64,000 bases of DNA, taken from positions 1 to 64,000 of the forward strand of contig MU057403.1 in the NCBI GenBank assembly GCA_013265495.1, in the 5' to 3' direction. The stretch is from Vicugna vicugna (lineage: Eukaryota). Below, one piece after another: positions 1 to 64,000 of this stretch (positions are counted from its first letter, which is position 1; the number at the start of each line of letters is the position of its first letter). A program made the position numbers and the translations under genes. Below the pieces are notes generated by a model, which did no database searches, was not told where the DNA came from, and saw only the letters and a list, made by a program, of their open reading frames with translations.

Positions 1-139
1 TCAGAGTACAGAAAGAGACCTTTGGAGGTAATCCAGTACAGCACCTATATTTTCTAAATATACCAGTGTGAGGAAATTCACACTTTCCTGAGGAGTCCTG
101 TGATCTCACAGGACATTCACAGACACAGACAAAAACACC

Positions 140-1256
140 CGTGACACATGGGCTCGGTGAGATGATGCAGACTTGGGGAGATGATGTAGGCTCGGGGAGA
201 TGATGCAGACTTGGGGAGATGATGTGGGCTTGGGGAGATGTGGGCTTGGATAGATGATGCAGGCTTGGGACATGATGTCGGCTTGGGGAGATGACGTGGG
301 CTTGGGGAGATGATGTGGACTCGGGGAGTTGTGGGTTCAGAGAGATGTCTTAGGCCAGGGGAGATGATGAGGTCTTGGGGAGATGACGTGAGCTCGCAGA
401 CTTCTTTCTGGTTTGTGGACATGACTTGGGCTCGCTGACATGATGCGGGCTCTGGGACATGATGCCGACTCATCGACACAAGGGCTCAGGGAGATGATGT
501 AGGCTTGGGGAGATGATGTGGGCTTGGGCAAATGTGGGCTTGGGGAGAGAATGCAGGCTTGGGGAGATGATTTGGTTTCACAGACATGACGCTGGCTCGG
601 GGAGATGATGCAGGCTCAGGGAGATGACGGGGCCTGGAGGAGATGATGTGTGCTCGGGAACATGATGTCACCTTGGAGACATGATGTGGGCTTGGGGAGA
701 TGTGAGCCAGGGAGATGATGCTGTCTTGGGAAGATGATGTTGGCTTGAGGAGATGTGGGCTTGGGAACATGCTGCGGGCTCAGTGAGATGCTGTGGGCTC
801 AAGTAGATGATGTGTACCTGGGGACATGATGTGGCCTCGGGGACATAATGTGGGCTTGGAGAGATGTGGGATGGGGAGATTATGCTGATTGGGGAGATGG
901 CGCTGGCTTGGGGAGATGTGGGCTCAGGGAGATGAATCAGGCTCAGGCACATAATGTGGGCTTAGGAAGATCTCCAAGAGATAAAGCAGGCTCAGGGAGT
1001 TGTGGGTTTGGAGAGATGTCTTGGGCCAGGGGAGATGACGCAGTCTCAGGGAGGTGACGTGGCCTCGCAGACATGATGTGGGCTTGGGGACATGATGTGA
1101 GCTTGGGGAGACGTGGGCTTTTGGAGATGATGTGGGCTTGGTGAAATGTGGGCTTGGAAAGATGATGCCAGCTCAGGAAGATGATGGTGACTTGGGGAGA
1201 TGACATGGACTTGGGGAGATGTGGCTTTGGAGAGATGATGTGGGCTTGGGGAGATG
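140..1256. repeat. G-rich minisatellite, ~19-bp unit AGATGATGTGGGCTTGGGG with 16-bp variants
   Basis: Degenerate tandem copies visible throughout; the Pro/Ser/His-rich ORFs on the minus strand are by-products of the repeat. Confidence 0.9.
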
Positions 1257-2134
1257 AATAAAATTTTAAACTCTCTTCTTTTTATATTTAGCTCTTCATA
1301 CCGAAGAGCCACAGGACCTAAACTGTAAAAAACCTTTAGCTAACTTATCTCAAACAGCAGCTTGTGCTTCTTTCCCATCAAGGTAAATCACTGTGCATCT
1401 CCTGAGGGCTGACGGTATGACAGCTGTGTTTAGGTACTGGGGATGGAAGATGAAAAGGAATGGTTATTGTCCTTGAGGAAATTTTATTTGTTCTCTGGAC
1501 TGAGAAACCTAAGTAGACGGTTCCAATGCAATGTATTAAAGTACAAGGAGGTATCAAGAAGGTACAGCTTCAAGGACTTGTAACCTACACAGTTGGCAAG
1601 TGGCTGTGCTGGAAAGATTTGTTTTCCAGGTTTTATCAGAAATATTTTCACACCATTTCAGTATTAAAAATCTGTCATCCCTGCCAACATCAGCTGCAAA
1701 ATGAAAATGTGTGAACTACAAGAAAAGGGGATTTGAGAACAAATTCAAGGGGAGAAAAATAACACAATGTTTCTTTTATCACCATCCTCACAGTCCTCTC
1801 CCTCCTCAGTGCAAAAGGTCTGTACACACTCTGTTGAATGGTGAATGATGCAGACTGAGGTAAAGGAAAAGCCTTCAAATTTCTGTTGTAGACTCAAGAT
1901 CTAATTTGTCCAAGCTTCAAGTCTGCCTTAGCACAGAGCCTTTAAGGGGAAAATGTAAAGTGTTAAAGCTTTGACTACCCTTAGAAGAAACAGTGTAGCA
2001 AATAGGGAACTTGAGAGAAGCAAAGCAACACTTCATCTAGTCAACAGGATGTTTCCTGTTTTCTGGGGCTGTAAAGGTAAAAGGAGATGGGTCAAAACCT
2101 CCTAAAAGCAGACAGACATCCTCAGTTTCTGGGC

Positions 2135-2420
2135 AGTAAAAATATCCTATGATATTCTAATGGTAGATACATGTCATTATATATTTGTCCAAACTCAAAG
2201 ACAGTACAACACCAAGAACGATTCCTAATGCAAACTGCAGACTTGGTGTGATTGTGATGTTTGGATGCAGGTCCAGCAATGGTAACATATGCAGCCTTCT
2301 GGTGGGGGATGTTACCAATAAGGGAAGCTGTGGGGGAGAGGAGGAAGGAGCACACCAAATATCTCTGTCCCTTCCCCCCAATTTTGCAGTAATCCTAAAA
2401 CTGCTCAAAAAATTGTCTTA
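2135..2420 (+). mobile_element. Old L1 (L1MC-like) 3' UTR fragment
   Basis: Typical motif 'atggtagatacatgtcattatatatttgtccaaactc...acaacaccaag'; a related copy lies inverted at ~10.0-10.3 kb. Confidence 0.65.
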
Positions 2421-3675
2421 AAGCACACAACATAATATTCATGTCTTACCCCTCAAAAAAGTCTGAAGTCATAGAAGTGACAAATGACTGTATTAAATGG
2501 TAAAAGTAATAATGCCATGAGAGAGAAAAAGATAAGATGCTATGAACATTTAGAAAAAGAATTATTTGCATAAGTTTCCATTCTAGCCCTTACCACATCA
2601 TGTGATTTCTTTTGAAAACATGCTTTCTGTCCCTCCTACCCATCGCTAGTGGACTGAAAGTCGCTTGGAAGATAAGCGTATGGCTAATTCATCTTTCACT
2701 CGCTTTGCCTTGCAAAGAACATGCTATAAAGGAAGATTTCAATAAATCTTGATTTAACAGGAGTAAACATTACTAAGCTCAGGTTCAGATAGTTATCATT
2801 TGACTGTGAACTGGGCATCCACATAGAGATGTCTGGAAAGAAGTCAGAAATAGCAATTAAAGTTTCTTAAGTAAAGGAAGGGCCTTGCACGGAATCCTGT
2901 ACTTCAAGAAAATATTATAGTTGTCTGCAGGATTATCAAGATTATCAAAAAGAGGTCACTTAAATTTTCCAGGGTTATTCCAGTGTCAAGAAATTTAATC
3001 CAACATATTTTCAATTTTCCCTGAGTTTTACATCTTTAATCAGATTCATAAAAGTTTTTTTTTAAACCTACTTCAAGTCCATTATTGGAGTGGTACCACT
3101 TGGTTCATTATTAAAATAAAATAATGTTTAGACATTTGAAATGTGAGGCCATTTAGCAGGTACTGAATTTTATGAGTTCTTAGATAATACTCATGTTGTA
3201 GATACTCTCAGAAAGAAGGATCTTAGCTAAGAAAATTTTATTACAGATTCTGTGACTGGTTTCCTATCCATCTAATCCTCTCCGTGAGGATTTGACTATA
3301 ATCTATAACCCTTAGAAAGTAATTTAGGGCAACAGTTCGCAGTTACACAGAAAATAGAATTAATATATCAGCCCCCTCCAACCTGCAGGCACTGCAGAAG
3401 CTATAGTTCAGGTAAAACATTCTCTCTAAATGATATCTTGCCACACCGCCTCCCCAAATTGAGATATTTGCAAAGTACTTTCCTATATTGCAAGGCAGTT
3501 ATTTATTTCCTCTATTTCCTTCTTCTCCAGAAGCTCAGAGGAATTATTATTTTTTGTATTGCTAATCCAAAAAGGAAGTGTGGAAAAATCCCCGAAAGTA
3601 AGAAGTAATGATGATGATGATAAGCTAAATGAAGAGCAATAAAGAGAATAGACCCTAACCACGGAACGGAAAGGA

Positions 3676-4302
3676 NNNNNNNNNNNNNNNNNNNNNNNNN
3701 NNNNNNNNNNNNNNNNNNNNNNNNNNNNNNNNNNNNNNNNNNNNNNNNNNNNNNNNNNNNNNNNNNNNNNNNNNNNNNNNNNNNNNNNNNNNNNNNNNNN
3801 NNNNNNNNNNNNNNNNNNNNNNNNNNNNNNNNNNNNNNNNNNNNNNNNNNNNNNNNNNNNNNNNNNNNNNNNNNNNNNNNNNNNNNNNNNNNNNNNNNNN
3901 NNNNNNNNNNNNNNNNNNNNNNNNNNNNNNNNNNNNNNNNNNNNNNNNNNNNNNNNNNNNNNNNNNNNNNNNNNNNNNNNNNNNNNNNNNNNNNNNNNNN
4001 NNNNNNNNNNNNNNNNNNNNNNNNNNNNNNNNNNNNNNNNNNNNNNNNNNNNNNNNNNNNNNNNNNNNNNNNNNNNNNNNNNNNNNNNNNNNNNNNNNNN
4101 NNNNNNNNNNNNNNNNNNNNNNNNNNNNNNNNNNNNNNNNNNNNNNNNNNNNNNNNNNNNNNNNNNNNNNNNNNNNNNNNNNNNNNNNNNNNNNNNNNNN
4201 NNNNNNNNNNNNNNNNNNNNNNNNNNNNNNNNNNNNNNNNNNNNNNNNNNNNNNNNNNNNNNNNNNNNNNNNNNNNNNNNNNNNNNNNNNNNNNNNNNNN
4301 NN
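3676..4302. other. Assembly gap (627 N)
   Basis: Run of N. Confidence 1.
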
Positions 4303-4900
4303 GATGGGAGAAGACGGGCTCAGCCAGGGAAGCCCCGCGACTGGCCAGTGCCCCCCGCCCCGCCGCCTCCCCGCGACCCGGCGGCGGGGAGCCCGCCCGC
4401 CGAAAGCGAAACCGAGGAAGCGCCACGTCGGAGGCGGGGGTGACATCAGCCCGCCGACGTCCGGCGCCGTCCTTCCGGGGTCAGCGGCGGAGGCGGGGCG
4501 GAGGCGGGCTGGGGACTGGCTGAGGCTCCGGTGGGTAGGTGGGCTCAGCCCGAGGGGACTACGGGTCGGCGTTGGGCTCAGCGGGCTCGAACAAAGGCCT
4601 CTCGGGCAGGGACGCGGCGCGGCGCCTCCTGCGGGTAGCTGGGCGGCCGGCCGCGGCTTCCCGGCCCGCCAGTGCCCTCCCCGCGCGGTCCCCGTCGGCT
4701 TCTCCTCGGATCCCCGCGGCCAGCGCCGCGGTGCGGGGCCCGGCGCAGCGGCACCTGCTGCTGGGGGACCCCGCGGCCCGCCCGGGTGCTCGTGATGGGG
4801 CTGATCTTCGCCAAACTGTGGAGCCTCTTCTGTAACCAAGGTAAGAAGGATGGAGCTGCCCAACGGCTGGCAGCGGAGGGAGTGGGTCTGGCCGCCGAAG
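4303..4900 (+). promoter_or_regulatory. ARL5B: CpG island / promoter and 5' UTR of ARL5B
   Basis: Very GC- and CpG-rich, GC boxes (GGGGCGGAGG), directly upstream of the ARL5B ATG. Confidence 0.85.
4795..4840 (+). CDS. ARL5B: ARL5B coding exon 1 (MGLIFAKLWSLFCNQ); no downstream exons found in the window
   Basis: Peptide matches the recalled ARL5B N-terminus (ARL5A starts MGILFTRIW); 46-nt coding part followed by a canonical AAG|GTAAGA donor. Confidence 0.9.
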
Positions 4901-7544
4901 GGGACAGCTCGGGAGGCAGGGCTCTCTGTGGACACTAGCGTTCTGAGACGCAGAGAAGGGACTTAGTCAAGAGGGTTGGGTAAAAACTCAGTATTTTAGG
5001 CTGGGAGTAGATGCTGGAGAGACGTGATGACGGGGAGAAATGGAGAGGCAGAAAAGGGGCATTTGGTCTCCCAAGAGCCAAACCAAGAATTTGGGGATTT
5101 TAGTGAAGGAAAGCGGAAAGCACCTAATGATACCGGGAGGCACTTGGAGGGCCTTTTCCGTCTCTCGTTAAGCATCCTAAGTGTCCTGCCCGAGGATAAA
5201 TGTCTATCCCCAAATCTATCAACTTTTAAAACTAGTGCTGCTTTGTTTTCTGCCCTGCTCTTTAAGCCCGTGCGCCTTCACGTTCTCTTGTTTCGCCTGC
5301 TCACCAAGGGCTCGGGAATATGTTGTCCTGTAGAGATTCACGGGTTTCCTGGAAATCTTCATTGCAAACTGATTATTCCTCTCTTCAGTGCTGGAAAACT
5401 GAATGCTTTTGGTTCCATGTACTATGTTGCTTGTCCATAACTAGTCTAGAACTGGTTCTGAGACATCTAAAACTTGCAAGACCAAAGGGCCAAGAAGTTG
5501 TAAAACCTGTTCTGAGTCAGAGTGAATCAGATGTGATGCCTTCTGAAGAGAGAAAATTTACCTATACAAAAAGGGCCAGCAATAGGTAAAGTTTTAGGCA
5601 TTCTTTTAACAGAATGTTTTTTCAGGAATTGAAGCCAGTTTAAAAACTCAACTAGTTTCATTTTGCATTTAATGCCAAGGCCTAAAAAAAGGCAGTGTTT
5701 TATGGCCAATTTGTTATTGCTAATATGGTGCGGGGTTTTTTTCCTGGACTTAATAAGTCATGAAGAGAATGAAATGGCTTTAGCTCACTTGTGCCGTAGA
5801 TTGATAAGAATACTAAAATAGCCTTTTTTCAAGGTTAATAAAGATAGATACATACACATATACATTGCTTGCCTTCCTTCCCTGACCACTCTTAACCACC
5901 CCGACACTCACTCTCCCTGTCTTTACCATTTTTCTGAGTAACAGTTATCCCTGTCATCATATAAGCTTGTTTGTTTACTTGTCTTTTTATTTCAATAGAA
6001 ACTCACTTGAGGCATGAACTTTGCCTTACTACCTGTTGTAGCCCCAATACAAAAAACTTTCAATTTTTTGTTTTGTTCAACATAAAAATTTTGTGTCGAA
6101 GTAACACAGACATTCTTTTTAAAAAGTTATGTAATGTTAAAGTCTGAAAATGATGTATATTAGTCAAATCTCTTTAAATGCCTTACCCTTTTTTCCCTAG
6201 TATATACTTTGATATTTCTGGATAATGTGCATATATGGAAATTTTAAACAGTATAATTTGTCTTTTTTAAAAATTGATAAAAATCAACATATAATATTTT
6301 ATTTATTTCAGGTATACTAATTATTTCTTATAGCAGAACATAAAATACTTTGGCCCTTTTCCCTTATCACCCCTATATAGTATTTTGGCTTAATCCACAC
6401 TCTGTCTTTTCATTATTGTCACTGTAAAGTTTAGTTACTGCTGTGCTGCAGTGTTCCCCTTTTTCCTACACCTTAACCTTTTTTCGAGTAACTAATATTT
6501 CATTGCCTTAGTTTTCTTTGTATGTTTGGTTAAGTCATTTCATGCTATACAGAAGCTCTCCTCCAAGTTTGTCCACACACCTCCCTGCCTGGTCAGTGCT
6601 CCATCCTGCTCCAAATTGGACCTGTGCCCCTCTCCGTGCCTGGTGCACAGCTGTTCCGGACATGTCCTTGCTGTCATTCTAGGAATCTTCCTTCCTTTTC
6701 TCTTTTATTAGAACTTATGTTTTTCTTGCTTTACTCTTTGATGAAGCACATGCTTCAGACATTTCCTGCAGAGGTTTCCAAAGTGATCATTTTTCTGTAG
6801 TTTAAAATACTGAAAATATTTTGGTCTGTCTTCACTTTTGATTTATAATTGGGCTAGATACAGAATTCTGAGTTGGGAAAATGTCTCTTTCAGAATTTTG
6901 AAGATGTTGTCATTGTCCTCCAGCTTCTAGTATTGTTGTGAAGACCAGTGTTTTGCGATTTTTTTTCTTAGTCTTTCTAGTAGATTTTAGAATGTTTCAT
7001 TTATCCTTGGTGTTTTTAAATTTGAAAGAGTTGTGCCCTGTTATGTAATTTTTTGATTCATTGTGCTAGGCCTTTTGCACCTTTTTAACACAAAGTTACA
7101 TTTTTTTCCATTCTAGGAATTTTTTTTTTTAATATTTAGGATTTCTACTTTCCTGAGAATCTTGTTGGTCATATGGTACTAAATTGATTATCAGATATTC
7201 TTTTCCATTTTACTTTCACTTTTTTTTTAAAAAAAAGTAAGTTTCTGGGATATTTCCCTTGTCTTCCAAATCTTTTGAATATTTGGTTCAGCTATCTTAT
7301 TTTTAGTTTATAAATGCTTTTTTCTTTTTTCCTGTGTTTTAAAATTCTTGTGGCATTGCTTCATAGTGCTATGTCTTTTAAGTGTCTTAAGTTTTTTTTA
7401 CCCTTCTGTTTCTATTTTTATATTAGCTCTTCACTGGAAACTTTCCTTATAGATCTATTGGAAATAATTCTGGTGCATGAATATACTATGGCTTGTTTCT
7501 TCGTTTGCATCATAATAGGTTGTAGTAAGTGAAACTGTTAGATT

Positions 7545-9480
7545 TTTTTTTTATTGATTCAGTCACTCTGTGTCTTTAGATTGGAGAAGTTAGTCCATTT
7601 ACTTTAAAAAGTAATTATTGATAGGCATGAATTTACTATTGCCATTTTGTAATTGTTTTCTGACTTTTTAAAGTTCTTTTTTCTTTCTTTCTTCTTCTTC
7701 TTCTTCTTCTTCTTCTTCTTCTTCTTCTCCTTCTCCTTCTCCTTCTCCTTCTTTTTTTTTCTTCTTCTTTCCTCCTTCTTCTTCCTTCTTCCTTCTCCTT
7801 CTCCTTCCTTTTCTTTCTTCTTTCTTCTTATTGTATTCCTTTGTGATTTAACAACTTCCTACAATGGTTTGCTTAGATTCCTTTTTTTTTTTTGTCTTTT
7901 GTGTATCTAATACAGGTTTTTGCTTTGTGTTACCATGAAGAAGCTTATATAAAAATGGCTTTTATAAGCCTATTTTAAGCTGATAACAACTTAATTTAGA
8001 ATGCATACTAAAGCCCTACATTTTAAAATGCTCCTCGTTATTTTGATGTCACAATTTATATCTTCATCTTGTTTATCCCTTAGCAAATTTTGCAGTTAGT
8101 TATTCTTAATACTTTTATCTTTCAACCTTCATGCTAGATTTTTATATGATTTATTCATCATGATGACAACTATAAAGGATTCTGAATTTATGTTTACCTT
8201 TACCACTGCAATTTATACCTTCATATGTTTTCCTGTTACTAATTATTAGCCTTTTGTTTTAGCTTAAAGAAGTCTCTAACTTTTTTTGGCTTGGCCAGTT
8301 TAGTGGTCATGAACTTCTTCAGTTTTCCTTGTCTGGAAAACTTTTTCTCTCTCCTTAAATTCTGAAGAGCAACCTGCCTGGGTAGTGTTCTGGCTGATAG
8401 TGTTGTTTTTTGTTTGTTTGTTTGCTTTTCTGTTTGTTTTTTCCTTTCAACACTTGGAATATATAGTGCTATTTTCTTCAGCCTGCAAAGTTTCTTCTGA
8501 AAACTATGCTGATGGTTTTATGGGGGTTCTCTTGTATATAACGAGTTGTTTTTCTTTCACTGCTTTAAAGATTCTTCCCTTGTCTTTAACTTTTGACACG
8601 TTAATTATACTGTGTCTCAGTGTGCGTCTTGTTGAATTCTTCCTTTTTCGAATGTATTGGGCTTCTTGGATCTGTGTGTTTGTTTCTTTCCCCAAGTCAG
8701 GGAAATTTTCAGTTATTATTTTTTCAAACAAACTTTCTGCCTTCCCTCATATTTCTGTGACTCCCATATTGTGAATATGGTCCCCTTGATGTTGTTTAAG
8801 AAATCCCTTAATCTATCTTAATTAATCACACTTTCCATTCTTTTTTCTTTTTTCTCCCTCAGTTGCGTGAATTCCAGTGCCCTGTCTTTGGGTTTGCTGA
8901 TCTGTTTCTTCTGGTTCATCTATACTGCTGTTCAACACCTCAATTAAAAATTTCAGTTCAGTTATTACATTCTTCAGCATCATGTTTTCTGTTTGGTACT
9001 TTCTTATATTTTCTATCCTTTGTTGAAATTTCCACTCTGTTCATGAATTATTCTCATGAGCTCAGTGAGCATCTTTGTGACAATTAATTTTGGACTGTTC
9101 ATCAGATAAGTCACTTATTTCCATTTCTTAAGGTCTGTTTCTTGAGTTCTGTCTTTCACTTTTGTTTGAAACACATGACTCTATTTCTTCATCTTCCTTG
9201 ACTCTGTGTGTTTTCTGTGCATTAGATAAAGCAGTCACCACTCCCAGTCTTCCGAGAGTGGTCTCCTGCAGGAGATAAGCCTGTCACTCAGACCTGCCCT
9301 AGGTCTGCGTTTTTTCCCTAACCTTTGTGACTGCCCAAGTGCCTTCTTTATTCTTAATGGCTCCCCATAGTTGAATGTGTGCCAAGACTTTTCGGTGTCC
9401 AGAAGTGGGAGGATCTTAGCATCTAGATGCAGGCTGGTTGGAAGCTGATCCTTGTTTAGCAGCTTTTAAAATATGCAACC
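7545..9480 (-). mobile_element. Degraded L1: 5' UTR part, ORF1, inter-ORF region and ORF2 start
   Basis: Minus-strand ORF 8504-8731 'FEKIITENFPDLGKETNTQIQEAQ' is L1 ORF1p-like. Confidence 0.85.
7688..7830. repeat. (TTC)n/(TCC)n simple repeat inside L1
   Basis: Directly visible. Confidence 0.95.
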
Positions 9481-9860
9481 AGGGAGTGAGAGGGAGCTAC
9501 ACAATGTGGGGACTTTTAGGTCATGTAAGGATGTTGGTTTGCTCTGAGTAAGATGGGAAGTCTTTGGGGGAGTTTGAGTGGAGACAGGGTTTTGGGATCT
9601 GGCTTCAGTAGGATCTGTCAGCTTCTGTATTAAGAATAGACCCTAGGGAGTCAAGGTGGGGGACACAGAGATCTAATTAGGGAGCTGTTGCAATAATCTA
9701 GGAAGGAGGTCATGTATATGGGGAGAAGTGATTAGCTTCTGGATGTACTTTGAAGGTACAGCCAACAGTTACGCTCATGGACTAGGTGAGGGATGTGAGG
9801 GAATGAGAGGAATGAAGACAACAAGGTAGTTTTTGACCTAGGCAACGGGAAGAATGGAGC
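9480..9860 (-). mobile_element. L2 fragment
   Basis: L2-like purine-rich sequence 'ggtcatgtaaggatgttggtttgctctgagtaagatgggaag'. Confidence 0.55.
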
Positions 9861-9964
9861 CCAGCTAACAGAAAGCAATGACCATGCTTATCTCACTGAA
9901 AGCTCTGGCTGTTGGTTGGGTCTCTTTCCTTTTACTTCAGGCCATAACACTCTACTGATACCTG

Positions 9965-10880
9965 TTTTTTTTTTTAATTAGTAAACTGAAAAGAGCAGTT
10001 TAAGGTTAATAGTTAATAGGAAAATTGAGCATAAAGTACAAAGATTTCCCTTATACTCCTGCCCCCAACCCCAACACAACTTCCCCCATTATCAACACCT
10101 CCCACCGGATGGTACATTTGTTACAGTTGAAGAACCTACCTTGACACATCATCATCTCCCAAAGTCTGTAGCTTACATTAGAGTTCTCTCCTGGTGCTGT
10201 ACACGCTATGGGTCTTGACAAATGTATGAAGACGTGTATCCACCCTTGTAGTATTCTACTGTACAGCTTCACTGCCCTGAAAATCCTCTGTCCTCTTCCT
10301 GTTCATCCCTTCCCCACCTCTAATGCCTGGCAACCACTGATCTATTTATCATCTCCATAGTTTTGCCTTTTCTAGAATGTCATAGAGTGTTAATCGTACA
10401 GTATGTAGTTTTTTCAGGTTGACTTTTTACACTTAGCAGTATGCATTTAAGGATCATCCGTGTCTCTTCATGGCTTGTCAGCTCTTTTTAGTGCTGAATA
10501 AAAAAACATGTTGTCTGAATGTCCCACGGTGTATTTGTCTATTCATTTATGGAAGGACACCTTGGTTGCTTCCAAGTTTTGGCAGTTATGAATAAAGATG
10601 CTGTAAACATCCACATGCAGTGTGTGTGGATATACATTTTTGACTTCTCTGGATCAACACCAAGGGGTGCAGTTGCTGGATTGTATGGTTAAGAGTATGC
10701 TTATTCTTGTAAGAAACCACTGAACTGTCTTCCACAGTGGCTGCACCATCTTGCATTCCCACCAGAAATGAGTAAGTGTTCCTGTTGCTCTACACCCCCA
10801 GCAATATTTGATGCTGTCAGTATTTTGGATTTTGGCCATGCCATTCTAATAGATGTGTAGTGGCATCTTATTGTTTCAAC
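9965..10880 (-). mobile_element. L1 (L1MC/MB-like) 3' end
   Basis: Poly-T tail at the left; minus-strand peptide 'GTLTHFWWECKMVQPLWKTV' resembles the ORF2 C-terminus. Confidence 0.85.
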
Positions 10881-12479
10881 TGATTCTATTTTCAATGATT
10901 GCTAAGAATTCTTTTTTAAAAATAAATTGGCCTTTTGTAAGATCTCAACCTCCTGGCTCATTAAGACCTTTGGCACTTTGTCTCTGATTAGACAAATCAA
11001 CCAACAAGGCCATTGCTAGTAGCCAAAGTCATCTGAGACGCAGAGCCTGTCTTTATGCAGCTTTAGTCCACTTGGCTCTCTCCCTGCTCTGGTCATTTGT
11101 CTCTGGGAATTGCCCTATAACACCCCCTTCATCCTGCTAGTTTCTAAATAAAAATAAGCCCTTTAACATGACTTGATGTTCCCACTCTATTCTTAGTCTA
11201 TTAGAATGCATGAACATTTCCAGCATCATATTTAGGCTAATAAGTTGCAAATGTACATCTCCAATCCTAACCTTTCACCTAAATTCCAGCCCTGTATTTC
11301 TAGGTACCTGGAGAATCCCCCCATCTTGAATATCTTGCAATCATTTCTTTTACTGTCTCTCAAATTCTGTGTATGTCTCTCTACGTCCCTCGGTGTCTCT
11401 TACGTTGCTGCTCTCTGGAGTCTGCAGGGGCAAGTCTTGCATAATTACTCTGTCCTTCAGATGCTACTTTGAGGACTTAGCAGGGCTCATCACAATATAG
11501 CCACTGGCAGGCCAGTTCTCAACCCTCTGCTGCTCACACCCTAATCTAGACCAATACCTCTTACCTGGAGTTGTGCAACAGCGTCCTAACTGGCATCTCA
11601 CCTCCACTTTTCCTCCTTCATGGTGCATCCTCCATGGAGTAGCCAGAGCAGTTTCTCTTCTGCTATAGCCTTATTTGGGTATAACTGACATTTAAGGTTG
11701 TGTAAGTAAATGTGTACAGCATGTTGATTTGGTACACTAATACTGCAGCATGAGCGATTTTTTTTTCTTTTAGCAATTTTTTATTTGAAAAATTTCAATC
11801 ACATACAGAAGTAGAGTAGAGGGTATGTTGACCCCCATAAACTAATTACCCAGATTCAATAGTTATTAAGGTTTTGCTACATTTTTAAAATCATCTCCTT
11901 TTTTTTTTTTCTGAACTGTTCCAAAGCATATCCAAGACATCATATCAGTTCACTCTTACACTCTTCAGTGTGCATCTTCACAGAAGGGAACACAGCCTTA
12001 CATTACTGCAATAATACTGTTGCACTTATCAATATTATAATAATTTCTTGGTAATATCTAATACCCAGTCTATATTCAAACTTTGAAAAATATAGAGATG
12101 TAATTTTCATAACATAAAATTCACTCTTTTAATGTACAATTCAGTGGCTTGTAGGATATTCAAAAAGCTTTGCAACCATAACCAGTATCTAATTCTAGCA
12201 CATTTTTATCACTGTCAAAAGACACTCATATTCATTAACAGTCACTCCCATTTTCTCCTGCCCCAAATCACCCAATTCCTCCCTCTAGATTTTGCCTCTT
12301 CTAAGAACTATGTGGTCTTTTGTGACTGGCTTCTTTCATTTAGCTTAATGTTTTCAAAGTTCATTCACATTGTAGCATGTATGGGTACTTTAGTCCTTTT
12401 CATGACTGACTTATAGCCCATGGAATGGCTACATCACATTCTGTTTATCTGTTTAGCAGTTGATGGGCAGCATGAGTGA

Positions 12480-13000
12480 TTTTTAGAATAAGATCCTATC
12501 ACGTTCTTGCTCAATAGTCTCTGGTGCTTGTCCCATCAATATAAGAATAAAATCCAAACTTCTCACCATGACTTAAAGCCCCTGTCTTGTCTGACATCTA
12601 CCTCCCCTCCCCAAACTAATCTCTTATCTTGGGTCTCTCATTCCTAAGTTCCAAACATGCAAATTTAGTTCCCACCTCCGGGCCTTTCCACTTGCTGGCC
12701 CCTCTTCCTGGAAAGCCTTCCGCAAAGGCCCCCCTCGCTAGCTCATTCTCACCATTGAAGTCTCAGGTTGGCATTGACCTCCCGAGGTAGTGTGGTTACC
12801 ACCTCCCCTGTCAGTCCCCCTTCACTCTCTGTCCTATTTCCTAGTTGTATTTTCTTTGTAGCATTTACAAATTATCATTGGAAGTTATCTTCTTTGCTTA
12901 CGTGTTTGCTATCTCTCTCTCTCCAGTAGAAGGTACGTTTCTTGAGGACAGATCCCTGTCTTACCTCCCTACTGGAGCCTAGAGCTTGGAACACGGTGGA
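12480..13000 (+). mobile_element. L2 3' fragment
   Basis: 'agaataaaatccaaacttctcaccatg...gggcctttccacttgctg...ccctcttcctggaa' typical of L2. Confidence 0.6.
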
Positions 13001-14109
13001 AAAATTGAATTTGAAACTCAACACCCCCCTCCGAATAATTCATCATCCTATTACTTGCATCTACTTCCAAATGATTTTCTTTCTCAGGCCCCATTTTTCC
13101 AGCCCCCTATGTAAATAAACTATTACGTTTATTTACTCTTTATGTCCTCCCTTGTATTTAGTACAACCCTCAAAGCAGGTCCTGTTGATCCTCCTTTCCT
13201 GTGATTCTTCAGGTTCCTTCTTCCCTTGCCTCGTCATGGCCCACATCATTGATCTACCTTTCCACCTTTAGTCTTTCTGTATTTTTCTAATGTTCTAGAA
13301 AGTGATGCCAGATGGTTGTTTCTAAATACTTGTTTTCAAATTTTATGACCAAAGAGGGTACATTATTTTGACGGATCGGAGGCAGGTACAAAAATGCCAC
13401 TCTGTATAACTGATGCTAAGTAGAAGCATCAGGAAGTGAAGGTGAGTAGATATTAGAGCAAACTAGTCAACTCTGAGGTATTATGTGTTTATTTTGCCAT
13501 TGAAACAGTGTCCTTGAACTTCATCCAAAAACCACCGATTTAAATTTAAACTAGTAGAAGATGTGTCCTTGGTAATCTGGTAGTATTTAATTTTGAAATA
13601 ACAATTACATACACCCATATCAAGCCTTTAAAGAAAAAAAACTTAGCAAGGGAAATCTGGTTTCTATGTCTTGCATTGCCCAAGGGGGCAATTACTTTAA
13701 ATCCAGTGGCCATTTCCAGCAATTGAGATGGAAATGGTCTTTGACTTGGGGAAAGATAACACACGAATGTTTCTAGCTTGCTGCACAAGTGCTTGTGACA
13801 ATGCAGGGTTTCCTTTTTGTAGCTCACTAGATGAACTATGATTTGGTCTCTTGTTGATCCTTCACTCAACAAGGACCTGCTGTCCATATGTGCATGCTCC
13901 CAAGTTTTGATATAAGCAGATTTCCCAAGAAAAATGAACTGGTATTATCATTTATAAATCAGTCAGGCTCTTGCAAAGTTGGTTTGTGCGACATGAACTC
14001 CTAAATCAGTTCACACTTGATCGCTTGTATACAGGGATAAATTTGAGATGCTGGATATTCAATCTGTATTTGGTCCAGACACTCTGTGAGATGTTCCTTT
14101 GCCTGCCCA

Positions 14110-14460
14110 CAATGACTCATGTTCTCCGACATTCACACCCTGGTGTAGTTGTGTCCCTCACTGCCTCTGAGAGTGGCCATGTGTCTAATCTTGGCCATCA
14201 GAACATCAGCAAATGAAACTTGAGTGGAGGCTTGCTTGGCACTTACAATTTGAGATGTGTCCTCTTGGAACTTTCCTTTTTAGTATCCAGCTTCTATGCT
14301 GTGTCCAAGCAACAATATGGTGAGGTCCACATGGAGAAGAACCGAGAACCTTGGATATAACCCCATCTGAACTTCCAGCCATCAGTTGGCACCAGCTCTC
14401 AGCCATGTGAACAAGGCCATTTGGAACTTCTCACCATCCCAGTGTCCCAGCCGCAACACA
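14110..14460. mobile_element. MaLR (MLT1-like) LTR fragment
   Basis: 'gctgtgtccaagc...ggtccacatggagaagaaccgag...cagccatgtgaacaaggcc' MLT1-like motifs. Confidence 0.55.
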
Positions 14461-15242
14461 GAATTTTCCCATCTCAGAAAACCTGTGGCGTTCATATCCT
14501 AATTTCAATTGCATATACTCCTTGACCTACAAATAACCATAACAGACATCATAGCAAACATTTGCTATCTTGGTGCAGCATTTGCTATGCACCAAGCGCA
14601 CAACTAGGTTTACTATTGTGCGATCTCAATGCTGTGGCAGTATAAGTGTCCAAAGATGTTATTTTTTCCCCCAATCACCAATTTAAACCATAATTTGTCA
14701 AATTTCCCTTTCCCATCCCTATGACAAATTCTTGGCTACAGTAATTCATTCAATGGTGTTCATATCCTAATTTCAATTGCATATACTCCTTGACCTACAA
14801 ATCACCATAACAGACATCATAGCAAACATTTATGCAGCATTTGCTATGCACCAAGCACACAACTAGGTTTACTATTGTGCGATCTCAATGCTGTGGCAGT
14901 ATAAGTGTCCAAAGATGTTATTTTTTCCCCCAATCACCAATTTAAACCATAATTTGTCAAATTTCCCTTTCCCATCCCTATGACAAATTCTTGGCTACAG
15001 TAATTCATTCAGCAAATGCTTACTGAGTTCCCACTGAGTTTGGAACACAGATGATACAGTGGTGAACAAAACAAGCAGAAATCCCTGCTCTCGTAGAGGT
15101 GGAAAATATAAATAACAAAGTAAGTGTATCAGTTAGCTTAGCTATTTAGGTGGTGGGAACAACTTTAAAAAGCAGTGAGAGTTTATATTGTATGGCCTCT
15201 GTAGGTTGGATGCTTTGGAAACCAGACCCTCAGGCTGCAGCC

Positions 15243-16345
15243 TTTTTTTTTTTTTTTTAATTGCAGCATAGTTGATTTACAATGTTAGTTTAGGTGATTC
15301 AGTTATACATATACATACATACATTTTTTTTTCTTTTCAGATTCTTTTCCATTATATGTTATTATGAGAAATTGAATATAGTGCCCTGTGCTCTACAGTA
15401 GGTCCTTGTTTATCTATTTTATATTTAGTACTGTGTATCTGTTAATCTCCAACTCCTAATTTATCCCTCACCACCCTTTCCCCTTTGGTAATATGGTTTG
15501 TTTTCTATGCCTGTGAGTTTTGTGTTTGGTTTGTAAATAGAATTTGTATCATTTTTTTAAGACCCCACATATAAGTGATAACATATGATATTTAGCCTTC
15601 TCTGACTAACTTCACTCAATATGATAATCTCTAGGTCCATCCATGTTGCTGCAAATTACATTCTTTCACCCTTTTTTATGGCTCATATTTCATATGTATC
15701 CCATATATACCACATCTTTTTTATCCAATCATCTGATGATGGACATTTAGGTTGTTTCCATGTCTTGACTGTTACCAGTACCGCTGCTGTGAACATTGGG
15801 GTGTGTGTGTCTTTCCAAATTAGAGTTTTCTCCAGATGTAAGCCTAGGAGTGGGATTGCTGGGTCATATGGTAACTCTATTTTTAGTTTTTTAAGGAACC
15901 TCCATACTGTCCTTCATAGTGGCTGCACCAATTTACATTCCCACCAACAGTGTAAGAGGGTTCCTTTTTCTCCACAACAGTTATCATTTGTAGACTTTTT
16001 TATGATGGCCATTCTGACTGGTGTGATACCTCATTGTAGTTTTGATTAACTGTTACCAGTACCGCTGCTGTGAACATTGGGGTGTGTGTGTCTTTCCAAA
16101 TTAGAGTTTTCTCCAGATGTAAGCCTAGGAGTGGGATTGCTGGGTCATATGGTAACTCTATTTTTAGTTTTTTAAGGAACCTCCATACTGTCCTTCATAG
16201 TGGCTGCACCAATTTACATTCCCACCAACAGTGTAAGAGGGTTCCTTTTTCTCCACAACAGTTATCATTTGTAGACTTTTTTATGATGGCCATTCTGACT
16301 GGTGTGATACCTCATTGTAGTTTTGATTTGCATTTCTCTAATAAT
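15243..16345 (-). mobile_element. L1 3' end with an internal 281-bp tandem duplication
   Basis: Poly-T tail at 15243, typical antisense L1 3' UTR and ORF2 C-terminal sequence. Confidence 0.9.
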
Positions 16346-18447
16346 TTTCAGCTTTTAATGTATGCAAATATATATATAGTCATATGAGACTGCAAGCGTA
16401 AGACCTGCTAGTCACCAGCGCCAGGTGGCCTGGAGGCGTCCTCTAGGTGGAAGTTGCAAAAACTGGGGCTCCGGACAAGGGCATAAACTCCTATGTGAGA
16501 GACACTGGGGATCTGAAGCAAGGCAGAGGGAGAGCACAAACACTGTACTCTGCTCCATGCCCTGAGAGCCCCTCTGTGCATACCTTGATATGTGCCAATC
16601 AGAAAGTTTGCCTCTGAGGCCAAACCCAAGGTCTCTTTCTCAGAAAGACTCAAGGAGTGTGCAGTCTGCTGTCTGAGCAGTGCCCTGTGGGTGGTAGTCT
16701 GCCAAGAACAGGGTCTCCATTGTTCCATTCTCATGGGATCCAGGATTGCAAGCACCCCATGGCCTCCATAGCCACGTGATCAAGGGGCATCCCCTGGGAA
16801 AAAGTTGCAAAAACTAGGTCACCAGGCATGTGTCAGAGTTTCCCTTTAGGAGTGGTGTTCTGGATCATGGCAGAAGGAAAGTGGGCTGATGGTGCTGGCA
16901 GGAGCAGAGCAGAGGTGGAACATAACATTGCACCCACTGGGAAGAAGAAAAAAATTTTAAAGGCCTAGCATGATAGGAAAAAAAAAGATGGTGCCCACAA
17001 GCCGGAGGAAGGGAGACGGGGAGTGTAAAACTGGTGGTGCCTGCTAGGAAGGGAGTGAGGGGAAAGATGGCACAGGAAGATGGTGCCTGCTGGCCCCTGT
17101 CCCTGGAGAATATCCCAGCAGACCCCTAAATGTGTGTTACATTAGATGCCTGGCCCTAATTAAGGCTGATGCTTAAAATTAGCAAATGATTCTATCTTAC
17201 AAAAAGTCTGGGCATGACTGACCGTGTTTTCATTGGACCCTGGGGGAGAGAGTCCAAGCACCTGAGCTCTGTCAGCGCTATTTCTCATATCACTGTGGAT
17301 TTGGGGGGTCTTGTGGACAGAAACATACCATAAAAAGCAGGCTTGTTGGGGAGCTTGAATATTTTAAATGTAGTTATATTTCTCTGTCTATTCCCAATAG
17401 ATTTGTGCACCATCTACTTTAGAAAGTTAGTGGTTTTGGTCAATCAGGATACTGAGTCTGGTTAGCAAGTGAGGAAGCTGATAATCAATAATCATGATTG
17501 GAATGCCCACCATTTATTTACTTTGAACCAGAAAATTTATGCATAATAGTTAGTATTCTCACAACTCAGGTGAAGAAAACAAAAAAAGAAACCAACCAAT
17601 TAATCCAAGGATACATAGCTAGTAAGTGGTAGGAAGTGTGCCAAGGGTCTACTCAGCCTTCAGAAACATCCATTATGTTAACTTCTGGCTCCAACATCTT
17701 GCACAAAAATACTGTGTATTTCAGTTGTGATTTTGGAATTTTGTCACGCAGGAAAAGACGGTACTGACTCTCTAGGAATTTTAAAAATAAGTAGATAAGA
17801 AATGTGACAGAAACAAATGAGGCTATATAAGAATGTAGCAAATAAACAGTTTTCCAGAACAGTGTAATGTTAACATGGCATATTTCCCCTATTAAATTTT
17901 AACAAGAATATATGTGTGTTTGTAGACAAAATGTTTTAATTTAATTCTACAAGACAGCTGGAGATTGCTTGCATTTGTTGTTTACTCAAAATATTTGTTT
18001 AGAATTAGTCAATTGATTTAATATGTAACAGCAGTTAGTGTGAACAAGGGAAAAAAGTGCAATTGATGGGGAAGAAGATATTATTGTATAATGTAACTGT
18101 TGTGTTGATAGAATGAGTTTGTGTTCTTCAGTAAAGATGTTTAGCATTAACTCAGATTTGGAATATAGTGGAAAAAAATGTACTGTCAGTTGTATACTCA
18201 GACCAAAATACCTTCATAACAGAAGTTTGTTTTTTTTCCTTCACGTTTTGAAAATTTTTAAGTCACATAACCTGATACGGTAAATACTGTATTATATTAC
18301 AGTGAGTCATGGAATGTATTTTCTTCAATTAAATTAATACTTATTTTTACAAATTCTGGTCTGGTATAAATTTGGTGTGTGATGCAGTTGTCTCTCAGAT
18401 ACATAAAGCAATCCCTTCTTCATCTGCTGTGAAGCCCACTTGGGGAC

Positions 18448-18576
18448 TTTTTTGGGGGGAGTTGTGGTGAGGTAATTAGGTTTATTTATTTATTTAATGC
18501 TAGGTGCCTACCTAGCATGCACAAAAGCTTGTGCATGCTAGGTAGGCACCCTACCACTGAGCTATACCCTTCCCCC
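18448..18576 (-). mobile_element. Vic-1-like tRNA-derived SINE with an internal fold-back rearrangement
   Basis: 'ctaccactgagctatacccttcccc' is the reverse complement of the SINE head at 28831; (TTTA)n tail. Confidence 0.8.
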
Positions 18577-21500
18577 ATCCAGGGACATTTTCATTTCAGA
18601 TATTATACTTGGCAACTCTAGAATTTCATTTTGGTTCTGCTTGCCCTTCTCTCCCTCCTCCTCTTTCTCCTTCTCCTTCTCTTCCTCCTCCTCCTCCTTC
18701 TCTTTAAAATATAGTCTCTATTTCTTTTCTGAGATTCTCCATCTGTTCACTCATTATGCCAATCTTTCACTTTACTTTTTTGGAACTTATTTATAACATT
18801 TGCTTTACAATTCATACCTGCTAATTCCAACATCTTGGTCATTCAGAATCTATTTCTACTGACTGATTTCTCTCTTAAGTATGGATTACATTTCCTTGTT
18901 TCTTCCATATATAGTAATTTTTAAAAATCATATGCAGGACACTGTAGATGATACACTGTAGACACTTTAGAATCCCTTACATTCCATGAAGTGTGTTGAT
19001 TTGAGGAATAGCAAGCAGTCAGATTACTGAATGATCTACTTTACCTTGGGGATGCTTGGTTTAACATGTATTGAGGGCAGGTCTTTTTTGGTTTTGCCCC
19101 TTACTCCCAGGGTGAAACTCCTCAGTCCTGGGACACAGATTTTTCTTGTAAGGGAAAGCCCTTCTATAGTTTCAAAGTAACTGAGATGTTTACTGAACTC
19201 CTCTAACCGGGTGGGTTTCAAAATTTTAACATGTTTGCTTTGCAGTGGGAAGAGCTGGAATCTCTGCTCAACTCTTTCAGTTTCATTATCTTTTTCTTTC
19301 TGCTAGACTTGTGCAGTCTGCCCAGCATATGCACAGTTTTGAGTCAGCTGACAGTTGGAGAGGAGTTTATGTTCAGATTTGGGGGCTTCCTCCTCTCTAG
19401 CTCCCTCTGTTCCAGGATTTCCACCATCAACATCCTACCACTCAATCATCCCATACTCCACCTTCTACCCTTCTGTCCAGTAAGATGGTGGCTTTCTTGT
19501 AGACTCTTTGCCACCCCACACTGCATGAAGCTTTCACCCAATTTCTCCCCAGTGCTTTCAAATCTTACAAACAATTATTTCAGAGTTCATAATTGCTATA
19601 TGAAAATTAAGGCTGGTACAAGCTACTCCACTCTTACACTAAACTAACATGACAAACCTTCAGGGAGCATTCTAATTGGTATTGGCAGGTGTGTTTGGTG
19701 GATGCAACATAGTATTGAGAATCTGTTCATGGCACCTTGCTTCATTGTGTCATGTATCCTCACATCACCCTCAAAGTAGGGAGAAAAGAGGAATCGTTAC
19801 TCTTTCTGTTGTAAAAAAGTAAAAACCCATAATAAAGAGAAGGGGAGAAAAATGCTTATGATCACAGTGTTTTAGCCAATGAGTTGGGAGTAGACCCTAA
19901 ACCTTCAGGTTGATTTTGTTACCATTGGGCAAGGTTCAAATCTGTAAAGCTATCAAAGCTAGAAAGACTTACAGAAATGTGCATATCCTCAGTTACAGCA
20001 AAACTTCACTCTTTCAGACTCTACATTTTAACAACTGAAAGTTCAAATGTGACTCAATTTTGCCTTATCTATAAAAGGACGTTTCTCTACTGAAGAATGC
20101 TTAGAATGAGTAAAAGAATATAGCAAAGTAGTTGGCTTTGAAAGTGGTGTGCAGAAATCAGTACTCTCCTAAGCTCAAAACGAACAAACAAAAAAGAAAT
20201 GGAAGTATCAAGTAGGAGAGATTTAACACCCACTCAGTCACAACAACAAACCCAAAACACTTAACACCTAGGAATGAACTTAATGGGGAAGTATTCAGGG
20301 AATAGTCAATATTTTTATGCTTCAGAGCATGCAATATTTTGAAATATTTATACTATCTAAATTAATCAACAAACCAAAAAACATTCCAATCAATTAGAAG
20401 AGAGGGAGCAGTTAGGAAGACTTGATAGATTAGGCTGCAGGTTATTAAGAGGTTCAAGGAGTCACCAGGGCCATTTTGGAAAAGAACACAAATGATGAGC
20501 AGTATCTCTTTATAATACACTTTAATATACAGTATAATGAATATACAGTGTGTTACAATATACTACAGTGATTAAAACAGTGTGGCAACATGAAAGGTAC
20601 ACTGGTTAAAACTGTGGTAATTAGAATACTTACAGTAATGGAAAGGAATAAAGAGGCCAGCACGCATAAAAATTTAGTGTATAGTGAAAGTATTTCAAAT
20701 CAGTGCCCCATTGTATTTGGACAAATGGAAAGCCATTAAACAGAACTGGATTTATACTTTATTCTTTATACCAAAATAAATTCCAGCTCTATAGAAAATG
20801 TCAATGCTTGAAATAGAACGACAAGGTATTACAAGAAAACACGCATCAGTATATTTATGAATATGGAAGTCTTCCAGTGGAGGAGAAAGCATCTAACCTT
20901 GCTTCTGTTAGGGAGAAAAATAGAATCAGAAATATGAGTTTCTCTATTTGGAATGGAAATCAGCTTGTAATCAAAAACTACTTGCTAGTTGAGGAATAGT
21001 CTCACAATGGAAGCCTTTTCTTTTCTCTTTTCTCAGAAATGACTCTGAGCAAATTCTTGACACTCAGAGAGAAAAAGCTAATAATATTCCTAGCATGGCT
21101 GTTATAAATATATAAACCTCATCCTTGTTGTATTAAAAGTCTGCCCTACTGAAAAAAAAAAAACACTAGGATTAATGTTCAATTTCAAGGGACTCACACT
21201 TTAAAAACTATAAAACAGACCTTAAAAAACAATTATTCTGTACTTTTGAGGATGTGAATCCAAACACCAAAACTGTTTATTGCATGTAGGTAAAAATCTG
21301 TTCTAATTAGATTCAGTTTCACTTATTTTAATCTTTTATTTAAAAATTCAAAAGTAAATCCAACAGAGCTGGGATTTATTATCAACCAGGCATCAAGACG
21401 CTATTATATTAATGAGGCACTGGAAGTTGAAGTCAAATAAGAAAATCATTCATGGTCCTGGGGACAGAACAACACTGTGCATGAGGACAAGCACTTCTTT

Positions 21501-23779
21501 GCTGATTGAATGGAGACCAAGAGCACATCGAATTCAACAACTGAAAGATACAAAAGCATTTTCTTGTTCACCAGGTCAGGGGATGGAGAGAACCCCAAGT
21601 CCAATGCTACTTCTTTCCTTTTATCTTGTAAGGAGTTTTTATCCGAGCTATTTTTGGCCCATGGAACTCTTCCCATCACCCCTGGTCTGTGTAACACAAT
21701 CAGTGCACACAGGCCAACGTCATGTCAGACAGAGTACAATGGCCAGTGTGTGCTGAGCTTTAAGGCTTCAGTTTGGGAATCAAAATTTCACGTGGGTCTT
21801 GACTTGGAAAACCATGTTCTAAACATGTCCGTAAATGGTCCGAGCGTGATTCATCCCCACTGGTAAAAACAGAAACCTTCCCGGAACAATGGGGGATGAA
21901 TTAAACAGCTTCTGCCAAATAAATAACGAAATAAACAAATTAGAAGTCCCATGAATCTAAATCTGAGTCTTCAAAAATCATTAACCATGAAGCACAAGTT
22001 TTCATTTCTCTCTGTATTCTGTTCCTCCTATTAGCCTGTGTGTTGAGGACGTTCTTTACCAAGTTACTCTGCTGGTCTGCCAGTTTCTCTTATTATAGTC
22101 AAGCAAGAAGAAAGACAAATACTTTTTCCCCCTAGCTATAAATATTTTTCATTCTTCTGCTGATGAGAGTCAAATGCATATGAAATAAGCTAGGTAAAAT
22201 GTGGAACCTTTCTATTTTTCCCCTCTCCACGGCAAGGCACTTTCTCCCAGTTGAAACCTTCTTTTTTTTTTTTTTTGGTCAAGTTCAAATCAAAACTAGA
22301 GTGGCCCTAAGACTCTGCCTGGCTCCTAGTTTGGGCTGTGCTGGATGAGAAGCTATTTTTACTGCCGGCTCAGGGCCATCTGGTTTCTCTGGGATGGTTC
22401 ACAATGGTATGTTTCAGTGCAGCTGGTCACATGTGTGCTTTTCCCAAGTCAGGGCTGGTGACCTGGAGAGGAATGTGTGCAGACTCTCTCGGCACCTCCA
22501 ACCTCGTCATATCCTTCTGCATTAGTTGATACGCTGGGTTCCTCATGGCTAAGTGTTGGGTGAAGTGGCCACTGGCAGGCACTTCAGCTCTGTTTTGCAT
22601 GTTAGTGTTGGAGCTCTGGAGGTAGAGCCTGTGAACTGGGGTTCCCAAGCCCTCTGGTGAATTGTCTGGCATCTACCTTGATGGTGGGGCCGGGCACCTC
22701 CTGCTACTTCTTCTGCTTCTCCATTGGAAGCAGTGTGCCAGGTGAACTTAAGGAACTGAGTGCCTTGTCACAGTGGAAAAAAAAAAAAATGCAATCGGTG
22801 GGCAATTCAAAAAAATGCCTTGAAAGGCAGACTTACGAGAAAGAAGAAATCATCTTACTGTCCTCCACCAGCTGCGGCCAGGGCTCTCCCTCCTCTGGGG
22901 GAACATGTGTGCCTGGGAGCTGGGATGGTGGTCACCGAGCACACCAGGAAAGCCCTTCTAATGATCTGGACTCCTTTGTGGTCTTTTTCTTTTAAAAAAT
23001 TGCAGCGGGAAGTGTTGCCTGTCACCATTTAAGAAGAGTAAGTTTCTTTACCTTATCAACATCTTTCAATTCAATTAAAATTTATAGGGTGCCAGGAGGA
23101 CCTGCCCTAGCCTTCTCCCCCTGACTTCTCACATTCGCAGATGAGACCAGGGGAGAAAAGAAGCCACATTCATTTATAGCAGCCCCTCTCTGCAAGACGC
23201 AGTGTTCTTTTTATTCTGCACATTGATTCAGGTCCTAAGGTCTTTTGGTGACAATACTTGTGGGCAGTGCAGAAAAAGTCCCAATAATTAATACCAGATT
23301 ATATGAATAAAAATGAGATTTTCACAGACCCAAGAACATTTCTCTGCATTACCACATCCCCCAAAGTCTTTGGCGTTCAGCTCCAGAATGACTGCTCCCA
23401 TGCAGAACCTGCCTTGGAGACATGGAGGAACATGATCCTCTCCAGTTAATTTCATTGCTACAGAGTGGCTTTTCCCTTTAAGGGTTTTCTTAACACTTTA
23501 CAAACAATTCCTTATCCGCTAGATACATTCACTTGCTAATGCTTCTACTACTTAATCAACATGAGAAATAAAAAATACTGAGATAGTCGCCGAAACAATA
23601 CAAAATTATTTGTCAATCAGGGCGCTTCTATTTTCTTCTAACACATTAAATAATAAGACCCAGTGACGTGTTTAATGTTACCATAAATTTGAAAAACTAA
23701 TAAACCTAGGTATAACTCATTTCCCCATTCAAGTTCACAGGCATCCAGAACTCCATCCACTGGCTTGTAGACCCCAGGG

Positions 23780-23935
23780 TTAATGTAATCCTCATCATAA
23801 CCCTATGAAATAGGTATCACCATTTTTATTCCTTTTTACAGATGAGGAAAGTGAGGCACAGAGAGGCTAAGTGAGTCCACTAAGCTCCTAAATGATGGAG
23901 CTGAGATCTGGCTGCCTCCTAAATTCTTAACCAAC
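23780..23935. mobile_element. MIR
   Basis: MIR core 'tttacagatgaggaaagtgaggcacagagagg'. Confidence 0.8.
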
Positions 23936-24323
23936 ACGCAGTTCCTGGCTTAGATTAGGGCTGACCTCAGGGTCAACATGTTCACGCTCACTGCCAGCTC
24001 ACAAACAGGAGGAGCCAATCAGAAAGAAGAGGGAACTGAAAGTTCCTACTCACGGATAAATACCTTTCAAGCTGCAGAAGGGTTGCAGAAAGGCTTCCAT
24101 AAGTGTGACCATTTTAATTTAAAAAAAACAAACAAACAACATTCTCCCTGTCTTTAAATGCTGTGTGCAGAATGCCGTATGATTTGTAACTATTGCACCA
24201 TAATGCATTGCCCACTAGAATGGAATATTGGAAGGTTTGTATGGATTTTGCTTTACTGATGTCAGAATCCACTGTTCTCTTGGGAACATGCCCTGCTCCC
24301 TGATCCCGTTCTGTTGCACTAAT

Positions 24324-24581
24324 CAGACTGCAAGCTCCTTGCCTTCCATTTGTCCTCCGTGGGCACCCGGTTTTCTCCAGCAAGGTTTTGATGAGGCTTC
24401 TTGAGTGGTTCAGGGGTGGGGGCTCGTCCGCAGAGAGAAGCCGCACTTCGGTCAGTTGCCTGGGACTCCAAGTGCCGCCGCTGCCCGGAGTCGAGGTTTC
24501 TCCTGTCTCAGCAGGGGGAACAAGGCTTAGGAGAAGGGACAGGGGCACCCAGAATATGGAAAGCTTTGTCCAGAAGCACAT
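24324..24581 (-). pseudogene. SLC39A12: SLC39A12 (ZIP12) first coding exon (exon 2), 86 codons, with disrupted splice donor; later exons not found
   Basis: [18 protein letters not shown]...[24 protein letters not shown] matches the recalled ZIP12 N-terminus; acceptor ccacag| at 24668 (86 nt of 5' UTR in the exon); exon end reads CTG|ATTAGT. Gene identity is firmer than pseudogene status. Confidence 0.75.
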
Positions 24582-26130
24582 TTCCACTCTTCCTTTACCC
24601 CAAATCTGTCTTTGGTGGTGGTGCGTGGCTTGGTGTTCACAGTGTAAACTTGGAACTGGAGGAATTTCTGTGGCAAGGAAAAAAATTAAATAAAAGCTTT
24701 AATTATGGTGCCTGAAACAGGTTTGAAAGGATTCATTAATTGGGTGGCTAAGCTGATTTGCAATGACAAGCTGTTTCTGAACAACAGGGGGGTGGGGTCT
24801 GTAGATGGATTATAACTCCAACTGGCAGGAAAGGATGCTGGCTGTGACTTTCAAACTGTGGAACAGCCAAGAGGCTTGTTATATTGCCTCCCTCTGAACT
24901 GAACAGAGAGTCAAAAATGAGGAAGAACACATTTCAGTATTTCTTCTGAAGGTGCTACAAGTCGGGGCCTGGGGGCAGGAAACACCCTCATTTTATCCCT
25001 CTCTCAAGTAGACCTCCCAGGGATCTGTGATCCTCATCAGCGAAGTCAGTAAATAAAAATAATCAGAAAGTAAAGTTTAATAAATTACAGATAACATGTT
25101 GAGTTAGAAGGTTTTAGATAAGGAAAGGATGAAAAGAACAGAGTAACATCCAGAAACTACTGCTTCATTTTCCCTTTTTCAGTTGATAAACAGAGTATGA
25201 ACTAGCTTGGAAAAACAAGGGAGTTTCAAGACCGCACGAGCCATGATAAATCCACATGTTCAGTGCTCACTAAAGACGTGAAAGAACAGCTTTGGGGCCA
25301 ATCAACTTTCTGGAAAAAAATTAATCTTGTCAACTGATTGCTTAAGGAATGCAAAATGTTAACAGCATCTCATGTCGGATCTTGGCCCAGAGACCAGCTC
25401 AGAATGACTGAGGGTTAGTAACAAAAATACTGGGATTACTTTCATGGTTTAGGAAAAGTGAGACAGAGAGAGAGTTGAAGATTCTTATGTTAGCATTTTT
25501 TAAAAATGACAGAAGAGGATACAAACATTTCTAAACACATTGCTTCCCTTCAGAAGAAAGATAAATGTTTATCCAGAGCTCTGTGGCCTTTTAAGTCTCA
25601 GAGAGTATTTCGTGGTTACAAAGTCCTCTGTTTTTAAAATTCCTTGACTGTGCACTGGGAGCGGGAGAGGATTATTTCAGCCCAGAACAGTTTCCTGTTG
25701 CTATAGAGAGTAACAATGAAGGTGGATAAAAGTGAGAAGTTTCTGTCTGGCCGATTTTCAGGAAAATCAAATTTAAGTCGCTAATGAACCTGACTTTTTA
25801 GATCGATATTTAGCAATTTTCTTAGAATTCTAAGAAAAATCTTAGAATTTCTTATGGTCACTTGACTTTTAGAGGACAGTTCTAGGGCAAAAGAGTTCAC
25901 CTTGCAGAATGGTAAAGGTTTTAGTGTTGGATCAAGATTTTTTTTTTTTTGAACCAGATGATTCTGTGATAACTCTTATCCACACTCAAACCAAGGATTT
26001 GTTGAAAGAGAGTTTCATTAGAACGTTATTTATTTTATAAGGGGCAGAGATTTAAATAATTTAAGGCGTTCGTAAATTCAGAAATAGATGTTTCCAAACA
26101 AAGTATTTGCTGGAGGAATACAGCTCTTAC

Positions 26131-26240
26131 CTGGGAAGTTGGAAACTTTCATTAGCTGTATGTAGTCTGATTCCAGAGTCTGTGGTACAAGAAATTCCCT
26201 AAGGCCTGACAGGCCCTGTGAAATCAGCTCTCCCTGAACT
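26131..26240 (-). other. SLC39A12: Putative non-coding exon 1 of SLC39A12 (5' limit approximate)
   Basis: Strong donor CCCAG|GTAAGA at 26131/26130, ~1.46 kb upstream of the exon 2 acceptor, consistent with a short first intron. Confidence 0.5.
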
Positions 26241-28830
26241 ATTAGGGAATAAAAGACTGAAAGAACAAACGAAGTGGTAAATTTTAGAGGAGGTAGGAGA
26301 ACTTAAAACCCAAGATTTCAAAGCGGATGATGTACGTGTAAGTGACACATAGGATGTAGAGACACAAAGGGCACCTGAAGAGTGTGGGAAATGGATGCAG
26401 ACTTCTGAGTCCACTTCTAAGGTGGGAGCTGGGGAGGAGTGGGGCTACCACGGGTAGGGAGGCAGTGGAAATAAGAAAGAAGCTGGGATCATTCATCTCC
26501 GCCATCGCTAACTGGATATGCAAACTGGAAACAACAGGGTGGGGTAATCCTGAGAGAACGCTGGGAATAGTGTCAGAAACAGGGAAGGGAAACACTCCCA
26601 GGAAATGCCCCGCTTCTCTTGAATTACGCACCTCGGAGCTCTTGGATTTATCTAAACTGTCAAGGGAAGTGACTTGACTGGTTTCTCATAGGCGCTGTGG
26701 TGAGATTCACTGCAGTTCGAGTCCAGAATCATCAATGCAACGGAGGAGCGAGGAGCTGGTCAAGACCTTCCAGCTGTGGATGCAGTGAAGGCAGAGAAGG
26801 GAATGGCTCCGGATCAGAGAGGGGCACTAAACAGAGCCCCCTGCAGACTCCTGCTCATTGCCTGTTGCCATCCCCACAGCAAGGACCACCTGAGCATCAT
26901 TTATAGGCTCAGCCCTATCTCAGCCTCAGGAGCTTGTTAGGAGGTAGCTAGAGAAAAATAGCCCAAAACCTATTGAGCAAATTATCCAGCCCTACCGTCA
27001 CCTGCTACCTTTAAGAACCTCAGCTTTGCCTTATTTCTGGCATTAAGCTCTTGCTTCCTGGCTGCCTCCAATTAGCAGGTCCCCATATCTGCCCTCCCCG
27101 CCTGAGTGCCACTGTTTAACCTTCCGGGTTGCAGCAGGATGGGATCTTGATTCGCTGTGATTAGTGGTCCCAGGATAGTGCCCCCTGCTGGGACTTTGGG
27201 ACCTTTTTCCTGATTCCCCGAAGTCCAGCTTGGAAGTTCCTTATTTCCCCTCTCCGATTCCCTGTGGCTAGAGACTGAGTCCCTCCAAATAGGGCCCAGT
27301 GAGGTATCAGGTATTGCCTGCAGGAATTCTCAAACACCATGGCTAGTCTCAGCTGTTCTCAGTACTTCCCAGCCACAGCCACAAAGGCTCCTAAGTCAAC
27401 TTCCCCCTGGGTCTCAGCCTGTTCCATTTGCCTCCAAGGCTTGCTCTACCCTCACATTCATACCTAAGTCAGCCACCAGCGGGGTTCCTATTCCTGTCCC
27501 AGGGTGAGACAGCCACAAGGAGGGGCAAGGAAAAGCCATGGAGGCAGCCTCGAAGGCAGGCAGAGCTGGCAGGCAGATTCCAAGGATGAAGAAGGACTAA
27601 TAAGGGAACAAAGCACTTGGCTGAACATGGAGGTGCCACTTCCCTCCCCTGATCTGGGTCACAGCTGTCACTCTTCATGCCCAGCCCGCCTGCTTCCTCA
27701 AGGAGCCTGAAATCAACCTTCCTTAAACATGGTTATGTTTGAAATCCAAACCAACCTCCGGGGGAATGAGTTTCATATGGTAACTAACCCGCAGTACAAA
27801 GAAGGAGCTTATTTACCCTTGATTGATATTTACAAGAATTTAACCTGCATTTGGGACCATTCTCATCTGATGCAGTATCTCCCGACATATTTATGCTAAC
27901 ACAAGAAGATGTAGTCCACTCCATGGGAGGGAGGGAAGCAGGGACTGATTAAATCAGTCCTTCCTCCAGCTTCCATTCTTGGCCTTTTGGTGCGGCCTGA
28001 GTTTGAAATTTCTACCCCGTGTCAGTATAATGTAATTACAGTGTATTTACTCTGCCTTGACCTAGAAAGAATTTAAAGGGGCCCACCAGGTAACATGAAA
28101 TACAAGATGACAGCAGCTTAAGATGAGACTGAAACAAGCCGCCATGTATAGTTTTGCATGTTGGGCACTGTGCAACTCTAGACAGCATCACTTGCTTCTA
28201 TAATCATAACAGATTTATGTATTTATTACAACACTTTTCCAGCAATTATTCTGAGAAAAGAAGGCTCTGGGCGTGTGGTAGGACAGCATGTGTTCCTCTT
28301 CCTCGGTGTCCAGCCTACCCTTTGTGGGGCCATCTCTAGTAATAAAATGAAGTCCTACAACTCTGAGCTGACTCTGAGCTGTCTCTGAGCATAGCTTCTC
28401 CCCATGTCCTGCCTTTATGCTGTCTTTTTCTCTCTTTCTGAAGACTCTAACCCCTCTAAATAATAATTATAATAATGTTTATTACATTTTTTAATGCCAA
28501 GGCACTGTGTGAAGCAGCCTCTCCTATATTTTCGCATGCAATTTCAGCTGAATGTAAGGAACTTCTTGCTGCATATTTCAGGGTCGCACAGCTAGTCGGT
28601 GCCACCAGAAATCCAGGCTTGTGCACGTCAAGTTGGTGCTTCTACTGCCAAACAATCTTCTGTTGCGACGCGATCCCATGTTTTATTTGTGAGTCCAAGC
28701 TTCTTTTTAACAATGAAACATTGGGTTACACAAAGGAGTCAGCAAGAGTTCATCATAAAGAAGAAAATCAGCTATGTTTTGATTTTTGCCTTCTCCCCAA
28801 AGCCCCTTCAACTCAGAAGTTCCCAGAAAA

Positions 28831-29290
28831 GGGGGGAAGGTATAGCTCAGTGGTAGAGTGCATGCCTAGAATGCATGAGGTCCTGGGTTCGATCCCCAAT
28901 AACTCCATCAAAAATAAATAAGTAAACCTAAATACCTCCCCCCACAAACAAACAAACAAACAAACAAACAAAACCACACAAAGACAAATGAACTTAAATA
29001 TAAACTGAAACAGACTCACAGACATAGAATACAAACTTGGGGTTGTGGTTGTTGGTGGGGGAGGGTGGGAAGGGACAGACTGGGAGTTCAAGATTTGTAG
29101 ATACTGACAGGTATATATAGAATAGATAAACAAGTTTATACTGTATAGCATGGGGAAATATATATGGTGAAAGAGAATATGAAAATGAATATATGTATAT
29201 TCATGTATGACTGAAAAATTGTGCTGTACACCAGAAATTGACACATTGTAAACTGACTATAACTCAATTATAAACAAATAAATAAATAAA
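28831..29290 (+). mobile_element. Vic-1-like SINE head fused to an L1 3' UTR, within one TSD pair
   Basis: A box TAGCTCAGTGG and B box GGTTCGATCCC, then L1 3' UTR to a (TAAA)n tail; TTCCCAGAAAA on both sides. Confidence 0.85.
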
Positions 29291-31289
29291 TTCCCAGAAA
29301 AAAAAAAAGAAGAAAGTAGAACTTTCAAACAAATAGAATCTCAGACCCTCTTCCCCTGTGATACTTAATAGGATTACCCACCAGGCATTTGAAAATAAAT
29401 GCTACTCATTCTTAAAACTGTTTTCTCAGGGGAAAAGCAGAATGTTCCATGGAAAAGGCAGCATCCGCAGAGCAATCTTACCCATCTTCTGATTCTGGGA
29501 CATCGCTGTATTTGCAACAGTTAGAAAATGTAAGCTGTTTTAAAATCAAAAGTTTAGGTTGTCTTTGATTTGTAAACAGTTTTTTAAAAACACACATTTT
29601 ATGTGCAACTTTCAAATAATATTTTCTTCTCCTTATGAAAGCCATATATGACCACTAATTTAAAAAAAAAGCCATATATGACCACTAAATTAAAAGAATT
29701 AAAAAAAAAAGGGTGATCTCTCCACTAGAAATAACAGATATTAATATGTTATCTTTTTATTTCTCTCTCTTTATTCTTTTAATATAATTTAGAAGATATT
29801 ATGTGCATGCTTTGAAGTACATTGTTTTTACTCATTATAGTGTGTCAGTCCTGCTAGAAATGGATCTATTTTATTAGCTATTTCAAAAATTCTCCTTTTA
29901 GTTAGGGCTTTGAGCATCCTCATTATAGATTGCTTTCTATGTCATTAATTTCCTCCCTTCTTTTCCCTTATCTTTTCCTTGGCTTTTTCTGTGGGAACAA
30001 AGCTTTTGAGTTGTAGACTTTGCTAGACGTCTACCTGATACCCATTCCTCCTGGTCTCATTTATTCAGGGTAACAAAGTGTCCAGCTAAAAACCATCGCT
30101 TTCCTGGGCTCATTAGAAGAAGACACGTGACGCAGTTCTGAGATGTGAGTGGCAGTCTGCTGGGGGCATCAAGGAGGGCTTCCCACCTGGGACACATGTG
30201 GCCCTGGGTGAGGTAAAGAGCAGAACAAGAGCCTCGGCTCAAGTTGAAGCAGGAAGACAGAAGAAGGGGAGCCTGGGCCCGAGACATGTCATCCAAGAGT
30301 TCTGATTGCCCATTCTTGGCGTGTTGGTGGAATGAAACCAAGAACCCCCATCTGTGAAATCCATTTTTCAAGTTCTTTGTTGATTTGCACCAAATGCAGA
30401 CACTGGTACCCCTAGAGACAACAATGAGATGGCTTGTCATCTTTTTCTGTCTCTTGAAGCGACCTTTTCAGACAGGGAAAAAGCTCATGGAAATGGAAAG
30501 CTAGAATTAGGAGGCCCGGTGACCATTTAATTTCCCAGTCACTCCCTGAGTCACTCTGGGTGAATCACTGCGTAAACAGGTGTGTGAGTCATCTATATCT
30601 GCATAACCCATTAACACAAGTCAGGCTGTGGACAAGACATGTTTATTCTCCCACAGTTTCTGTGGGTCAGGAGTCCAAGCATGGCTCACATGGGCTTCTG
30701 CTCCAGGGTCTCATCAGGTTACCATCCAGGTGTCATCCAGCGCAGGGGTTTCTTTTGATGACTGGGCGGCAGAAGGGCCCCATTTTAAGTTCATGAGGTC
30801 CTTGGCATCTAATAAATTCAAATCCCACAGGGTGACAGGGTAGCATCCCATATTTGACTGATCAGAAGCGAATCATAGGTCCTACCCACACTCAAAGGGA
30901 GGGGATATCATAAGGGTATGTGGATGATTGAGGACCATAAGGTACAAGAGTGAGAAATGATGTGGGTAAATATGACAGTTAACATTCCAAAGGCTGTGGT
31001 TTTCATCCACATTCTTTTCAGAGGCAGTAGAGAAGATGGAGCTTCTTACAGCATTTTTCTTCATCTCCTAGTAACTCTCTCTGGTTTTAAAGTCCTCCTG
31101 GAGTTAGCTACAGATATTACCCATCAAAAGATATATTTAACATTTAATATTTATTCAGAATCTTGCATATCAGTCTACACTATTGGGAATTTTTGAAAAA
31201 TTTAATTCTCATTCATCTGACCCTAAAATTGAGAACTTACCCTTTGTAATTTGAGATTGAAGGGTATTTGATAAAGTAGATAACCATCA

Positions 31290-31563
31290 AACATATTTTT
31301 TACTCCACACACCAGCATCTTTGTTGAGTAGCTCACTACTCAACAAGGATGCTGACAGCCATAGACGTTCCACACAGTTTTGGCTCACTTGTAAATATAA
31401 ATGGACAGCCAGAGTTACCTGACATTGGAGGAAAACACCTAACCCATAATACAGAGAAAAAAAAAATATAAAGGAGAAGAGGGTAGCACAATCCTGAGAA
31501 TCAGAGGAAGCTGCAAAAATTACTATAAATAATATACTCAGAGAAATAAAAAAGTATTGCATC
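31290..31563 (+). mobile_element. Ancient L1 (L1ME-like) 5'/ORF1 region, left half of an interrupted element
   Basis: Appears to continue at 42872 across the TSD AAAAAGTATTGCATC. Confidence 0.55.
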
Positions 31564-31800
31564 AATGGAATACTATGCAGCCATAAAAAATAATAAAATA
31601 ATGCCATTTGCAGCAACATGGATGGACCTGGAGATTGTCATTCTAACTGAAATAAGCCAGAAAGAGAAAGAACAATACCATATGATGTCACTTCTATATG
31701 GAATTTTTACAAAAGACAAACAAACTTAGTTACAAAACAGAAACAGACTCAAAGACATAGAAAACAAACTTACGGTTACCAGGGGGGAAAGGGGGTGGGG
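31564..31800 (+). mobile_element. 5'-truncated L1 3' end, left part
   Basis: 'aatggaatactatgcagccataaaaaa...gcagcaacatggatggacctggag...aaacagactc' is canonical L1 3' sequence. Confidence 0.9.
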
Positions 31801-32435
31801 TGGCTCAGGTCTAAGGCGGGTGCTGTGACAGACCCTACCCTGTAGTCAAGAAAGACATACCCCCTCAACTAGCTTAGGGAAAGGGGCACTTATTTGCCTC
31901 CCTTACTTGGGAGAAACAGAAGCGGAGCGGCCTTGAGCAAGGTGGGCTCTAAGGACTCAGGAGCGTGGTCAGGGCCAGCCTCTCCCGCTTCACCTGGGGT
32001 GCCAGTGGGTGGACTCATGGAGACAGGCCTCTTCCATGTGTGGCGGAAAGATGCACAGATCACGTCCAGATAACAGCCGCAGAACTGAGGACAGACTACC
32101 AGGCACATTGCAAATACCAGGTCACATGCCCACCCTCGGGCAGATCGTGGTGTCTAAAAGGAGGGTATTAGGACCAACCAGCCAGGGTCAAGTCTGGGTG
32201 GGATACTGCACAGGGCTGGAGCACGTGGAAGGAGGGAAAGATTGTGAGGAGGAGGAGAAGGTGTGAGCCGAAGGGCTGGGTGGACAGAACACGTGTTTCC
32301 CCCACTCCCCACCCCTGATGCCTTGCCCTGTGAGGAACCTGCTCATCCTGGAGCTGGAGCAAGTCAAACCATTTTTCCCCTTCTCCTCCTTGGAAGACAT
32401 TTGTCTTATGCAAGGAGATGCTGGGGGTGCTCTGT

Positions 32436-32903
32436 TGTAACTGAGAAAGACCCTGTGGAGGCTTCCAGGGTCAGACCCTCCCCCATATCTTCTGCTGCAG
32501 CCCCTCTGAAGCACCCAGATCATAGTATCTCATGTGAATTTCCTGAAATTTTCAGATGCTAAAAACAACCACCAAAGGGAAGAAATGAAGTACTTGATGA
32601 TGAAGAGCACGTGGCTCCCAGACCTGCTGGCTTCTGGAGGGTGATGGTGTTGACGCCCTGTTCCCTCCACGTCAACCAGTCAGAAGACTGTGCACGAGCT
32701 GATCACACACCCTGCGACCCCCTGCCTCACCTGGCCTTTAACTACGCTTTGCTGAAAGCCTTTGGGGAGTTCAGGGTTTTCTTAGTCATGAGCCACCCCG
32801 TCCTCCTTGCTCAGCCCTGCAATCAGCCTTCTCTCGTCCAAACTGGGATGTGGTTTGTTTGGCTGCATGGTGCGCAGGGCACACGAACTTGCCTTCAGTA
32901 ACA
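32436..32903 (+). mobile_element. Solo ERV LTR (ERV1-like), 468 bp
   Basis: TGTAACTG...CAGTAACA termini; 4-bp TSD CTGT at 32432-32435 and 32904-32907; strand tentative. Confidence 0.75.
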
Positions 32904-34899
32904 CTGTTTTTAATCTTCAGTAAAGTTGATGCTCTTTTTTTATTCTCCATCAAAGGGGGAGCCTAATAATTTAGGAAAACCCTGAACCTATGGATTTGAG
33001 CTCTGATCTCACTCCCGCTCCCTGCCCCCACCCCTCTCCTTTTCTCCTCCTCTCTGTCCTCCTTTCCCTTCCTCTTCCCTCCCTTTCCTTCCCTCTCTGT
33101 CTCTCTCCACCCCCCACTCCCAGTAGATTTACTTAATTTCTTGGCTCACCAGCTGGATTCACATGTGAACAGATGTTTTGATCAATGACTTTGTCTAAGT
33201 GTTAAAAGTCACCAGTAGCAGGTTAAACCCAGCAGGCTAATAAAAAGCGTCCCCAAGCGCAAAGCGAAGGTGACAGTGTCCTTGATTTTTCTGCTTGTTT
33301 GTTATTACATTGTTTTCAGGTAGCTTTGTCTCTTGCAGCTGCAGGCTCTATTTTTCTTGATGTTTAAATGGAAAGGATTTCCTGCACCCACATTCAATCC
33401 CAGGTTTTAAGCCTTCAAATCCAATTACTTCCTGATTGGATTTGCATGCTTCTTCCTCAATCAGTAAATGAGCTGTTTCTTCTATGGGGCAAGTCCTTTG
33501 CTGAAAGTGACCTTTGTTGAAAGTGACCCTTCAGTTTTCTGTCCTTTCCCTGGGCATGCGTATCAAGGCTGAGTCTGCAGTAAAAGGCTTGTTTCAACCA
33601 TCTGTGGACACAAAGCCACTCCATGTTCCATGGACATCATGGGGCCATGACATGAGGTCCTGGCTGAGGCCGGCCCTGGCCAGTGCGTCCCAAGGCTGCA
33701 GTCTCCACAGGGGAGCCAGTGGGCACTCTTGAAGCATGAAAGACCCAGTTCAGGGCAGAGAAGAAGGAAGAGCGGATTTCTAGTCAGCAGTTAATAAATT
33801 CATGATGCCCACACCGTCTGGAAATATTAACCTGTATGTGGAGAGTCAGAGGTAGCAGACCTGTGGTGGGCCATCAGGGGTGCCTTCTGGTAGTTTTATT
33901 AAGATGCTCCATTAGAAATGATCCTAAAAGCATCAAATGCCAGACAGCGAACCATTCATCTGAGCGCCTTACAAGGGACACCTGCTCACCTGGGCAATCC
34001 CTCGTGTGTGGGACTGAAACCCTGTGTCACAGGATACTTAGCTTCCCAGTCTCCTCTGCCTTAAAGGCCAGAGCCCTCTCCCCACTCGTGGTGTCAAAGA
34101 TAACCCCACACATTCCCATAAACCCTCTATGATTCTCACTTTGGGGATAAGAAACCTAGGTTGAGAAAATTGAAGGCTTTTCTGAGAATGATAGCTTGAT
34201 GGTTTGAGCCCCATCTGATGCTCTTTCTATTAGTGTAAGGTGAGTCTGTGCAGCACGAGGGGCCCTGAGCTGGGTGGGGTGGGGGGCGTGAGAGCCCTGC
34301 ACTCGTCTCCTCCCACGGGTGGTGGTAGAAGGTTGCCTGCGTGCGCTCTCCCACCCTCACCTACAAACAACTACCTTTCTCTGGGTTTCAGCTGATGCCC
34401 TAGCCTCTTCAAAGCGGCCTTGAAATGCTGAGGTTCCTTGTATCAAACCACAGACTGGAGCATGGGGTTCGTTACTCTTGCTTATTTCATGGTTGGAGAA
34501 GTGGCCGAAATGTCCACAAAACACGCAGGGGACGTCAGCCTCAGCCCCTAATTTGAAAATACTTCAGGAAATGGTTAGATGAGCCCCAACAGACATTTTA
34601 CCTCAAATCAACTTCATTAGAGATTCTCTGGCAGGGCAAACCGTTGATAGGAGAGGGAAGATCAGAGCATGCAGAGCACATTGTGCATGATTTACAATAA
34701 AACCAGAGGTTTGGGACAATTTTTAATGAATCACTTTAAACCAAAGTCAATAGATAAAGAGTAGAGATCAAGGCTGATTTTTCACCTTTTAAACATGGGG
34801 GGGAAAATAAAAAATTAACATTCATCACAGGTCACACCAGGGCCAGTGATTTAGCACAACTTTCCCAAACTCTAATGGCTCAAGAAGGCAAAAGTCATG

Positions 34900-35520
34900 A
34901 GCAAACATGTGTAGAAAGCTTGAAATATCAGCTCTAGATAGGATTCAACACCTAACAAAGAGAAGACACACTCTTTTCAAGGAAGTGTGGAATCTATAAA
35001 AACTGACAATGTACCTCAATGAGTTCTACGGAAGCATCATTATATGTATATAATCATGCATATTAATGATGTATAGTATATTCTATTATTATATAAAAAA
35101 TTAGAAATCAATATTAAATATTTTTACAAATCCCATGTATCTGGAAACCAAAGAACATACTAATAAATATGCTTAGATTAAAAAGAAGGATGAAAGAGAG
35201 ATTACAAAATACTTAGCAGAGGACTAACAATGACACTGCATATCAAAACCTGGCAGCTTCAGGCCCAGACCGTTTCATAGGTAAGTTCTTCAGATTTTTG
35301 AGAAATAAATAATATGTTTCCATAATCTGACCCTAATCGCATATTAAGAAAAAATTATAACTAATTAAGCTTTATCTCAGGAAGGCAATAATGGCTCAAT
35401 GTCAAAAAATAATTTGTCAATGTAGTTTTTAACATCTCTAGAATAAAGGAGAACAACATTATCATTATCTTGATTTCTGCAGAAAACACTCAATAAAATC
35501 CAATACCTATACTTTAGTGA
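34900..35520 (+). mobile_element. Degraded L1 ORF2 fragments
   Basis: A-rich, L1-like motifs 'aaattagaaatcaat', 'catatcaaaacctgg', 'ctcaataaaatccaatacc'. Confidence 0.5.
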
Positions 35521-35524
35521 GCCT

Positions 35525-38500
35525 TCAGGACCACTGACCCAGGCCCAGGGAGTGCCCTGAGTGCCAGTCACCGAGGCCCAGGGTGAGTATCAGGGCCAGT
35601 GAACCAGACCCAGTGTTGCCATCAGTGCCTTGACCCAGGCCCAGGGTGTGCTTCAGCACCAATAACCCAGGACCATAGTGTGACCTCTGCACCAGTGACC
35701 CCAGATCAGGGTGTGGCTTGAAGGCCAATGACTAATGCCAAGTGTGTGACTTTACGGCCAAGGACCTAGGATACGTGTGTGCCTTCAGAGCCAGAGACCA
35801 AGGCCAAGGGTGTGCCTTTAGGGACAGTGAACCACGTCCAGGGTGTGCCTTCAACACCACTCACCCAGGTGGATGGTGTGTCTTCAAGGCCAGTGAACAA
35901 GGCCAATGTTGTGACTCTAGGGTAGTAACCCAGGCAAAGGTTGTGCCTTCAGGAACAGTGACCCAGGCCCGTGTCTGTCTTCAGTGTCTGTAACCCAGGA
36001 CCAGGGTGTGCTTTGACGGCTGCTGACCCAGGTCAAACATGTGCCTGCTGCGAGAGAGACCCAAGTTATGGGTGTGCTTTCTATGCCAGTGACCAAGCCC
36101 AAGGGTGGCAGTTTACAGATAGACACAGAGGCCCAGGGAGTGACTTCAGAGGCAGTGGTGCAGAGTATACATTTTGCGTAATTTAAACAGGCAAAGGGTG
36201 TCGATTTGGTGCCAGTGACCCAGGCCCAGGGTGTGCCTATGTACCAGTGACCTAGGTCCAGGGTGTGTCTTCAGGGCAAGTGCTCAAGCTAATGTTGTGA
36301 CTTCAGGGCCAGTGACCAAAGACCAGTGTGTGCCTTCAGGAACAGTGACCTAGGCCCGTGTCTGTCTTCGGTGCCAGGAACCAAGGAATAGGCTGTGCCT
36401 TCAGCACCATTGAACCAAGCCAAGGTTATACACTCAGGGTCAGTGACCCAGGCCCAGTGTGTGCTTTTAGGGCCAGTCACTCAGTCCCAGTGTGTGTTTA
36501 AAGGCCATTGACCCAAGCCCATGGGTGACCTTCAGACAACATACCCAGGCCCAGGGTGTGTCTTCAGGGCCATTGACCAAGGCCAACAGTGTGTCTTCAG
36601 CGTCAGTGACCCAGGTCAAGGGGGTACCTTCATGACCAGGGGACCAGGACGGGGGTATGCCCTCAGCCTCAGTGACACAAACACAGCGTGCTACTTCTAT
36701 GCCAGTGACCCAGGCCAAGTGTGTGTTCAGGGCCACTGACCCAAGCCAAGTGTGTGTCTTCAGGGCCACTGACCCAGTCCAAGTGTATGCGTGCAGCACC
36801 AGTGAAACAGTCCTTCGGTGTTCCTAGATTCTAGGAAAATGACTGTGGCCCTGGGACTGCTTTCATGTCAAGCTACACAGTCCCAGGGTGTGCCTTTAAG
36901 GGCAGTGACCCAGGTCCCCAGGATCTTCTCAAGGCCAGTGACCCAGGCCCAGGAGATGGCTTCTGCACCAGTGACCAAGGCCCAGGCTGTGTTTTTGTGG
37001 CCAGTGACCCAAGCCAAGAGTGTGTTTCTAGGGCCACTGACCAAAGCCAAGAATGCATCATCACGGCCACTGACCCAGGCCCAGGGTGTGTATCAGGGCC
37101 GGTGACCCAGGCCAAGAGTGCATCTTCACGGCCTGTGACCCAGGCCCAGGGGATGTCTTCTAAGACAGTGACCCAGGCCCAAGCGGTGTTTTTGGGACCA
37201 GTGACCCAAGCCATGTGTGTGTCTCTAGGGCCACTGACCAAATCCAAGTGTGCGTCTGTAGGGACAGTGACCAAGACCAAGAGTGAGTCTTCACGGCCAG
37301 TGACACAGGCCCAGGGTGTATATTAGAGCCAGTATACCGGGCCCGGGATATGCCCTCAGCTCCAGTGACATAAGCACAGCATGCTACTTCTGTGCCAGTC
37401 ACCCAGGCCAAGTGTCTTTTCAGGTCCACAGACCCAAGCCAAGTGTGTGCCTTCAGGGCCAGTGACCCAGTCGAAGTGTGTTTCTTCATGGTCACTGACC
37501 CAGGCCAAGGATATGCATGCAGTACCAGTGACACAGTCGCTCAGTATCCTAGATACTAGGAAAGTGACTGAGGCCCTGGGACTGCTATCATGTCAAGTTA
37601 TACTGTCCCAGGGAGGGTGTGCCTTCAGTGGCAGTGACCCAGGCCCCCAGGGTCTTCTCAAGGCCAGTGACCTAGGCCCTGGATATTGCTTCTGCGCCAG
37701 TGACCCAGGCCCAGGCTATTTTCCAGGCCAGTGACCCAACCCAGGAGTGTGTCTCTAGGGCCACTCACCAAAGCCAAGTGTGTGTCTTTAGGGCCAGTGA
37801 CCAAGGCCAAAAGGTCGTCTTCACAGCCAGTGACCCAGGCCCAGGGTGTGTGTCAGGGCCAGTGACCCAGGCCAAGAGTGCGTCTTCACAGCCAGAAACC
37901 CAGGCCCAGATTTGCAATTGGTGCCAGGGACCCAGGCCCGGTGTATGCCCTCATCCTCAGTGACACAAACACAGCGTGCTACTTCTATGCCAGTGACCCA
38001 GGCCAAGTGTGTGTTCAGGGCCACTGACCCAAGCCAAGTGTGTGTCTTCAGGGCCACTGACCCAAGCCAAGTGTGTGTCTTCAGGGCCACTGACCCAGTC
38101 TAAGTGTGTTTCTTCAGGGTCATTGACCCAGTCCAAGGGTATGCATGCAGCACCACTGAAACAGTCTGTCAGTGTTCCTAGATTCTAGGGAAGTGACTGA
38201 GGCCCTGGGACTGCTTTCAGGTCAAGTTACACAGTCCCAAGGGCAGTGACCCAGGTTCCCGGGATCTTCTCAATGCCAGTGACCCAGGCCCAGGGTGTGT
38301 TTTCAGGGCCAGTGACCCAAGCCAAGAGTGTGTTTCTAGGGCCACTGACCAAAGTGAAGTGTGAGTCTTTAAGGCCAGTGACCCAGGCCCCCTGGTTCTT
38401 CTCAAGGGTAGTGACCCAGGCCAAGGGGTTGGCTTCTGCTACAGTGACCCAGGCCCAGGCTGTGTTTTCGGGTCCCATGACCCAAGCCAAGAATGCATCT

Positions 38501-38745
38501 GTAGGGACACTGACCAAAGCCAAGTGTGTTTCTTTAGGGCCAGTTACTCAGGCCCATGGGTTCTTCTCAAGGCTAGTGACCCAGGCGCAGGCTGTATATT
38601 CGGGGCCAGTGACCGAAGCCAGGATTTTCTCTCTAGAGCCACTGATCCAAGCCAAGTGTGTGTCTTTAGGGCCGGTGATTATGGCCAAAAGTGCATCTTA
38701 ACGGCCAGTAACCCGGACCCAGTGTTGCCATCAGCGCCAGTGAAC
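35525..38745 (+). repeat. Satellite, ~33-bp unit CCAGTGACCCAGGCCCAGGGTGTGTCTTCAGGG (left arm)
   Basis: Many degenerate tandem units; recurring 11-aa PVTQAQ/ASDPGPG peptides in the ORF track. Confidence 0.95.
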
Positions 38746-39855
38746 CTCGCTACTCCCTCACCGCGTGGTCACACAACCTTAAAGTCGGGCATTGGGGTGT
38801 CCCAGCGCCAGGAGGACCTTAGGTGGCACCTGGGCGGGAGCTGGAAGGACAGCACTGGCTCGAGACCGACGTAGGAGGCCGGCAAGTAGCGCTAGAAAGC
38901 AGACACGACCATAGGACAAGCCGGGCCCCTGGCCATCCAGGCCCGGAGAGCGGATAAGTTTCTCACCAACTTCCCGACTCGGAGCCGGCGTTGGCTGGTG
39001 GGGGCGGCGCGTCCGGGCGCCGGGGCCTAGCGCTGCGGGACCGAGGCCGGGGCCGGCCGCTTCTGCCCTCGGGTTGCGTGGAGGGGGCTGCGAGCGGAGG
39101 CGAGGCCCGCGGGCCCTCTCCCTCCTCCACCTCCTATCCCCGGGCTCCCGGCCGCAAAAACGGCTGCACAGGCGGCCGCACACTAGCTTCTTCACCGGGA
39201 ATCAACTTCCAGGCTCTGCTCCTTCGCGAGGCGGGGCGCCGCGAGACTTCCGGTTTGCGGGTGGGCCGCTCGCGCGAGAGCAGGGCAAACCGGAAGTCGC
39301 GCGCGTGCCCCGCCCGCAAAGCGGAAATCCCGCGCGCGACCCGCTTGCAAACCGAAAGTGACGCGGCGCCCCGCCTGGCGAAGGAGCAGAACCGGGAAGT
39401 TCACTCCCGGTGAAGAAGCTAGTGCGCGGCTTCCTGTGCAGCCGTCTTTGCGGCCGGGAGCCCGGGGCTAGGAGGTGGAGGAGGGAGAGGGCCCGCGGGC
39501 CTCGCCTCCTCCCGCCGCCCCCTCCACGCAACCCGAGGGCAGAAGCGGCCGGCCTCGCAGCGCTAGGCGCGGCCGCCTGGACGCGCCCCCTCCCCCCCCC
39601 GCCACGCCGGCTCGGAGTCGGGAAGTTGGAGAGAAAATTTTCCTCTCTCCAGACCTGGCTTGCCAGGGACGAGTCTCGCTTGATGGTCTTGTCTGCTTTC
39701 TGGCGCTTCCTGTTGGCTGCCTGCGTCGTTCTCCGCACTATGCAGGCTTTCCATCCTACCGAGGTGCCAACTAAGGTCCTCCTCGCGCTGGGACACCCCG
39801 ACCAGCGACTTTAAGGTCGGGGGACAATCTGGTGAGCGGGCGGAGAGGTTCACTG
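38745..39855. promoter_or_regulatory. Inverted-duplicated CpG island, candidate bidirectional promoter
   Basis: High CpG density; the two halves are diverged reverse complements; ETS (CCGGAAGT) and GC-box motifs. Confidence 0.7.
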
Positions 39856-42794
39856 GCGCTGAAGGCAACCTTGGGTCTGGGACACTGGCCGTGGAGAGGC
39901 ACTCTTGGCCATGGTCACTGGCCCTAAAGACACACACTTGGCTTTGGTCTGTGGCCATAGAGAAACATTCCTGGCTTGTGTCACTGGCCCCGAAAACACA
40001 GCCTGGGCCTGGGCCTGGGTCACTGGCGCAGAAGCCATCCACAGGGCTTGAGCCACTGGCCTTGAGAAGACCCCGGGGGCCTGGGTCACTGGCCGTGAAG
40101 ACGCACTGTTAGCCTGGGTCACTGGCCCTAAAGACACACACCTGGCTTTGGTCAGTGGCCCTACGCATACACTCTAAGCTTAGGTCACTGGCCCCGAAAA
40201 CACAGCCTAGGCAGAAGCCATCCCATGGGCCTGGGACTCTGTCCCTGAAGGTACAACCTGGGACTGTGTAACGACATGAAAGCATTCCCAGGGCCTTGGT
40301 CACTTTCTAAGAATCTAGGAACAACAAGGGACTGTGAGACTGGTGCTGCACACATACCATTGGCCTCGGTCAGTGACCCTGAAGAAACACACACAGACTG
40401 GGTCGCTTGGCCTGAAGACACACACTTGGCTTGGGTCGTTGGCCCTGAACACACACTTGGCCTGGGTCACTGGCACTGATTGCAACCCTGGGCCTGGGTT
40501 ACTGGCCATGAAGACGCACTCTTTCCCTGGGTCACTGTCCGTGAAGGCGCACTTTAGCCTGGGTCAGTGGCCCTGATACATACTCTGGGCCTAGGTCACT
40601 GGCCATGAAGACGCACACTTAACTTGGGTCATTGGCCCTGAACACACACTTGGCCTGGGTCAGTGGCACAGAAGTAACATGCTGTATTTGTGTTACAGGG
40701 GCTGAGGGCATACCTGGAGCCTGGGTCACTGACACTGATTGCAAGTCTGGGCCTGTGTCACTGGCCATGAAGACGCACTCTTTGCCTGGGTCACTGTCCG
40801 TGAAGGTGCACTTTAGCCTGGGTCAGTGGCCCTGATACATACCCTGGTCCTGGGTCACTGGCCTTATACACACCCTGGGCCTGGGTCACTGGCCGTGAGA
40901 TGCACTCTTGGCCTGGGTCAGTGGCCCTAAACACACACTTGGCCTGGGTCTCTGGCACCAAAGAGACCTCCTGCGTCGGTCTCGAGCCAGTGCTGTCCTT
41001 CCACACGCTCTGCTTGTGTCACTCGGTTGAGGGCATACCCCGGGCCAGGGTCACTGGCACTGATTGCAAGCCTGGGCTTGGGACGCTGGCCATTAAGGGC
41101 ACTCTTGGTCTGGGTCACCGGCCTGATACATACCCTGTGCCTGGGCCACTGGCACTGATTTCAACCCTGGGCCTGGGTCACTGGCCATGAAGTCGCACTC
41201 TTGGCCTGGGTCAGTGGCCCTAAACACACATGGCCTTGGTCATTGGCATAGAAGGAACATGCTCTGCTTGTGTCACTGGGGCTGAGGGCATACCCTGGGC
41301 CAGGGTCACTGGCACTGATTGCAACCCTCGGCTTGGGACGCTGGCCGTTAAGGGCACTCTTGGTCTGGGTCACCGGCCTGATACATACCCTGTGCCTAGG
41401 TCACCTGCCGTGAATATGCACTCTTGGCCTGGGTCAGTGGCCCTAAACACACACTTGGCTTGGGTCTCTGGCACAAAATGAACACACTCTGCTTGTGTCA
41501 CTGGGTTGAGGGCATACCCAGGGCTTGGGTCATTGGCACTGATTGGAACCTTGGACCTGAGTCACTGACCATGAAGCAGCACTCTTGGCCTGTGTCACTG
41601 GCCGTGATACACATAGGGGCTGCCTCACTGGCAGTGAAGACGCACTTTTGGCCTTGGTCACTGGCCGTAAATAGGCAATTTCGCCTGGGACAGTCGCCCT
41701 GATACACACCCTGGGCCTGTATCACTGGCACTGATTGCCCCCTGGGCCTGGGTCACTGGCCATGAAGACGCACTCTTGGTCTGAGTCACTGGCCTTGATA
41801 CATATACTGGGCCTGGGTCACTGGCCCTGAAGACACACACTTGGCTTGGGTCAGTGTCCCTGAACACACACTTGGCCTGGGTCACTGGCACAACATTGTA
41901 AACTGACTGTATATATATGTATATATATGTGTATATATATATATACATATATATACATACACACACACACATACAGAAAAAGTATTGCATCTATGAACAC
42001 TAACAGATTGTGTTACAGTGGTTGAGGGCATACCCCGGGCCACGGTCACTGGCACTGATTGCAAGTCTGGGCCTGGGTCACTGGCCGTGAAGACTCACAC
42101 TTGGCCTGGGTCACTGGCCCTGATACACACACTGGGCCTGGGTCACTGGCCGTGAAGATGCACTCTTGGCCTGGGTCAGTGGCCCTAAACACACACTTGG
42201 CCTGGGTCACTGGCACAGAAGGTGCACGCTCTGCTTGTGTCACTGGGGCTGAGGGCATACCCCCGGACAGGGTCACTGGCGCTGATTGGAAACCTGGGTC
42301 TGGGATGCTGGCCTAGAAGAGCACTCTTGGTCTGGGTCACAGGCCCTGATACACACCCTGGGCCTGGGCCACTGGCACTGATTGCAACCTTAGGCCTGGG
42401 TCACTGGCCATGAAGTCGCACTCTTGGCCTGGGTCAGTGGCCCTAAGCACACACTTGGCCTAGGTGATTGGCACAGAAGGAACATGCTCTGCTTGTGTCA
42501 TGGGGGCTGAGGGCATACCCCGGGACAGGGCCACTGGCACTGATTGCATCCCTAGGCCTGGGTCACTGGCTGTGAAGACGTACTGTTGTCCTGGGTCACT
42601 GGCCCTGATACACACCCTGGGCCTGGTTCACTGGCCGTGAAGACGCACTCTTGGCCTGGGTCACTGGCCCTGATACACACATGGGCTGCGTCACTGGCCG
42701 TGAAGACGGACTGTTGGCCTTGGTCACTGGCCGTAAATAGGCACTTTGGCCTGGGAAAGTCGCCCTGATACACACCCTGGGCCTGGGTCACTGG
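39855..42794 (-). repeat. Same ~33-bp satellite in reverse orientation (right arm)
   Basis: Units read ...GGCCTGGGTCACTGG, the reverse complement of the left arm. Confidence 0.95.
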
Positions 42795-42856
42795 CACAAC
42801 ATTGTAAACTGACTGTATATATATATATATATATATACATACACACACACATACAG
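42795..42856 (+). mobile_element. L1 terminal sequence plus (TA)n(CA)n tail, right part of the split L1
   Basis: 'cacaacattgtaaactgact' matches the L1 terminus at ~29242-29258; followed by the TSD. Confidence 0.75.
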
Positions 42857-42871
42857 AAAAAGTATTGCATC

Positions 42872-44330
42872 TATGAACACTAACAGGATAATGTAAAAGA
42901 GAACATTCTGAAAACAAAACAGAGCTCTTCAGTATTAGGAATGAGGAGCAGCAGTAAGTTTACATTAGTAGGGTTAGTGGAGAAGTCTTCTAGACAGACA
43001 AAAACAATTGAGAGAGATGGAAATAAAGGGAAAAATACTAAAATGATCAATTAGAGGTCCGATATTCAAATAACAGTTTCAGACAGAGCGGAGAAAACTA
43101 AGGAGATGAAACTAAATAACACAAAAATATTCCCCAGAATTGAAGGACATAAGTTTTCGGGTTCAAAGTGCCACTAAATGCTACCAGTTTAAAATCACTG
43201 AGCACTGGAAATCAAGAAAAGATCTAAGTAATTTCCAGGGGGAAAGAACAGATCATATATAAAAGATGAAGAATTGGAATGGCAATGGGCTACTTGAAAG
43301 CAACTCTGGATAACAAAAGATTGTGGAAAATTTTCTTCAAAATTCTTAAGGAGGCCAATTCCTAAGAATAGATATCTCTGAGGAGAGAAAAAAAAGTGAG
43401 TCTAAGAAATGATCTTATGCATTCGAATTAAGATGAATTAATCATTGACTAAAATGAGATTTATACTTGTGGAGGGGCAGAGGGGTGTAGGAATAAAATT
43501 AGTGACAGATCCTTTAAAAATAAAGCAAATAAAAAGAGAGAAAAAAACTTAATGGAAAGTAAAAGCAAAAGTAGTATAAGGAAGAAAATGCCGCAGAAGT
43601 TTACTAAATGGCTCCTAGTAACGATCTAATAACACTATTATTGATTTAAACCCCAAATAGTGATATAAGTATATTGTGAGGGTGGAGGTAAAGGAGATCT
43701 TGAAGGCAGTGGTTGTTTAAAAAAAAGAAAGAAAGAAAGAAAGAGAGAAAGAGAGAGAACCAAACTAAATAGAATGCTTCTGGTTATATATTGTAGAGAA
43801 ATTGTTGCATATATTTCTCAAGGAAGCATATATACTTAAAGGCTATTCAGAACAGTGTTAACTGTTAGCATGAAAATTTAGAACCTTCCAATTGGCCATC
43901 AATAGAGCACCTGTTAAATAAATTACAGTATATCCTTTCAGTTAGACTGTTATACAGTCAGTACATCAATAAAGCCATTTTATATGTACTGATAAGAAAT
44001 AGTCTCTAGAAATAAGTCAAAAAATTAAGATCAATTTCTGCATTTATATAAAAAGAAAAGGGAAAGTATAGCTTGCTTTCTCTCTGTCTCATGTTTTTAT
44101 ACACACACACACACACACACACACACGTATATATGTGCTTACAGCGTATACACACTACTGTTAGAAGTTTTCTTATATATTCTTCCAGTAAAAGCCTATG
44201 CATATATAAATAAATGTGTGTATGTTTCTATCCGCATATATGTATGTATACTTATTTGTATTTGTATAGCTTATCTCTGAAAGAGTACACAAGAAACCTC
44301 TAATAGTAATTGAGAATGACTGGGGGCCAA
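42872..44330 (+). mobile_element. Ancient L1 (L1ME-like) ORF1 to 3' remnants
   Basis: ORF1-like 'aaaatattccccagaattgaaggacataagttttc...gaattggaatggcaatgggctacttgaaagcaactctgga'. Confidence 0.65.
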
Positions 44331-44849
44331 GGACTGCAGAAGGTTTTCACCATCCTTTTGAAGCCTTGTGTACCCCATAAATGCGTTCTCTCTTCATTGA
44401 TGATGATGGTGATGAATATAACAAAGACACTGAAATGCCTGATTTGTTGGTCTCAGGGCTGTTATTGACCATCACCGTGAAGTCCTTGGTCTCACGCTCT
44501 CCCCGGGCTAAGGCCGGGAGAGCTGGCCATCTCCTGGAGAGGGAGGAGGGGGATGGTGCTGGGAAGCCCACTGGCCTCGGCCGCCACCACCGGGACCCCT
44601 GCCTCTGGTGGGCTCTGCTTTTGCTGCTGCCTCCTTTGGGTTGTGCTGGCCATCACTTTGATTTTCATCCAGGCTCTACCACATAGCCAGTTCCATTCCA
44701 CCCTGACCTAGTCCACCCACGGTGATCTGGGCTCTCTCTTGCCCAAGAAGGGAATTGAGACATGCAGTCCTTGTTTTCCTCCCTTCCTTTCCTTTCCTTT
44801 TTTTTTTTTTTCTTTTCTTTCTTTCAAAGTCATCTCGCTGACTCTAGAG

Positions 44850-45050
44850 CCATACTGCTCGGGCTGTGTTTCTGACTCTGCTTCTTACTAGCTGTGTGAA
44901 CTTCCATGAATTTCCTGATTTTTCTTTCAGTTTCCTCAACTATGAAGTGAGGAACTTACCTTCATAGAGCTGTGGTGAGGATTTATATATGTTAAATAGT
45001 AATACAAGTCATGACTTGCACACAGAGGAAGTGCTCAATGAGGGTGAAGC
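44850..45050. mobile_element. MIR
   Basis: 'ctctgcttcttactagctgtgtgaac...tcagtttcctcaac...gctgtggtgaggatt'. Confidence 0.75.
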
Positions 45051-46343
45051 GTTGTTGATGTATTTACATGGTATCACACTCAGATGTTTACTGAGCATCT
45101 ACCTTAGTCACTGTTGGCTGGTGATACAGTGCTGAACGGGACATGATCACTGCCCGCAGTCAGAGGCAGGAACCTAGTAAACAGTCCACAAAATGCTGCA
45201 GTGTGAGTACTATGATAAGTGTGGATACAGCATACGCTATGGGAATCCCCAGCCCCCTGTCGGAACAATGAAGGGCATGTTAGCTTGAACACGGCAGTGG
45301 TCTTCGTGAAACCAAATAAAGGAAATATTCAAGAATTATGGTGAACGTTATGATGAAAACAATCAGGGGGCTGAGTAGAACAGTGGGGTAGGAGGCCACC
45401 TCACCAAACGAGTCTAGCTCTTGAATAGGGGGAGAAAGCACACCCCGTGTGGCAGCTGTTTACCAAGTACCATTCAGAAGCTTTGTGGCAAGGGCTCGTG
45501 TTGTCCGATGGAGCCGTGCTGTCTTGGGTTTACCGCCGGCATCTTCAGCATCTTTATGAGCTCTGCCAAGAGAGTACCGAGAGTGGCTTCAACCCTAGAT
45601 TTTCTCCATCATCAATAATCTGTACAATATCTCAACCTCCTTCTTGAACATTGTAAGGTTTCGTGGTGACCATGTGATATTGGGCGTATGGTCCGTACGG
45701 GTGCTTTACTGGCTGTTAACTCATCTCTTCCTGCCCTAGTGGTGATCACAGATGTCTTAGGCATGAATCTTTAGGGATGATGGTGTGGAGCATCTCTGTG
45801 ATGGTAGTTTTGGCCCCAAAGTGCAACTAAATGAGTGTAATTCTGCTTTCCATGCTAACTACAGAACGGTCTGCTGGCATCTCTAGGGTGATACCCTCCG
45901 CAGAGGTGCCAACGTTTGGGGAGTTGTAATGCTACGATTGGTATGTTCAGAAGAACAGACTAGATTCAACCACTTGTCCTCAGCTAGGTTCCAGCAACAG
46001 CTTTTGAGCTGGCAGCTTGCTCGTTGTCAGTTTGCTGTTTGTGTTCTCTACAGCATTTTACCACTTGACACTGCGATGTCAGATGCAGTAGAAACTGAGA
46101 TTCCATTAGTTGAAGAGAATGATGTCAGAGCTGAAAAATGCATAAATTATAGATGTTGAGTGCTGCCCAAGTAGTGTATCTACTACAATCACTGAACTAT
46201 TATGTTTTTTAGTTTCTTAGTCTTTTTTTGTGAGTTCCTTAGGGTTAATGGCAGCCACCAAAATAACTTTGGTTTGCTGATAACGGGAACATTTGGAGAA
46301 GGAGTGACTGGTTCTTCCTGCCAATAACACATTCTCTTGGTCT

Positions 46344-46476
46344 TTTTGTTTTTTTTAATTGAGGTATAAGCAGTTACAATGTGTCCATTTCTGGTGTCTA
46401 GCACAATGTCCCAGTCATGCATATACAGACATGTATTTGTTTTCATATTCTTTTTCACTAAAGGTTATTGCAAGAA
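46344..46476 (-). mobile_element. Short L1 3' tail insertion
   Basis: Reverse complement of the L1 terminus seen at ~29.2 kb; TSD TCTCTTGGTCT on both sides. Confidence 0.75.
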
Positions 46477-48097
46477 TCTCTTGGTCTTGAAGCTTTTTTT
46501 TCTTTCAGTTTTTGTCTCCCTATGTGATAGTTGTTGGCAAAGATGCCCTCTTGGCTCAGTTACTCTGTTTCTTGGGAGGAATGGAGGATTTTGTAAGTGG
46601 TTCTTTGATATTCTGAGGCTTGGCACTGTGGAATACACTCAGTTGAAGACAGTCCAAAAGAACACAGTGGCTTGGATTTTCCCAAGATCAGCTTCAGGAA
46701 AGGCTACCTGATACTATCTGGCCTCCCCCGGCTGGATTTGTTCTCTCTGCTCCTCTCTGCCCGCATGGAAACCCCAGAGTGTTGAGATTTTGCTGCCTTC
46801 CAAGGAAGAGATGTGGCTTTTAGACAAGAACAAGGAGGAGGGAAAACAAGCTGAATGACTACACACATCATTTCTGACCCAGAGAAAGCTGTGGTTTCAG
46901 AAGTTCCAGTTGGCTGGGGCCCCTCGGAGAGTGTACCAAATCATCTTTTGCTTGGCCATAGGGTTTGTGTCAGCTGTTCTGGCTATGGTCCCAGCTGGGT
47001 CTGCTTCCTTCTTCATGCTCTGCAGGTTTGGTTTCAGTGTCCACACTGGGTGGGCAGTGGCCCTGCAGATTGTAAAAGCAGGAGTCCCAGCACCTGCTTT
47101 GTGATGTACACATGGCAGGTGCTTGAGACCTGCACAGGTGGATCTGGCGGGGCTGCGGTCCATATGGGGAGGCAGCTCACAGCACAGGTAGGAAGGGGGC
47201 TAGCAGAGTACAAATGCAACTCTTAAGTAATTCAGCTCTAGTTAAGCCTCTAACACACGGCAGCAAAGATCCAGACAGAAGTCCAGACGTGTCCAGAGAA
47301 AATCAGGACTTTTTATTATAAGACCCCAGATCAGTCACACAAACACATAGACACTGCCTAGCCCATCTCACAGTCTGGCATTTCCTGGAAGGAGTCAAAC
47401 CTTGCTGGGTAAACAAACTGTCATAGGCAGATAAGTAGATTCCTGGAGACTATCAATCCCACACCCGCCCTTCTTCTCCACTGGAAAATTCAAATCCCCC
47501 TCCTGTGTCCCCACCAGGTCAGTTTTGGAATTATCCCCTCGGGTGGCACATGGGAGTCAGCAGAACGCATTTCAGAACCATCTGGACTTCATCTGATTAA
47601 TGCCACTCTGCCTGGCATTTGACAGGCACTTAATCAGTTTCCCTATTACCTTTACAGCCAAGGGTTACTCTGATTTCCAGAAAACTGTGGGAAAATAAGA
47701 GACAGAATCCTCTTTGAAAGAGTTACTGCAATTTTTTTCAATGAAGCTGATGACGTTTCTCCTTCTTTCACACTTCTCAAGAGAACAAAGTTACAACACT
47801 AGAAGGTTTCCACTGACTTCTTTTAGAAGATGAGCAAACTGCGACCCAAGGAGACTGACGTTTCCATGAGGTGAGAGTCTCTACGGTGATAAAAACTTTT
47901 CTGTCGTTATCAACAACGAGGAGAAATGGCTCTTTTCACAAAGATACAGGATTCTGCCCAGGACGACGTAAGGTCTGGCCTTTCCCTTCTTGGAGTTTAT
48001 ATTCAAAGATTGGAAGAGAGAGACGAATGGCCAACTCACCCATACTCATTCGTGGTGATTGTGAAGGTTATGGAAGAACACTACAGCATTGGGAGAA

Positions 48098-48477
48098 TGT
48101 CTCAGTGCATTTGGGCTTCTATAACAAAACACATGATGGCTTATAAACAACAGAAACCTATTTCTCACCATGCTGGAGGCTGGGAAGTCCAAGATCAAGG
48201 TGCCAGCAGATTCAGTGACTGGTGACAGTTTGCTTTCTGGTTCACAGATGGCCATTTTCTCCCTGTGTCCTCACATGATGGAAGGGGTAGGGAGCCCTCT
48301 GGGGTCTCTTCTGTAAGGGCACTCATCCCATTCATGAAAGCGCCACTCTCATGACCTAATCACCTCCCAAAGGTCTCACCTCCAAATCTCCAAATATCAT
48401 CACGCAGGGCTTAGGTCACAATATGTGAATTCGGGAGGTGGGGGAGGGTGCAGCACGCAAACATTCAGTTGATAGCA
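48098..48477. mobile_element. MaLR MLT1 solo LTR
   Basis: 'ctggaggctgggaagtccaagatcaaggtgccagcag...ctcatgacctaatcacctcccaaagg...acattcag'. Confidence 0.85.
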
Positions 48478-48659
48478 GAGAGTATAAGGGAGCTCAGGAA
48501 GAGAAGTGAAAAAGTGGATTTTAGCATCTACAGCTCCTGATTATTTAACAGAAAGAACTGAAAAACTACAGGTTTGGTTAACTCCCACGCTGTTTGGCTC
48601 AATGGCCATAACCTCGTGGATTATGTGAGATTTCTAAGAGCTTTGGGAAAATGATACCT

Positions 48660-48863
48660 CAGTGTAAAACGATTCCCAAATGGAGCTCATCAAAATCACA
48701 GCCTGAGGGCATTCGAATCCCCTGGGATGATTGCTGAAGTGCAGATTCCAGGACTGGACCCAGGTCTGCTTCGTCAGGCTCATAAGCTTGGGTCTGAAGG
48801 AATCTGTAATTTGAATCAGCTCTCCATGTGGCTCTTACACCCATGAACGTTTGAGAACCCCTG
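48660..48863. mobile_element. MER5-like hAT DNA transposon remnant
   Basis: 'gcagattccagg...gaatctgtaatt...gtttgagaacccctg' MER5-type terminus. Confidence 0.6.
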
Positions 48864-50964
48864 CCAACACCCCGAATCAGGAGCAAGCCCAGACAATCTT
48901 GAATTTTCTTGCCCTTAAAAAAAAATTAAGTCAGCCACAAAGGGACCATGATAGCTGTGTAGTTTTCTTTAAAACTTCTAGAGAACTCTACGTACGTGAG
49001 CTGTAATCAGACCCCGAAGGAGAAAGTTTGACTCAACCCGCAGAGCAAGTTGAATAAAATCAATCATCTTTGCCAAAACCTAATCATGCAGATCTGCCAT
49101 GAATAACTTCAGTATTTTAAAGCCCAGCCAGGATCTCCAGCCAGTTCAGAGAGTCTTTCCAATATCACTGTCACCTTTTGTTTAAAGGAGCTGCCTGTCG
49201 GGAGGTGGGCGGGGAGGTGCTTTCTAAATGAAAAACATTATTTACAGAACACTAAAGAAATTCTAATTCCAAAATATGTGTTCCTGGCATGTTGTTGAAA
49301 AGTTTGGGCACAATTTCCCATAGAAGTAGTTTCCTAGAACATGTTGATGATAACATCGCTTTAGGCTTAACCTAAAACAATGTTTCAAGGAAATTTTCTT
49401 ATTCAATAGTTGGACACAATCAGAAAAACCAGAATGAAAAGACAAACTTTATTGTAAGAATTTGGGATTAAATCCTCTCTTTGGTAAAGAAAAAAAAAGT
49501 AATTAAAAAATAAAATTGTATTAAGGGTAGCCTTTCTACATCAGGAAATTCACCAACTGCTCTCTTATAACTGTGAACGACATGGCTGTATACATGTCCT
49601 CAAGAATGTTGACCTAATAGGGAATCCTGAGTAATTAACCTTCACAGAAGGACTATTCAACATCAGTTCTTCATCACCAAGTTCATGAAACCATCTGGGG
49701 AGTTCTTATTTGCTTGCTCTGTTCTGTTCTGTTTTGCTTGTCAAGCCAATGCCTGAGTCTCACCCCCAAATTCTATTTTTGTGGGGCTGGGGTGAGACTC
49801 ATGTGACAACAAAGGGCAACCAGTGTTGAGATACCCGTTTATAGCCAATGCAATAGTTTCCCAAAGTTATTAGCAGATGGTACATTCTCACTAATGTAGG
49901 TGCTTTACATTCTTAATATACAGGTTTCTAAATTAAGGTAGGATTGTCTACCATTGTTATGGAGACAAGCCAATAATTGTTCTATGCATCCCATGTTATG
50001 TGACCTAAATCTTTGGCTGCGGGGAGTGGTGGGGCTCTGAGCCTAATTCTGAGTTTACTAGAGTAACGTAATGGCCCCAAAATCTAGTGTCTGAGTAAAA
50101 AGGGGTTTTACTTATGAGGGCCTCTCTAAACTAAGCCAGGTCACACATGCCTTGATTGTGTGTTTTAAGGCAACAAAGCAGTTAGACGTGTCATCAACTT
50201 GGTTAGGTTGAGAGGGCAGAGCCTGATGTGATGTCAGGATGCTCTGAATGTAGACCAGGTAGAGGGAGGACCAAACAAGGACCACCTCCTGTCAGGATTT
50301 GAGCCTGTGATTCCTAAACTCACGTCCCTACCACGTGCATCTCGCTTTACTCCCCAACTACAAACAGCTGTTTCTCACCTCAGTGGCTTTGCTCAAGTTT
50401 TTAATTCTGACATCCATTCCTACCTTCCCTCCTTCCCCCCCAAAGTACTCCTTACCATCCGGTCAGGCTCTGCTCAGTGTCCACTCAGATGCCACTTCTC
50501 TCAGAAGCTGTTCCTGACACTTTGATTGAGAAGCAAATGGTGCTTCAGTTTAGGGGCTCCTCGCTTGCATGGGTCCCTCCCAAAATCCTGAGAGGGCCCC
50601 CAAAGTGTTTTCATGTGGTCGTGTTTTTTAAATAAAATGTGCAGAAGTAAAATATTTTACCCATAATTGTTTCAGGCTCTCCACTTCAACTACCCCTCTA
50701 TGAAACTGCCTCTTGTGTTGAGGCCTGTGGGAGGGACCATGAGCATTTCTGAGAATCAGGATAAACGGACATTGAATTTGGAATACATTTAGTTTGAGTT
50801 TAGTGAAATAATGTACTTACTAATAATATAATTAGTGGCTGTCATATAACAACAACATCAAAAAACAACCAAATAATATGTCGATTACATCTCAATAAAA
50901 GCTGAAAAAAAGATCTTAAACCTGTTTCTATTAATGCATCCTCCAAAATGTTGTAAAATAATCT

Positions 50965-52055
50965 CTCATAGCTTTAGCACCGTAAGGGAAACCATCAACA
51001 AAATGAGAAGACAACCTACTGAATGGGAGAATATTTGCAAATGGTATGATTGATAACAGGTTAAGACCCAACGTATATAAACACTCATACAACTCAACAT
51101 CAAAAAACAAACAACCCAACTCAAAAATGGGCAAAAGACCTGAATAGACAATTTTCCAAAGAAGACATGCAGATGACCAACAGGTACATGAAAAGACATT
51201 CAACTTTGCTAATCATCAGGGAAATGCAAATCAAAATCATAATGAGATATCACTTCACACATGTCAGAATGGTCATCATCAAAAAGATCACAAATAACGA
51301 ACATTGGCAAGGATGTGGGAAAAGGGGAACCCTTGTACACTGTTGCTGGGAATGTATATTCATGCAGTCACTGTGGAAAACAGTATGGAGATTTCTCAAA
51401 AAAAAAAAAACCTAAAAGTAGAATTACCATATGACCCAGCAATTCCTCTCCTAGATATATATCTGAATGAAACAAAAATACATAATTTGAAAAGATACAT
51501 GCACCCCAATGTTCATAGCAGCATTATTTACAATTATGGAAATACAGCTATGGAAGCAACCTAAAAGTCCATTAACATATGAATACATAAAGAAGATGTG
51601 GCGTATATACATACAATGGAATACTACTCAGCCATAAAAAAGAATGAAATTTTGCCATTAGCAACAACATGGATGGACTTGGAAGGCATTATGCTAAGTG
51701 AAATAAGTCAGACAGAGAAAGACAAACACTGTATGATATAACTTATATGTGGAATCTAAAAAATAAAACAAATGAATATCAATAACAAAAAAAGAAGCAG
51801 ACTCATAGATACAGAGAACAAACTAGTGGTTATTGGTGGAGAGAGTGGGAGATAGAGGTAGGGGATTAAGAGGCATAAATTTTTAGGTATAAAAGAAGCT
51901 ACAAGAATATATTGTACAACACAGGGAATATAACCAATATTTTGCAACTATTAATGGAGTATAACCTTTAAAAATTGTGAATCACTATACTGTACACCTG
52001 TAATTTGTATAATATTATATATCAACTATACTTTCATAAAAAAATCCAAAAAATG
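50965..52055 (+). mobile_element. L1 3' end (ORF2 C-terminus and 3' UTR)
   Basis: Peptide '[23 protein letters not shown]...[10 protein letters not shown]'. Confidence 0.9.
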
Positions 52056-53944
52056 ATCTTTTATGCCTGGACCCCCATTAGACTGTGCACTTCTTGTTGA
52101 TAAACACTGTTTCTTACCCAGATTTGAATCTCCAGGACCTAGCTCAATGCATGGCATGTACATTAGATGCTCAAGGAATATTTGATAAATGAATGTGTAA
52201 ATATACAGATACGTGAGTGAATTACTGCAAATGGATGAATCAAGACTCTTCCAGTTTCTAGAGATATCATCTTTGTTTTTAGAGTTCCAGTTATAGATGC
52301 TTCACGTTGTTTTGAGTTCAACTGGAAGAAATATACTTAAGTCTCTTCCAGCTGCTGAATTCTGATGAAAACCTGAAGCAACTGTAAAGGCACTGAGGAG
52401 ACCCCTTTAACAGTTAATCCTCAGATAGAATTTCTGATTAAAAAATGAAAACAAATCAACTTCAACAACCAATACCAAAAATAAATGCAAAAAGCAAACA
52501 AAACAAATATTACCCTTCTCCATCCCCACTACCACAAAAAAATTCTCAATATTTTAGTACTGTGTTTGGGTACATGGATAAACACAGATGACTTACTTAT
52601 TTGATTGTATGTTTAGGAGTATAATATGAGGGTGTGACGTATAATACTCAGTACCCTGCCAAATACAGAGGGGTTCCTGAAAAGACAAGACATTTAAGTC
52701 TGAGATACATGTGGTTTGAAGTCCAAAATATTTTCTATGAAAATGCAACTCTGAATTAGAATGAAAATGACTGGTACAAAGGATTTGTAAATCACTGTCA
52801 CTCATGTATTTTTCATCTTCCATTCTAATTCTCTCTTACGTCTTTCTCTTGTATCTTGTGAAAATATAGGTTTATCCAGGAAGGGATATATACTTGAAGG
52901 AACTTCTTTACTCTAGCTGGCCACCCACTGCTTTGACACTGTAGTCAACACTTCCATTGGAACTTCCTCAAATGGAATATGCTTTGTTCTTACCAAGAAA
53001 ATAAAACAATTTGTTTTCTATTGTGTTAGGTGTGAGATGGTGTTGTTTGTGCTCCGCAAGCTTTCCCACAATTGCCCACCTCTAGTGTCCTGTTTCTTTC
53101 TACCTGCCGCCTAAGTTGGGGTATTGGAAACTCCATCTTATCTCCTACCCAATATGCTGGGTACGTGTACAAATACAGATAATTTATCTACTGATTGTAT
53201 GTTGAGAGTATCATATGAGGATGTGAAGTATAAAGCTCAGCACCCTGCCAAATACAGAGGTTTTCCTGAAAAGATAAGGCATTGAAGTCTTATTTCTTCT
53301 TCTTAGTTTCCTTTGCATTATGGACTTTCTGGAAAACCTAGCTATTTTCTTCCTAAGAAAAAAAGGCATCAACACAAATGGATATAATATTTTGCATGCA
53401 ATTTGGAGACCCTCAATGACCCCATTAATGCCACCTAAGGAGTCCTCTTTAGGGACCCGAGGTAAGGAATTTAAGCCCGTGAGCAACATCTTGGGACAGG
53501 AAAGGGTGAGCTGGGGGCATGGTAGCTGTGTGAAACGTGACACCTCCAACGTATTTCACAATGAACGTAAAGCTTTATCTAAGGCAAAACATTTTAAGCA
53601 AAAAAGGAATTGTTAAAGTGAAGAAAAGATATTTAGAGACCTAATTTCCAATAACAATGCCTTTGATAGTTGAGCTGAAGACAAATCAGTGTTACAGGGG
53701 TAAGACCTAGAGGAACTAAGCAAGTCATTATGGTAAAAACATCGTTTTATGCATAGTGTTTCCATAACCTACTTTTCCGAACAGATGAAGAGTTGAAAGA
53801 ATTCCTCTACTAATAATATCATTTATTTTCAGAGTAAAGTTAAGTAGAAAGTAAATGGATAAATAAATCACGGTTAAAAGAAAATTTACACTTACCAAGA
53901 TCACCAAAATACAAATCTATTAAAAATAGACCTTGTCTTTGAGG

Positions 53945-53950
53945 TTTATT
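53945..53950 (-). terminator. MRC1: Probable MRC1 polyadenylation signal AATAAA
   Basis: TTTATT on plus, ~660 nt past the stop codon; context GTGAAATAAAC...AAGACAAGGTCTATTTTTAATAG resembles the recalled MRC1 mRNA end. Confidence 0.6.
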
Positions 53951-54609
53951 TCACATTATCTAAGTACATCCAGTTATGCAAATTTACATTTTTTAATTTC
54001 ACATCTTTGCATTCCTGATATACATAAAACAGGACAAAGAACACATTTGCAATATTCAGCCTGGACAATCCTGCTTGGGGCAAACAAGATACTCAGCTGC
54101 CTTATTTCTGCACATGTACAAATACAATTCTAAATAGCTGGAGTAAAACTCAAGTTTGGTCAAAGAAAAGAAGTGTCTAAATATTTGTGTCACCTGAGGT
54201 TATCTGTACTTGATTTTTAAAACAGTCTCCTAAGTACTGAATAACTATTCAATGAGTAACATTTCTTTGAGACCTCCTTAAATTTTCTGGAAGCTTAATT
54301 GGTTGTTTCTGGGGTTCTTGTACTCTGTTTGCATTTGATACTAGCTTCACACCAATGCTGTGTATTCACCTAAGATATTTTTTTAACATAGTCGTCAATA
54401 CTATTTTCCCTCTTTTGTGAAAATATCTTGCCAGGCTGAAAAATGAGAAACTATTTCTTCAATTAGGCAAAGAAAAAAAAAAAAAACAAAAGGACAGACC
54501 AGTGTAATACAGTACTAATTTTAAAGGCAATCATCACATTGAATGAAAGATCTTAACATTTTAGTTATAATCTTGTGAAATTCAAATATATCTAAATCCC
54601 ATCATGATA

Positions 54610-54860
54610 CTAGATGACCATGTGTTCATTCTGTTCAATGTTACCCACGAGATCTTTGGTATCACTAGTTCCTGGACTTGATCCACTGTTGAAATAGAGA
54701 GTGTTTTCAAAAGTGTCCTCTCGAGGTAAGTGCACACCTCTTTTCTTATAAAAGAAATACGCAGCGAGGCCAGCACCTAGCAAGATCAGGAGGACCATGA
54801 TGACCACTACTCCTGCCACGCTGGAAGACGGTTTGGAAGGACTCATCTTCCGTGGGTCGG
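54610..54860 (-). CDS. MRC1: MRC1 last exon: transmembrane segment and cytoplasmic tail
   Basis: ADPRKMSPSKPSSSVAGVVVIMVLLILLGAGLAAYFFYKKR...FENTLYFN...EQNEHMVI*; acceptor tttatag|; FENTLY endocytosis motif. Confidence 0.95.
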
Positions 54861-55763
54861 CTATAAATAAATAAAATGATTAGGAAAAAACTGGAAGGAG
54901 GCAGAGAATAGAATGCTATGCAGAACACTACAACTTTCTTCTTTGAAAAACTAAAATGCGTGAATACTCTTTCAAGTGTCATTTGCCAAATAGAAATGCA
55001 GGATATGAAAACAGGAGTCCACGTGGCATAGGGGATTATTTTAAATGTGAAGATGATTATTTCTTTGCAAAGAATATTTCATATATCTATACAGCACTGA
55101 GTTAGTCGATGTTTTAAAATATTTGTTTCAAAATAATTGAAGGCTGCTTACAAATACGTTATATGAAGATAAATGGAATAGTAATAATAATGATAATGAC
55201 AATGAAAAGCAAAGGAGAAAATGAGGGAAAAAAGAAAATAAGAGTAGTGGACATTTGAATGCAAAAGTATTTGTTAAAAAAAAAAAAGCACCCATGAAGT
55301 TAATAAAGGGGGCTGCAGGCAAGCCATAACTCTCAATTTGAAGTTTTTTTTAAGCAGAAGACAAAGTGAATGAAAGAGGATCAGTTCCTTATTCAAACTG
55401 TCCATAAAACTAAAATTTAAAACACTGCTTAAAAAAGAAAAGAAAAGAAAAAAAAATCACAGAGATTCCTGAGAGAAATTTCTTCCACGGGTTATTATAG
55501 GGCAGCTCTTAACAGAGCCGTCAATGTCTTCAATAACATCTATGATGCAAACACCAACCCGACCCCAAGGCCTGCTTTTCTAGAGCGTCATTCAAGGGAG
55601 GTCAACGACCCAGTGACAAAGGCTATTGCATAGCTCAAGCCATTCTGCTGAGAGGGCGGCGGTGGGGTGGGGTGTGCAGGAAGGGATTATCATGGTTTTT
55701 AAAACAAACAGAATGTATCCATGCATCACTAATACGGAACTTAAAATTTCATAATGGTCTTAC

Positions 55764-55805
55764 CTTTTGTTGTAAGTAACGTATGAGTAGGTTCGGCATC
55801 AACAA
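55764..55805 (-). CDS. MRC1: MRC1 penultimate exon (42 nt, IVDAEPTHTLLTTK)
   Basis: aacag| ... AAG|gtaag, in phase with flanking exons. Confidence 0.9.
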
Positions 55806-56903
55806 CTGTTTGTAAAATAAGAAAATAATTAAATGCTTGTAAAAATCCATAATAAATGCTTGTAGTTAGTGAGCATTATTTGGTTCACAAATATATCCAA
55901 TCATCTATGTTTCGTATGGTGATATATGATATAGGCAGATCACAAATAGATGATTAATGATAGATCATGATAGACAGATAGATCTATACATCTGTATAGA
56001 TATGCAGATTCTATCTATCTATCCATCCATCCATCCAACTATCTATTTATCCAACCATCCATCCATCCTATACCAGCATCCTAAAGCTATATGGTGAGTT
56101 TGAATACACTGGAAAATCAAAAATATGATCTTCCAAGTTGCATTTGAGCCATTGATACTCAACCTCAAAATCTTCCCAATCTATCCATCAATAATGTATC
56201 CTAGGCTAGCTGTTTTGAAATTGGCCCACTTGTAAAATGTTACAAGGCCTGTGAATGAAAAATAAAAAGATTCCAGCATTGTACCAAAGGGTATGGTGTC
56301 TTGGAATAGAGCTCGAAAACAGTGAAGAACTACATGATTCTAAAATATTCTAAAATAAAATCTAATGGGGATGCAGTGCTAATTTACATAATTCATTTAC
56401 TTATATCTATTACCTAATTAACAAAACGCTATTAATTCTCCCAGTCCCTGTCCTTACATAGTCTGTCACTCAGTCTCAGGAGATGTAACTGGTCTTATAT
56501 AATTTATTCCTTAATAAATAAATTCTCATTCCTCCCCAGAATAATCGCCTCTTCTAGTCTGGCCAGGGTAAGTGTTTCACCCTTTTTCTCTCATGCCATA
56601 AGGCTCTGTAGGCTGTTTCTCCAAACGTCTTGCAACTTTGCAAACCCATATGCATGGATATCCCACTATAAATGTTTCGATATACCAAAATCATTACGTC
56701 GGCCAAGCAGACAAAGAGTGTTTTGTGCTCACTCCAAGCTGCAAACAGCAATTGCTCACCACAGCAGACTGCATTTACACTTACAAAGGGGGAGAGCTTG
56801 CAAGAAACCTGCAATCACATGATTATCCCACACCTGATGCCTTAATATTTGAAAGAAACCATAGCCTGGAAACGGATGCCCTATAAGACAAATTCTTACT
56901 TAC

Positions 56904-57068
56904 TTTTTGGTCTTTTACAAATATATCCTTTGTAGGAAGAACAGTGAATATTACTCCAAAACCCAGAAGATGCATACAGAGATACACAATCATTTCTTTC
57001 CCCAGAGGGATCGCCTGTGTTCCAGTTGACAAAGGAAACTGGATTGTTGTTTACCCACAGCCACGATC
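56904..57068 (-). CDS. MRC1: MRC1 exon (165 nt), C-terminal part of the last C-type lectin domain
   Basis: SWLWVNNNPVSFVNWNTGDPSGERNDCVSLYASSGFWSNIHCSSYKGYICKRPK; AG/GT boundaries. Confidence 0.93.
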
Positions 57069-57587
57069 CTGATTATCAGACAAAGCCAATAAAAACAGAA
57101 GTTAAAACTAACCCACCTTAAAATAATTTCAACTTATTCATGCAAAATTTCTAAGCATAGCGTTTTATACCACAATCGAACGTTGCTTACAACCAGACTT
57201 TTCATAGGCAGGGTTGTAATAAATAATCATTACAAGGAAGGAGAATATGTTTGTTACATAGTTGAAAATGTATTCCTCATGGGTATAAATATGCGAACAT
57301 CCTTCCCTAAATTTTTTTTTTCCTGGCAAAAGGTAGAAAACATTTTTTAAACCTTCTTAAACTGACTTACCTACAGTAGATATTCTTTTAATCAGCAACT
57401 TTCAAGACAGCATAATATGTGAGTCATTTAAATTTTCAGTCCTATCTCAAGTGAAAATATGAGTTTGAATTTTCAAACTCTTCACAAATTAATCATTATT
57501 TAAGGGAAGACATTCTAGAACGGAAAACTTGTTTTACCTACAACATTTTGAAATATTCACGATTCAGTAGTCATTCTGCAAAATTAC

Positions 57588-57701
57588 CTTCCACATTTCT
57601 GTACAATCCTATCCAAAAATTGGTTTTGCTTTGAAGTGGCTCAACTCGATATGACAGGAAACTCGACTCGGCAGCACTTTCAATGGAAACCAGAGAGGAA
57701 C
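57588..57701 (-). CDS. MRC1: MRC1 exon (114 nt), middle of the last C-type lectin domain
   Basis: GSSLVSIESAAESSFLSYRVEPLQSKTNFWIGLYRNVE; ttgtag| and G|gtaat. Confidence 0.93.
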
Positions 57702-59089
57702 CTACAAAATACAAAAGAATAAATATGATGGAAGTATATTTAAGTAGTTGAAAATATTTTTATAATGATAATATTTTGACTGATTAAGAGCAATGTTTTT
57801 ATTTTTCATCCCCAAAATCTCCACGTAAGGGGTCGAATTTCAAAGAGTGGCCATTTGTCTTCTAAGAATTTTTAGTTTCCATTCTGAAAATATGATTTTT
57901 TTCCAGCGCCATTTGTGCACAAGCACTGAACGACTCACTGCAAGATAATCAAAGACAAGTAGGACGTCGAATATCTTAAGAAGGTTATGGTTCAGTGGGT
58001 AGTAATGGGTTGAGCGTATAAAGGAATGTATTAGAAGGAAAAATAAATACAATATGCTATTGACATGTCAAACGGGGAAGATTTGTTTCGGGGGAAACAA
58101 ATAAAAGGGAGCACGGAAGAAATAGATTTTAAGACATTAAGGAGCATAGGATTTCAAGTAGAAAGAATAGAAAATAATTCTAGAGAGAAAAGGAATAAGA
58201 GAAAATATCAAGGGAGAGGGAAGCATAGAGCTTCTTCAGGAAAAGAGATGGCTCACAGATGCTTGGGATTCTCCACATTTGGTTTATGGTGACATGTTAT
58301 GATACAGGTGGATGATAGATAGACAGACACACAGATAGGACAATCTATTGAGGCAAATGAATAGTATTAATAGACAGCTCAGATTGGCTGGACTAATCTG
58401 GTCAATGGGTGAAAAAAAGACTTGGGTTAGGCCTCAGTACAGATGGCAGGAGACATATTTAGGGTAATGTGGTGACAAAAAACACTTAGTTTTTTCAGGC
58501 AACAGAATGATGCAATGCACTACAGGAGTAATAACCCAGCCGTTATGCATATAGGACTGTGCAGAGAAGAGGGAGGTAATGGGAAGTGTGCTTAGATGAC
58601 TATAGCATTGACAAGTCAATCAAAGATGGACTCAGGGCCAGCATTATATTTTATAGTAAAATTCTCTAGCTTTTAAATAATAACAAGTTAAAACCTATTT
58701 TAAGCAGCTCATGCCACAGACATTTTGCTTTGGGCTTTACAAGCATAATCTCACTAAAACTGTACAACAACTTCATTCAGTTGGTACTTCTGTTACCCCA
58801 CTTTACAGATAAGGAATCTAAAGTCCAGAGGGCAAGTAATTTGCGAACATCCTAATGTTCGTTGAGGGCAAAGTCATGGCATGACCCAGGCATTCTGAAT
58901 CTTGAGGACCTATATTTAACCAAAAATCTGAACCCCCTGTGACAGGGCCTTGGATTATTCCCTTGATGATTGTGTTCATTGCACAATTTCATATTCCATT
59001 ATTAAATACACTTCACAGATGGTAGCCATTTCAATATATCTGTGACCCATTTTGATGAATGAGAATCATTCATTTTATTTACAGGAAAA

Positions 59090-62000
59090 TATATGGTGAC
59101 TCCTACATATAGGGCAACTGAGAAAACACCCACATCTAAATGAGCAGGAAAGGCTGAGACACACTCTCTTCATAAAGCCTACCCCCAGCCCAGTTTCATA
59201 CAATCAGGAGGGAGCCTCTAATTGCCAGCTTCTCCCTGAAGAGAAAAGGGTTTGGACCACACATCTAACACTCCAAATTTTAAGGTTCCCCCACTGAGGG
59301 ATAGGCTCCCCAAACACCTAACTCTGGAAGCTAATGGGGTTTGCAGCCATGAGACCTGTAAGACCACAGAAAACAAAGCAGGAGTTCTTAATGGGCACGA
59401 AGCACTTGCCGCAGCTATTCTCCCAGGACTCAGCTAAGGAACAGACAAAAATGTCCATCTCTCAGTCTTTCCCTGGAAAAGGATTGACTGCATGCTTTAC
59501 AACTTGCTGCAGAGGAGTGGGAGGGAGGGATCCAGCTATTAATTTTCATGCAGCAAGGGACTGGCTGTGACCCTCCCAGGGGAGCTGGTGTGCATGTCTG
59601 CCACCTTCTTCCTCTGACTTGCTGCAGTGATAAAATCAGGTCACCAACAGGTCTCTGGAAGGAGCTTGGACACACACCTGGTTTATACACTTTCCCAGAT
59701 GCTGTGTGGGGGTCCAGCTTCTAATCAACTGCTCTCAAGTGCTAACTATCATACTCTCTTTTGGGACATGATCAGGTACTGGCACACCCTCAACTACAGG
59801 GAGCCAGTAAAAACAAAGACAACAGCTTGTATAGCTACAAACCTTTGAGAGACAAACAGGAGCTTGGGTTGGGTTGATTGATGAGGTTCATCTCCTATCC
59901 AAGACCACTTTCAAAACTGGAAGAGGCATCTGTTTTATATAATGTACAGAAACCAATGCAGAAGTGAAGGAAAATAAAGAAAAAGCAAAATATGTTCCAA
60001 ACAAAATACATATCCAAATGGATATTAGTGAAACAGAGATAAGTGATTTAGCCAGTAGAGAATTCAAAATAACAGTTACAGACATGCTTAATGAGGTCAG
60101 GAAAGCAGTGCATGAAAAAAGCAAGAATTTCAACAAAGGGAGAGAAATTATTAAAAAGTACCGAAGAGCAATCACAAAGCTGAAGAATACAATAACTGAA
60201 CTAAAAAGTTCAGTAGAGGTGTTCAACAGCAGACTAGATAAACAGTAAGCTCAAAGAAAGACAGGCAAATATATCCAAAGAAGCAAAAAAAAAAAAAAAC
60301 AAACAAGAATGAAAAAGAGTGAAGCTAGCTTAAAGGACTTATGAGACAAGAGTAATATATACATTATAGGGATTCAAGAAGGAGAAGAGAGAGAGATGGG
60401 GGCAGAAAGCTTATTCAAAGAAACAAAATTTCCCTAATCTGGAAAAAAGAAACAGACATCCAGATTCAGGAACCAGGAGCACCAAATATAATGACTCTAA
60501 AGAGACCAACACTGAGACACATTACAATTAAATCAAACATTAAAGACAGAGAGATTTGTAAAAATAGCAAAAGGAAAGCATCTTGTTACACATAAGGGGA
60601 CCCCTATAAGATTACAAACAAATTTTTCAGCAGAAACTTTGCAGACCTGAAGGGAGTGAGAAGGTATATTTAAAGTGCTTAGAGAAAAAAGCTTCCAGCA
60701 AAAAATACTCTACCTACAAAGGTGACATTCAGAATTAAATGAGAGATAAAGAGTTTTCCAAACAAAAGCTGAGAGAGTTCATCACCAATAGACCGGTCTC
60801 ATAAGAAATGTTAAAGGGAATTATTCAAGATGAAATGAAAGGACACTAATTAGTTACATGAAAATGTTTGAAAATATAAAACTCAATGGTAAGGGTAAAT
60901 ACATTTAAAAATCCAGAATATTCTGATATTATAATGGTGGTGGTAAATCACCTATTAACTCTAGTATAAGGGTTAAAAGACAAAAGTATTAAAATAAATA
61001 TAAATATAATAATTTGTTAATGGATATACAATATAAAAAAGATGTAAACTGTGACATCAAAAACATAAAAGGTGGGGAGAATGTAAAAATATAGAGTTTT
61101 TTCATATGTTCAAAGTTAAATTGTTTTCAGCTTTAAATACACTCTGTAAGATATTTCATATAAGTTTCATGGTAACCACACAACAAAACCTATAGTAGAT
61201 ATAAAAAATAAAAGGAATCTAAGCATACCACTATAGAAACTATCAAATCACAAAGGAAGTGAGCAGAGACAAAGAAAGGAACAAAGGAAGATCAAGATAG
61301 AAAACAATTAACAAAATGGCAATATTAAGTCCATACCTACTAAGAACTGCTATAAATGTAAATGGACTAAATTCTCCAATCAAAAAAACAAAGTGGCTTA
61401 ACAGATAAGAAAAGGAAAAAATAAAAATAAAAGCCCCAACTCTATGCTGTCTACAAAAGACTCATTCCAACTTTAGAATACACACAGGCTTAAAGTAAAG
61501 GGATAAAAAAATTATTCCATGAAAATGGTGTTGAGAAAACTAGGCAGCCATATGCAATTCTACCTATCTAACCACCATCTAACACTATACAGAAAAATCA
61601 ACTCAAAATGATTAAAGACTTGAATGTAAGACCTGAAATCATAAAAGCCCTAGAAGAAAATGTAGGTACAAAGCTCCTTGACGTTAATCTTAGTGATAAT
61701 TTTTTGTATTTGACACTAACAGCAAAGGCAAAAAAAAAAACCAAAACAAAAATAAACTGGGACTACATCAACCTAAAAAGCTTCTGCATAGCAAAGGAAA
61801 CCATCAGCAAAATGAAAAGGCAACCGACTGAATGGGAGATAATTTTTGTGAACCACATGTCTTCATAGAGGTTTAGTATCTAAAATGTACAAGGAACTTA
61901 CACAACTCATATCAGAAAAAAATAACCCAATTTTAAAAATGGGCAAAGGACATAAATAGTTATCTCTTCCCTAGTAAGACTTACAAATGGCTAAGAAGTA

Positions 62001-62900
62001 CGTGAAAAGGTTCTCAACATCACGAATCATCATGGAAATGCAAATCAAAACTGCAGTGATATATCACTTCACATGTGTATAGGCTTACACAAGATGAGAT
62101 AAATGATGGAGAGGATGAGCAGAAAAGGGAACCCTGTTAGTGTGAATGTAAGTAGGTACAGTCACTTTGGAAAACAGTACGGAGGTTCCTCAAGAAACTA
62201 AAATTAGAACTACTATATGATCCAGCAGTCCCACTTCTGGGTATATATCCAAAGGAAATAAAATCACTAGCTCAAAAAGATACCTGCACTCCACATTCAC
62301 TGCGGCATTATTCACAATAGTCAAGACATGGAAACAACATAAGTGTCCATCAACAGATGAATGGAGAAAGAAAATGCAGTATGTATATACAACGGAACAT
62401 TATTCAGCCTTAAAACGAGGGAAATTCTGCCATTTGCAACAACACTGATTAACCTGGAGGGCATTATTCTAAGAAAATAAGCCACACAGAGACAGACAAG
62501 TACTGCATAATATTACTTATATGTGGAATTAAAAAAAAAAGTCAGATTCACAGAAACAGAGAGGAAAATGGTTGTCAGGGGCTTAGAGGGTGGGGGAAAT
62601 AGGGAAATGCTGACAAAAAGTTACAAACTTTCAGTTATACGATAAATAGGGTCTTAGGATCTAATGTATAATATGATGACTACAGTTGATCATACTGTAT
62701 GGTGTAATTTGCTAAGAGATTAGAACTCACATGTTCTCAACAAAAAAGAAAAAATGTAAATATGTGATGTGATGAATATGTTAACCTGATGGGAATACTT
62801 GAATGCATATATCAAAACATCATCTTGTACACTTTAAATGTATTATAATGTTATGTCAACTACACCTCAATAAAGCTGAAAAGAAAAATAAGCATAAAAG
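59090..62900 (+). mobile_element. Internally deleted L1 (5' UTR, ORF1, partial ORF2, 3' UTR) in an MRC1 intron
   Basis: ORF1-like peptide at 59964-60248, ORF2-like peptide 'IKDLNVRPEIIKALEENVG' at 61608-61868, A-rich tail at ~62870-62920. Confidence 0.9.
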
Positions 62901-63568
62901 TAAAAAGAAGAAATAAAAACTCAAGGCTGCCTTTTGAATGAACCTGAAGGAAATGAGGATGAAACCCTTGCTCGCCACTGTTGGAATGAAGAGCCCTGAC
63001 TTAGGGTATAATCAAAATTTAGTTTAAAAAAAAATCGGTAAGATGTTCAGTGGAATTTAACTATGTAGATTTTTAAAATCACCCTGAAAAGTTATATTTG
63101 ACATTTTTATTTCAGGAGGGAAATTGTCCATCTATGCCATGTCAGTTTGGGTTTTGTTTTGTATTTATTCACAAATAAAATAACCAGATCTAAAGGCTTT
63201 TCTGTTAATGGCAAAACAAAATGGTGCCAGGGCACTCGTGAAACCTGAGCTTATCAGTGATCAGAGGTGAACATGACAGAATAACTAAAAATGAGAATCC
63301 TAACTATTTAGAATATTAGGGCAGAAAATAAGAAAGACTGATTCAGCAGGTCATTGCTTTCTACCAGAATGCTTTAACCTTTTGAGGCTCCAAGTTTTGA
63401 AATTACATTTGGGAGGTATGATGTTGACCTTTCTGTTGCAATATAAATTATTAAGAAAAATAAACCTGTATTTTTACGTTCCTTAGTTTTTTAATATAGA
63501 GTTTTACTAGGACTGGTGATCTAGAATAGACGATCATGGAATTTTCTTACAGTACATGTGGCACTTAC

Positions 63569-63718
63569 CCATTCGAAGACATTCCAGAGAAGCTTGGCCC
63601 CAGTTCCTTGTATATGAAGACTCAATATAGTAGCAGTGACCGTGGAAAGGAATCCATGCTGTGTGCTCTGACTCAGGGCATCTACCAGGCAGTTGTGGAG
63701 GCTCGGTGGCAGGGGTTT
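63569..63718 (-). CDS. MRC1: MRC1 exon (150 nt), linker and start of the last C-type lectin domain
   Basis: ETPATEPPQLPGRCPESEHTAWIPFHGHCYYIESSYTRNWGQASLECLRM; taacag| and G|gtaagt. Confidence 0.95.
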
Positions 63719-64000
63719 CTGTTAATAAAAAGACATTTAAAATAAAGTAAGACATGAAGTTTCCATAGTACGTAGAATAATATATTAGTAATTAAGGAAA
63801 ATGTCATCACTTATCATTATTAAAAAAAAAAGCTCCAGTGGTAATCATTTGGATCCACCATTTTTATTATTAAGTTTTCCTTTTACTTAAAAATTTTTTG
63901 ACTTAACATATATCTCAATAGAAGATACTATAGTATAGTAGTAATCAATCACATTCATAATCAAGAATGCAGCTCTGTAGATACCTACAAAGATGTGAAT

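Follow-up and report, generated by a model that had tools for sequence, protein, structure and literature searches.

Facing 5' exons of ARL5B and SLC39A12 in the vicuña point to a probable old rearrangement at the camelid MRC1-SLC39A12 locus

In human, ARL5B lies on the same strand as MRC1 and SLC39A12, several hundred kb away. Why, then, does the first coding exon of ARL5B sit close to SLC39A12, on the opposite strand, in the vicuña (Vicugna vicugna)? We addressed this question in the first 64,000 nucleotides of contig MU057403.1, hereafter the window. With a probability of roughly 0.6, the window represents the native camelid MRC1-SLC39A12 locus, disrupted by an old rearrangement with a break in SLC39A12 intron 2. 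The ancestral gene order of this neighborhood is given in PMC4222902, and the features around the two facing exons are as follows.

3676..4302, unstranded: run of 627 N, an assembly gap immediately upstream of the ARL5B promoter
4303..4900, forward strand: ARL5B promoter CpG island (GC 0.72-0.78, CpG o/e 0.79-1.02)
4795..4840, forward strand: ARL5B coding exon 1, intact, with a canonical GT donor (15/15 residues identical to Mustela ARL5B, P0023)
4841..14300, forward strand: probable ARL5B intron 1-derived arm, assigned by skew, T-rich on this strand, with old LINE pieces
8507..8746, reverse strand: L1 ORF1 remnant (PF02994, E 5.7e-15) within an antisense L1 at about 7.5-9.4 kb
14300..16500, unstranded: probable junction zone from strand skew, a range within which the breakpoint would fall
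16500..24323, reverse strand: probable SLC39A12 intron 2-derived arm (tblastn, skew)
24322..24323, reverse strand: SLC39A12 exon 2 splice donor, dead, AT for GT (sequence, read-through comparison)
24324..24667, reverse strand: SLC39A12 exon 2, the first coding exon (CDS 24581..24324, ATG at 24581, 86 codons)

ARL5B exon 1 and SLC39A12 exon 2 converge with 19,483 bp between them. An N-run scan showed this interval to be gap-free, the only N run of the window being the one listed above, outside the interval. Searching by tblastn with ARL5B and the full-length ZIP12 of four species, we found no other exon of either gene in the 64 kb (next-best E-values after the two real exons, 0.17 and 0.43). 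In a 15-residue sliding scan of P0023 across the window, exon 1 matched at 15/15 residues and the other 14 pieces at no more than 8/15. The preliminary description of this DNA, which had reported orphan 5' exons facing each other with neither ARL5B exon 2 nor SLC39A12 exon 3 nor an N gap between them, is thus borne out. Its further reading, an inversion probably within a segmental duplicate, holds in its first half: segments that we take to have been co-oriented in the ancestor are now adjacent on opposite strands, as at an inversion breakpoint, and the strand skew switches near 14-16 kb. The second half is not favored, for reasons given below. The preliminary description had also missed the AT donor at 24323-24322 and, midway along the interval, two tandem duplications that are near-perfect.

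The lesion in SLC39A12 exon 2 is specific. Compared with ZIP12 of horse, seal, and bat, the exon shows 71-76% identity (tblastn E 1e-24 to 4e-28) and has one codon deleted, while its acceptor is intact. When the frame is read through the donor, the next residue is Val, i.e., a GT donor, in 8/8 other mammal-type frames, whereas the AT-type residue recurs in two camelid-like frames (P0001 and P0025, from 9 public contigs, 94-95% identical). Of the camelid-like exon 2 frames compared, none had a GT donor. Since the dead donor is common to the P0001 and P0025 contigs, we regard the lesion, on this comparison, as old and not an assembly error. A U12-type AT-AC intron was considered and rejected: the donor departs from the U12 consensus and is GT in other mammals. 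Between the window and P0001, 4/86 residues differ in the exon and 4/68 in the read-through intron, rates that appear to fit neutral DNA. Among the invariant columns of exon 2, 3/23 are changed, against 0-4 in leave-one-out controls. Our initial idea of faster evolution of the exon is not clear, pig and warthog being equally diverged; with a divergence of 0.295 (pig 0.31, hippo 0.22), it is no more diverged than the pig's, a point against our preferred reading.

Whether this lesion lies in a native gene or in a decaying copy depends largely on the other end of the window, where further features are found.

1-1257, strand not given: minisatellite (window self-comparison)
35516..42799, unstranded: diverged 7-kb palindrome lying between MRC1 and SLC39A12, its 33-bp minisatellite arms running in opposite directions on either side of a CpG island
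63718-63569, 57701-57588, 57068-56904, 55805-55764, and 54860-54610, reverse strand: last five MRC1 exons, all AG/GT, in one open frame to the stop

We take the exons at 54610..63718 to be MRC1, a name drawn from the preliminary description rather than from a protein match. Neither these five exons nor ARL5B exon 1 carries a lesion; SLC39A12 exon 2 is the one lesioned exon. The simulated chance of five lesion-free MRC1 exons under neutral drift is 0.38, 0.14, 0.06, and 0.009 at 1, 2, 3, and 5% divergence, respectively. In Data S1/S2 of PMC12127551, MRC1 is a 1:1 orthologue in 11 species, 7 of them camelids. Together, the intact MRC1 end and the 1:1 status of MRC1 favor a native locus over a decayed duplicate; the disabling lesion, i.e., an AT donor and an absent exon 3, would then stand at a syntenic locus beside an intact MRC1 end.

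An unlikely alternative is the partial segmental duplicate that the preliminary description preferred: a mosaic of the MRC1 3' end, SLC39A12 exons 1-2, and ARL5B exon 1, with intact parents elsewhere. It would suit the 1:1 annotation of SLC39A12 in all camelids, the minisatellite at 1-1257 and the satellite palindrome of the window, and the pseudogene-rich duplicated blocks described in alpaca (PMC13751797). Two ids each for MRC1 and TMEM236 in a dromedary table also speak for it, but gene names in that table are unreliable (an ARL5A id is labeled CHPF in file 10). The decay of all gene fragments expected of a segmental-duplicate pseudogene is not what we observed: MRC1 exons are lesion-free although the neighboring donor lesion appears old, MRC1 is a 1:1 orthologue, and neither a GT donor in a camelid-like exon 2 frame nor a camelid full-length ZIP12 turned up among the matches listed.

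The search for camelid ZIP12 was made in a collection presumed to include camelid proteins. A camelid full-length ZIP12 was absent from 19 exon-2 matches, from the best 120 of 545 matches to pig residues 88-360, and from the 157 members listed of 342 in 12 clusters. Hippo, pig, and cetacean ZIP12 are each <90% identical to other groups, so a camelid ZIP12 should form its own visible cluster. A product initiated from the following Met (557 aa) reaches 410-430 bits locally versus 499 for the 120th protein, and would stay hidden below the best 120.

Annotation records complicate the picture. RefSeq lists an SLC39A12 transcript in all four annotated camelids, namely alpaca, Bactrian, dromedary, and wild camel (models XM_031676392.1, XM_010967955.1, XM_010981962.2, and XM_032473705.1), and an 11,861-gene 1:1 list includes SLC39A12 (both PMC12127551); these camelid models may be intact, which would count against gene loss. 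ARL5B, CACNB2, NSUN6, and TMEM236 are, like many genes, off that same 11,861-gene list (PMC12127551), and a look-up by six human accession numbers returned nothing. MRC1 and SLC39A12 differ in accession number by 983 in Bactrian and by 11,021 in dromedary, which hints at separate scaffolds, a separation that satellite breaks would explain under any model. The dromedary table gives CACNB2, too, two ids, and these duplicated ids weigh against our preferred reading. Among the rows listed of the dromedary kidney table, SLC39A1, 10, 11, 13, and 14 are named but not SLC39A12 or ARL5B; this carries little weight because ARL5A is also unnamed there. The 412 eroded genes listed in PMC7498332 include neither SLC39A12 nor ARL5B, another point against our preferred reading, although the method described there misses rearranged genes. 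No relevant term occurred in supplementary files of PMC6598621 and PMC9508118 or in the PMC6371769 text, and we found no prior report of a camelid SLC39A12/ARL5B break in a literature search whose scope left out most subscription journals.

The second alternative, misassembly, had been named in the preliminary description and concerns the junction zone itself, where two duplications lie.

14486..15011, unstranded: tandem duplication of about 258 bp, copies differing by 3 substitutions and an indel of about 9 bp
15765..16328, unstranded: tandem duplication of 281 bp, essentially perfect, in an old L1 3' end (self-comparison)

Cumulative T-A skew peaks at 14304, a maximum reached by 1/2000 block shuffles with a LINE mask set by eye. 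The 258-bp duplication is either recent or an allele-join artefact, and the 281-bp one is likely a contig-overlap artefact. The skew switch thus adjoins two probable assembly joins, which also weighs against our preferred reading. Joining two real loci at 14-16.5 kb would account for near-perfect tandem duplications, typical of contig joins, at the skew switch of an assembly that contains gaps. Yet in both duplications the overlapping sequence is locus-specific, as true neighbors give (the 281-bp copies are 99.6% alike, versus 68-73% for other copies of that L1 in the window), and a misjoin would explain neither a dead donor common to other camelid-like contigs nor the lack, among the matches listed, of a camelid ZIP12 with exon 2. 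On sequence sharing, 0.70-0.74 of the words of 10001-20000 are present in 14/24 runs listed, from 8 studies, so this DNA exists, but presence does not prove adjacency; RNA runs contain 0.05-0.27 of the words, which is not evidence of transcription. Overall, we consider misassembly improbable: it fails as a sole explanation of the shared donor lesion, although the rearrangement junction is known here from assembly sequence.

As for inverted repeats or microhomology at the break, the one candidate is a 48-bp hairpin (18503-18550), whose partner repeat would be expected at the other breakpoint. A Pfam scan of 145/154 interval frames of at least 45 codons, leaving out 9 low-complexity or duplicated frames, gave nothing above cut-off except the L1 ORF1 piece, which is weak evidence against a third gene since two MRC1 exon control frames also returned no family.

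The weakest alternative, local decay without a large inversion, in which exon 2 was dropped for another first exon and the ARL5B piece is a later small duplicative transposition, would allow for different ages of an undecayed ARL5B exon 1 and an old donor lesion, but 15 codons give little power to date that piece and exon 3 must still be displaced by >24 kb or removed, which makes it very improbable.

Under the old rearrangement of a native locus, SLC39A12 would have been cut in intron 2 and the ARL5B promoter and exon 1 placed against it in opposite orientation. SLC39A12 exon 2, which encodes the start codon and hydrophobic N-terminus, would then have lost its donor and begun to drift, as we propose, because exon 3 was no longer next in line. 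Camelids would be left without a conventional full-length ZIP12, and annotated camelid SLC39A12 models would consist of the 3' exons with a late start or a borrowed first exon; camels and llamas thus probably lack a normal ZIP12. Three forms of the event can be envisaged. A single inversion between SLC39A12 intron 2 and ARL5B intron 1, cutting both genes, is possible but doubtful: ARL5B ranks in the decile of genes under the strongest missense constraint (PMC13754592), and, with exon 1 undecayed, this counts against an inversion that breaks it. Somewhat less probable is an inverted duplicate of the ARL5B/NSUN6 promoter block inside SLC39A12 intron 2, with ARL5B intact at home. In other mammals the ARL5B promoter region is head-to-head with NSUN6, and the NSUN6-direction promoter could then drive SLC39A12 exons 3-13. 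At 46678, an NSUN6 motif is matched at 6/8 positions, roughly what chance would give. Least probable by far would be a move of the MRC1-SLC39A12 5' block into ARL5B intron 1, with ARL5B spliced across it.

Tentatively, then, all living camelids might be natural knockouts for ZIP12 (and possibly ARL5B), or N-terminal truncation mutants, through one ancestral fixed rearrangement hidden by RefSeq models of the 3' exons. ZIP12 is found in almost all vertebrates examined and is required for Xenopus neurulation (PMC4222902), and a mammal family without normal ZIP12 would test its dispensability and bear on the safety of ZIP12 blockade. In rat, Slc39a12 deletion lessens hypoxic pulmonary hypertension (Zhao et al. 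2015, via the review PMC6504829), and llamas lack muscularized pulmonary arterioles at altitude (PMC6504829). On these two grounds, the rearrangement, if real, would be a genetic pre-adaptation, open to testing, behind the resistance of camelids to high-altitude pulmonary hypertension, and a candidate cause of thin-walled llama pulmonary vessels; should lowland camels carry the lesion too, it would be older than Andean life and could be no more than a pre-adaptation. Such a gene disruption would also be one that 1:1 orthologue tables and erosion screens overlook. Were the duplicate reading right, the window would hold an ordinary decaying duplicate.

Known systems offer partial parallels. The partial segmental-duplicate pseudogenes of alpaca (PMC13751797) likewise consist of orphan exons with introns, with satellites nearby, but are multi-copy with an intact parent, whereas here neither extra copies nor an intact parent exon 2 were found and the MRC1 flank is intact. 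Camelid gene erosion, as for CETP and AADACL2 in alpaca and Bactrian camel (PMC7498332), resembles SLC39A12 in a lesion common to camelid-like sequences and neutral-like exon drift, but proceeds in place, while SLC39A12 exons would have been separated by rearrangement and a RefSeq coding model persists. In the Ossabaw pig, a ~2 Mb inversion on chr10 interrupts CUBN, with NSUN6, MRC1, and CACNB2 in or beside it (PMC8455653): the same conserved neighborhood and, again, a breakpoint inside a gene. That inversion is breed-level and long-read confirmed, whereas the camelid break, in SLC39A12 and perhaps ARL5B, is apparently common to camelid lineages and assembly-based, with one breakpoint. Finally, although the rat Slc39a12 deletion is an experimental allele with a measured phenotype and the camelid state is known from sequence and may still yield a truncated product, both would share the loss of full-length ZIP12.

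The facing 5' ends of ARL5B and SLC39A12 (the ZIP12 gene), which the preliminary description had set on opposite strands, are both real:

4795-4840, + strand: ARL5B coding exon 1, inside a CpG island, with a GT donor
24667..24324, - strand: SLC39A12 exon 2, from a protein search of the window

All 15 residues of the first agree with Mustela ARL5B; the second corresponds to the exon holding the human start codon (passages of PMC4222902). The 19,483 bases between them contain zero N, as previously described, and the absence of ARL5B exon 2 and SLC39A12 exon 3 was likewise borne out: tblastn queries with full-length ZIP12 from four species and with one ARL5B gave no further exon of either gene in the 64 kb (next-best E 0.17 and 0.43). 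We interpret this arrangement as the genuine scar of an old rearrangement, probably lying at the native locus, and give a probability of about 0.6 to the native SLC39A12 having been severed in intron 2 with the ARL5B front end set against the cut. The DNA of the window is mammalian, and one of its SINE types points to a South American camelid. Upstream of the ARL5B promoter by ~3 kb, beyond an N gap, in what may be NSUN6-ARL5B intergenic DNA, lies a 19-bp G-rich minisatellite of ~61 copies (151-1257). About 1.2 kb upstream of SLC39A12 exon 2, a donor-like site (about 25890-25920, - strand) may, from human exon spacing, be the end of non-coding exon 1.

As for the state of exon 2, AT opens the intron after codon 86. 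A search of the read-through frame against 1.84 billion representatives gave 10 matches: P0001, a camelid-like exon-2 frame, 8 further exon-2 read-through frames and 1 unrelated repeat protein. Val, the residue encoded by a GT donor, directly follows exon 2 in all 8 of the other frames, while Ile does so in the window, P0001 and the similar P0025 (three and six public contigs, respectively). The window differs from these two at 4/86 exon residues and 4 or 5 of 68 intron-encoded residues, which suggests ~2% divergence at the DNA level, and P0001/P0025 would therefore be paralogous or belong to another camelid lineage. The like exon and intron rates, from small numbers, fit neutral drift, and by these comparisons exon 2 appears long dead. 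Its total divergence does not stand out, with a mean distance of 0.295 from nine outgroups (pig, 0.31; hippo, ruminants and whales, 0.22–0.27). Of 23 columns that do not vary among 17 intact species, 3 were altered (leave-one-out controls, 0–4). A 155-codon frame from the exon 2 ATG runs past the dead donor (24117-24698, - strand) and is likewise open in P0001/P0025 (154 aa); if it is transcribed, a small orphan peptide whose N-terminus is hydrophobic could result, and the exon versus intron residue comparison gave no sign of selection on it.

A partial segmental duplicate is a rival reading that we consider unlikely. Speaking against a loss of SLC39A12, passages of PMC12127551 rate the gene 1:1, with RefSeq transcripts in alpaca, Bactrian, dromedary and wild camel. 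These models may be intact, as a duplicate would have it, N-terminally truncated, or corrected, a practice set out in the same source, and their presence in all four species suggests a 3' frame still largely open. The last five exons of MRC1 (54610..63718, - strand) have canonical splice sites and a single frame open to the stop; in simulations with assumed indel rates, the chance of such lesion-free exons was 0.38, 0.14, 0.06 and 0.009 at 1, 2, 3 and 5% neutral divergence. Passages of PMC12127551 also give MRC1 as a 1:1 orthologue across 11 species including seven camelids, three of whose annotations were lifted over from alpaca, hence four independent. The intact MRC1 end and its 1:1 status speak for a native locus rather than a duplicate. 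A 135-bp direct repeat (83% identity; 52567-52701 and 53158-53290) lies just downstream of MRC1. Between MRC1 and SLC39A12 stands a diverged 7-kb palindrome (35516-42799), in which two opposed 33-bp minisatellite arms flank a CpG island that carries CCGGAAG-type motifs; the palindrome could be the mark of an inserted duplicon, or could break scaffolds at this place.

No camelid full-length ZIP12 appeared among 19 proteins listed of 257 candidates in the exon-2 search, nor among 157 listed of 342 members in 12 clusters. ZIP12 of pig, hippo, cetaceans and ruminants shows 86–90% identity between groups, so a camelid ZIP12 should be its own representative, provided that the searched collection includes camelid proteins. 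The best 120 of 545 matches to pig ZIP12 residues 88-360 likewise included no camelid name; they reach down to ~81% identity and span pig, ruminants, hippo, whales, bats, carnivores, horse, rhino, primates and rodents. ZIP12 forms starting at the next Met (557–558 aa) have local scores of 410–430 bits against 499 for the 120th listed protein, and late-start forms would thus be invisible in the best 120 of 545. In the part of the dromedary kidney table examined (PMC8222267), MRC1, TMEM236, CACNB2 and SLC39A1 have two ids each and the names SLC39A12 and ARL5B are absent, although names there are unreliable, since the ARL5A id is labelled CHPF in supplement file 10 (dromedary Ensembl table). SLC39A12 and ARL5B are both absent from the gene-erosion list of PMC7498332, whose authors state that synteny-breaking rearrangements escape their screen.

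Two near-perfect tandem duplications lie within the interval:

14486-15011: tandem duplication, adjoining a switch in strand skew
15765-16328: tandem duplication, adjoining the same switch

Transcription-linked skew is established, and convergent introns should give a rise, then a fall. With LINE pieces masked by eye, which left 11,705 bases, cumulative T-minus-A climbs to 14304 and then declines, and of 2000 block shuffles 1 matched this excursion. The profile agrees with that expectation for convergent introns, though unmasked old repeats may contribute to it. The duplications look like contig joins, i.e., unmerged overlaps, and their position beside the switch raises the risk of a misjoin; however, each overlap is locus-specific (99.6% identity versus 68–73% for other L1 copies), and we regard a misjoin as improbable. 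Of 24 listed runs, 14, drawn from 8 studies, contain 0.70–0.74 of the words of 10001-20000 (one may be the source sample), which shows this DNA to be real and says nothing on the adjacency of its halves. Exon decay and insertion as separate events seem more improbable still.

If SLC39A12 was severed at its native locus, a single inversion, which we propose tentatively, would produce this very junction and calls for another, at which SLC39A12 exons 3-13 and ARL5B exons 2-6 would diverge, deprived of their promoters. A more doubtful variant, in which the ARL5B/NSUN6 promoter block was duplicated and inserted in inverted orientation into SLC39A12 intron 2, would give the same local picture while sparing ARL5B; it would aim a promoter at the SLC39A12 3' exons, which would account for the surviving camelid models. 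The variant ranked lowest, in which the MRC1 block was transposed into ARL5B intron 1, is very improbable. Loss of ARL5B is a priori less likely because its exon 1 is without decay and its GISMO-mis decile is 1 (SLC39A12, 8; PMC13754592). On the other side, its paralogue ARL5A shares the same compartment (passages of PMC6829661) and is 1:1 in camelids (passages of PMC12127551).

Physiology gives a severed SLC39A12 its interest. According to passages of PMC6504829, llamas at altitude show neither pulmonary arteriole muscularisation nor right ventricular hypertrophy, and ZIP12 deletion weakens those responses in chronic hypoxia; these passages do not tie the latter to llamas, and a broken ZIP12 might, by analogy, be linked to the llama traits. 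Our literature search found no report of a broken SLC39A12 or ARL5B in camelids. Gene-breaking inversions are already a known kind, and an Ossabaw pig inversion in the same gene block is gene-breaking too (passages of PMC8455653).

Follow-up and report, generated by a model that had tools for sequence, protein, structure and literature searches.

An interrupted L1 insertion

The window (the whole 64,000-nucleotide stretch analysed) contains a short L1 insertion in which an internal segment has been replaced by a cassette with paralogs at other loci. Coordinates below refer to the forward strand, except for the palindrome centre, which carries no strand. The insertion is enclosed by a 15-bp target-site duplication (TSD), AAAAAGTATTGCATC, with exact copies at 31549-31563 on the left and 42857-42871 on the right. 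Matches to this 15-mer with at most one mismatch number three, against 0.02 expected from shuffles; the earlier note placed the two enclosing copies correctly and overlooked the third, at 41977-41991. The left copy is preceded by ...AAATA, and the resulting context, TA/AAAAAG, presumably resembles an L1 endonuclease target.

Immediately after the left TSD copy lies a 5'-truncated L1 (31564..31799), comprising the end of ORF2 and the first part of the 3'UTR, which stops at the third G-run of a G-rich tract, and identified by its ORF2p match and its genome copies. Translated, 31565-31726 corresponds to residues 1228-1273 of human ORF2p (E 2e-9), and the fragment has 5266 first-look candidates in the genome, 40 of which were scored at 86-91% identity; in Pfam this young L1 piece gave only a sub-threshold match to DAAF9_N. 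The other end of the element occupies 42795..42856 and consists of the 20-nt L1 3' terminus (CACAACATTGTAAACTGACT, 42795-42814), common to intact relatives and identical to the last 20 nucleotides of several of the 11 examined, and a 42-nt TA/CA microsatellite tail. Relatives L040-L042 likewise have tails rich in TA/CA. A 3' terminus together with an enclosing TSD of the 7-20 bp class points to an L1 insertion made by target-primed reverse transcription.

Between the two pieces about 190 bp of L1 is gone, with 10,995 bp in its place. The absent stretch measures 187-194 bp in 5 of the 11 relatives, those with an exact match to the end pattern, and about 172 bp in an older copy at 29.0-29.3 kb. 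The earlier note had described an L1 3' fragment after the first TSD copy, an L1 terminus and tail before the second, and an internal segment missing relative to the 29.0-29.3 kb tail, all of which these comparisons bear out.

The same note regarded the DNA outside the TSDs as one continuous old L1. Continuity is supported by a single feature, namely that the TSD repeat is read as KKYCI, with unchanged frame, at either end. Both flanks match only themselves in DNA and protein searches of the genome, PDB searches gave no L1 ORF1p match for the flank, Pfam assigned no family to two right-flank peptides or to any of 38 neighbouring ORFs, and comparison of flank peptides with all fetched loci by tblastn gave nothing useful. 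Because these searches returned no L1 match, the label of old L1 stands as a reading by eye. Two exact window stretches adjoining the insertion, compared with metagenome contigs in a search for the empty site, had 0 matches.

Cassette paralogs and direction of transfer

The left part of the cassette, which the earlier note took for unique DNA (31801-35520) while proposing a search for its donor and copy number, has two paralogs, on contigs C2223 and C1628. The paralog on C2223 stands at 94-95% and that on C1628 at 91-93%, which supports the proposed arrival from another locus. Segment A (31800..34529) appears non-coding, its ORFs being short (70-116 aa), overlapping and spread over several frames on both strands, and differs by substitutions from C2223 at 4.7% and from C1628 at 7.2% of sites. 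It includes a solo LTR (32436..32903) with TG...CA ends, flanked by CTGT at 32432-32435 and 32904-32907. The LTR (query 636-1103) has dozens of genome copies at 81-84% and lies inside both full-length paralog alignments; judging from sequence, it was already in the donor. Segment B (34530..35516), by eye an old L1 ORF2 piece, ends at the identical base in all three copies; C1628 has it inverted with respect to segment A. Its divergence is 3.7% for C2223 and 7.1% for C1628. Rfam found 0 families in 31000-43500.

Over at least 8.7 kb, window positions 31782-40479 and C2223 (184603 descending to 175477) are collinear, with substitution identities of 85-99% per 500 bp. The 123 bp that lead up to the right joint correspond to C2223:174500-174378 at 92.7%, beyond which the sequences diverge; from these coordinates the donor span comes to about 10.2 kb, and about 0.9 kb of the 10,995-bp cassette is a local duplication. 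Beyond the window's left joint, the similarity between C2223 and C1628 extends over another 2.1 kb, which makes the window copy the derivative that was cut short: the donor runs on past the joint and the recipient does not. With its long collinear match to a different contig, the cassette qualifies as an interspersed segmental duplication, a class defined by at least 1 kb at 90% identity or more to a non-adjacent locus. C2223 may not be its direct donor, because the right half-centre of the palindrome described below is closer to that of another locus, C9795 (92-93%), than to C2223 (88%).

The remainder of the cassette is the palindrome that the earlier note reported; it is real and has inverted minisatellite arms around a centre. 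The left arm (35517..38700) is a degenerate 33-bp minisatellite (period 33, 80 copies, 63% matches; CpG observed/expected 0.15) forming inverted repeats with the right arm (39850..42794), in which the 33-bp minisatellite has the opposite orientation and which ends at the right joint. The centre (38701..39849) is symmetrical about a point near 39302, carries a 31-bp repeat (39285-39375) and is bordered on each outer side by a conserved GGTGAG; its I3 arms are 90% complementary. With a GC content of 0.72, a CpG observed/expected ratio of 0.99 and 91 CpGs in 38950-39650, it is a CpG island. It has conserved blocks, and GGTGAG is found in 10/12 half-centres; in an exon-like stretch, a 2-bp indel between the arm types argues against coding.

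The palindrome centre occurs at 8 or more other loci and the satellite at further ones, with a close subfamily at three: the window, C2223 and C9795. Arm polarity is the same at all four fetched loci having both arms, and of the four breakpoints that bound the window and C9795 copies, three fall within satellite sequence. Among the 8 fetched loci, co-duplicated flanks occur only in the group formed by the window, C2223 and C1628, and C1628 has segments A and B without any satellite. At the ends of 6 inspected elements there are neither TSDs nor constant termini, the elements ending at varying points of the satellite, and no transposase-like ORF was seen among the short, multi-frame ORFs of both strands. 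The idea, formed by eye, that the C9795 palindrome interrupts an L1 ORF2 and that a little of it was lost there was rejected, neither flank matching ORF2p. A limited literature search found no earlier description of the family; the portion of an alpaca satellite paper available to us (PMC13751797) reports units of 1.8-8.5 kb and mentions no 33-bp unit, palindrome, inverted arrangement or CpG.

Joints, timing and order of events

Both joints, as read from one assembly, show short microhomology. At the left joint, TGGG (31796..31799) is common to L1 and donor and sits in a 19-nt tract in which 15/19 positions match between the two; the L1 reads ...GGGGGTGGG/AAGGG and the donor, in C2223 and C1628, ...GGGGCTGGGGTGGCTCAGG. 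The break pairs a G-quadruplex motif of the L1 3'UTR with a G-rich tract of the donor, and such a motif is found at the break position in 8/11 intact L1 relatives and also at the C2223 breakpoint. At the right joint, CAC (42795..42797) is common to the donor (...CTGGCAC/TATTG) and the L1 (...TTGACAC/AACATTG), and the break falls inside the 33-bp minisatellite. Short microhomology at both breakpoints, without long homology, characterizes microhomology-mediated repair, and the break repair that the earlier note offered as an arrival route fits these joints. Among the candidates scored, no other place in the genome spans the left joint (40 of 4493) or the right joint (40 of 89). NAHR (non-allelic homologous recombination) between L1s was rejected, because the donor breakpoints contain no L1, and integration of circular DNA is not favoured, because the cassette is collinear with the donor and its order unpermuted.

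The right joint is present a second time inside the cassette, at 41864..42006, where the satellite end, the L1 terminus (41889-41908), the tail, the 15-mer (41977-41991) and 15 bp of flank recur. This stretch of about 143 bp is identical to 42770-42886 save for two bases of the leading satellite and the length of the microsatellite. A simple tandem duplication of the joint does not account for it, since the satellite preceding each copy aligns at only 74-82% over long stretches. The doubling hints at template switching.

Divergence suggests different ages for the two components. Segments A and B carry 67 window-specific substitutions in about 3,700 aligned sites (1.8%), whereas the L1 fragment has an own branch of 5.6% (star-tree estimate, 11 relatives) and a best match of 91% among 40 scored. 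The L1 value comes from 237 bp and from relatives picked as best matches, and evolution of the source lineage would make it an overestimate of age. Because about 5.6% stands against about 1.8%, the L1 appears older than the cassette, in line with the earlier view that the cassette arrived after the L1 had inserted.

We therefore favour, with a probability of about 0.7, two separate events: an L1 insertion, followed by a patch of about 10 kb introduced by microhomology-mediated break repair or template switching. The sequence shows the parts, the paralogs, which way the DNA was transferred and the microhomologies; both the order, which is judged from divergence, and the repair pathway are inferred. 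A 5'-truncated L1 of about 450 bp plus tail would have inserted by target-primed reverse transcription, creating the 15-bp TSD. A later break or stalled replication fork in its 3'UTR would then have cost about 190 bp of L1, the gap being filled with a copy of about 10 kb from a C2223-type paralogous locus. Filling may have proceeded by capture of a fragment through microhomology-mediated end joining, or by replicative template switching of the MMBIR/FoSTeS type. The L1 quadruplex tract would have joined the similar G-rich tract of the donor through their common TGGG, and a unit of the donor's 33-bp minisatellite would have joined the L1 end through CAC. The doubled right joint may stem from a still later local event.

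Alternative explanations and related systems

In a one-step alternative, the cDNA or an ORF2p-made break would have switched to genomic DNA during L1 integration, after 20 nt of L1 plus tail, copied about 10 kb and, on reaching the G-rich tract, gone back to the RNA of the L1. A single TSD enclosing everything and microhomology at both joints agree with such a course, but it demands two switches, one leaving the RNA and one rejoining that RNA about 190 nt away, besides the copying of 10 kb of DNA across the palindrome; the apparent, roughly threefold greater divergence of the L1 fragment, with no L1 copy above 91% among the 40 scored, also speaks against it, and we consider it improbable. Scarcely credible is the related idea that a source L1 elsewhere already bore the cassette in its 3'UTR and that the whole composite was retrotransposed here. 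Although TSD, 5' truncation and tail all enclose the composite, RNA of 11 kb containing a 3.5-kb hairpin would make an implausible template, the L1-cassette joints occur at no other locus among those scored, and the solo LTR and CpG island would have been kept unspliced. It is also very unlikely that the cassette, or just the doubled right joint, was misplaced in this contig (C84) during assembly. Satellite, palindrome and microsatellite DNA do assemble poorly, and the right joint is present twice with unequal TA-repeat lengths. Against this, the 67 private substitutions make the cassette a distinct paralog rather than misplaced C2223 sequence, both its ends adjoin matching halves of one L1 within one TSD, and the 3-4 bp shared at the joints are too short for an overlap mis-join. 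Word shares add a weak argument in the same direction: of the words that make up 30500-32500, a share of 0.62-0.81 occurs in 20 runs drawn from 7 studies and 4 organisms, compared with about 0.53-0.58 that the flank alone could supply.

The palindrome could itself be a mobile element, of foldback or core-duplicon type, that brought 3.7 kb of neighbouring DNA with it. The earlier note had suggested a mobile core duplicon, and the dispersal of the centre to 8 other loci and of the satellite to more speaks for such an element, together with the constant arm polarity, the close subfamily and the concentration of breakpoints in the satellite. Against it, flank sharing is limited to one group, C1628 lacks the satellite, TSDs, fixed termini and transposase-like ORFs were not seen in the elements inspected, and the window's joints resemble repair joints inside an L1. 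We regard this explanation as quite improbable. In primate core duplicons such as LCR16a/NPIP, a core that carries an expressed gene family is present at many loci. The palindrome core is likewise at many loci, once with co-duplicated flanks; unlike them, it has one flank-sharing group rather than different co-duplicated flanks at many loci, and one member of the group is without the core. In Drosophila foldback (FB) transposons, long inverted arms made of short tandem repeats enclose a central region, an architecture that the palindrome shares in its inverted tandem-repeat arms; unlike in them, its centre is a CpG island, and no TSD, constant termini or transposase were seen in the elements inspected.

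Interspersed segmental duplication ('duplicative transposition') can arise by microhomology-mediated repair or replication (MMEJ, FoSTeS/MMBIR). The favoured two-event reading places the window in this class, with at least 10 kb at about 95% to a distant locus, a donor continuing past the joint, joints that each show 3-4 bp of microhomology, a small recipient deletion and extra local complexity in the doubled joint. Unlike in usual segmental duplications, both recipient breakpoints fall inside one small L1 and one joint pairs two G-quadruplex-type tracts. The sections available to us of two human studies describe tandem repeats and G-quadruplex sequence as sites where copy number variant breakpoints are enriched (PMC4090240) and potential quadruplex sequences in the L1 3'UTR (PMC4407331). 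The recipient break in an L1 3'UTR quadruplex motif and the donor breaks in a G-rich tract and a 33-bp tandem repeat follow these patterns; in contrast to those statistical enrichments, what we describe is a single fixed or old camelid event. Rearrangements at L1 integration sites, as covered by the accessible text of PMC11702581, place foreign DNA at insertion junctions during integration. Those cases share with ours a TSD-bearing L1, rearranged or foreign DNA and joint microhomology, and differ in that the foreign DNA here has taken the place of a stretch within the L1 and seems to be of later date than the L1 itself.

As a segmental duplication the event is well resolved but of an ordinary kind; what is unusual is its cargo, a CpG-island palindrome. 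It provides a natural case resolved to the base pair, in which donor, recipient, both joints and relative timing can be read from one assembly, and its breaks fall exactly at the types of sequence suspected of stalling replication, namely an L1 3'UTR G-quadruplex, a G-rich tract and a minisatellite palindrome. A specialist would find the event unsurprising; the palindrome family merits separate study. Speculatively, and in our judgement unlikely, it may be a new camelid family built of units that are arranged head to head, each with a germline-hypomethylated CpG-island promoter, a conserved, first-exon-like non-coding stretch that spans about 0.5 kb and has GGTGAG at its end, and a 33-bp minisatellite. 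Such units would be transcribed outward, would break easily and would repeatedly seed duplicative insertions (the window, C9795), sometimes with neighbouring DNA, in which case they would amount to a young counterpart, outside primates, of a core duplicon. From its base composition, the CpG island carried by the cassette looks hypomethylated and undecayed at its new site, and, by keeping a CpG observed/expected ratio near 1 after the move, it may offer a small natural test of a self-sustained unmethylated state.

Replacement within a short L1 insertion

The 15-mer AAAAAGTATTGCATC occurs in three exact copies in the window (31549-31563, 41977-41991 and 42857-42871), against a chance expectation of 0.02 matches in shuffles even with one mismatch permitted. 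The left copy is directly adjoined 3' by the end of a high-copy retroposon. Translated, 31565-31726 is similar to residues 1228-1273 of human LINE-1 ORF2p (E 2e-9), and this left piece shows 86-91% identity in the best 40 of 5266 first-look candidates from the genome, here the window's own assembly (2.03 Gb, 12,405 contigs; the window is C84:1-64000). The right copy is directly preceded by CACAACATTGTAAACTGACT and a 42-nt TA/CA tail, and this 20-mer or a close variant forms the element's 3' terminus in 11 intact genomic relatives. The point where the left piece stops lies 187-194 bp from the terminal 20-mer in the five relatives with an exact end-pattern match, and an older L1 copy at 29.0-29.3 kb has the layout of the intact relatives. 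Since L1 pieces stand at both ends and these 187-194 bp are absent, a cassette of 10,995 bp (31800-42794) has taken the place of about 190 bp of 3'UTR in a single short, 5'-truncated L1. The 15-bp target-site duplication, the L1 3' fragment and terminus, and the L1 segment missing relative to the 29.0-29.3 kb copy, all described in an earlier note, are thereby upheld.

The same note read the flanks as a continuous older L1, which we could not verify. Genome searches with both flanks matched nothing beyond the flanks themselves, Pfam returned no family for two right-flank peptides and matched 0 of 38 neighbouring ORFs, and PDB sequence searches found no ORF1p match. The one observation in favour is an identical reading frame through the duplicated 15-mer left and right of the insert. 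The older L1 3' end and tail that served as the earlier reference copy lie 2 kb upstream (28830-29300), together with an (ACAA)n run and a SINE-like sequence that resembles a tRNA by eye. An assembly gap (run of N) occupies 3676-4302, with none in the region of the cassette and L1.

The right joint, as overlooked earlier, is doubled: about 143 bp around it occur at 41864-42006 and again at 42770-42886. Each copy runs from the end of a minisatellite (hereafter the satellite) through the L1 terminus and its tail to the 15-mer, followed by 15 bp of flanking sequence. From GGCCTGGG, which both copies share, onwards, microsatellite length is the sole difference between them; the satellite stretch ahead of it has two mismatched bases. 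Plain tandem duplication is ruled out, because the satellites preceding the two copies align at only 74-82% identity over long stretches. The doubling may stem from a subsequent rearrangement confined to this place or from faulty assembly of it.

Origin of the cassette and its joints

A search for the donor and copy number of 31801-35520 found two paralogs, on contigs C2223 (C2223:180833-184583, 94% over the full length) and C1628 (91%, two pieces in opposite orientation), in agreement with the proposal that the cassette came from another locus. Homology of the window to both begins at 31782, within the G-rich tract of the L1; upstream of this point C2223 and C1628 match each other for 2.1 kb more where the window is L1, so the window copy is the truncated, derived one of the three. 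Window and C2223 are collinear through the satellite and the palindrome centre up to 40479; per 500 bp, substitution identity is 95-97% over the unique part and falls to 85-94% on approaching the centre. One kilobase across the unique/satellite boundary (35282-36281) is 98.6% identical to C2223, versus about 95% on either side, and may record later gene conversion between these paralogs. Immediately ahead of the right joint, the final 123 bp match C2223:174500-174378 at 92.7%, and beyond them the sequences diverge. This gives a donor span of about 10.2 kb; the cassette measures about 10.1 kb after subtraction of the roughly 0.9-kb local duplication. The C1628 copy (C1628:417290-423516, L012-L014) carries the unique segments rearranged, with one inverted block, a filler of 136 bp and, at one edge, an inverted partial copy of 200 bp, and is devoid of satellite. 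Its homology to window 34530-35516 stops at the exact base where the satellite starts in the window and C2223.

At the left joint (slash, breakpoint) the L1 side reads ...GGGGGGAAAGGGGGTGGG/AAGGG, the donor ...GGGGGGCACAGGGGCTGGGGTGGCTCAGG and the window ...GGGGGGAAAGGGGGTGGGGTGGCTCAGG; TGGG (31796-31799) is common to L1 and donor within a 19-nt tract matching at 15 of 19 positions. At the right joint the donor reads ...GGGTCACTGGCAC/TATTG and the L1 ...TTGACAC/AACATTG, with CAC (42795-42797) common to both. In 8 of the 11 intact L1 relatives the place of the break is occupied by a canonical G-quadruplex motif, and the C2223 breakpoint has one as well. Potential quadruplex sequences have been reported specifically in the LINE-1 3'UTR (PMC4407331), and tandem repeats and G4-prone sequence are reported as enriched at human CNV breakpoints (PMC4090240).

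Order of events and competing explanations

In an alignment of the unique segments covering about 3,700 sites, private substitutions number 67 (1.8%) in the window, 90 in C2223 and 192 in C1628, where the internal branch is counted in. Compared pairwise, window and C2223 diverge by 3.7-4.7%, and C1628 from each of them by 7.0-8.0%. The L1 fragment differs from its 11 relatives by a mean of 10.65%, the relatives among themselves by 10.2%, and its closest genomic match is 91% (best 40 of 5266 candidates). Its own branch of about 5.6%, computed without a consensus, set against 1.8% for the window's unique segments, favours the proposed order of L1 first and cassette later; as the L1 estimate is based on 237 bp and on relatives picked as best matches, this order is an inference.

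We therefore consider a two-step history likely (probability about 0.7). The L1 would have inserted; its 3'UTR would later have broken or stalled a fork, losing about 190 bp; and about 10 kb would have been captured or copied through microhomology from a C2223-type locus. Sequence alone does not separate end-joining fragment capture from replicative template switching. That the event was an interspersed segmental duplication by microhomology-mediated repair, of an ordinary kind, is well supported.

A one-step event coupled to L1 integration would draw on experimentally reported templated insertions during that process (PMC11702581), but the age difference between L1 and cassette argues against it. 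Retrotransposition of an already composite L1 is a further rival; among the best 40 of 4493 candidates for the left joint and the best 40 of 89 for the right, no second genomic site spanning the joint turned up. Misassembly is also to be weighed; weakly against it, 0.62-0.81 of the words of 30500-32500 are present in 20 runs, drawn from 7 studies and 4 organisms, a word share rather than a read alignment. Two scans of metagenome contigs for the insertion site gave 0 matches. The palindrome might instead have moved actively with a transduced flank. Elements of its family end at varying satellite points and have no flanking direct repeats, and unique flanks are common only to the window, C2223 and C1628 group. 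The suggested mobile 'core duplicon' is not established.

The cargo and its palindrome family

The duplication can be read with unusual clarity, and what it carried deserves a separate look. This cargo consists of non-coding DNA, a solo LTR (32436-32903; TG..CA ends, CTGT on both sides), which predates the duplications since both paralogs have it, and a palindrome (35517-42794) with arms of degenerate 33-bp minisatellite in opposite orientations. The palindrome centre is a CpG island (GC 0.72, CpG observed/expected 0.99, 91 CpGs in 700 bp), and the arms have ratios of 0.15-0.24. At the symmetry axis (39285-39375) a 31-bp unit of GCAAACCGGAAGTCACGCGCGCGCCCCGCCC type occurs three times and may resemble ETS and Sp1 sites.

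The palindromes form a family scattered over the genome, with head-to-head CpG-island centres and 33-bp minisatellite arms, for which a narrow literature search found no description. The centre recurs at eight other loci (C2223, C9795, C10318, C7359, C5257, C3565 and two on C5059) and the satellite at further ones (C1706, C5366, C12293). Among seven other loci fetched, four have both arms, in one and the same polarity, two a single arm and one the centre only; all seven centres are CpG-island-like (observed/expected 0.57-0.91 overall, as high as 1.12 in the best 500-bp stretch). Across all family copies (the window and loci L017-L036) this ratio stays near 0.6-1.1 despite 7-35% divergence. Long conserved blocks are common to 12 aligned half-centres, with GGTGAG at the satellite-facing edge in 10. 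There are two arm types, and window and C2223 each pair one of each. The right half-centre of the window (39303-39900) is 92-93% identical to both C9795 arms (L025/L026, C9795:33042-34267) and 88% to C2223, the presumed donor arm, reflecting either faster evolution of the C2223 arm or exchange between family members. Near two family loci, C7359:261470-263494 and C5257:1490286-1492311 (L029/L031) share 2 kb at 99.1% identity, probably a young repeat copy.

Follow-up and report, generated by a model that had tools for sequence, protein, structure and literature searches.

Head-to-head duplication of a CpG island and its adjoining minisatellite in Vicugna vicugna: a possible bidirectional promoter

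Opposed minisatellite arrays

The locus lies within a stretch of 64,000 nucleotides of contig MU057403.1, analysed as a whole and called the window here, and comprises two arrays of 33-bp units that face in opposite directions around a GC-rich core of 1.1 kb. In the left array (35517-38745, plus strand), TRF placed the 33-bp unit at 35517-38144 (80.2 copies, 63% matches) and again at 38275-38678; in the right array (39855-42795, minus strand), the reverse complement of a unit of the same family was found at 39900-40194 and 40360-42795 (75.6 copies, period 32-33). A 15-nt unit motif, counted with at most two substitutions on both strands of the whole 64 kb, occurs 50 times in the forward sense, always in the left array (35531-38606), and 55 times reversed, always in the right array (39874-42780), with no wrong-strand copies in either array and none outside them. 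An earlier note on this DNA, which had the satellite running forward at 35525-38745 and reversed at 39855-42794, is borne out by these counts (50/0 and 0/55). Neighbouring units are spaced by 33 nt in 50 of 80 intervals on the left and by 33 or 32 nt in 48 of 74 on the right, and the consensus of the 46 left-array units of exactly 33 nt, CCAGTGACCCAGGCCAAGGGTGTGTCTTCAGGG, is nearly equal to that of 26 such units from the right. Being head-to-tail tandem units within the range of about 10-100 bp, in about 80 and 76 copies, the arrays are minisatellites. A coding tandem repeat with an 11-aa unit was considered and rejected: the longest open reading frames of the arrays reach just 166-181 aa with no long open frame, and the 166-aa frame matched nothing at E<=0.001 among proteins of 91-291 aa. 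The information content by third position (0.89/1.26/1.16) contains no coding-type dip, with the caveat of an anchoring bias in these values.

Both arrays stop abruptly in AT-rich sequence at their outer ends, 35517 and 42795. Such boundaries would suit a dispersed, lineage-specific composite repeat or mobile element that is already catalogued, present here as one copy or as two head-to-head copies, and so would the combination of a CpG-rich end with an internal VNTR, an arrangement known from some composite retroelements. This origin appears quite improbable, since neither the core nor the satellite motif recurs in the 56.7 kb of the window outside the locus, poly(A) is absent at both outer boundaries, and the flanks beyond them have no mutual similarity in either orientation (best E 0.14). 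In addition, four satellite strings of 17-18 nt were unmatched in 8.4 million full texts, and pattern scans gave unrelated matches only in collections of metagenomes and of prokaryote genomes, both poor sources of mammalian DNA. SVA, a composite retroelement in which a GC-rich VNTR of 30-50-bp units lies beside a CpG-rich segment, resembles the locus in that juxtaposition; however, an SVA-like element has a single orientation and a 3' poly(A), whereas the arms here are inverted, lack boundary poly(A) and have no other copy in the window.

The mirror-duplicated core

Between the arrays, the left half of the non-satellite core (38746-39277, with the minus strand as the sense of any outward transcript) and the right half (39328-39854, plus strand) are inverted copies of each other. 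By blastn, 38580-39277 aligns with 40013-39328 on the minus strand at 81.6% identity over 705 nt (E 1.66e-161), which agrees with the inverted duplication proposed earlier for the core, and the mirrored 20-mers quoted in its support were found in place at 39181-39200 and 39405-39424. A repeat search recovered the inner part as arms of 230 nt (39048-39277 and 39328-39557) that are 90% complementary across a spacer of 50 nt. With reverse-complementary arms far above chance and a short spacer, the core is a palindrome, or inverted duplication, in the usual sense. A 31-bp unit repeated 3.0 times at 39285-39375 (plus strand, TRF), with ETS-like and GC-box motifs inside, has one inverted copy in the left half; the right half is therefore longer by about two units, which displaces the axis.

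The description of the locus as an imperfect palindrome of about 7.3 kb stands in part: the arms do oppose each other around the core, but mirror register stops at about 37850 and 40800, and the collinear palindrome is confined to the inner ~2.9 kb. In chunk-wise blast, the best inverted matches of five successive 200-nt chunks had coordinate sums of 78461-78656, against 78593-78605 for the core, which puts the left-array part at 37850-38745 (plus strand) in register with about 39855-40800. Farther out, the arrays keep the same family and orientation out of register. Structurally, the head-to-head duplication proposed earlier is confirmed, for a unit of half of the island and at least ~900 bp of adjoining satellite. 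Two local features stand out in the right array. A copy of the array/flank junction at 41866-42007 (plus strand) matches the true outer junction (42771-42886) almost exactly, microsatellite length aside, and the satellite preceding it is diverged. In addition, a 37-nt patch at 40967-41003 (minus strand) is 97% identical to the reverse complement of 38842-38878 in the left core, and is far nearer to that segment than is the right core's own mirror copy.

The two core halves differ by 127 substitutions and few indels (82.2% identity over 713 aligned columns; Jukes-Cantor distance 0.20). As substitutions dominate and identity is this low, the duplication event is old. The 61 transitions and 66 transversions give a ratio of about 0.9, which is odd for neutral mammalian divergence and may represent alignment noise or biased conversion. 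The same divergence bears on the possibility of an assembly artefact, whether through a chimeric fold-back or through an inverted contig joined in error. The assembly does have flaws: a 627-N scaffold gap at 3676-4302 and a 281-bp tandem duplication, 100% identical, at 15768-16328. However, fold-back artefacts produce near-identical arms, and because those observed here are 17.8% different, mainly by substitutions, with two extra 31-bp units on the right, a fresh fold-back is ruled out, in agreement with the earlier note. Moreover, 184 words sampled from 38400-40200 were present at shares of 0.53-0.69 in six DNA runs (three study codes, three organism codes), figures that record the presence of words and not their arrangement; as the axis lies in the middle of this stretch and more than half of the words occur, words from both halves are probably represented. 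An assembly artefact is considered extremely unlikely.

CpG retention and motifs at the axis

Identity between the halves depends on distance from the axis. The inner block at 39052-39201 is identical to its mirror at ~39404-39553 in 141 of 150 positions (94%), identity falls sharply beside a 12-nt indel, and farther out it is 73%; in the outer core (38601-39000 and 39401-39800) the arms are 70-80% identical. A gene-conversion tract between the arms would explain the inner block as well as constraint would.

The CpG island at 38601-39900 (1300 bp, GC 0.67, CpG observed/expected 0.87, 127 CpGs) is among three stretches of the window that pass the island thresholds (length >200 bp, GC >=0.55, observed/expected >=0.6), the window as a whole having a ratio of 0.28. 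Of the 60 CpGs in the left half of the core and the 58 in the right, 37 occur in both at mirrored positions, and for 39052-39251 the share is 20 of 23, so that the CpG retention claimed earlier is upheld. Even the poorly conserved outer core keeps a ratio of 0.64-0.88, whereas the adjacent arrays have fallen to 0.0-0.38 (0.0-0.26 in the left one) at a GC content of 0.53-0.62. The kept CpGs of the island beside the CpG-depleted arms fit long-term germline hypomethylation of the island.

The ETS/GABP-type site CCGGAAGT was identified by motif scan at 39246-39253 (minus strand) and, 44 nt away, at 39290-39297 (plus strand). These two sites are the only ones in the whole 64 kb and both lie on the axis in opposite orientation; their number is not significant, two or more being found in 13 of 100 shuffles, and the placement alone is notable. 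Five GC boxes (GGGCGG) and no TATA box were found in 38500-40100. At the level of sequence, the region therefore contains the consensus GABP/ETS sites expected in the shared region of a GABP-type bidirectional promoter.

The same features might instead belong to an orphan palindromic CpG-rich island without stable promoter function, in which recurrent GC-biased gene conversion between the arms, or hairpin-mediated repair, maintains CpG and GC near the axis and the ETS and GC-box motifs are incidental. The identity peak near the axis with its abrupt fall at the indel is the pattern of a conversion tract, and the centre, as single-stranded DNA, forms an almost perfect hairpin of -301.6 kcal/mol (shuffles: -142.8 +/- 5.3; z = -29.8). 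The transfer of the 37-nt core patch into the right array shows templated repair at the locus, and the number of ETS sites, as noted, is unremarkable. However, recent conversion does not explain CpG retention in the outer core, because arm identity there is 70-80% only, and conversion by itself provides no shield against the methylation-driven CpG decay that is evident in the adjacent arrays. This account is thus regarded as unlikely.

A candidate bidirectional promoter and comparable systems

The explanation preferred here is that a CpG-island promoter and the adjoining VNTR underwent inverted duplication long ago, and that the product is now probably a bidirectional promoter. Its structural part, a head-to-head duplication with a palindromic island and opposed arrays, is held with high confidence, whereas for the whole statement, promoter function included, we consider the chances evenly balanced. 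From the anatomy, divergence, CpG pattern and motif positions described above, we infer the following order of events. A module made of half of a CpG-island promoter and the start of the adjacent 33-bp VNTR would have been duplicated head-to-head. The product would be a palindromic island on whose axis lie GC boxes and a pair of ETS/GABP-type sites facing opposite ways, and the outer arrays may later have been rearranged or expanded separately via segmental duplications of 0.6-1.3 kb. The island would serve as a TATA-less bidirectional Pol II promoter, unmethylated in the germline, and its predicted output is a pair of non-coding transcripts, paralogous rather than complementary to each other, each passing outward through a conserved leader of ~150-200 nt into the satellite.

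Any such transcripts are probably non-coding, because the locus contains no open reading frame above 202 aa and the ATGs of the two core halves are not in mirrored positions. The splice-donor-like site CTGGTGAGC at 39832, on the right side, is the sole one scoring at least 7/9 in the first 1200 nt outward on both sides, and in the outward sense AATAAA and ATTAAA are absent until the AT-rich flanks are reached (34727 on the left side, 43022 on the right). No coding genes for the promoter to serve were detected in the window by a Pfam search of the 125 open reading frames of at least 75 aa outside the locus, the sole match above the curated cut-off being an L1 fragment.

A different use of the palindrome would be as a source of hairpin RNA, where a transcript from outside crosses the entire palindrome and forms long imperfect double-stranded RNA that yields small RNAs; in a variant, the axis would be a bidirectional germline promoter of piRNA precursors. 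The centre does fold back strongly, and mammalian piRNA loci are transcribed uni- or bidirectionally according to the relevant part of a review (PMC9114089). Nevertheless, a CpG-island promoter on the axis would send transcripts apart and none across it, no upstream promoter was identified, the arms are just 82% complementary overall, and matches of the core to Rfam miRNA models lie far under the gathering scores (best 44.1 bits against 168). The same part of the review describes pachytene piRNA cluster promoters as low in CpG and heavily methylated (PMC9114089), a class to which an island with a CpG ratio of 0.87 does not belong. Overall, we rate this possibility as very unlikely.

Mammalian palindromic or inverted segmental duplications span tens of kb to Mb, usually have arms more than 95% identical and contain protein-coding genes. 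One example, on mouse chromosome 12, was reportedly described in 2026 (PMC13688818). The present locus is similar in its inverted arms, short spacer, putative shared central control region and potential for gene conversion from arm to arm, but its collinear extent is just ~2.9 kb (the arrays bring the total to 7.3 kb), its arms are 82% identical, and it seems not to code for protein.

Among mammalian promoters, the closest counterparts appear to be the GABP/ETS-type bidirectional CpG-island promoters (Collins et al. 2007, PMC2077898). The locus resembles them as a TATA-less island with consensus CCGGAAGT sites and GC boxes, and its expected output would be divergent transcription with start sites less than 1 kb apart. 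Ordinary bidirectional promoters, however, are unique sequence between two unrelated genes, whereas this one would consist of paralogous mirror halves, with no flanking genes found in the 64 kb and each side entering a minisatellite directly.

In layout, the locus can also be compared with Ds-TR of the mouse X chromosome, a minisatellite array close to Dxz4, termed 'downstream inverted tandem repeat', that likewise inverts midway ('diverging arrows'). The pertinent passages of two papers (Horakova et al. 2012, PMC3491370; Deng et al. 2015, PMC4539712) describe it as having a hypomethylated promoter-like region and expression by RT-PCR, as absent from human and rat, and as interrupted by L1. 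Ds-TR consists of some 30 kb of gamma-satellite-type sequence, and its promoter and Ctcf site are placed immediately distal to the array (PMC3491370), whereas the island here is itself the inversion axis. None of the eight matches to a CTCF consensus in the window (at most two mismatches) falls within 35517-42795, and a Ds-TR-like arrangement with a Ctcf-bound promoter distal to the array was rejected on both grounds. A more far-reaching form of the preferred reading, in which the locus is a selected, lineage-specific bidirectional promoter, is conceivable and in our view quite improbable. Its halves would be kept alike (94% in the inner block) because both drive paralogous satellite-repeat non-coding RNAs. 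It would then be a smaller-scale analogue, autosomal or X-linked, of lncRNA and architectural loci built on tandem repeats, such as mouse Ds-TR, in which the palindrome itself is the regulatory unit and occasional read-through produces hairpin RNA.

At present the locus is a well-defined structural curiosity, real and tidy and of an ordinary kind. The preserved island and the CpG-decayed arms, alike in GC, document within the locus itself the long-term boundaries of germline methylation. If the island is active, it would be a clean natural case of a bidirectional promoter made from one promoter half duplicated head-to-head, allowing transcriptional symmetry to be linked directly to that of the sequence, the motifs and the repeats downstream.

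Opposed arrays and the extent of the palindrome

The feature described in the earlier note, a 7.3-kb imperfect palindrome in which opposed satellites enclose a mirror-duplicated CpG island, is real and was accurately observed, and structurally the locus (35517-42795) is an old inverted duplication, which gave rise to a CpG island in palindromic form with an oppositely oriented minisatellite array on either side. Tandem Repeats Finder (TRF) placed the 33-bp unit in forward orientation at 35517-38144 (80.2 copies, 63% matches) and 38275-38678, and its reverse complement at 39900-40194 and 40360-42795 (75.6 copies). A 15-nt motif of the unit, scored on both strands of the whole 64 kb with at most two substitutions, gave 50 forward matches, every one within 35531-38606, and 55 reversed matches, every one within 39874-42780, with no wrong-strand match in either arm and none outside the arrays. 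The unit consensus is almost equal between the arms (from 46 left and 26 right units of exactly 33 bp).

The 1.1-kb core between the arrays is itself an inverted duplication, as had been proposed: by blastn, 38580-39277 matches the minus strand of 40013-39328 over 705 nt with 81.6% identity (E 1.66e-161), a repeat search recovers an inner inverted pair, 39048-39277 and 39328-39557, with 90% complementarity and a 50-nt spacer, and both 20-mers originally cited occur at precisely the positions reported. Symmetry at the axis is slightly imperfect: TRF places three copies of a 31-bp unit on the right (39285-39375), and the alignment shows one inverted copy on the left. The mirror register is not visible in an ungapped anti-diagonal score because of indels; it was tracked by taking the left side in 200-nt chunks, blasting each against the region and following the best inverted match. 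Five successive chunks past the core hold the anti-diagonal of the core (coordinate sums of 78461-78656 vs 78593-78605), so that the in-register mirror spans roughly 37850 to 40800, with a narrow margin over the out-of-register match in two of the five. In the outer arrays the best inverted matches lose the register, and each arm matches itself in direct orientation equally well or better. The 7.3-kb palindrome is therefore truly palindromic in its inner part (~37850-40800) and not in the outer arrays.

In a MAFFT alignment the two halves are identical at 586 of 713 columns (82.2%), differing by 61 transitions and 66 transversions (Jukes-Cantor distance 0.20), in keeping with the earlier description of them as clearly diverged. 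Identity varies from 141/150 (94%) in the inner block at 39052-39201 to 146/200 (73%) at 38754-38953; the first satellite units (38604-38753) are intermediate at 124/150 (83%). At mammalian neutral rates this distance would imply that the halves evolved independently for tens of millions of years, provided that no conversion occurred. An assembly artefact is very improbable because the halves show 18% substitution divergence. Six DNA sequencing runs, with three study codes and three organism codes among them, contain 0.53-0.69 of 184 words sampled from 38400-40200, shares that bear on presence and say nothing about arrangement; as the axis lies midway in this interval, they imply that words of both diverged halves occur in independent data.

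CpG retention and a candidate bidirectional promoter

Three stretches of the window satisfy island thresholds, among them the CpG island at 38601-39900 (GC 0.67, o/e 0.87, 127 CpGs). The arrays are comparable in GC content (0.53-0.62), yet their CpG o/e is only 0.0-0.38, and of the 60 left-half and 58 right-half CpGs of the core 37 are mirrored, including 20 of 23 in 39052-39251; the CpGs had indeed been kept, as first noted. Since the weakly conserved outer core also has a CpG o/e of 0.64-0.88, this retention does not come merely from recent homogenisation. Given the established behaviour of CpG decay, it suggests that the island has long been shielded from methylation in the germline. If the island is a promoter, the 94% identical inner block would represent a core promoter and 5' leader under constraint. 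A gene-conversion tract accounts for that block equally well, and a functionless island kept by conversion is an unlikely reading that nevertheless ranks first among the alternatives.

The motif content is compatible with a promoter of the TATA-less type. The only two CCGGAAGT sites (ETS/GABP type) in the window, at 39246 (-) and 39290 (+), face opposite ways across the axis, although their number is not significant (at least two in 13 of 100 shuffles). The interval 38500-40100 contains five GGGCGG boxes and lacks a TATA box, AATAAA and ATTAAA; going outward, the first poly(A) hexamer comes at 34727 on the left side and at 43022 on the right side, and a single splice-donor-like site with a score of 7/9 or more occurs in the first 1200 nt (right side, 39832). 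None of the window's eight matches to the CTCF consensus CCASYAGRKGGCRSY (at most two mismatches) falls at the locus; the sole perfect match in the window is at 27177-27191 (-). The likeliest present function, at about even odds, is that of a bidirectional, TATA-less promoter of GABP/Sp1 type; the suggestion of a promoter with divergent transcripts is reasonable and unproven.

Any product of the locus would appear to be non-coding, as no ORF there exceeds 202 aa, ATG positions are unmirrored between the halves, a 166-aa satellite ORF has no match at E<=0.001 among proteins of 91-291 aa, and the satellite unit lacks the information dip at each third position that is a signature of coding repeats. 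As the arms are mirror copies, the two predicted outward transcripts would be paralogues of ~82% identity rather than complements. Four runs recorded as RNA and two guessed to be RNA contain just 0.07-0.11 of the sampled words and give no evidence of expression or tissue; two of the six are labelled 'reproductive system metagenome'.

The palindrome could also act as a hairpin or small-RNA source. If single-stranded, the centre (39040-39565) is predicted to fold as a near-perfect hairpin, at -301.6 kcal/mol vs -142.8 +/- 5.3 for shuffles (z = -29.8). The six Rfam matches in the core at E<=1 (five miRNA-hairpin models and one lncRNA region) are all far below gathering, as expected of any palindrome, and such a source is improbable overall. 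Against its piRNA variant, a review (PMC9114089) describes the promoters of pachytene piRNAs as methylated and poor in CpG, unlike this locus with its CpG o/e of 0.87.

Proposed history, relatives and surroundings

The best-supported history has three steps. A CpG-island promoter would first have adjoined a 33-bp VNTR; an inverted duplication would then have copied ~1.45 kb (half of the island and ~0.9 kb of array) head-to-head; and the arrays would have been remodelled separately by segmental duplication, followed by patch repair and junction duplication. Direct duplications within the arms (offset by ~600-1350 nt in the left arm and ~260-1800 nt in the right) have 73-82% identity, resembling the divergence between arms. 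A 37-nt patch in the right array (40967-41003) matches left-core 38842-38878, reverse-complemented, at 97% identity, far more closely than the right core's own mirror copy does, and the array/flank junction is present twice (~41866-42007 and 42771-42886), in copies virtually identical save for microsatellite length and preceded by diverged satellite. The patch and the doubled junction show later local rearrangement.

The sequences outside 35517 and 42795 have no mutual similarity in either orientation (best E 0.14). Both flanks look like decayed L1 coding sequence, but that identity is not claimed here: Pfam gave nothing meaningful on 30 short flank ORFs or, apart from one sub-threshold match, on stop-read-through translations, and blastn and tblastn against the rest of the window gave no match. 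In the left flank, about 660 bp outside the array, 34830-34857 has a 12-nt run in common with the satellite unit, which may be fortuitous or may represent a repeat seed.

Membership in an uncatalogued or unrecognised composite repeat family is a doubtful explanation, less credible than conversion and slightly more so than a hairpin source. In collections poor for mammalian DNA, a two-unit satellite pattern matched four bacterial genome contigs by chance and three unrelated metagenome loci. One of the latter is a 33-bp tandem repeat at a contig end (L001 1584-1679; 2.9 copies, 98% matches), probably unrelated as only a 12-mer is common with the satellite and the remaining unit differs; the others (L002, L003) are 15-bp repeats. 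Four satellite strings had no match in full-text literature.

Otherwise the window has the look of mammalian-type DNA of an ordinary, repeat-rich kind. Pfam found no exon with a protein domain among the 125 ORFs taken from outside the locus, and the only match above the curated cut-off was L1 Transposase_22, an L1 ORF1 fragment (8507-8746). The sole Rfam match at gathering threshold, tRNA-like and full length (28836-28907 (+), 52.2 bits), is probably the head of a tRNA-derived SINE and not a tRNA gene. A 281-bp unit in exactly 2.0 copies with 100% identity (15768-16328, TRF score 1122), in sequence that resembles the final part of L1 ORF2, reflects a tandem duplication of very recent date or else an error of assembly. 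The window's other large CpG island (4251-5050, GC 0.71, o/e 0.88) adjoins a 627-N gap (3676-4302), lies about 3 kb from a second tandem array (151-1257; 19-bp unit, 60.8 copies, 65% matches) and does not meaningfully resemble the core of the palindrome (best E 1.9).

Comparison with mouse Ds-TR and significance

Among the literature matches listed, titles and abstract openings described no arrangement of inverted duplication, CpG island, palindrome and minisatellite like this one. The closest described arrangement found is mouse Ds-TR near Dxz4, which two reports (PMC3491370; PMC4539712) present as a ~30-kb minisatellite that inverts midway, with an adjacent hypomethylated, Ctcf-bound promoter and expression reported by RT-PCR. 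Mouse Ds-TR is larger, its promoter is distal to the array whereas the vicuña island is at the inversion point, and that promoter is Ctcf-bound whereas the vicuña locus has no CTCF-consensus match; the two were compared by layout rather than sequence, and the apparent likeness is one of layout and not of membership. The structure falls within known kinds, namely inverted duplication, bidirectional CpG-island promoter and minisatellite, and it would be of more than modest interest only if data on expression or conservation revealed functional symmetry.
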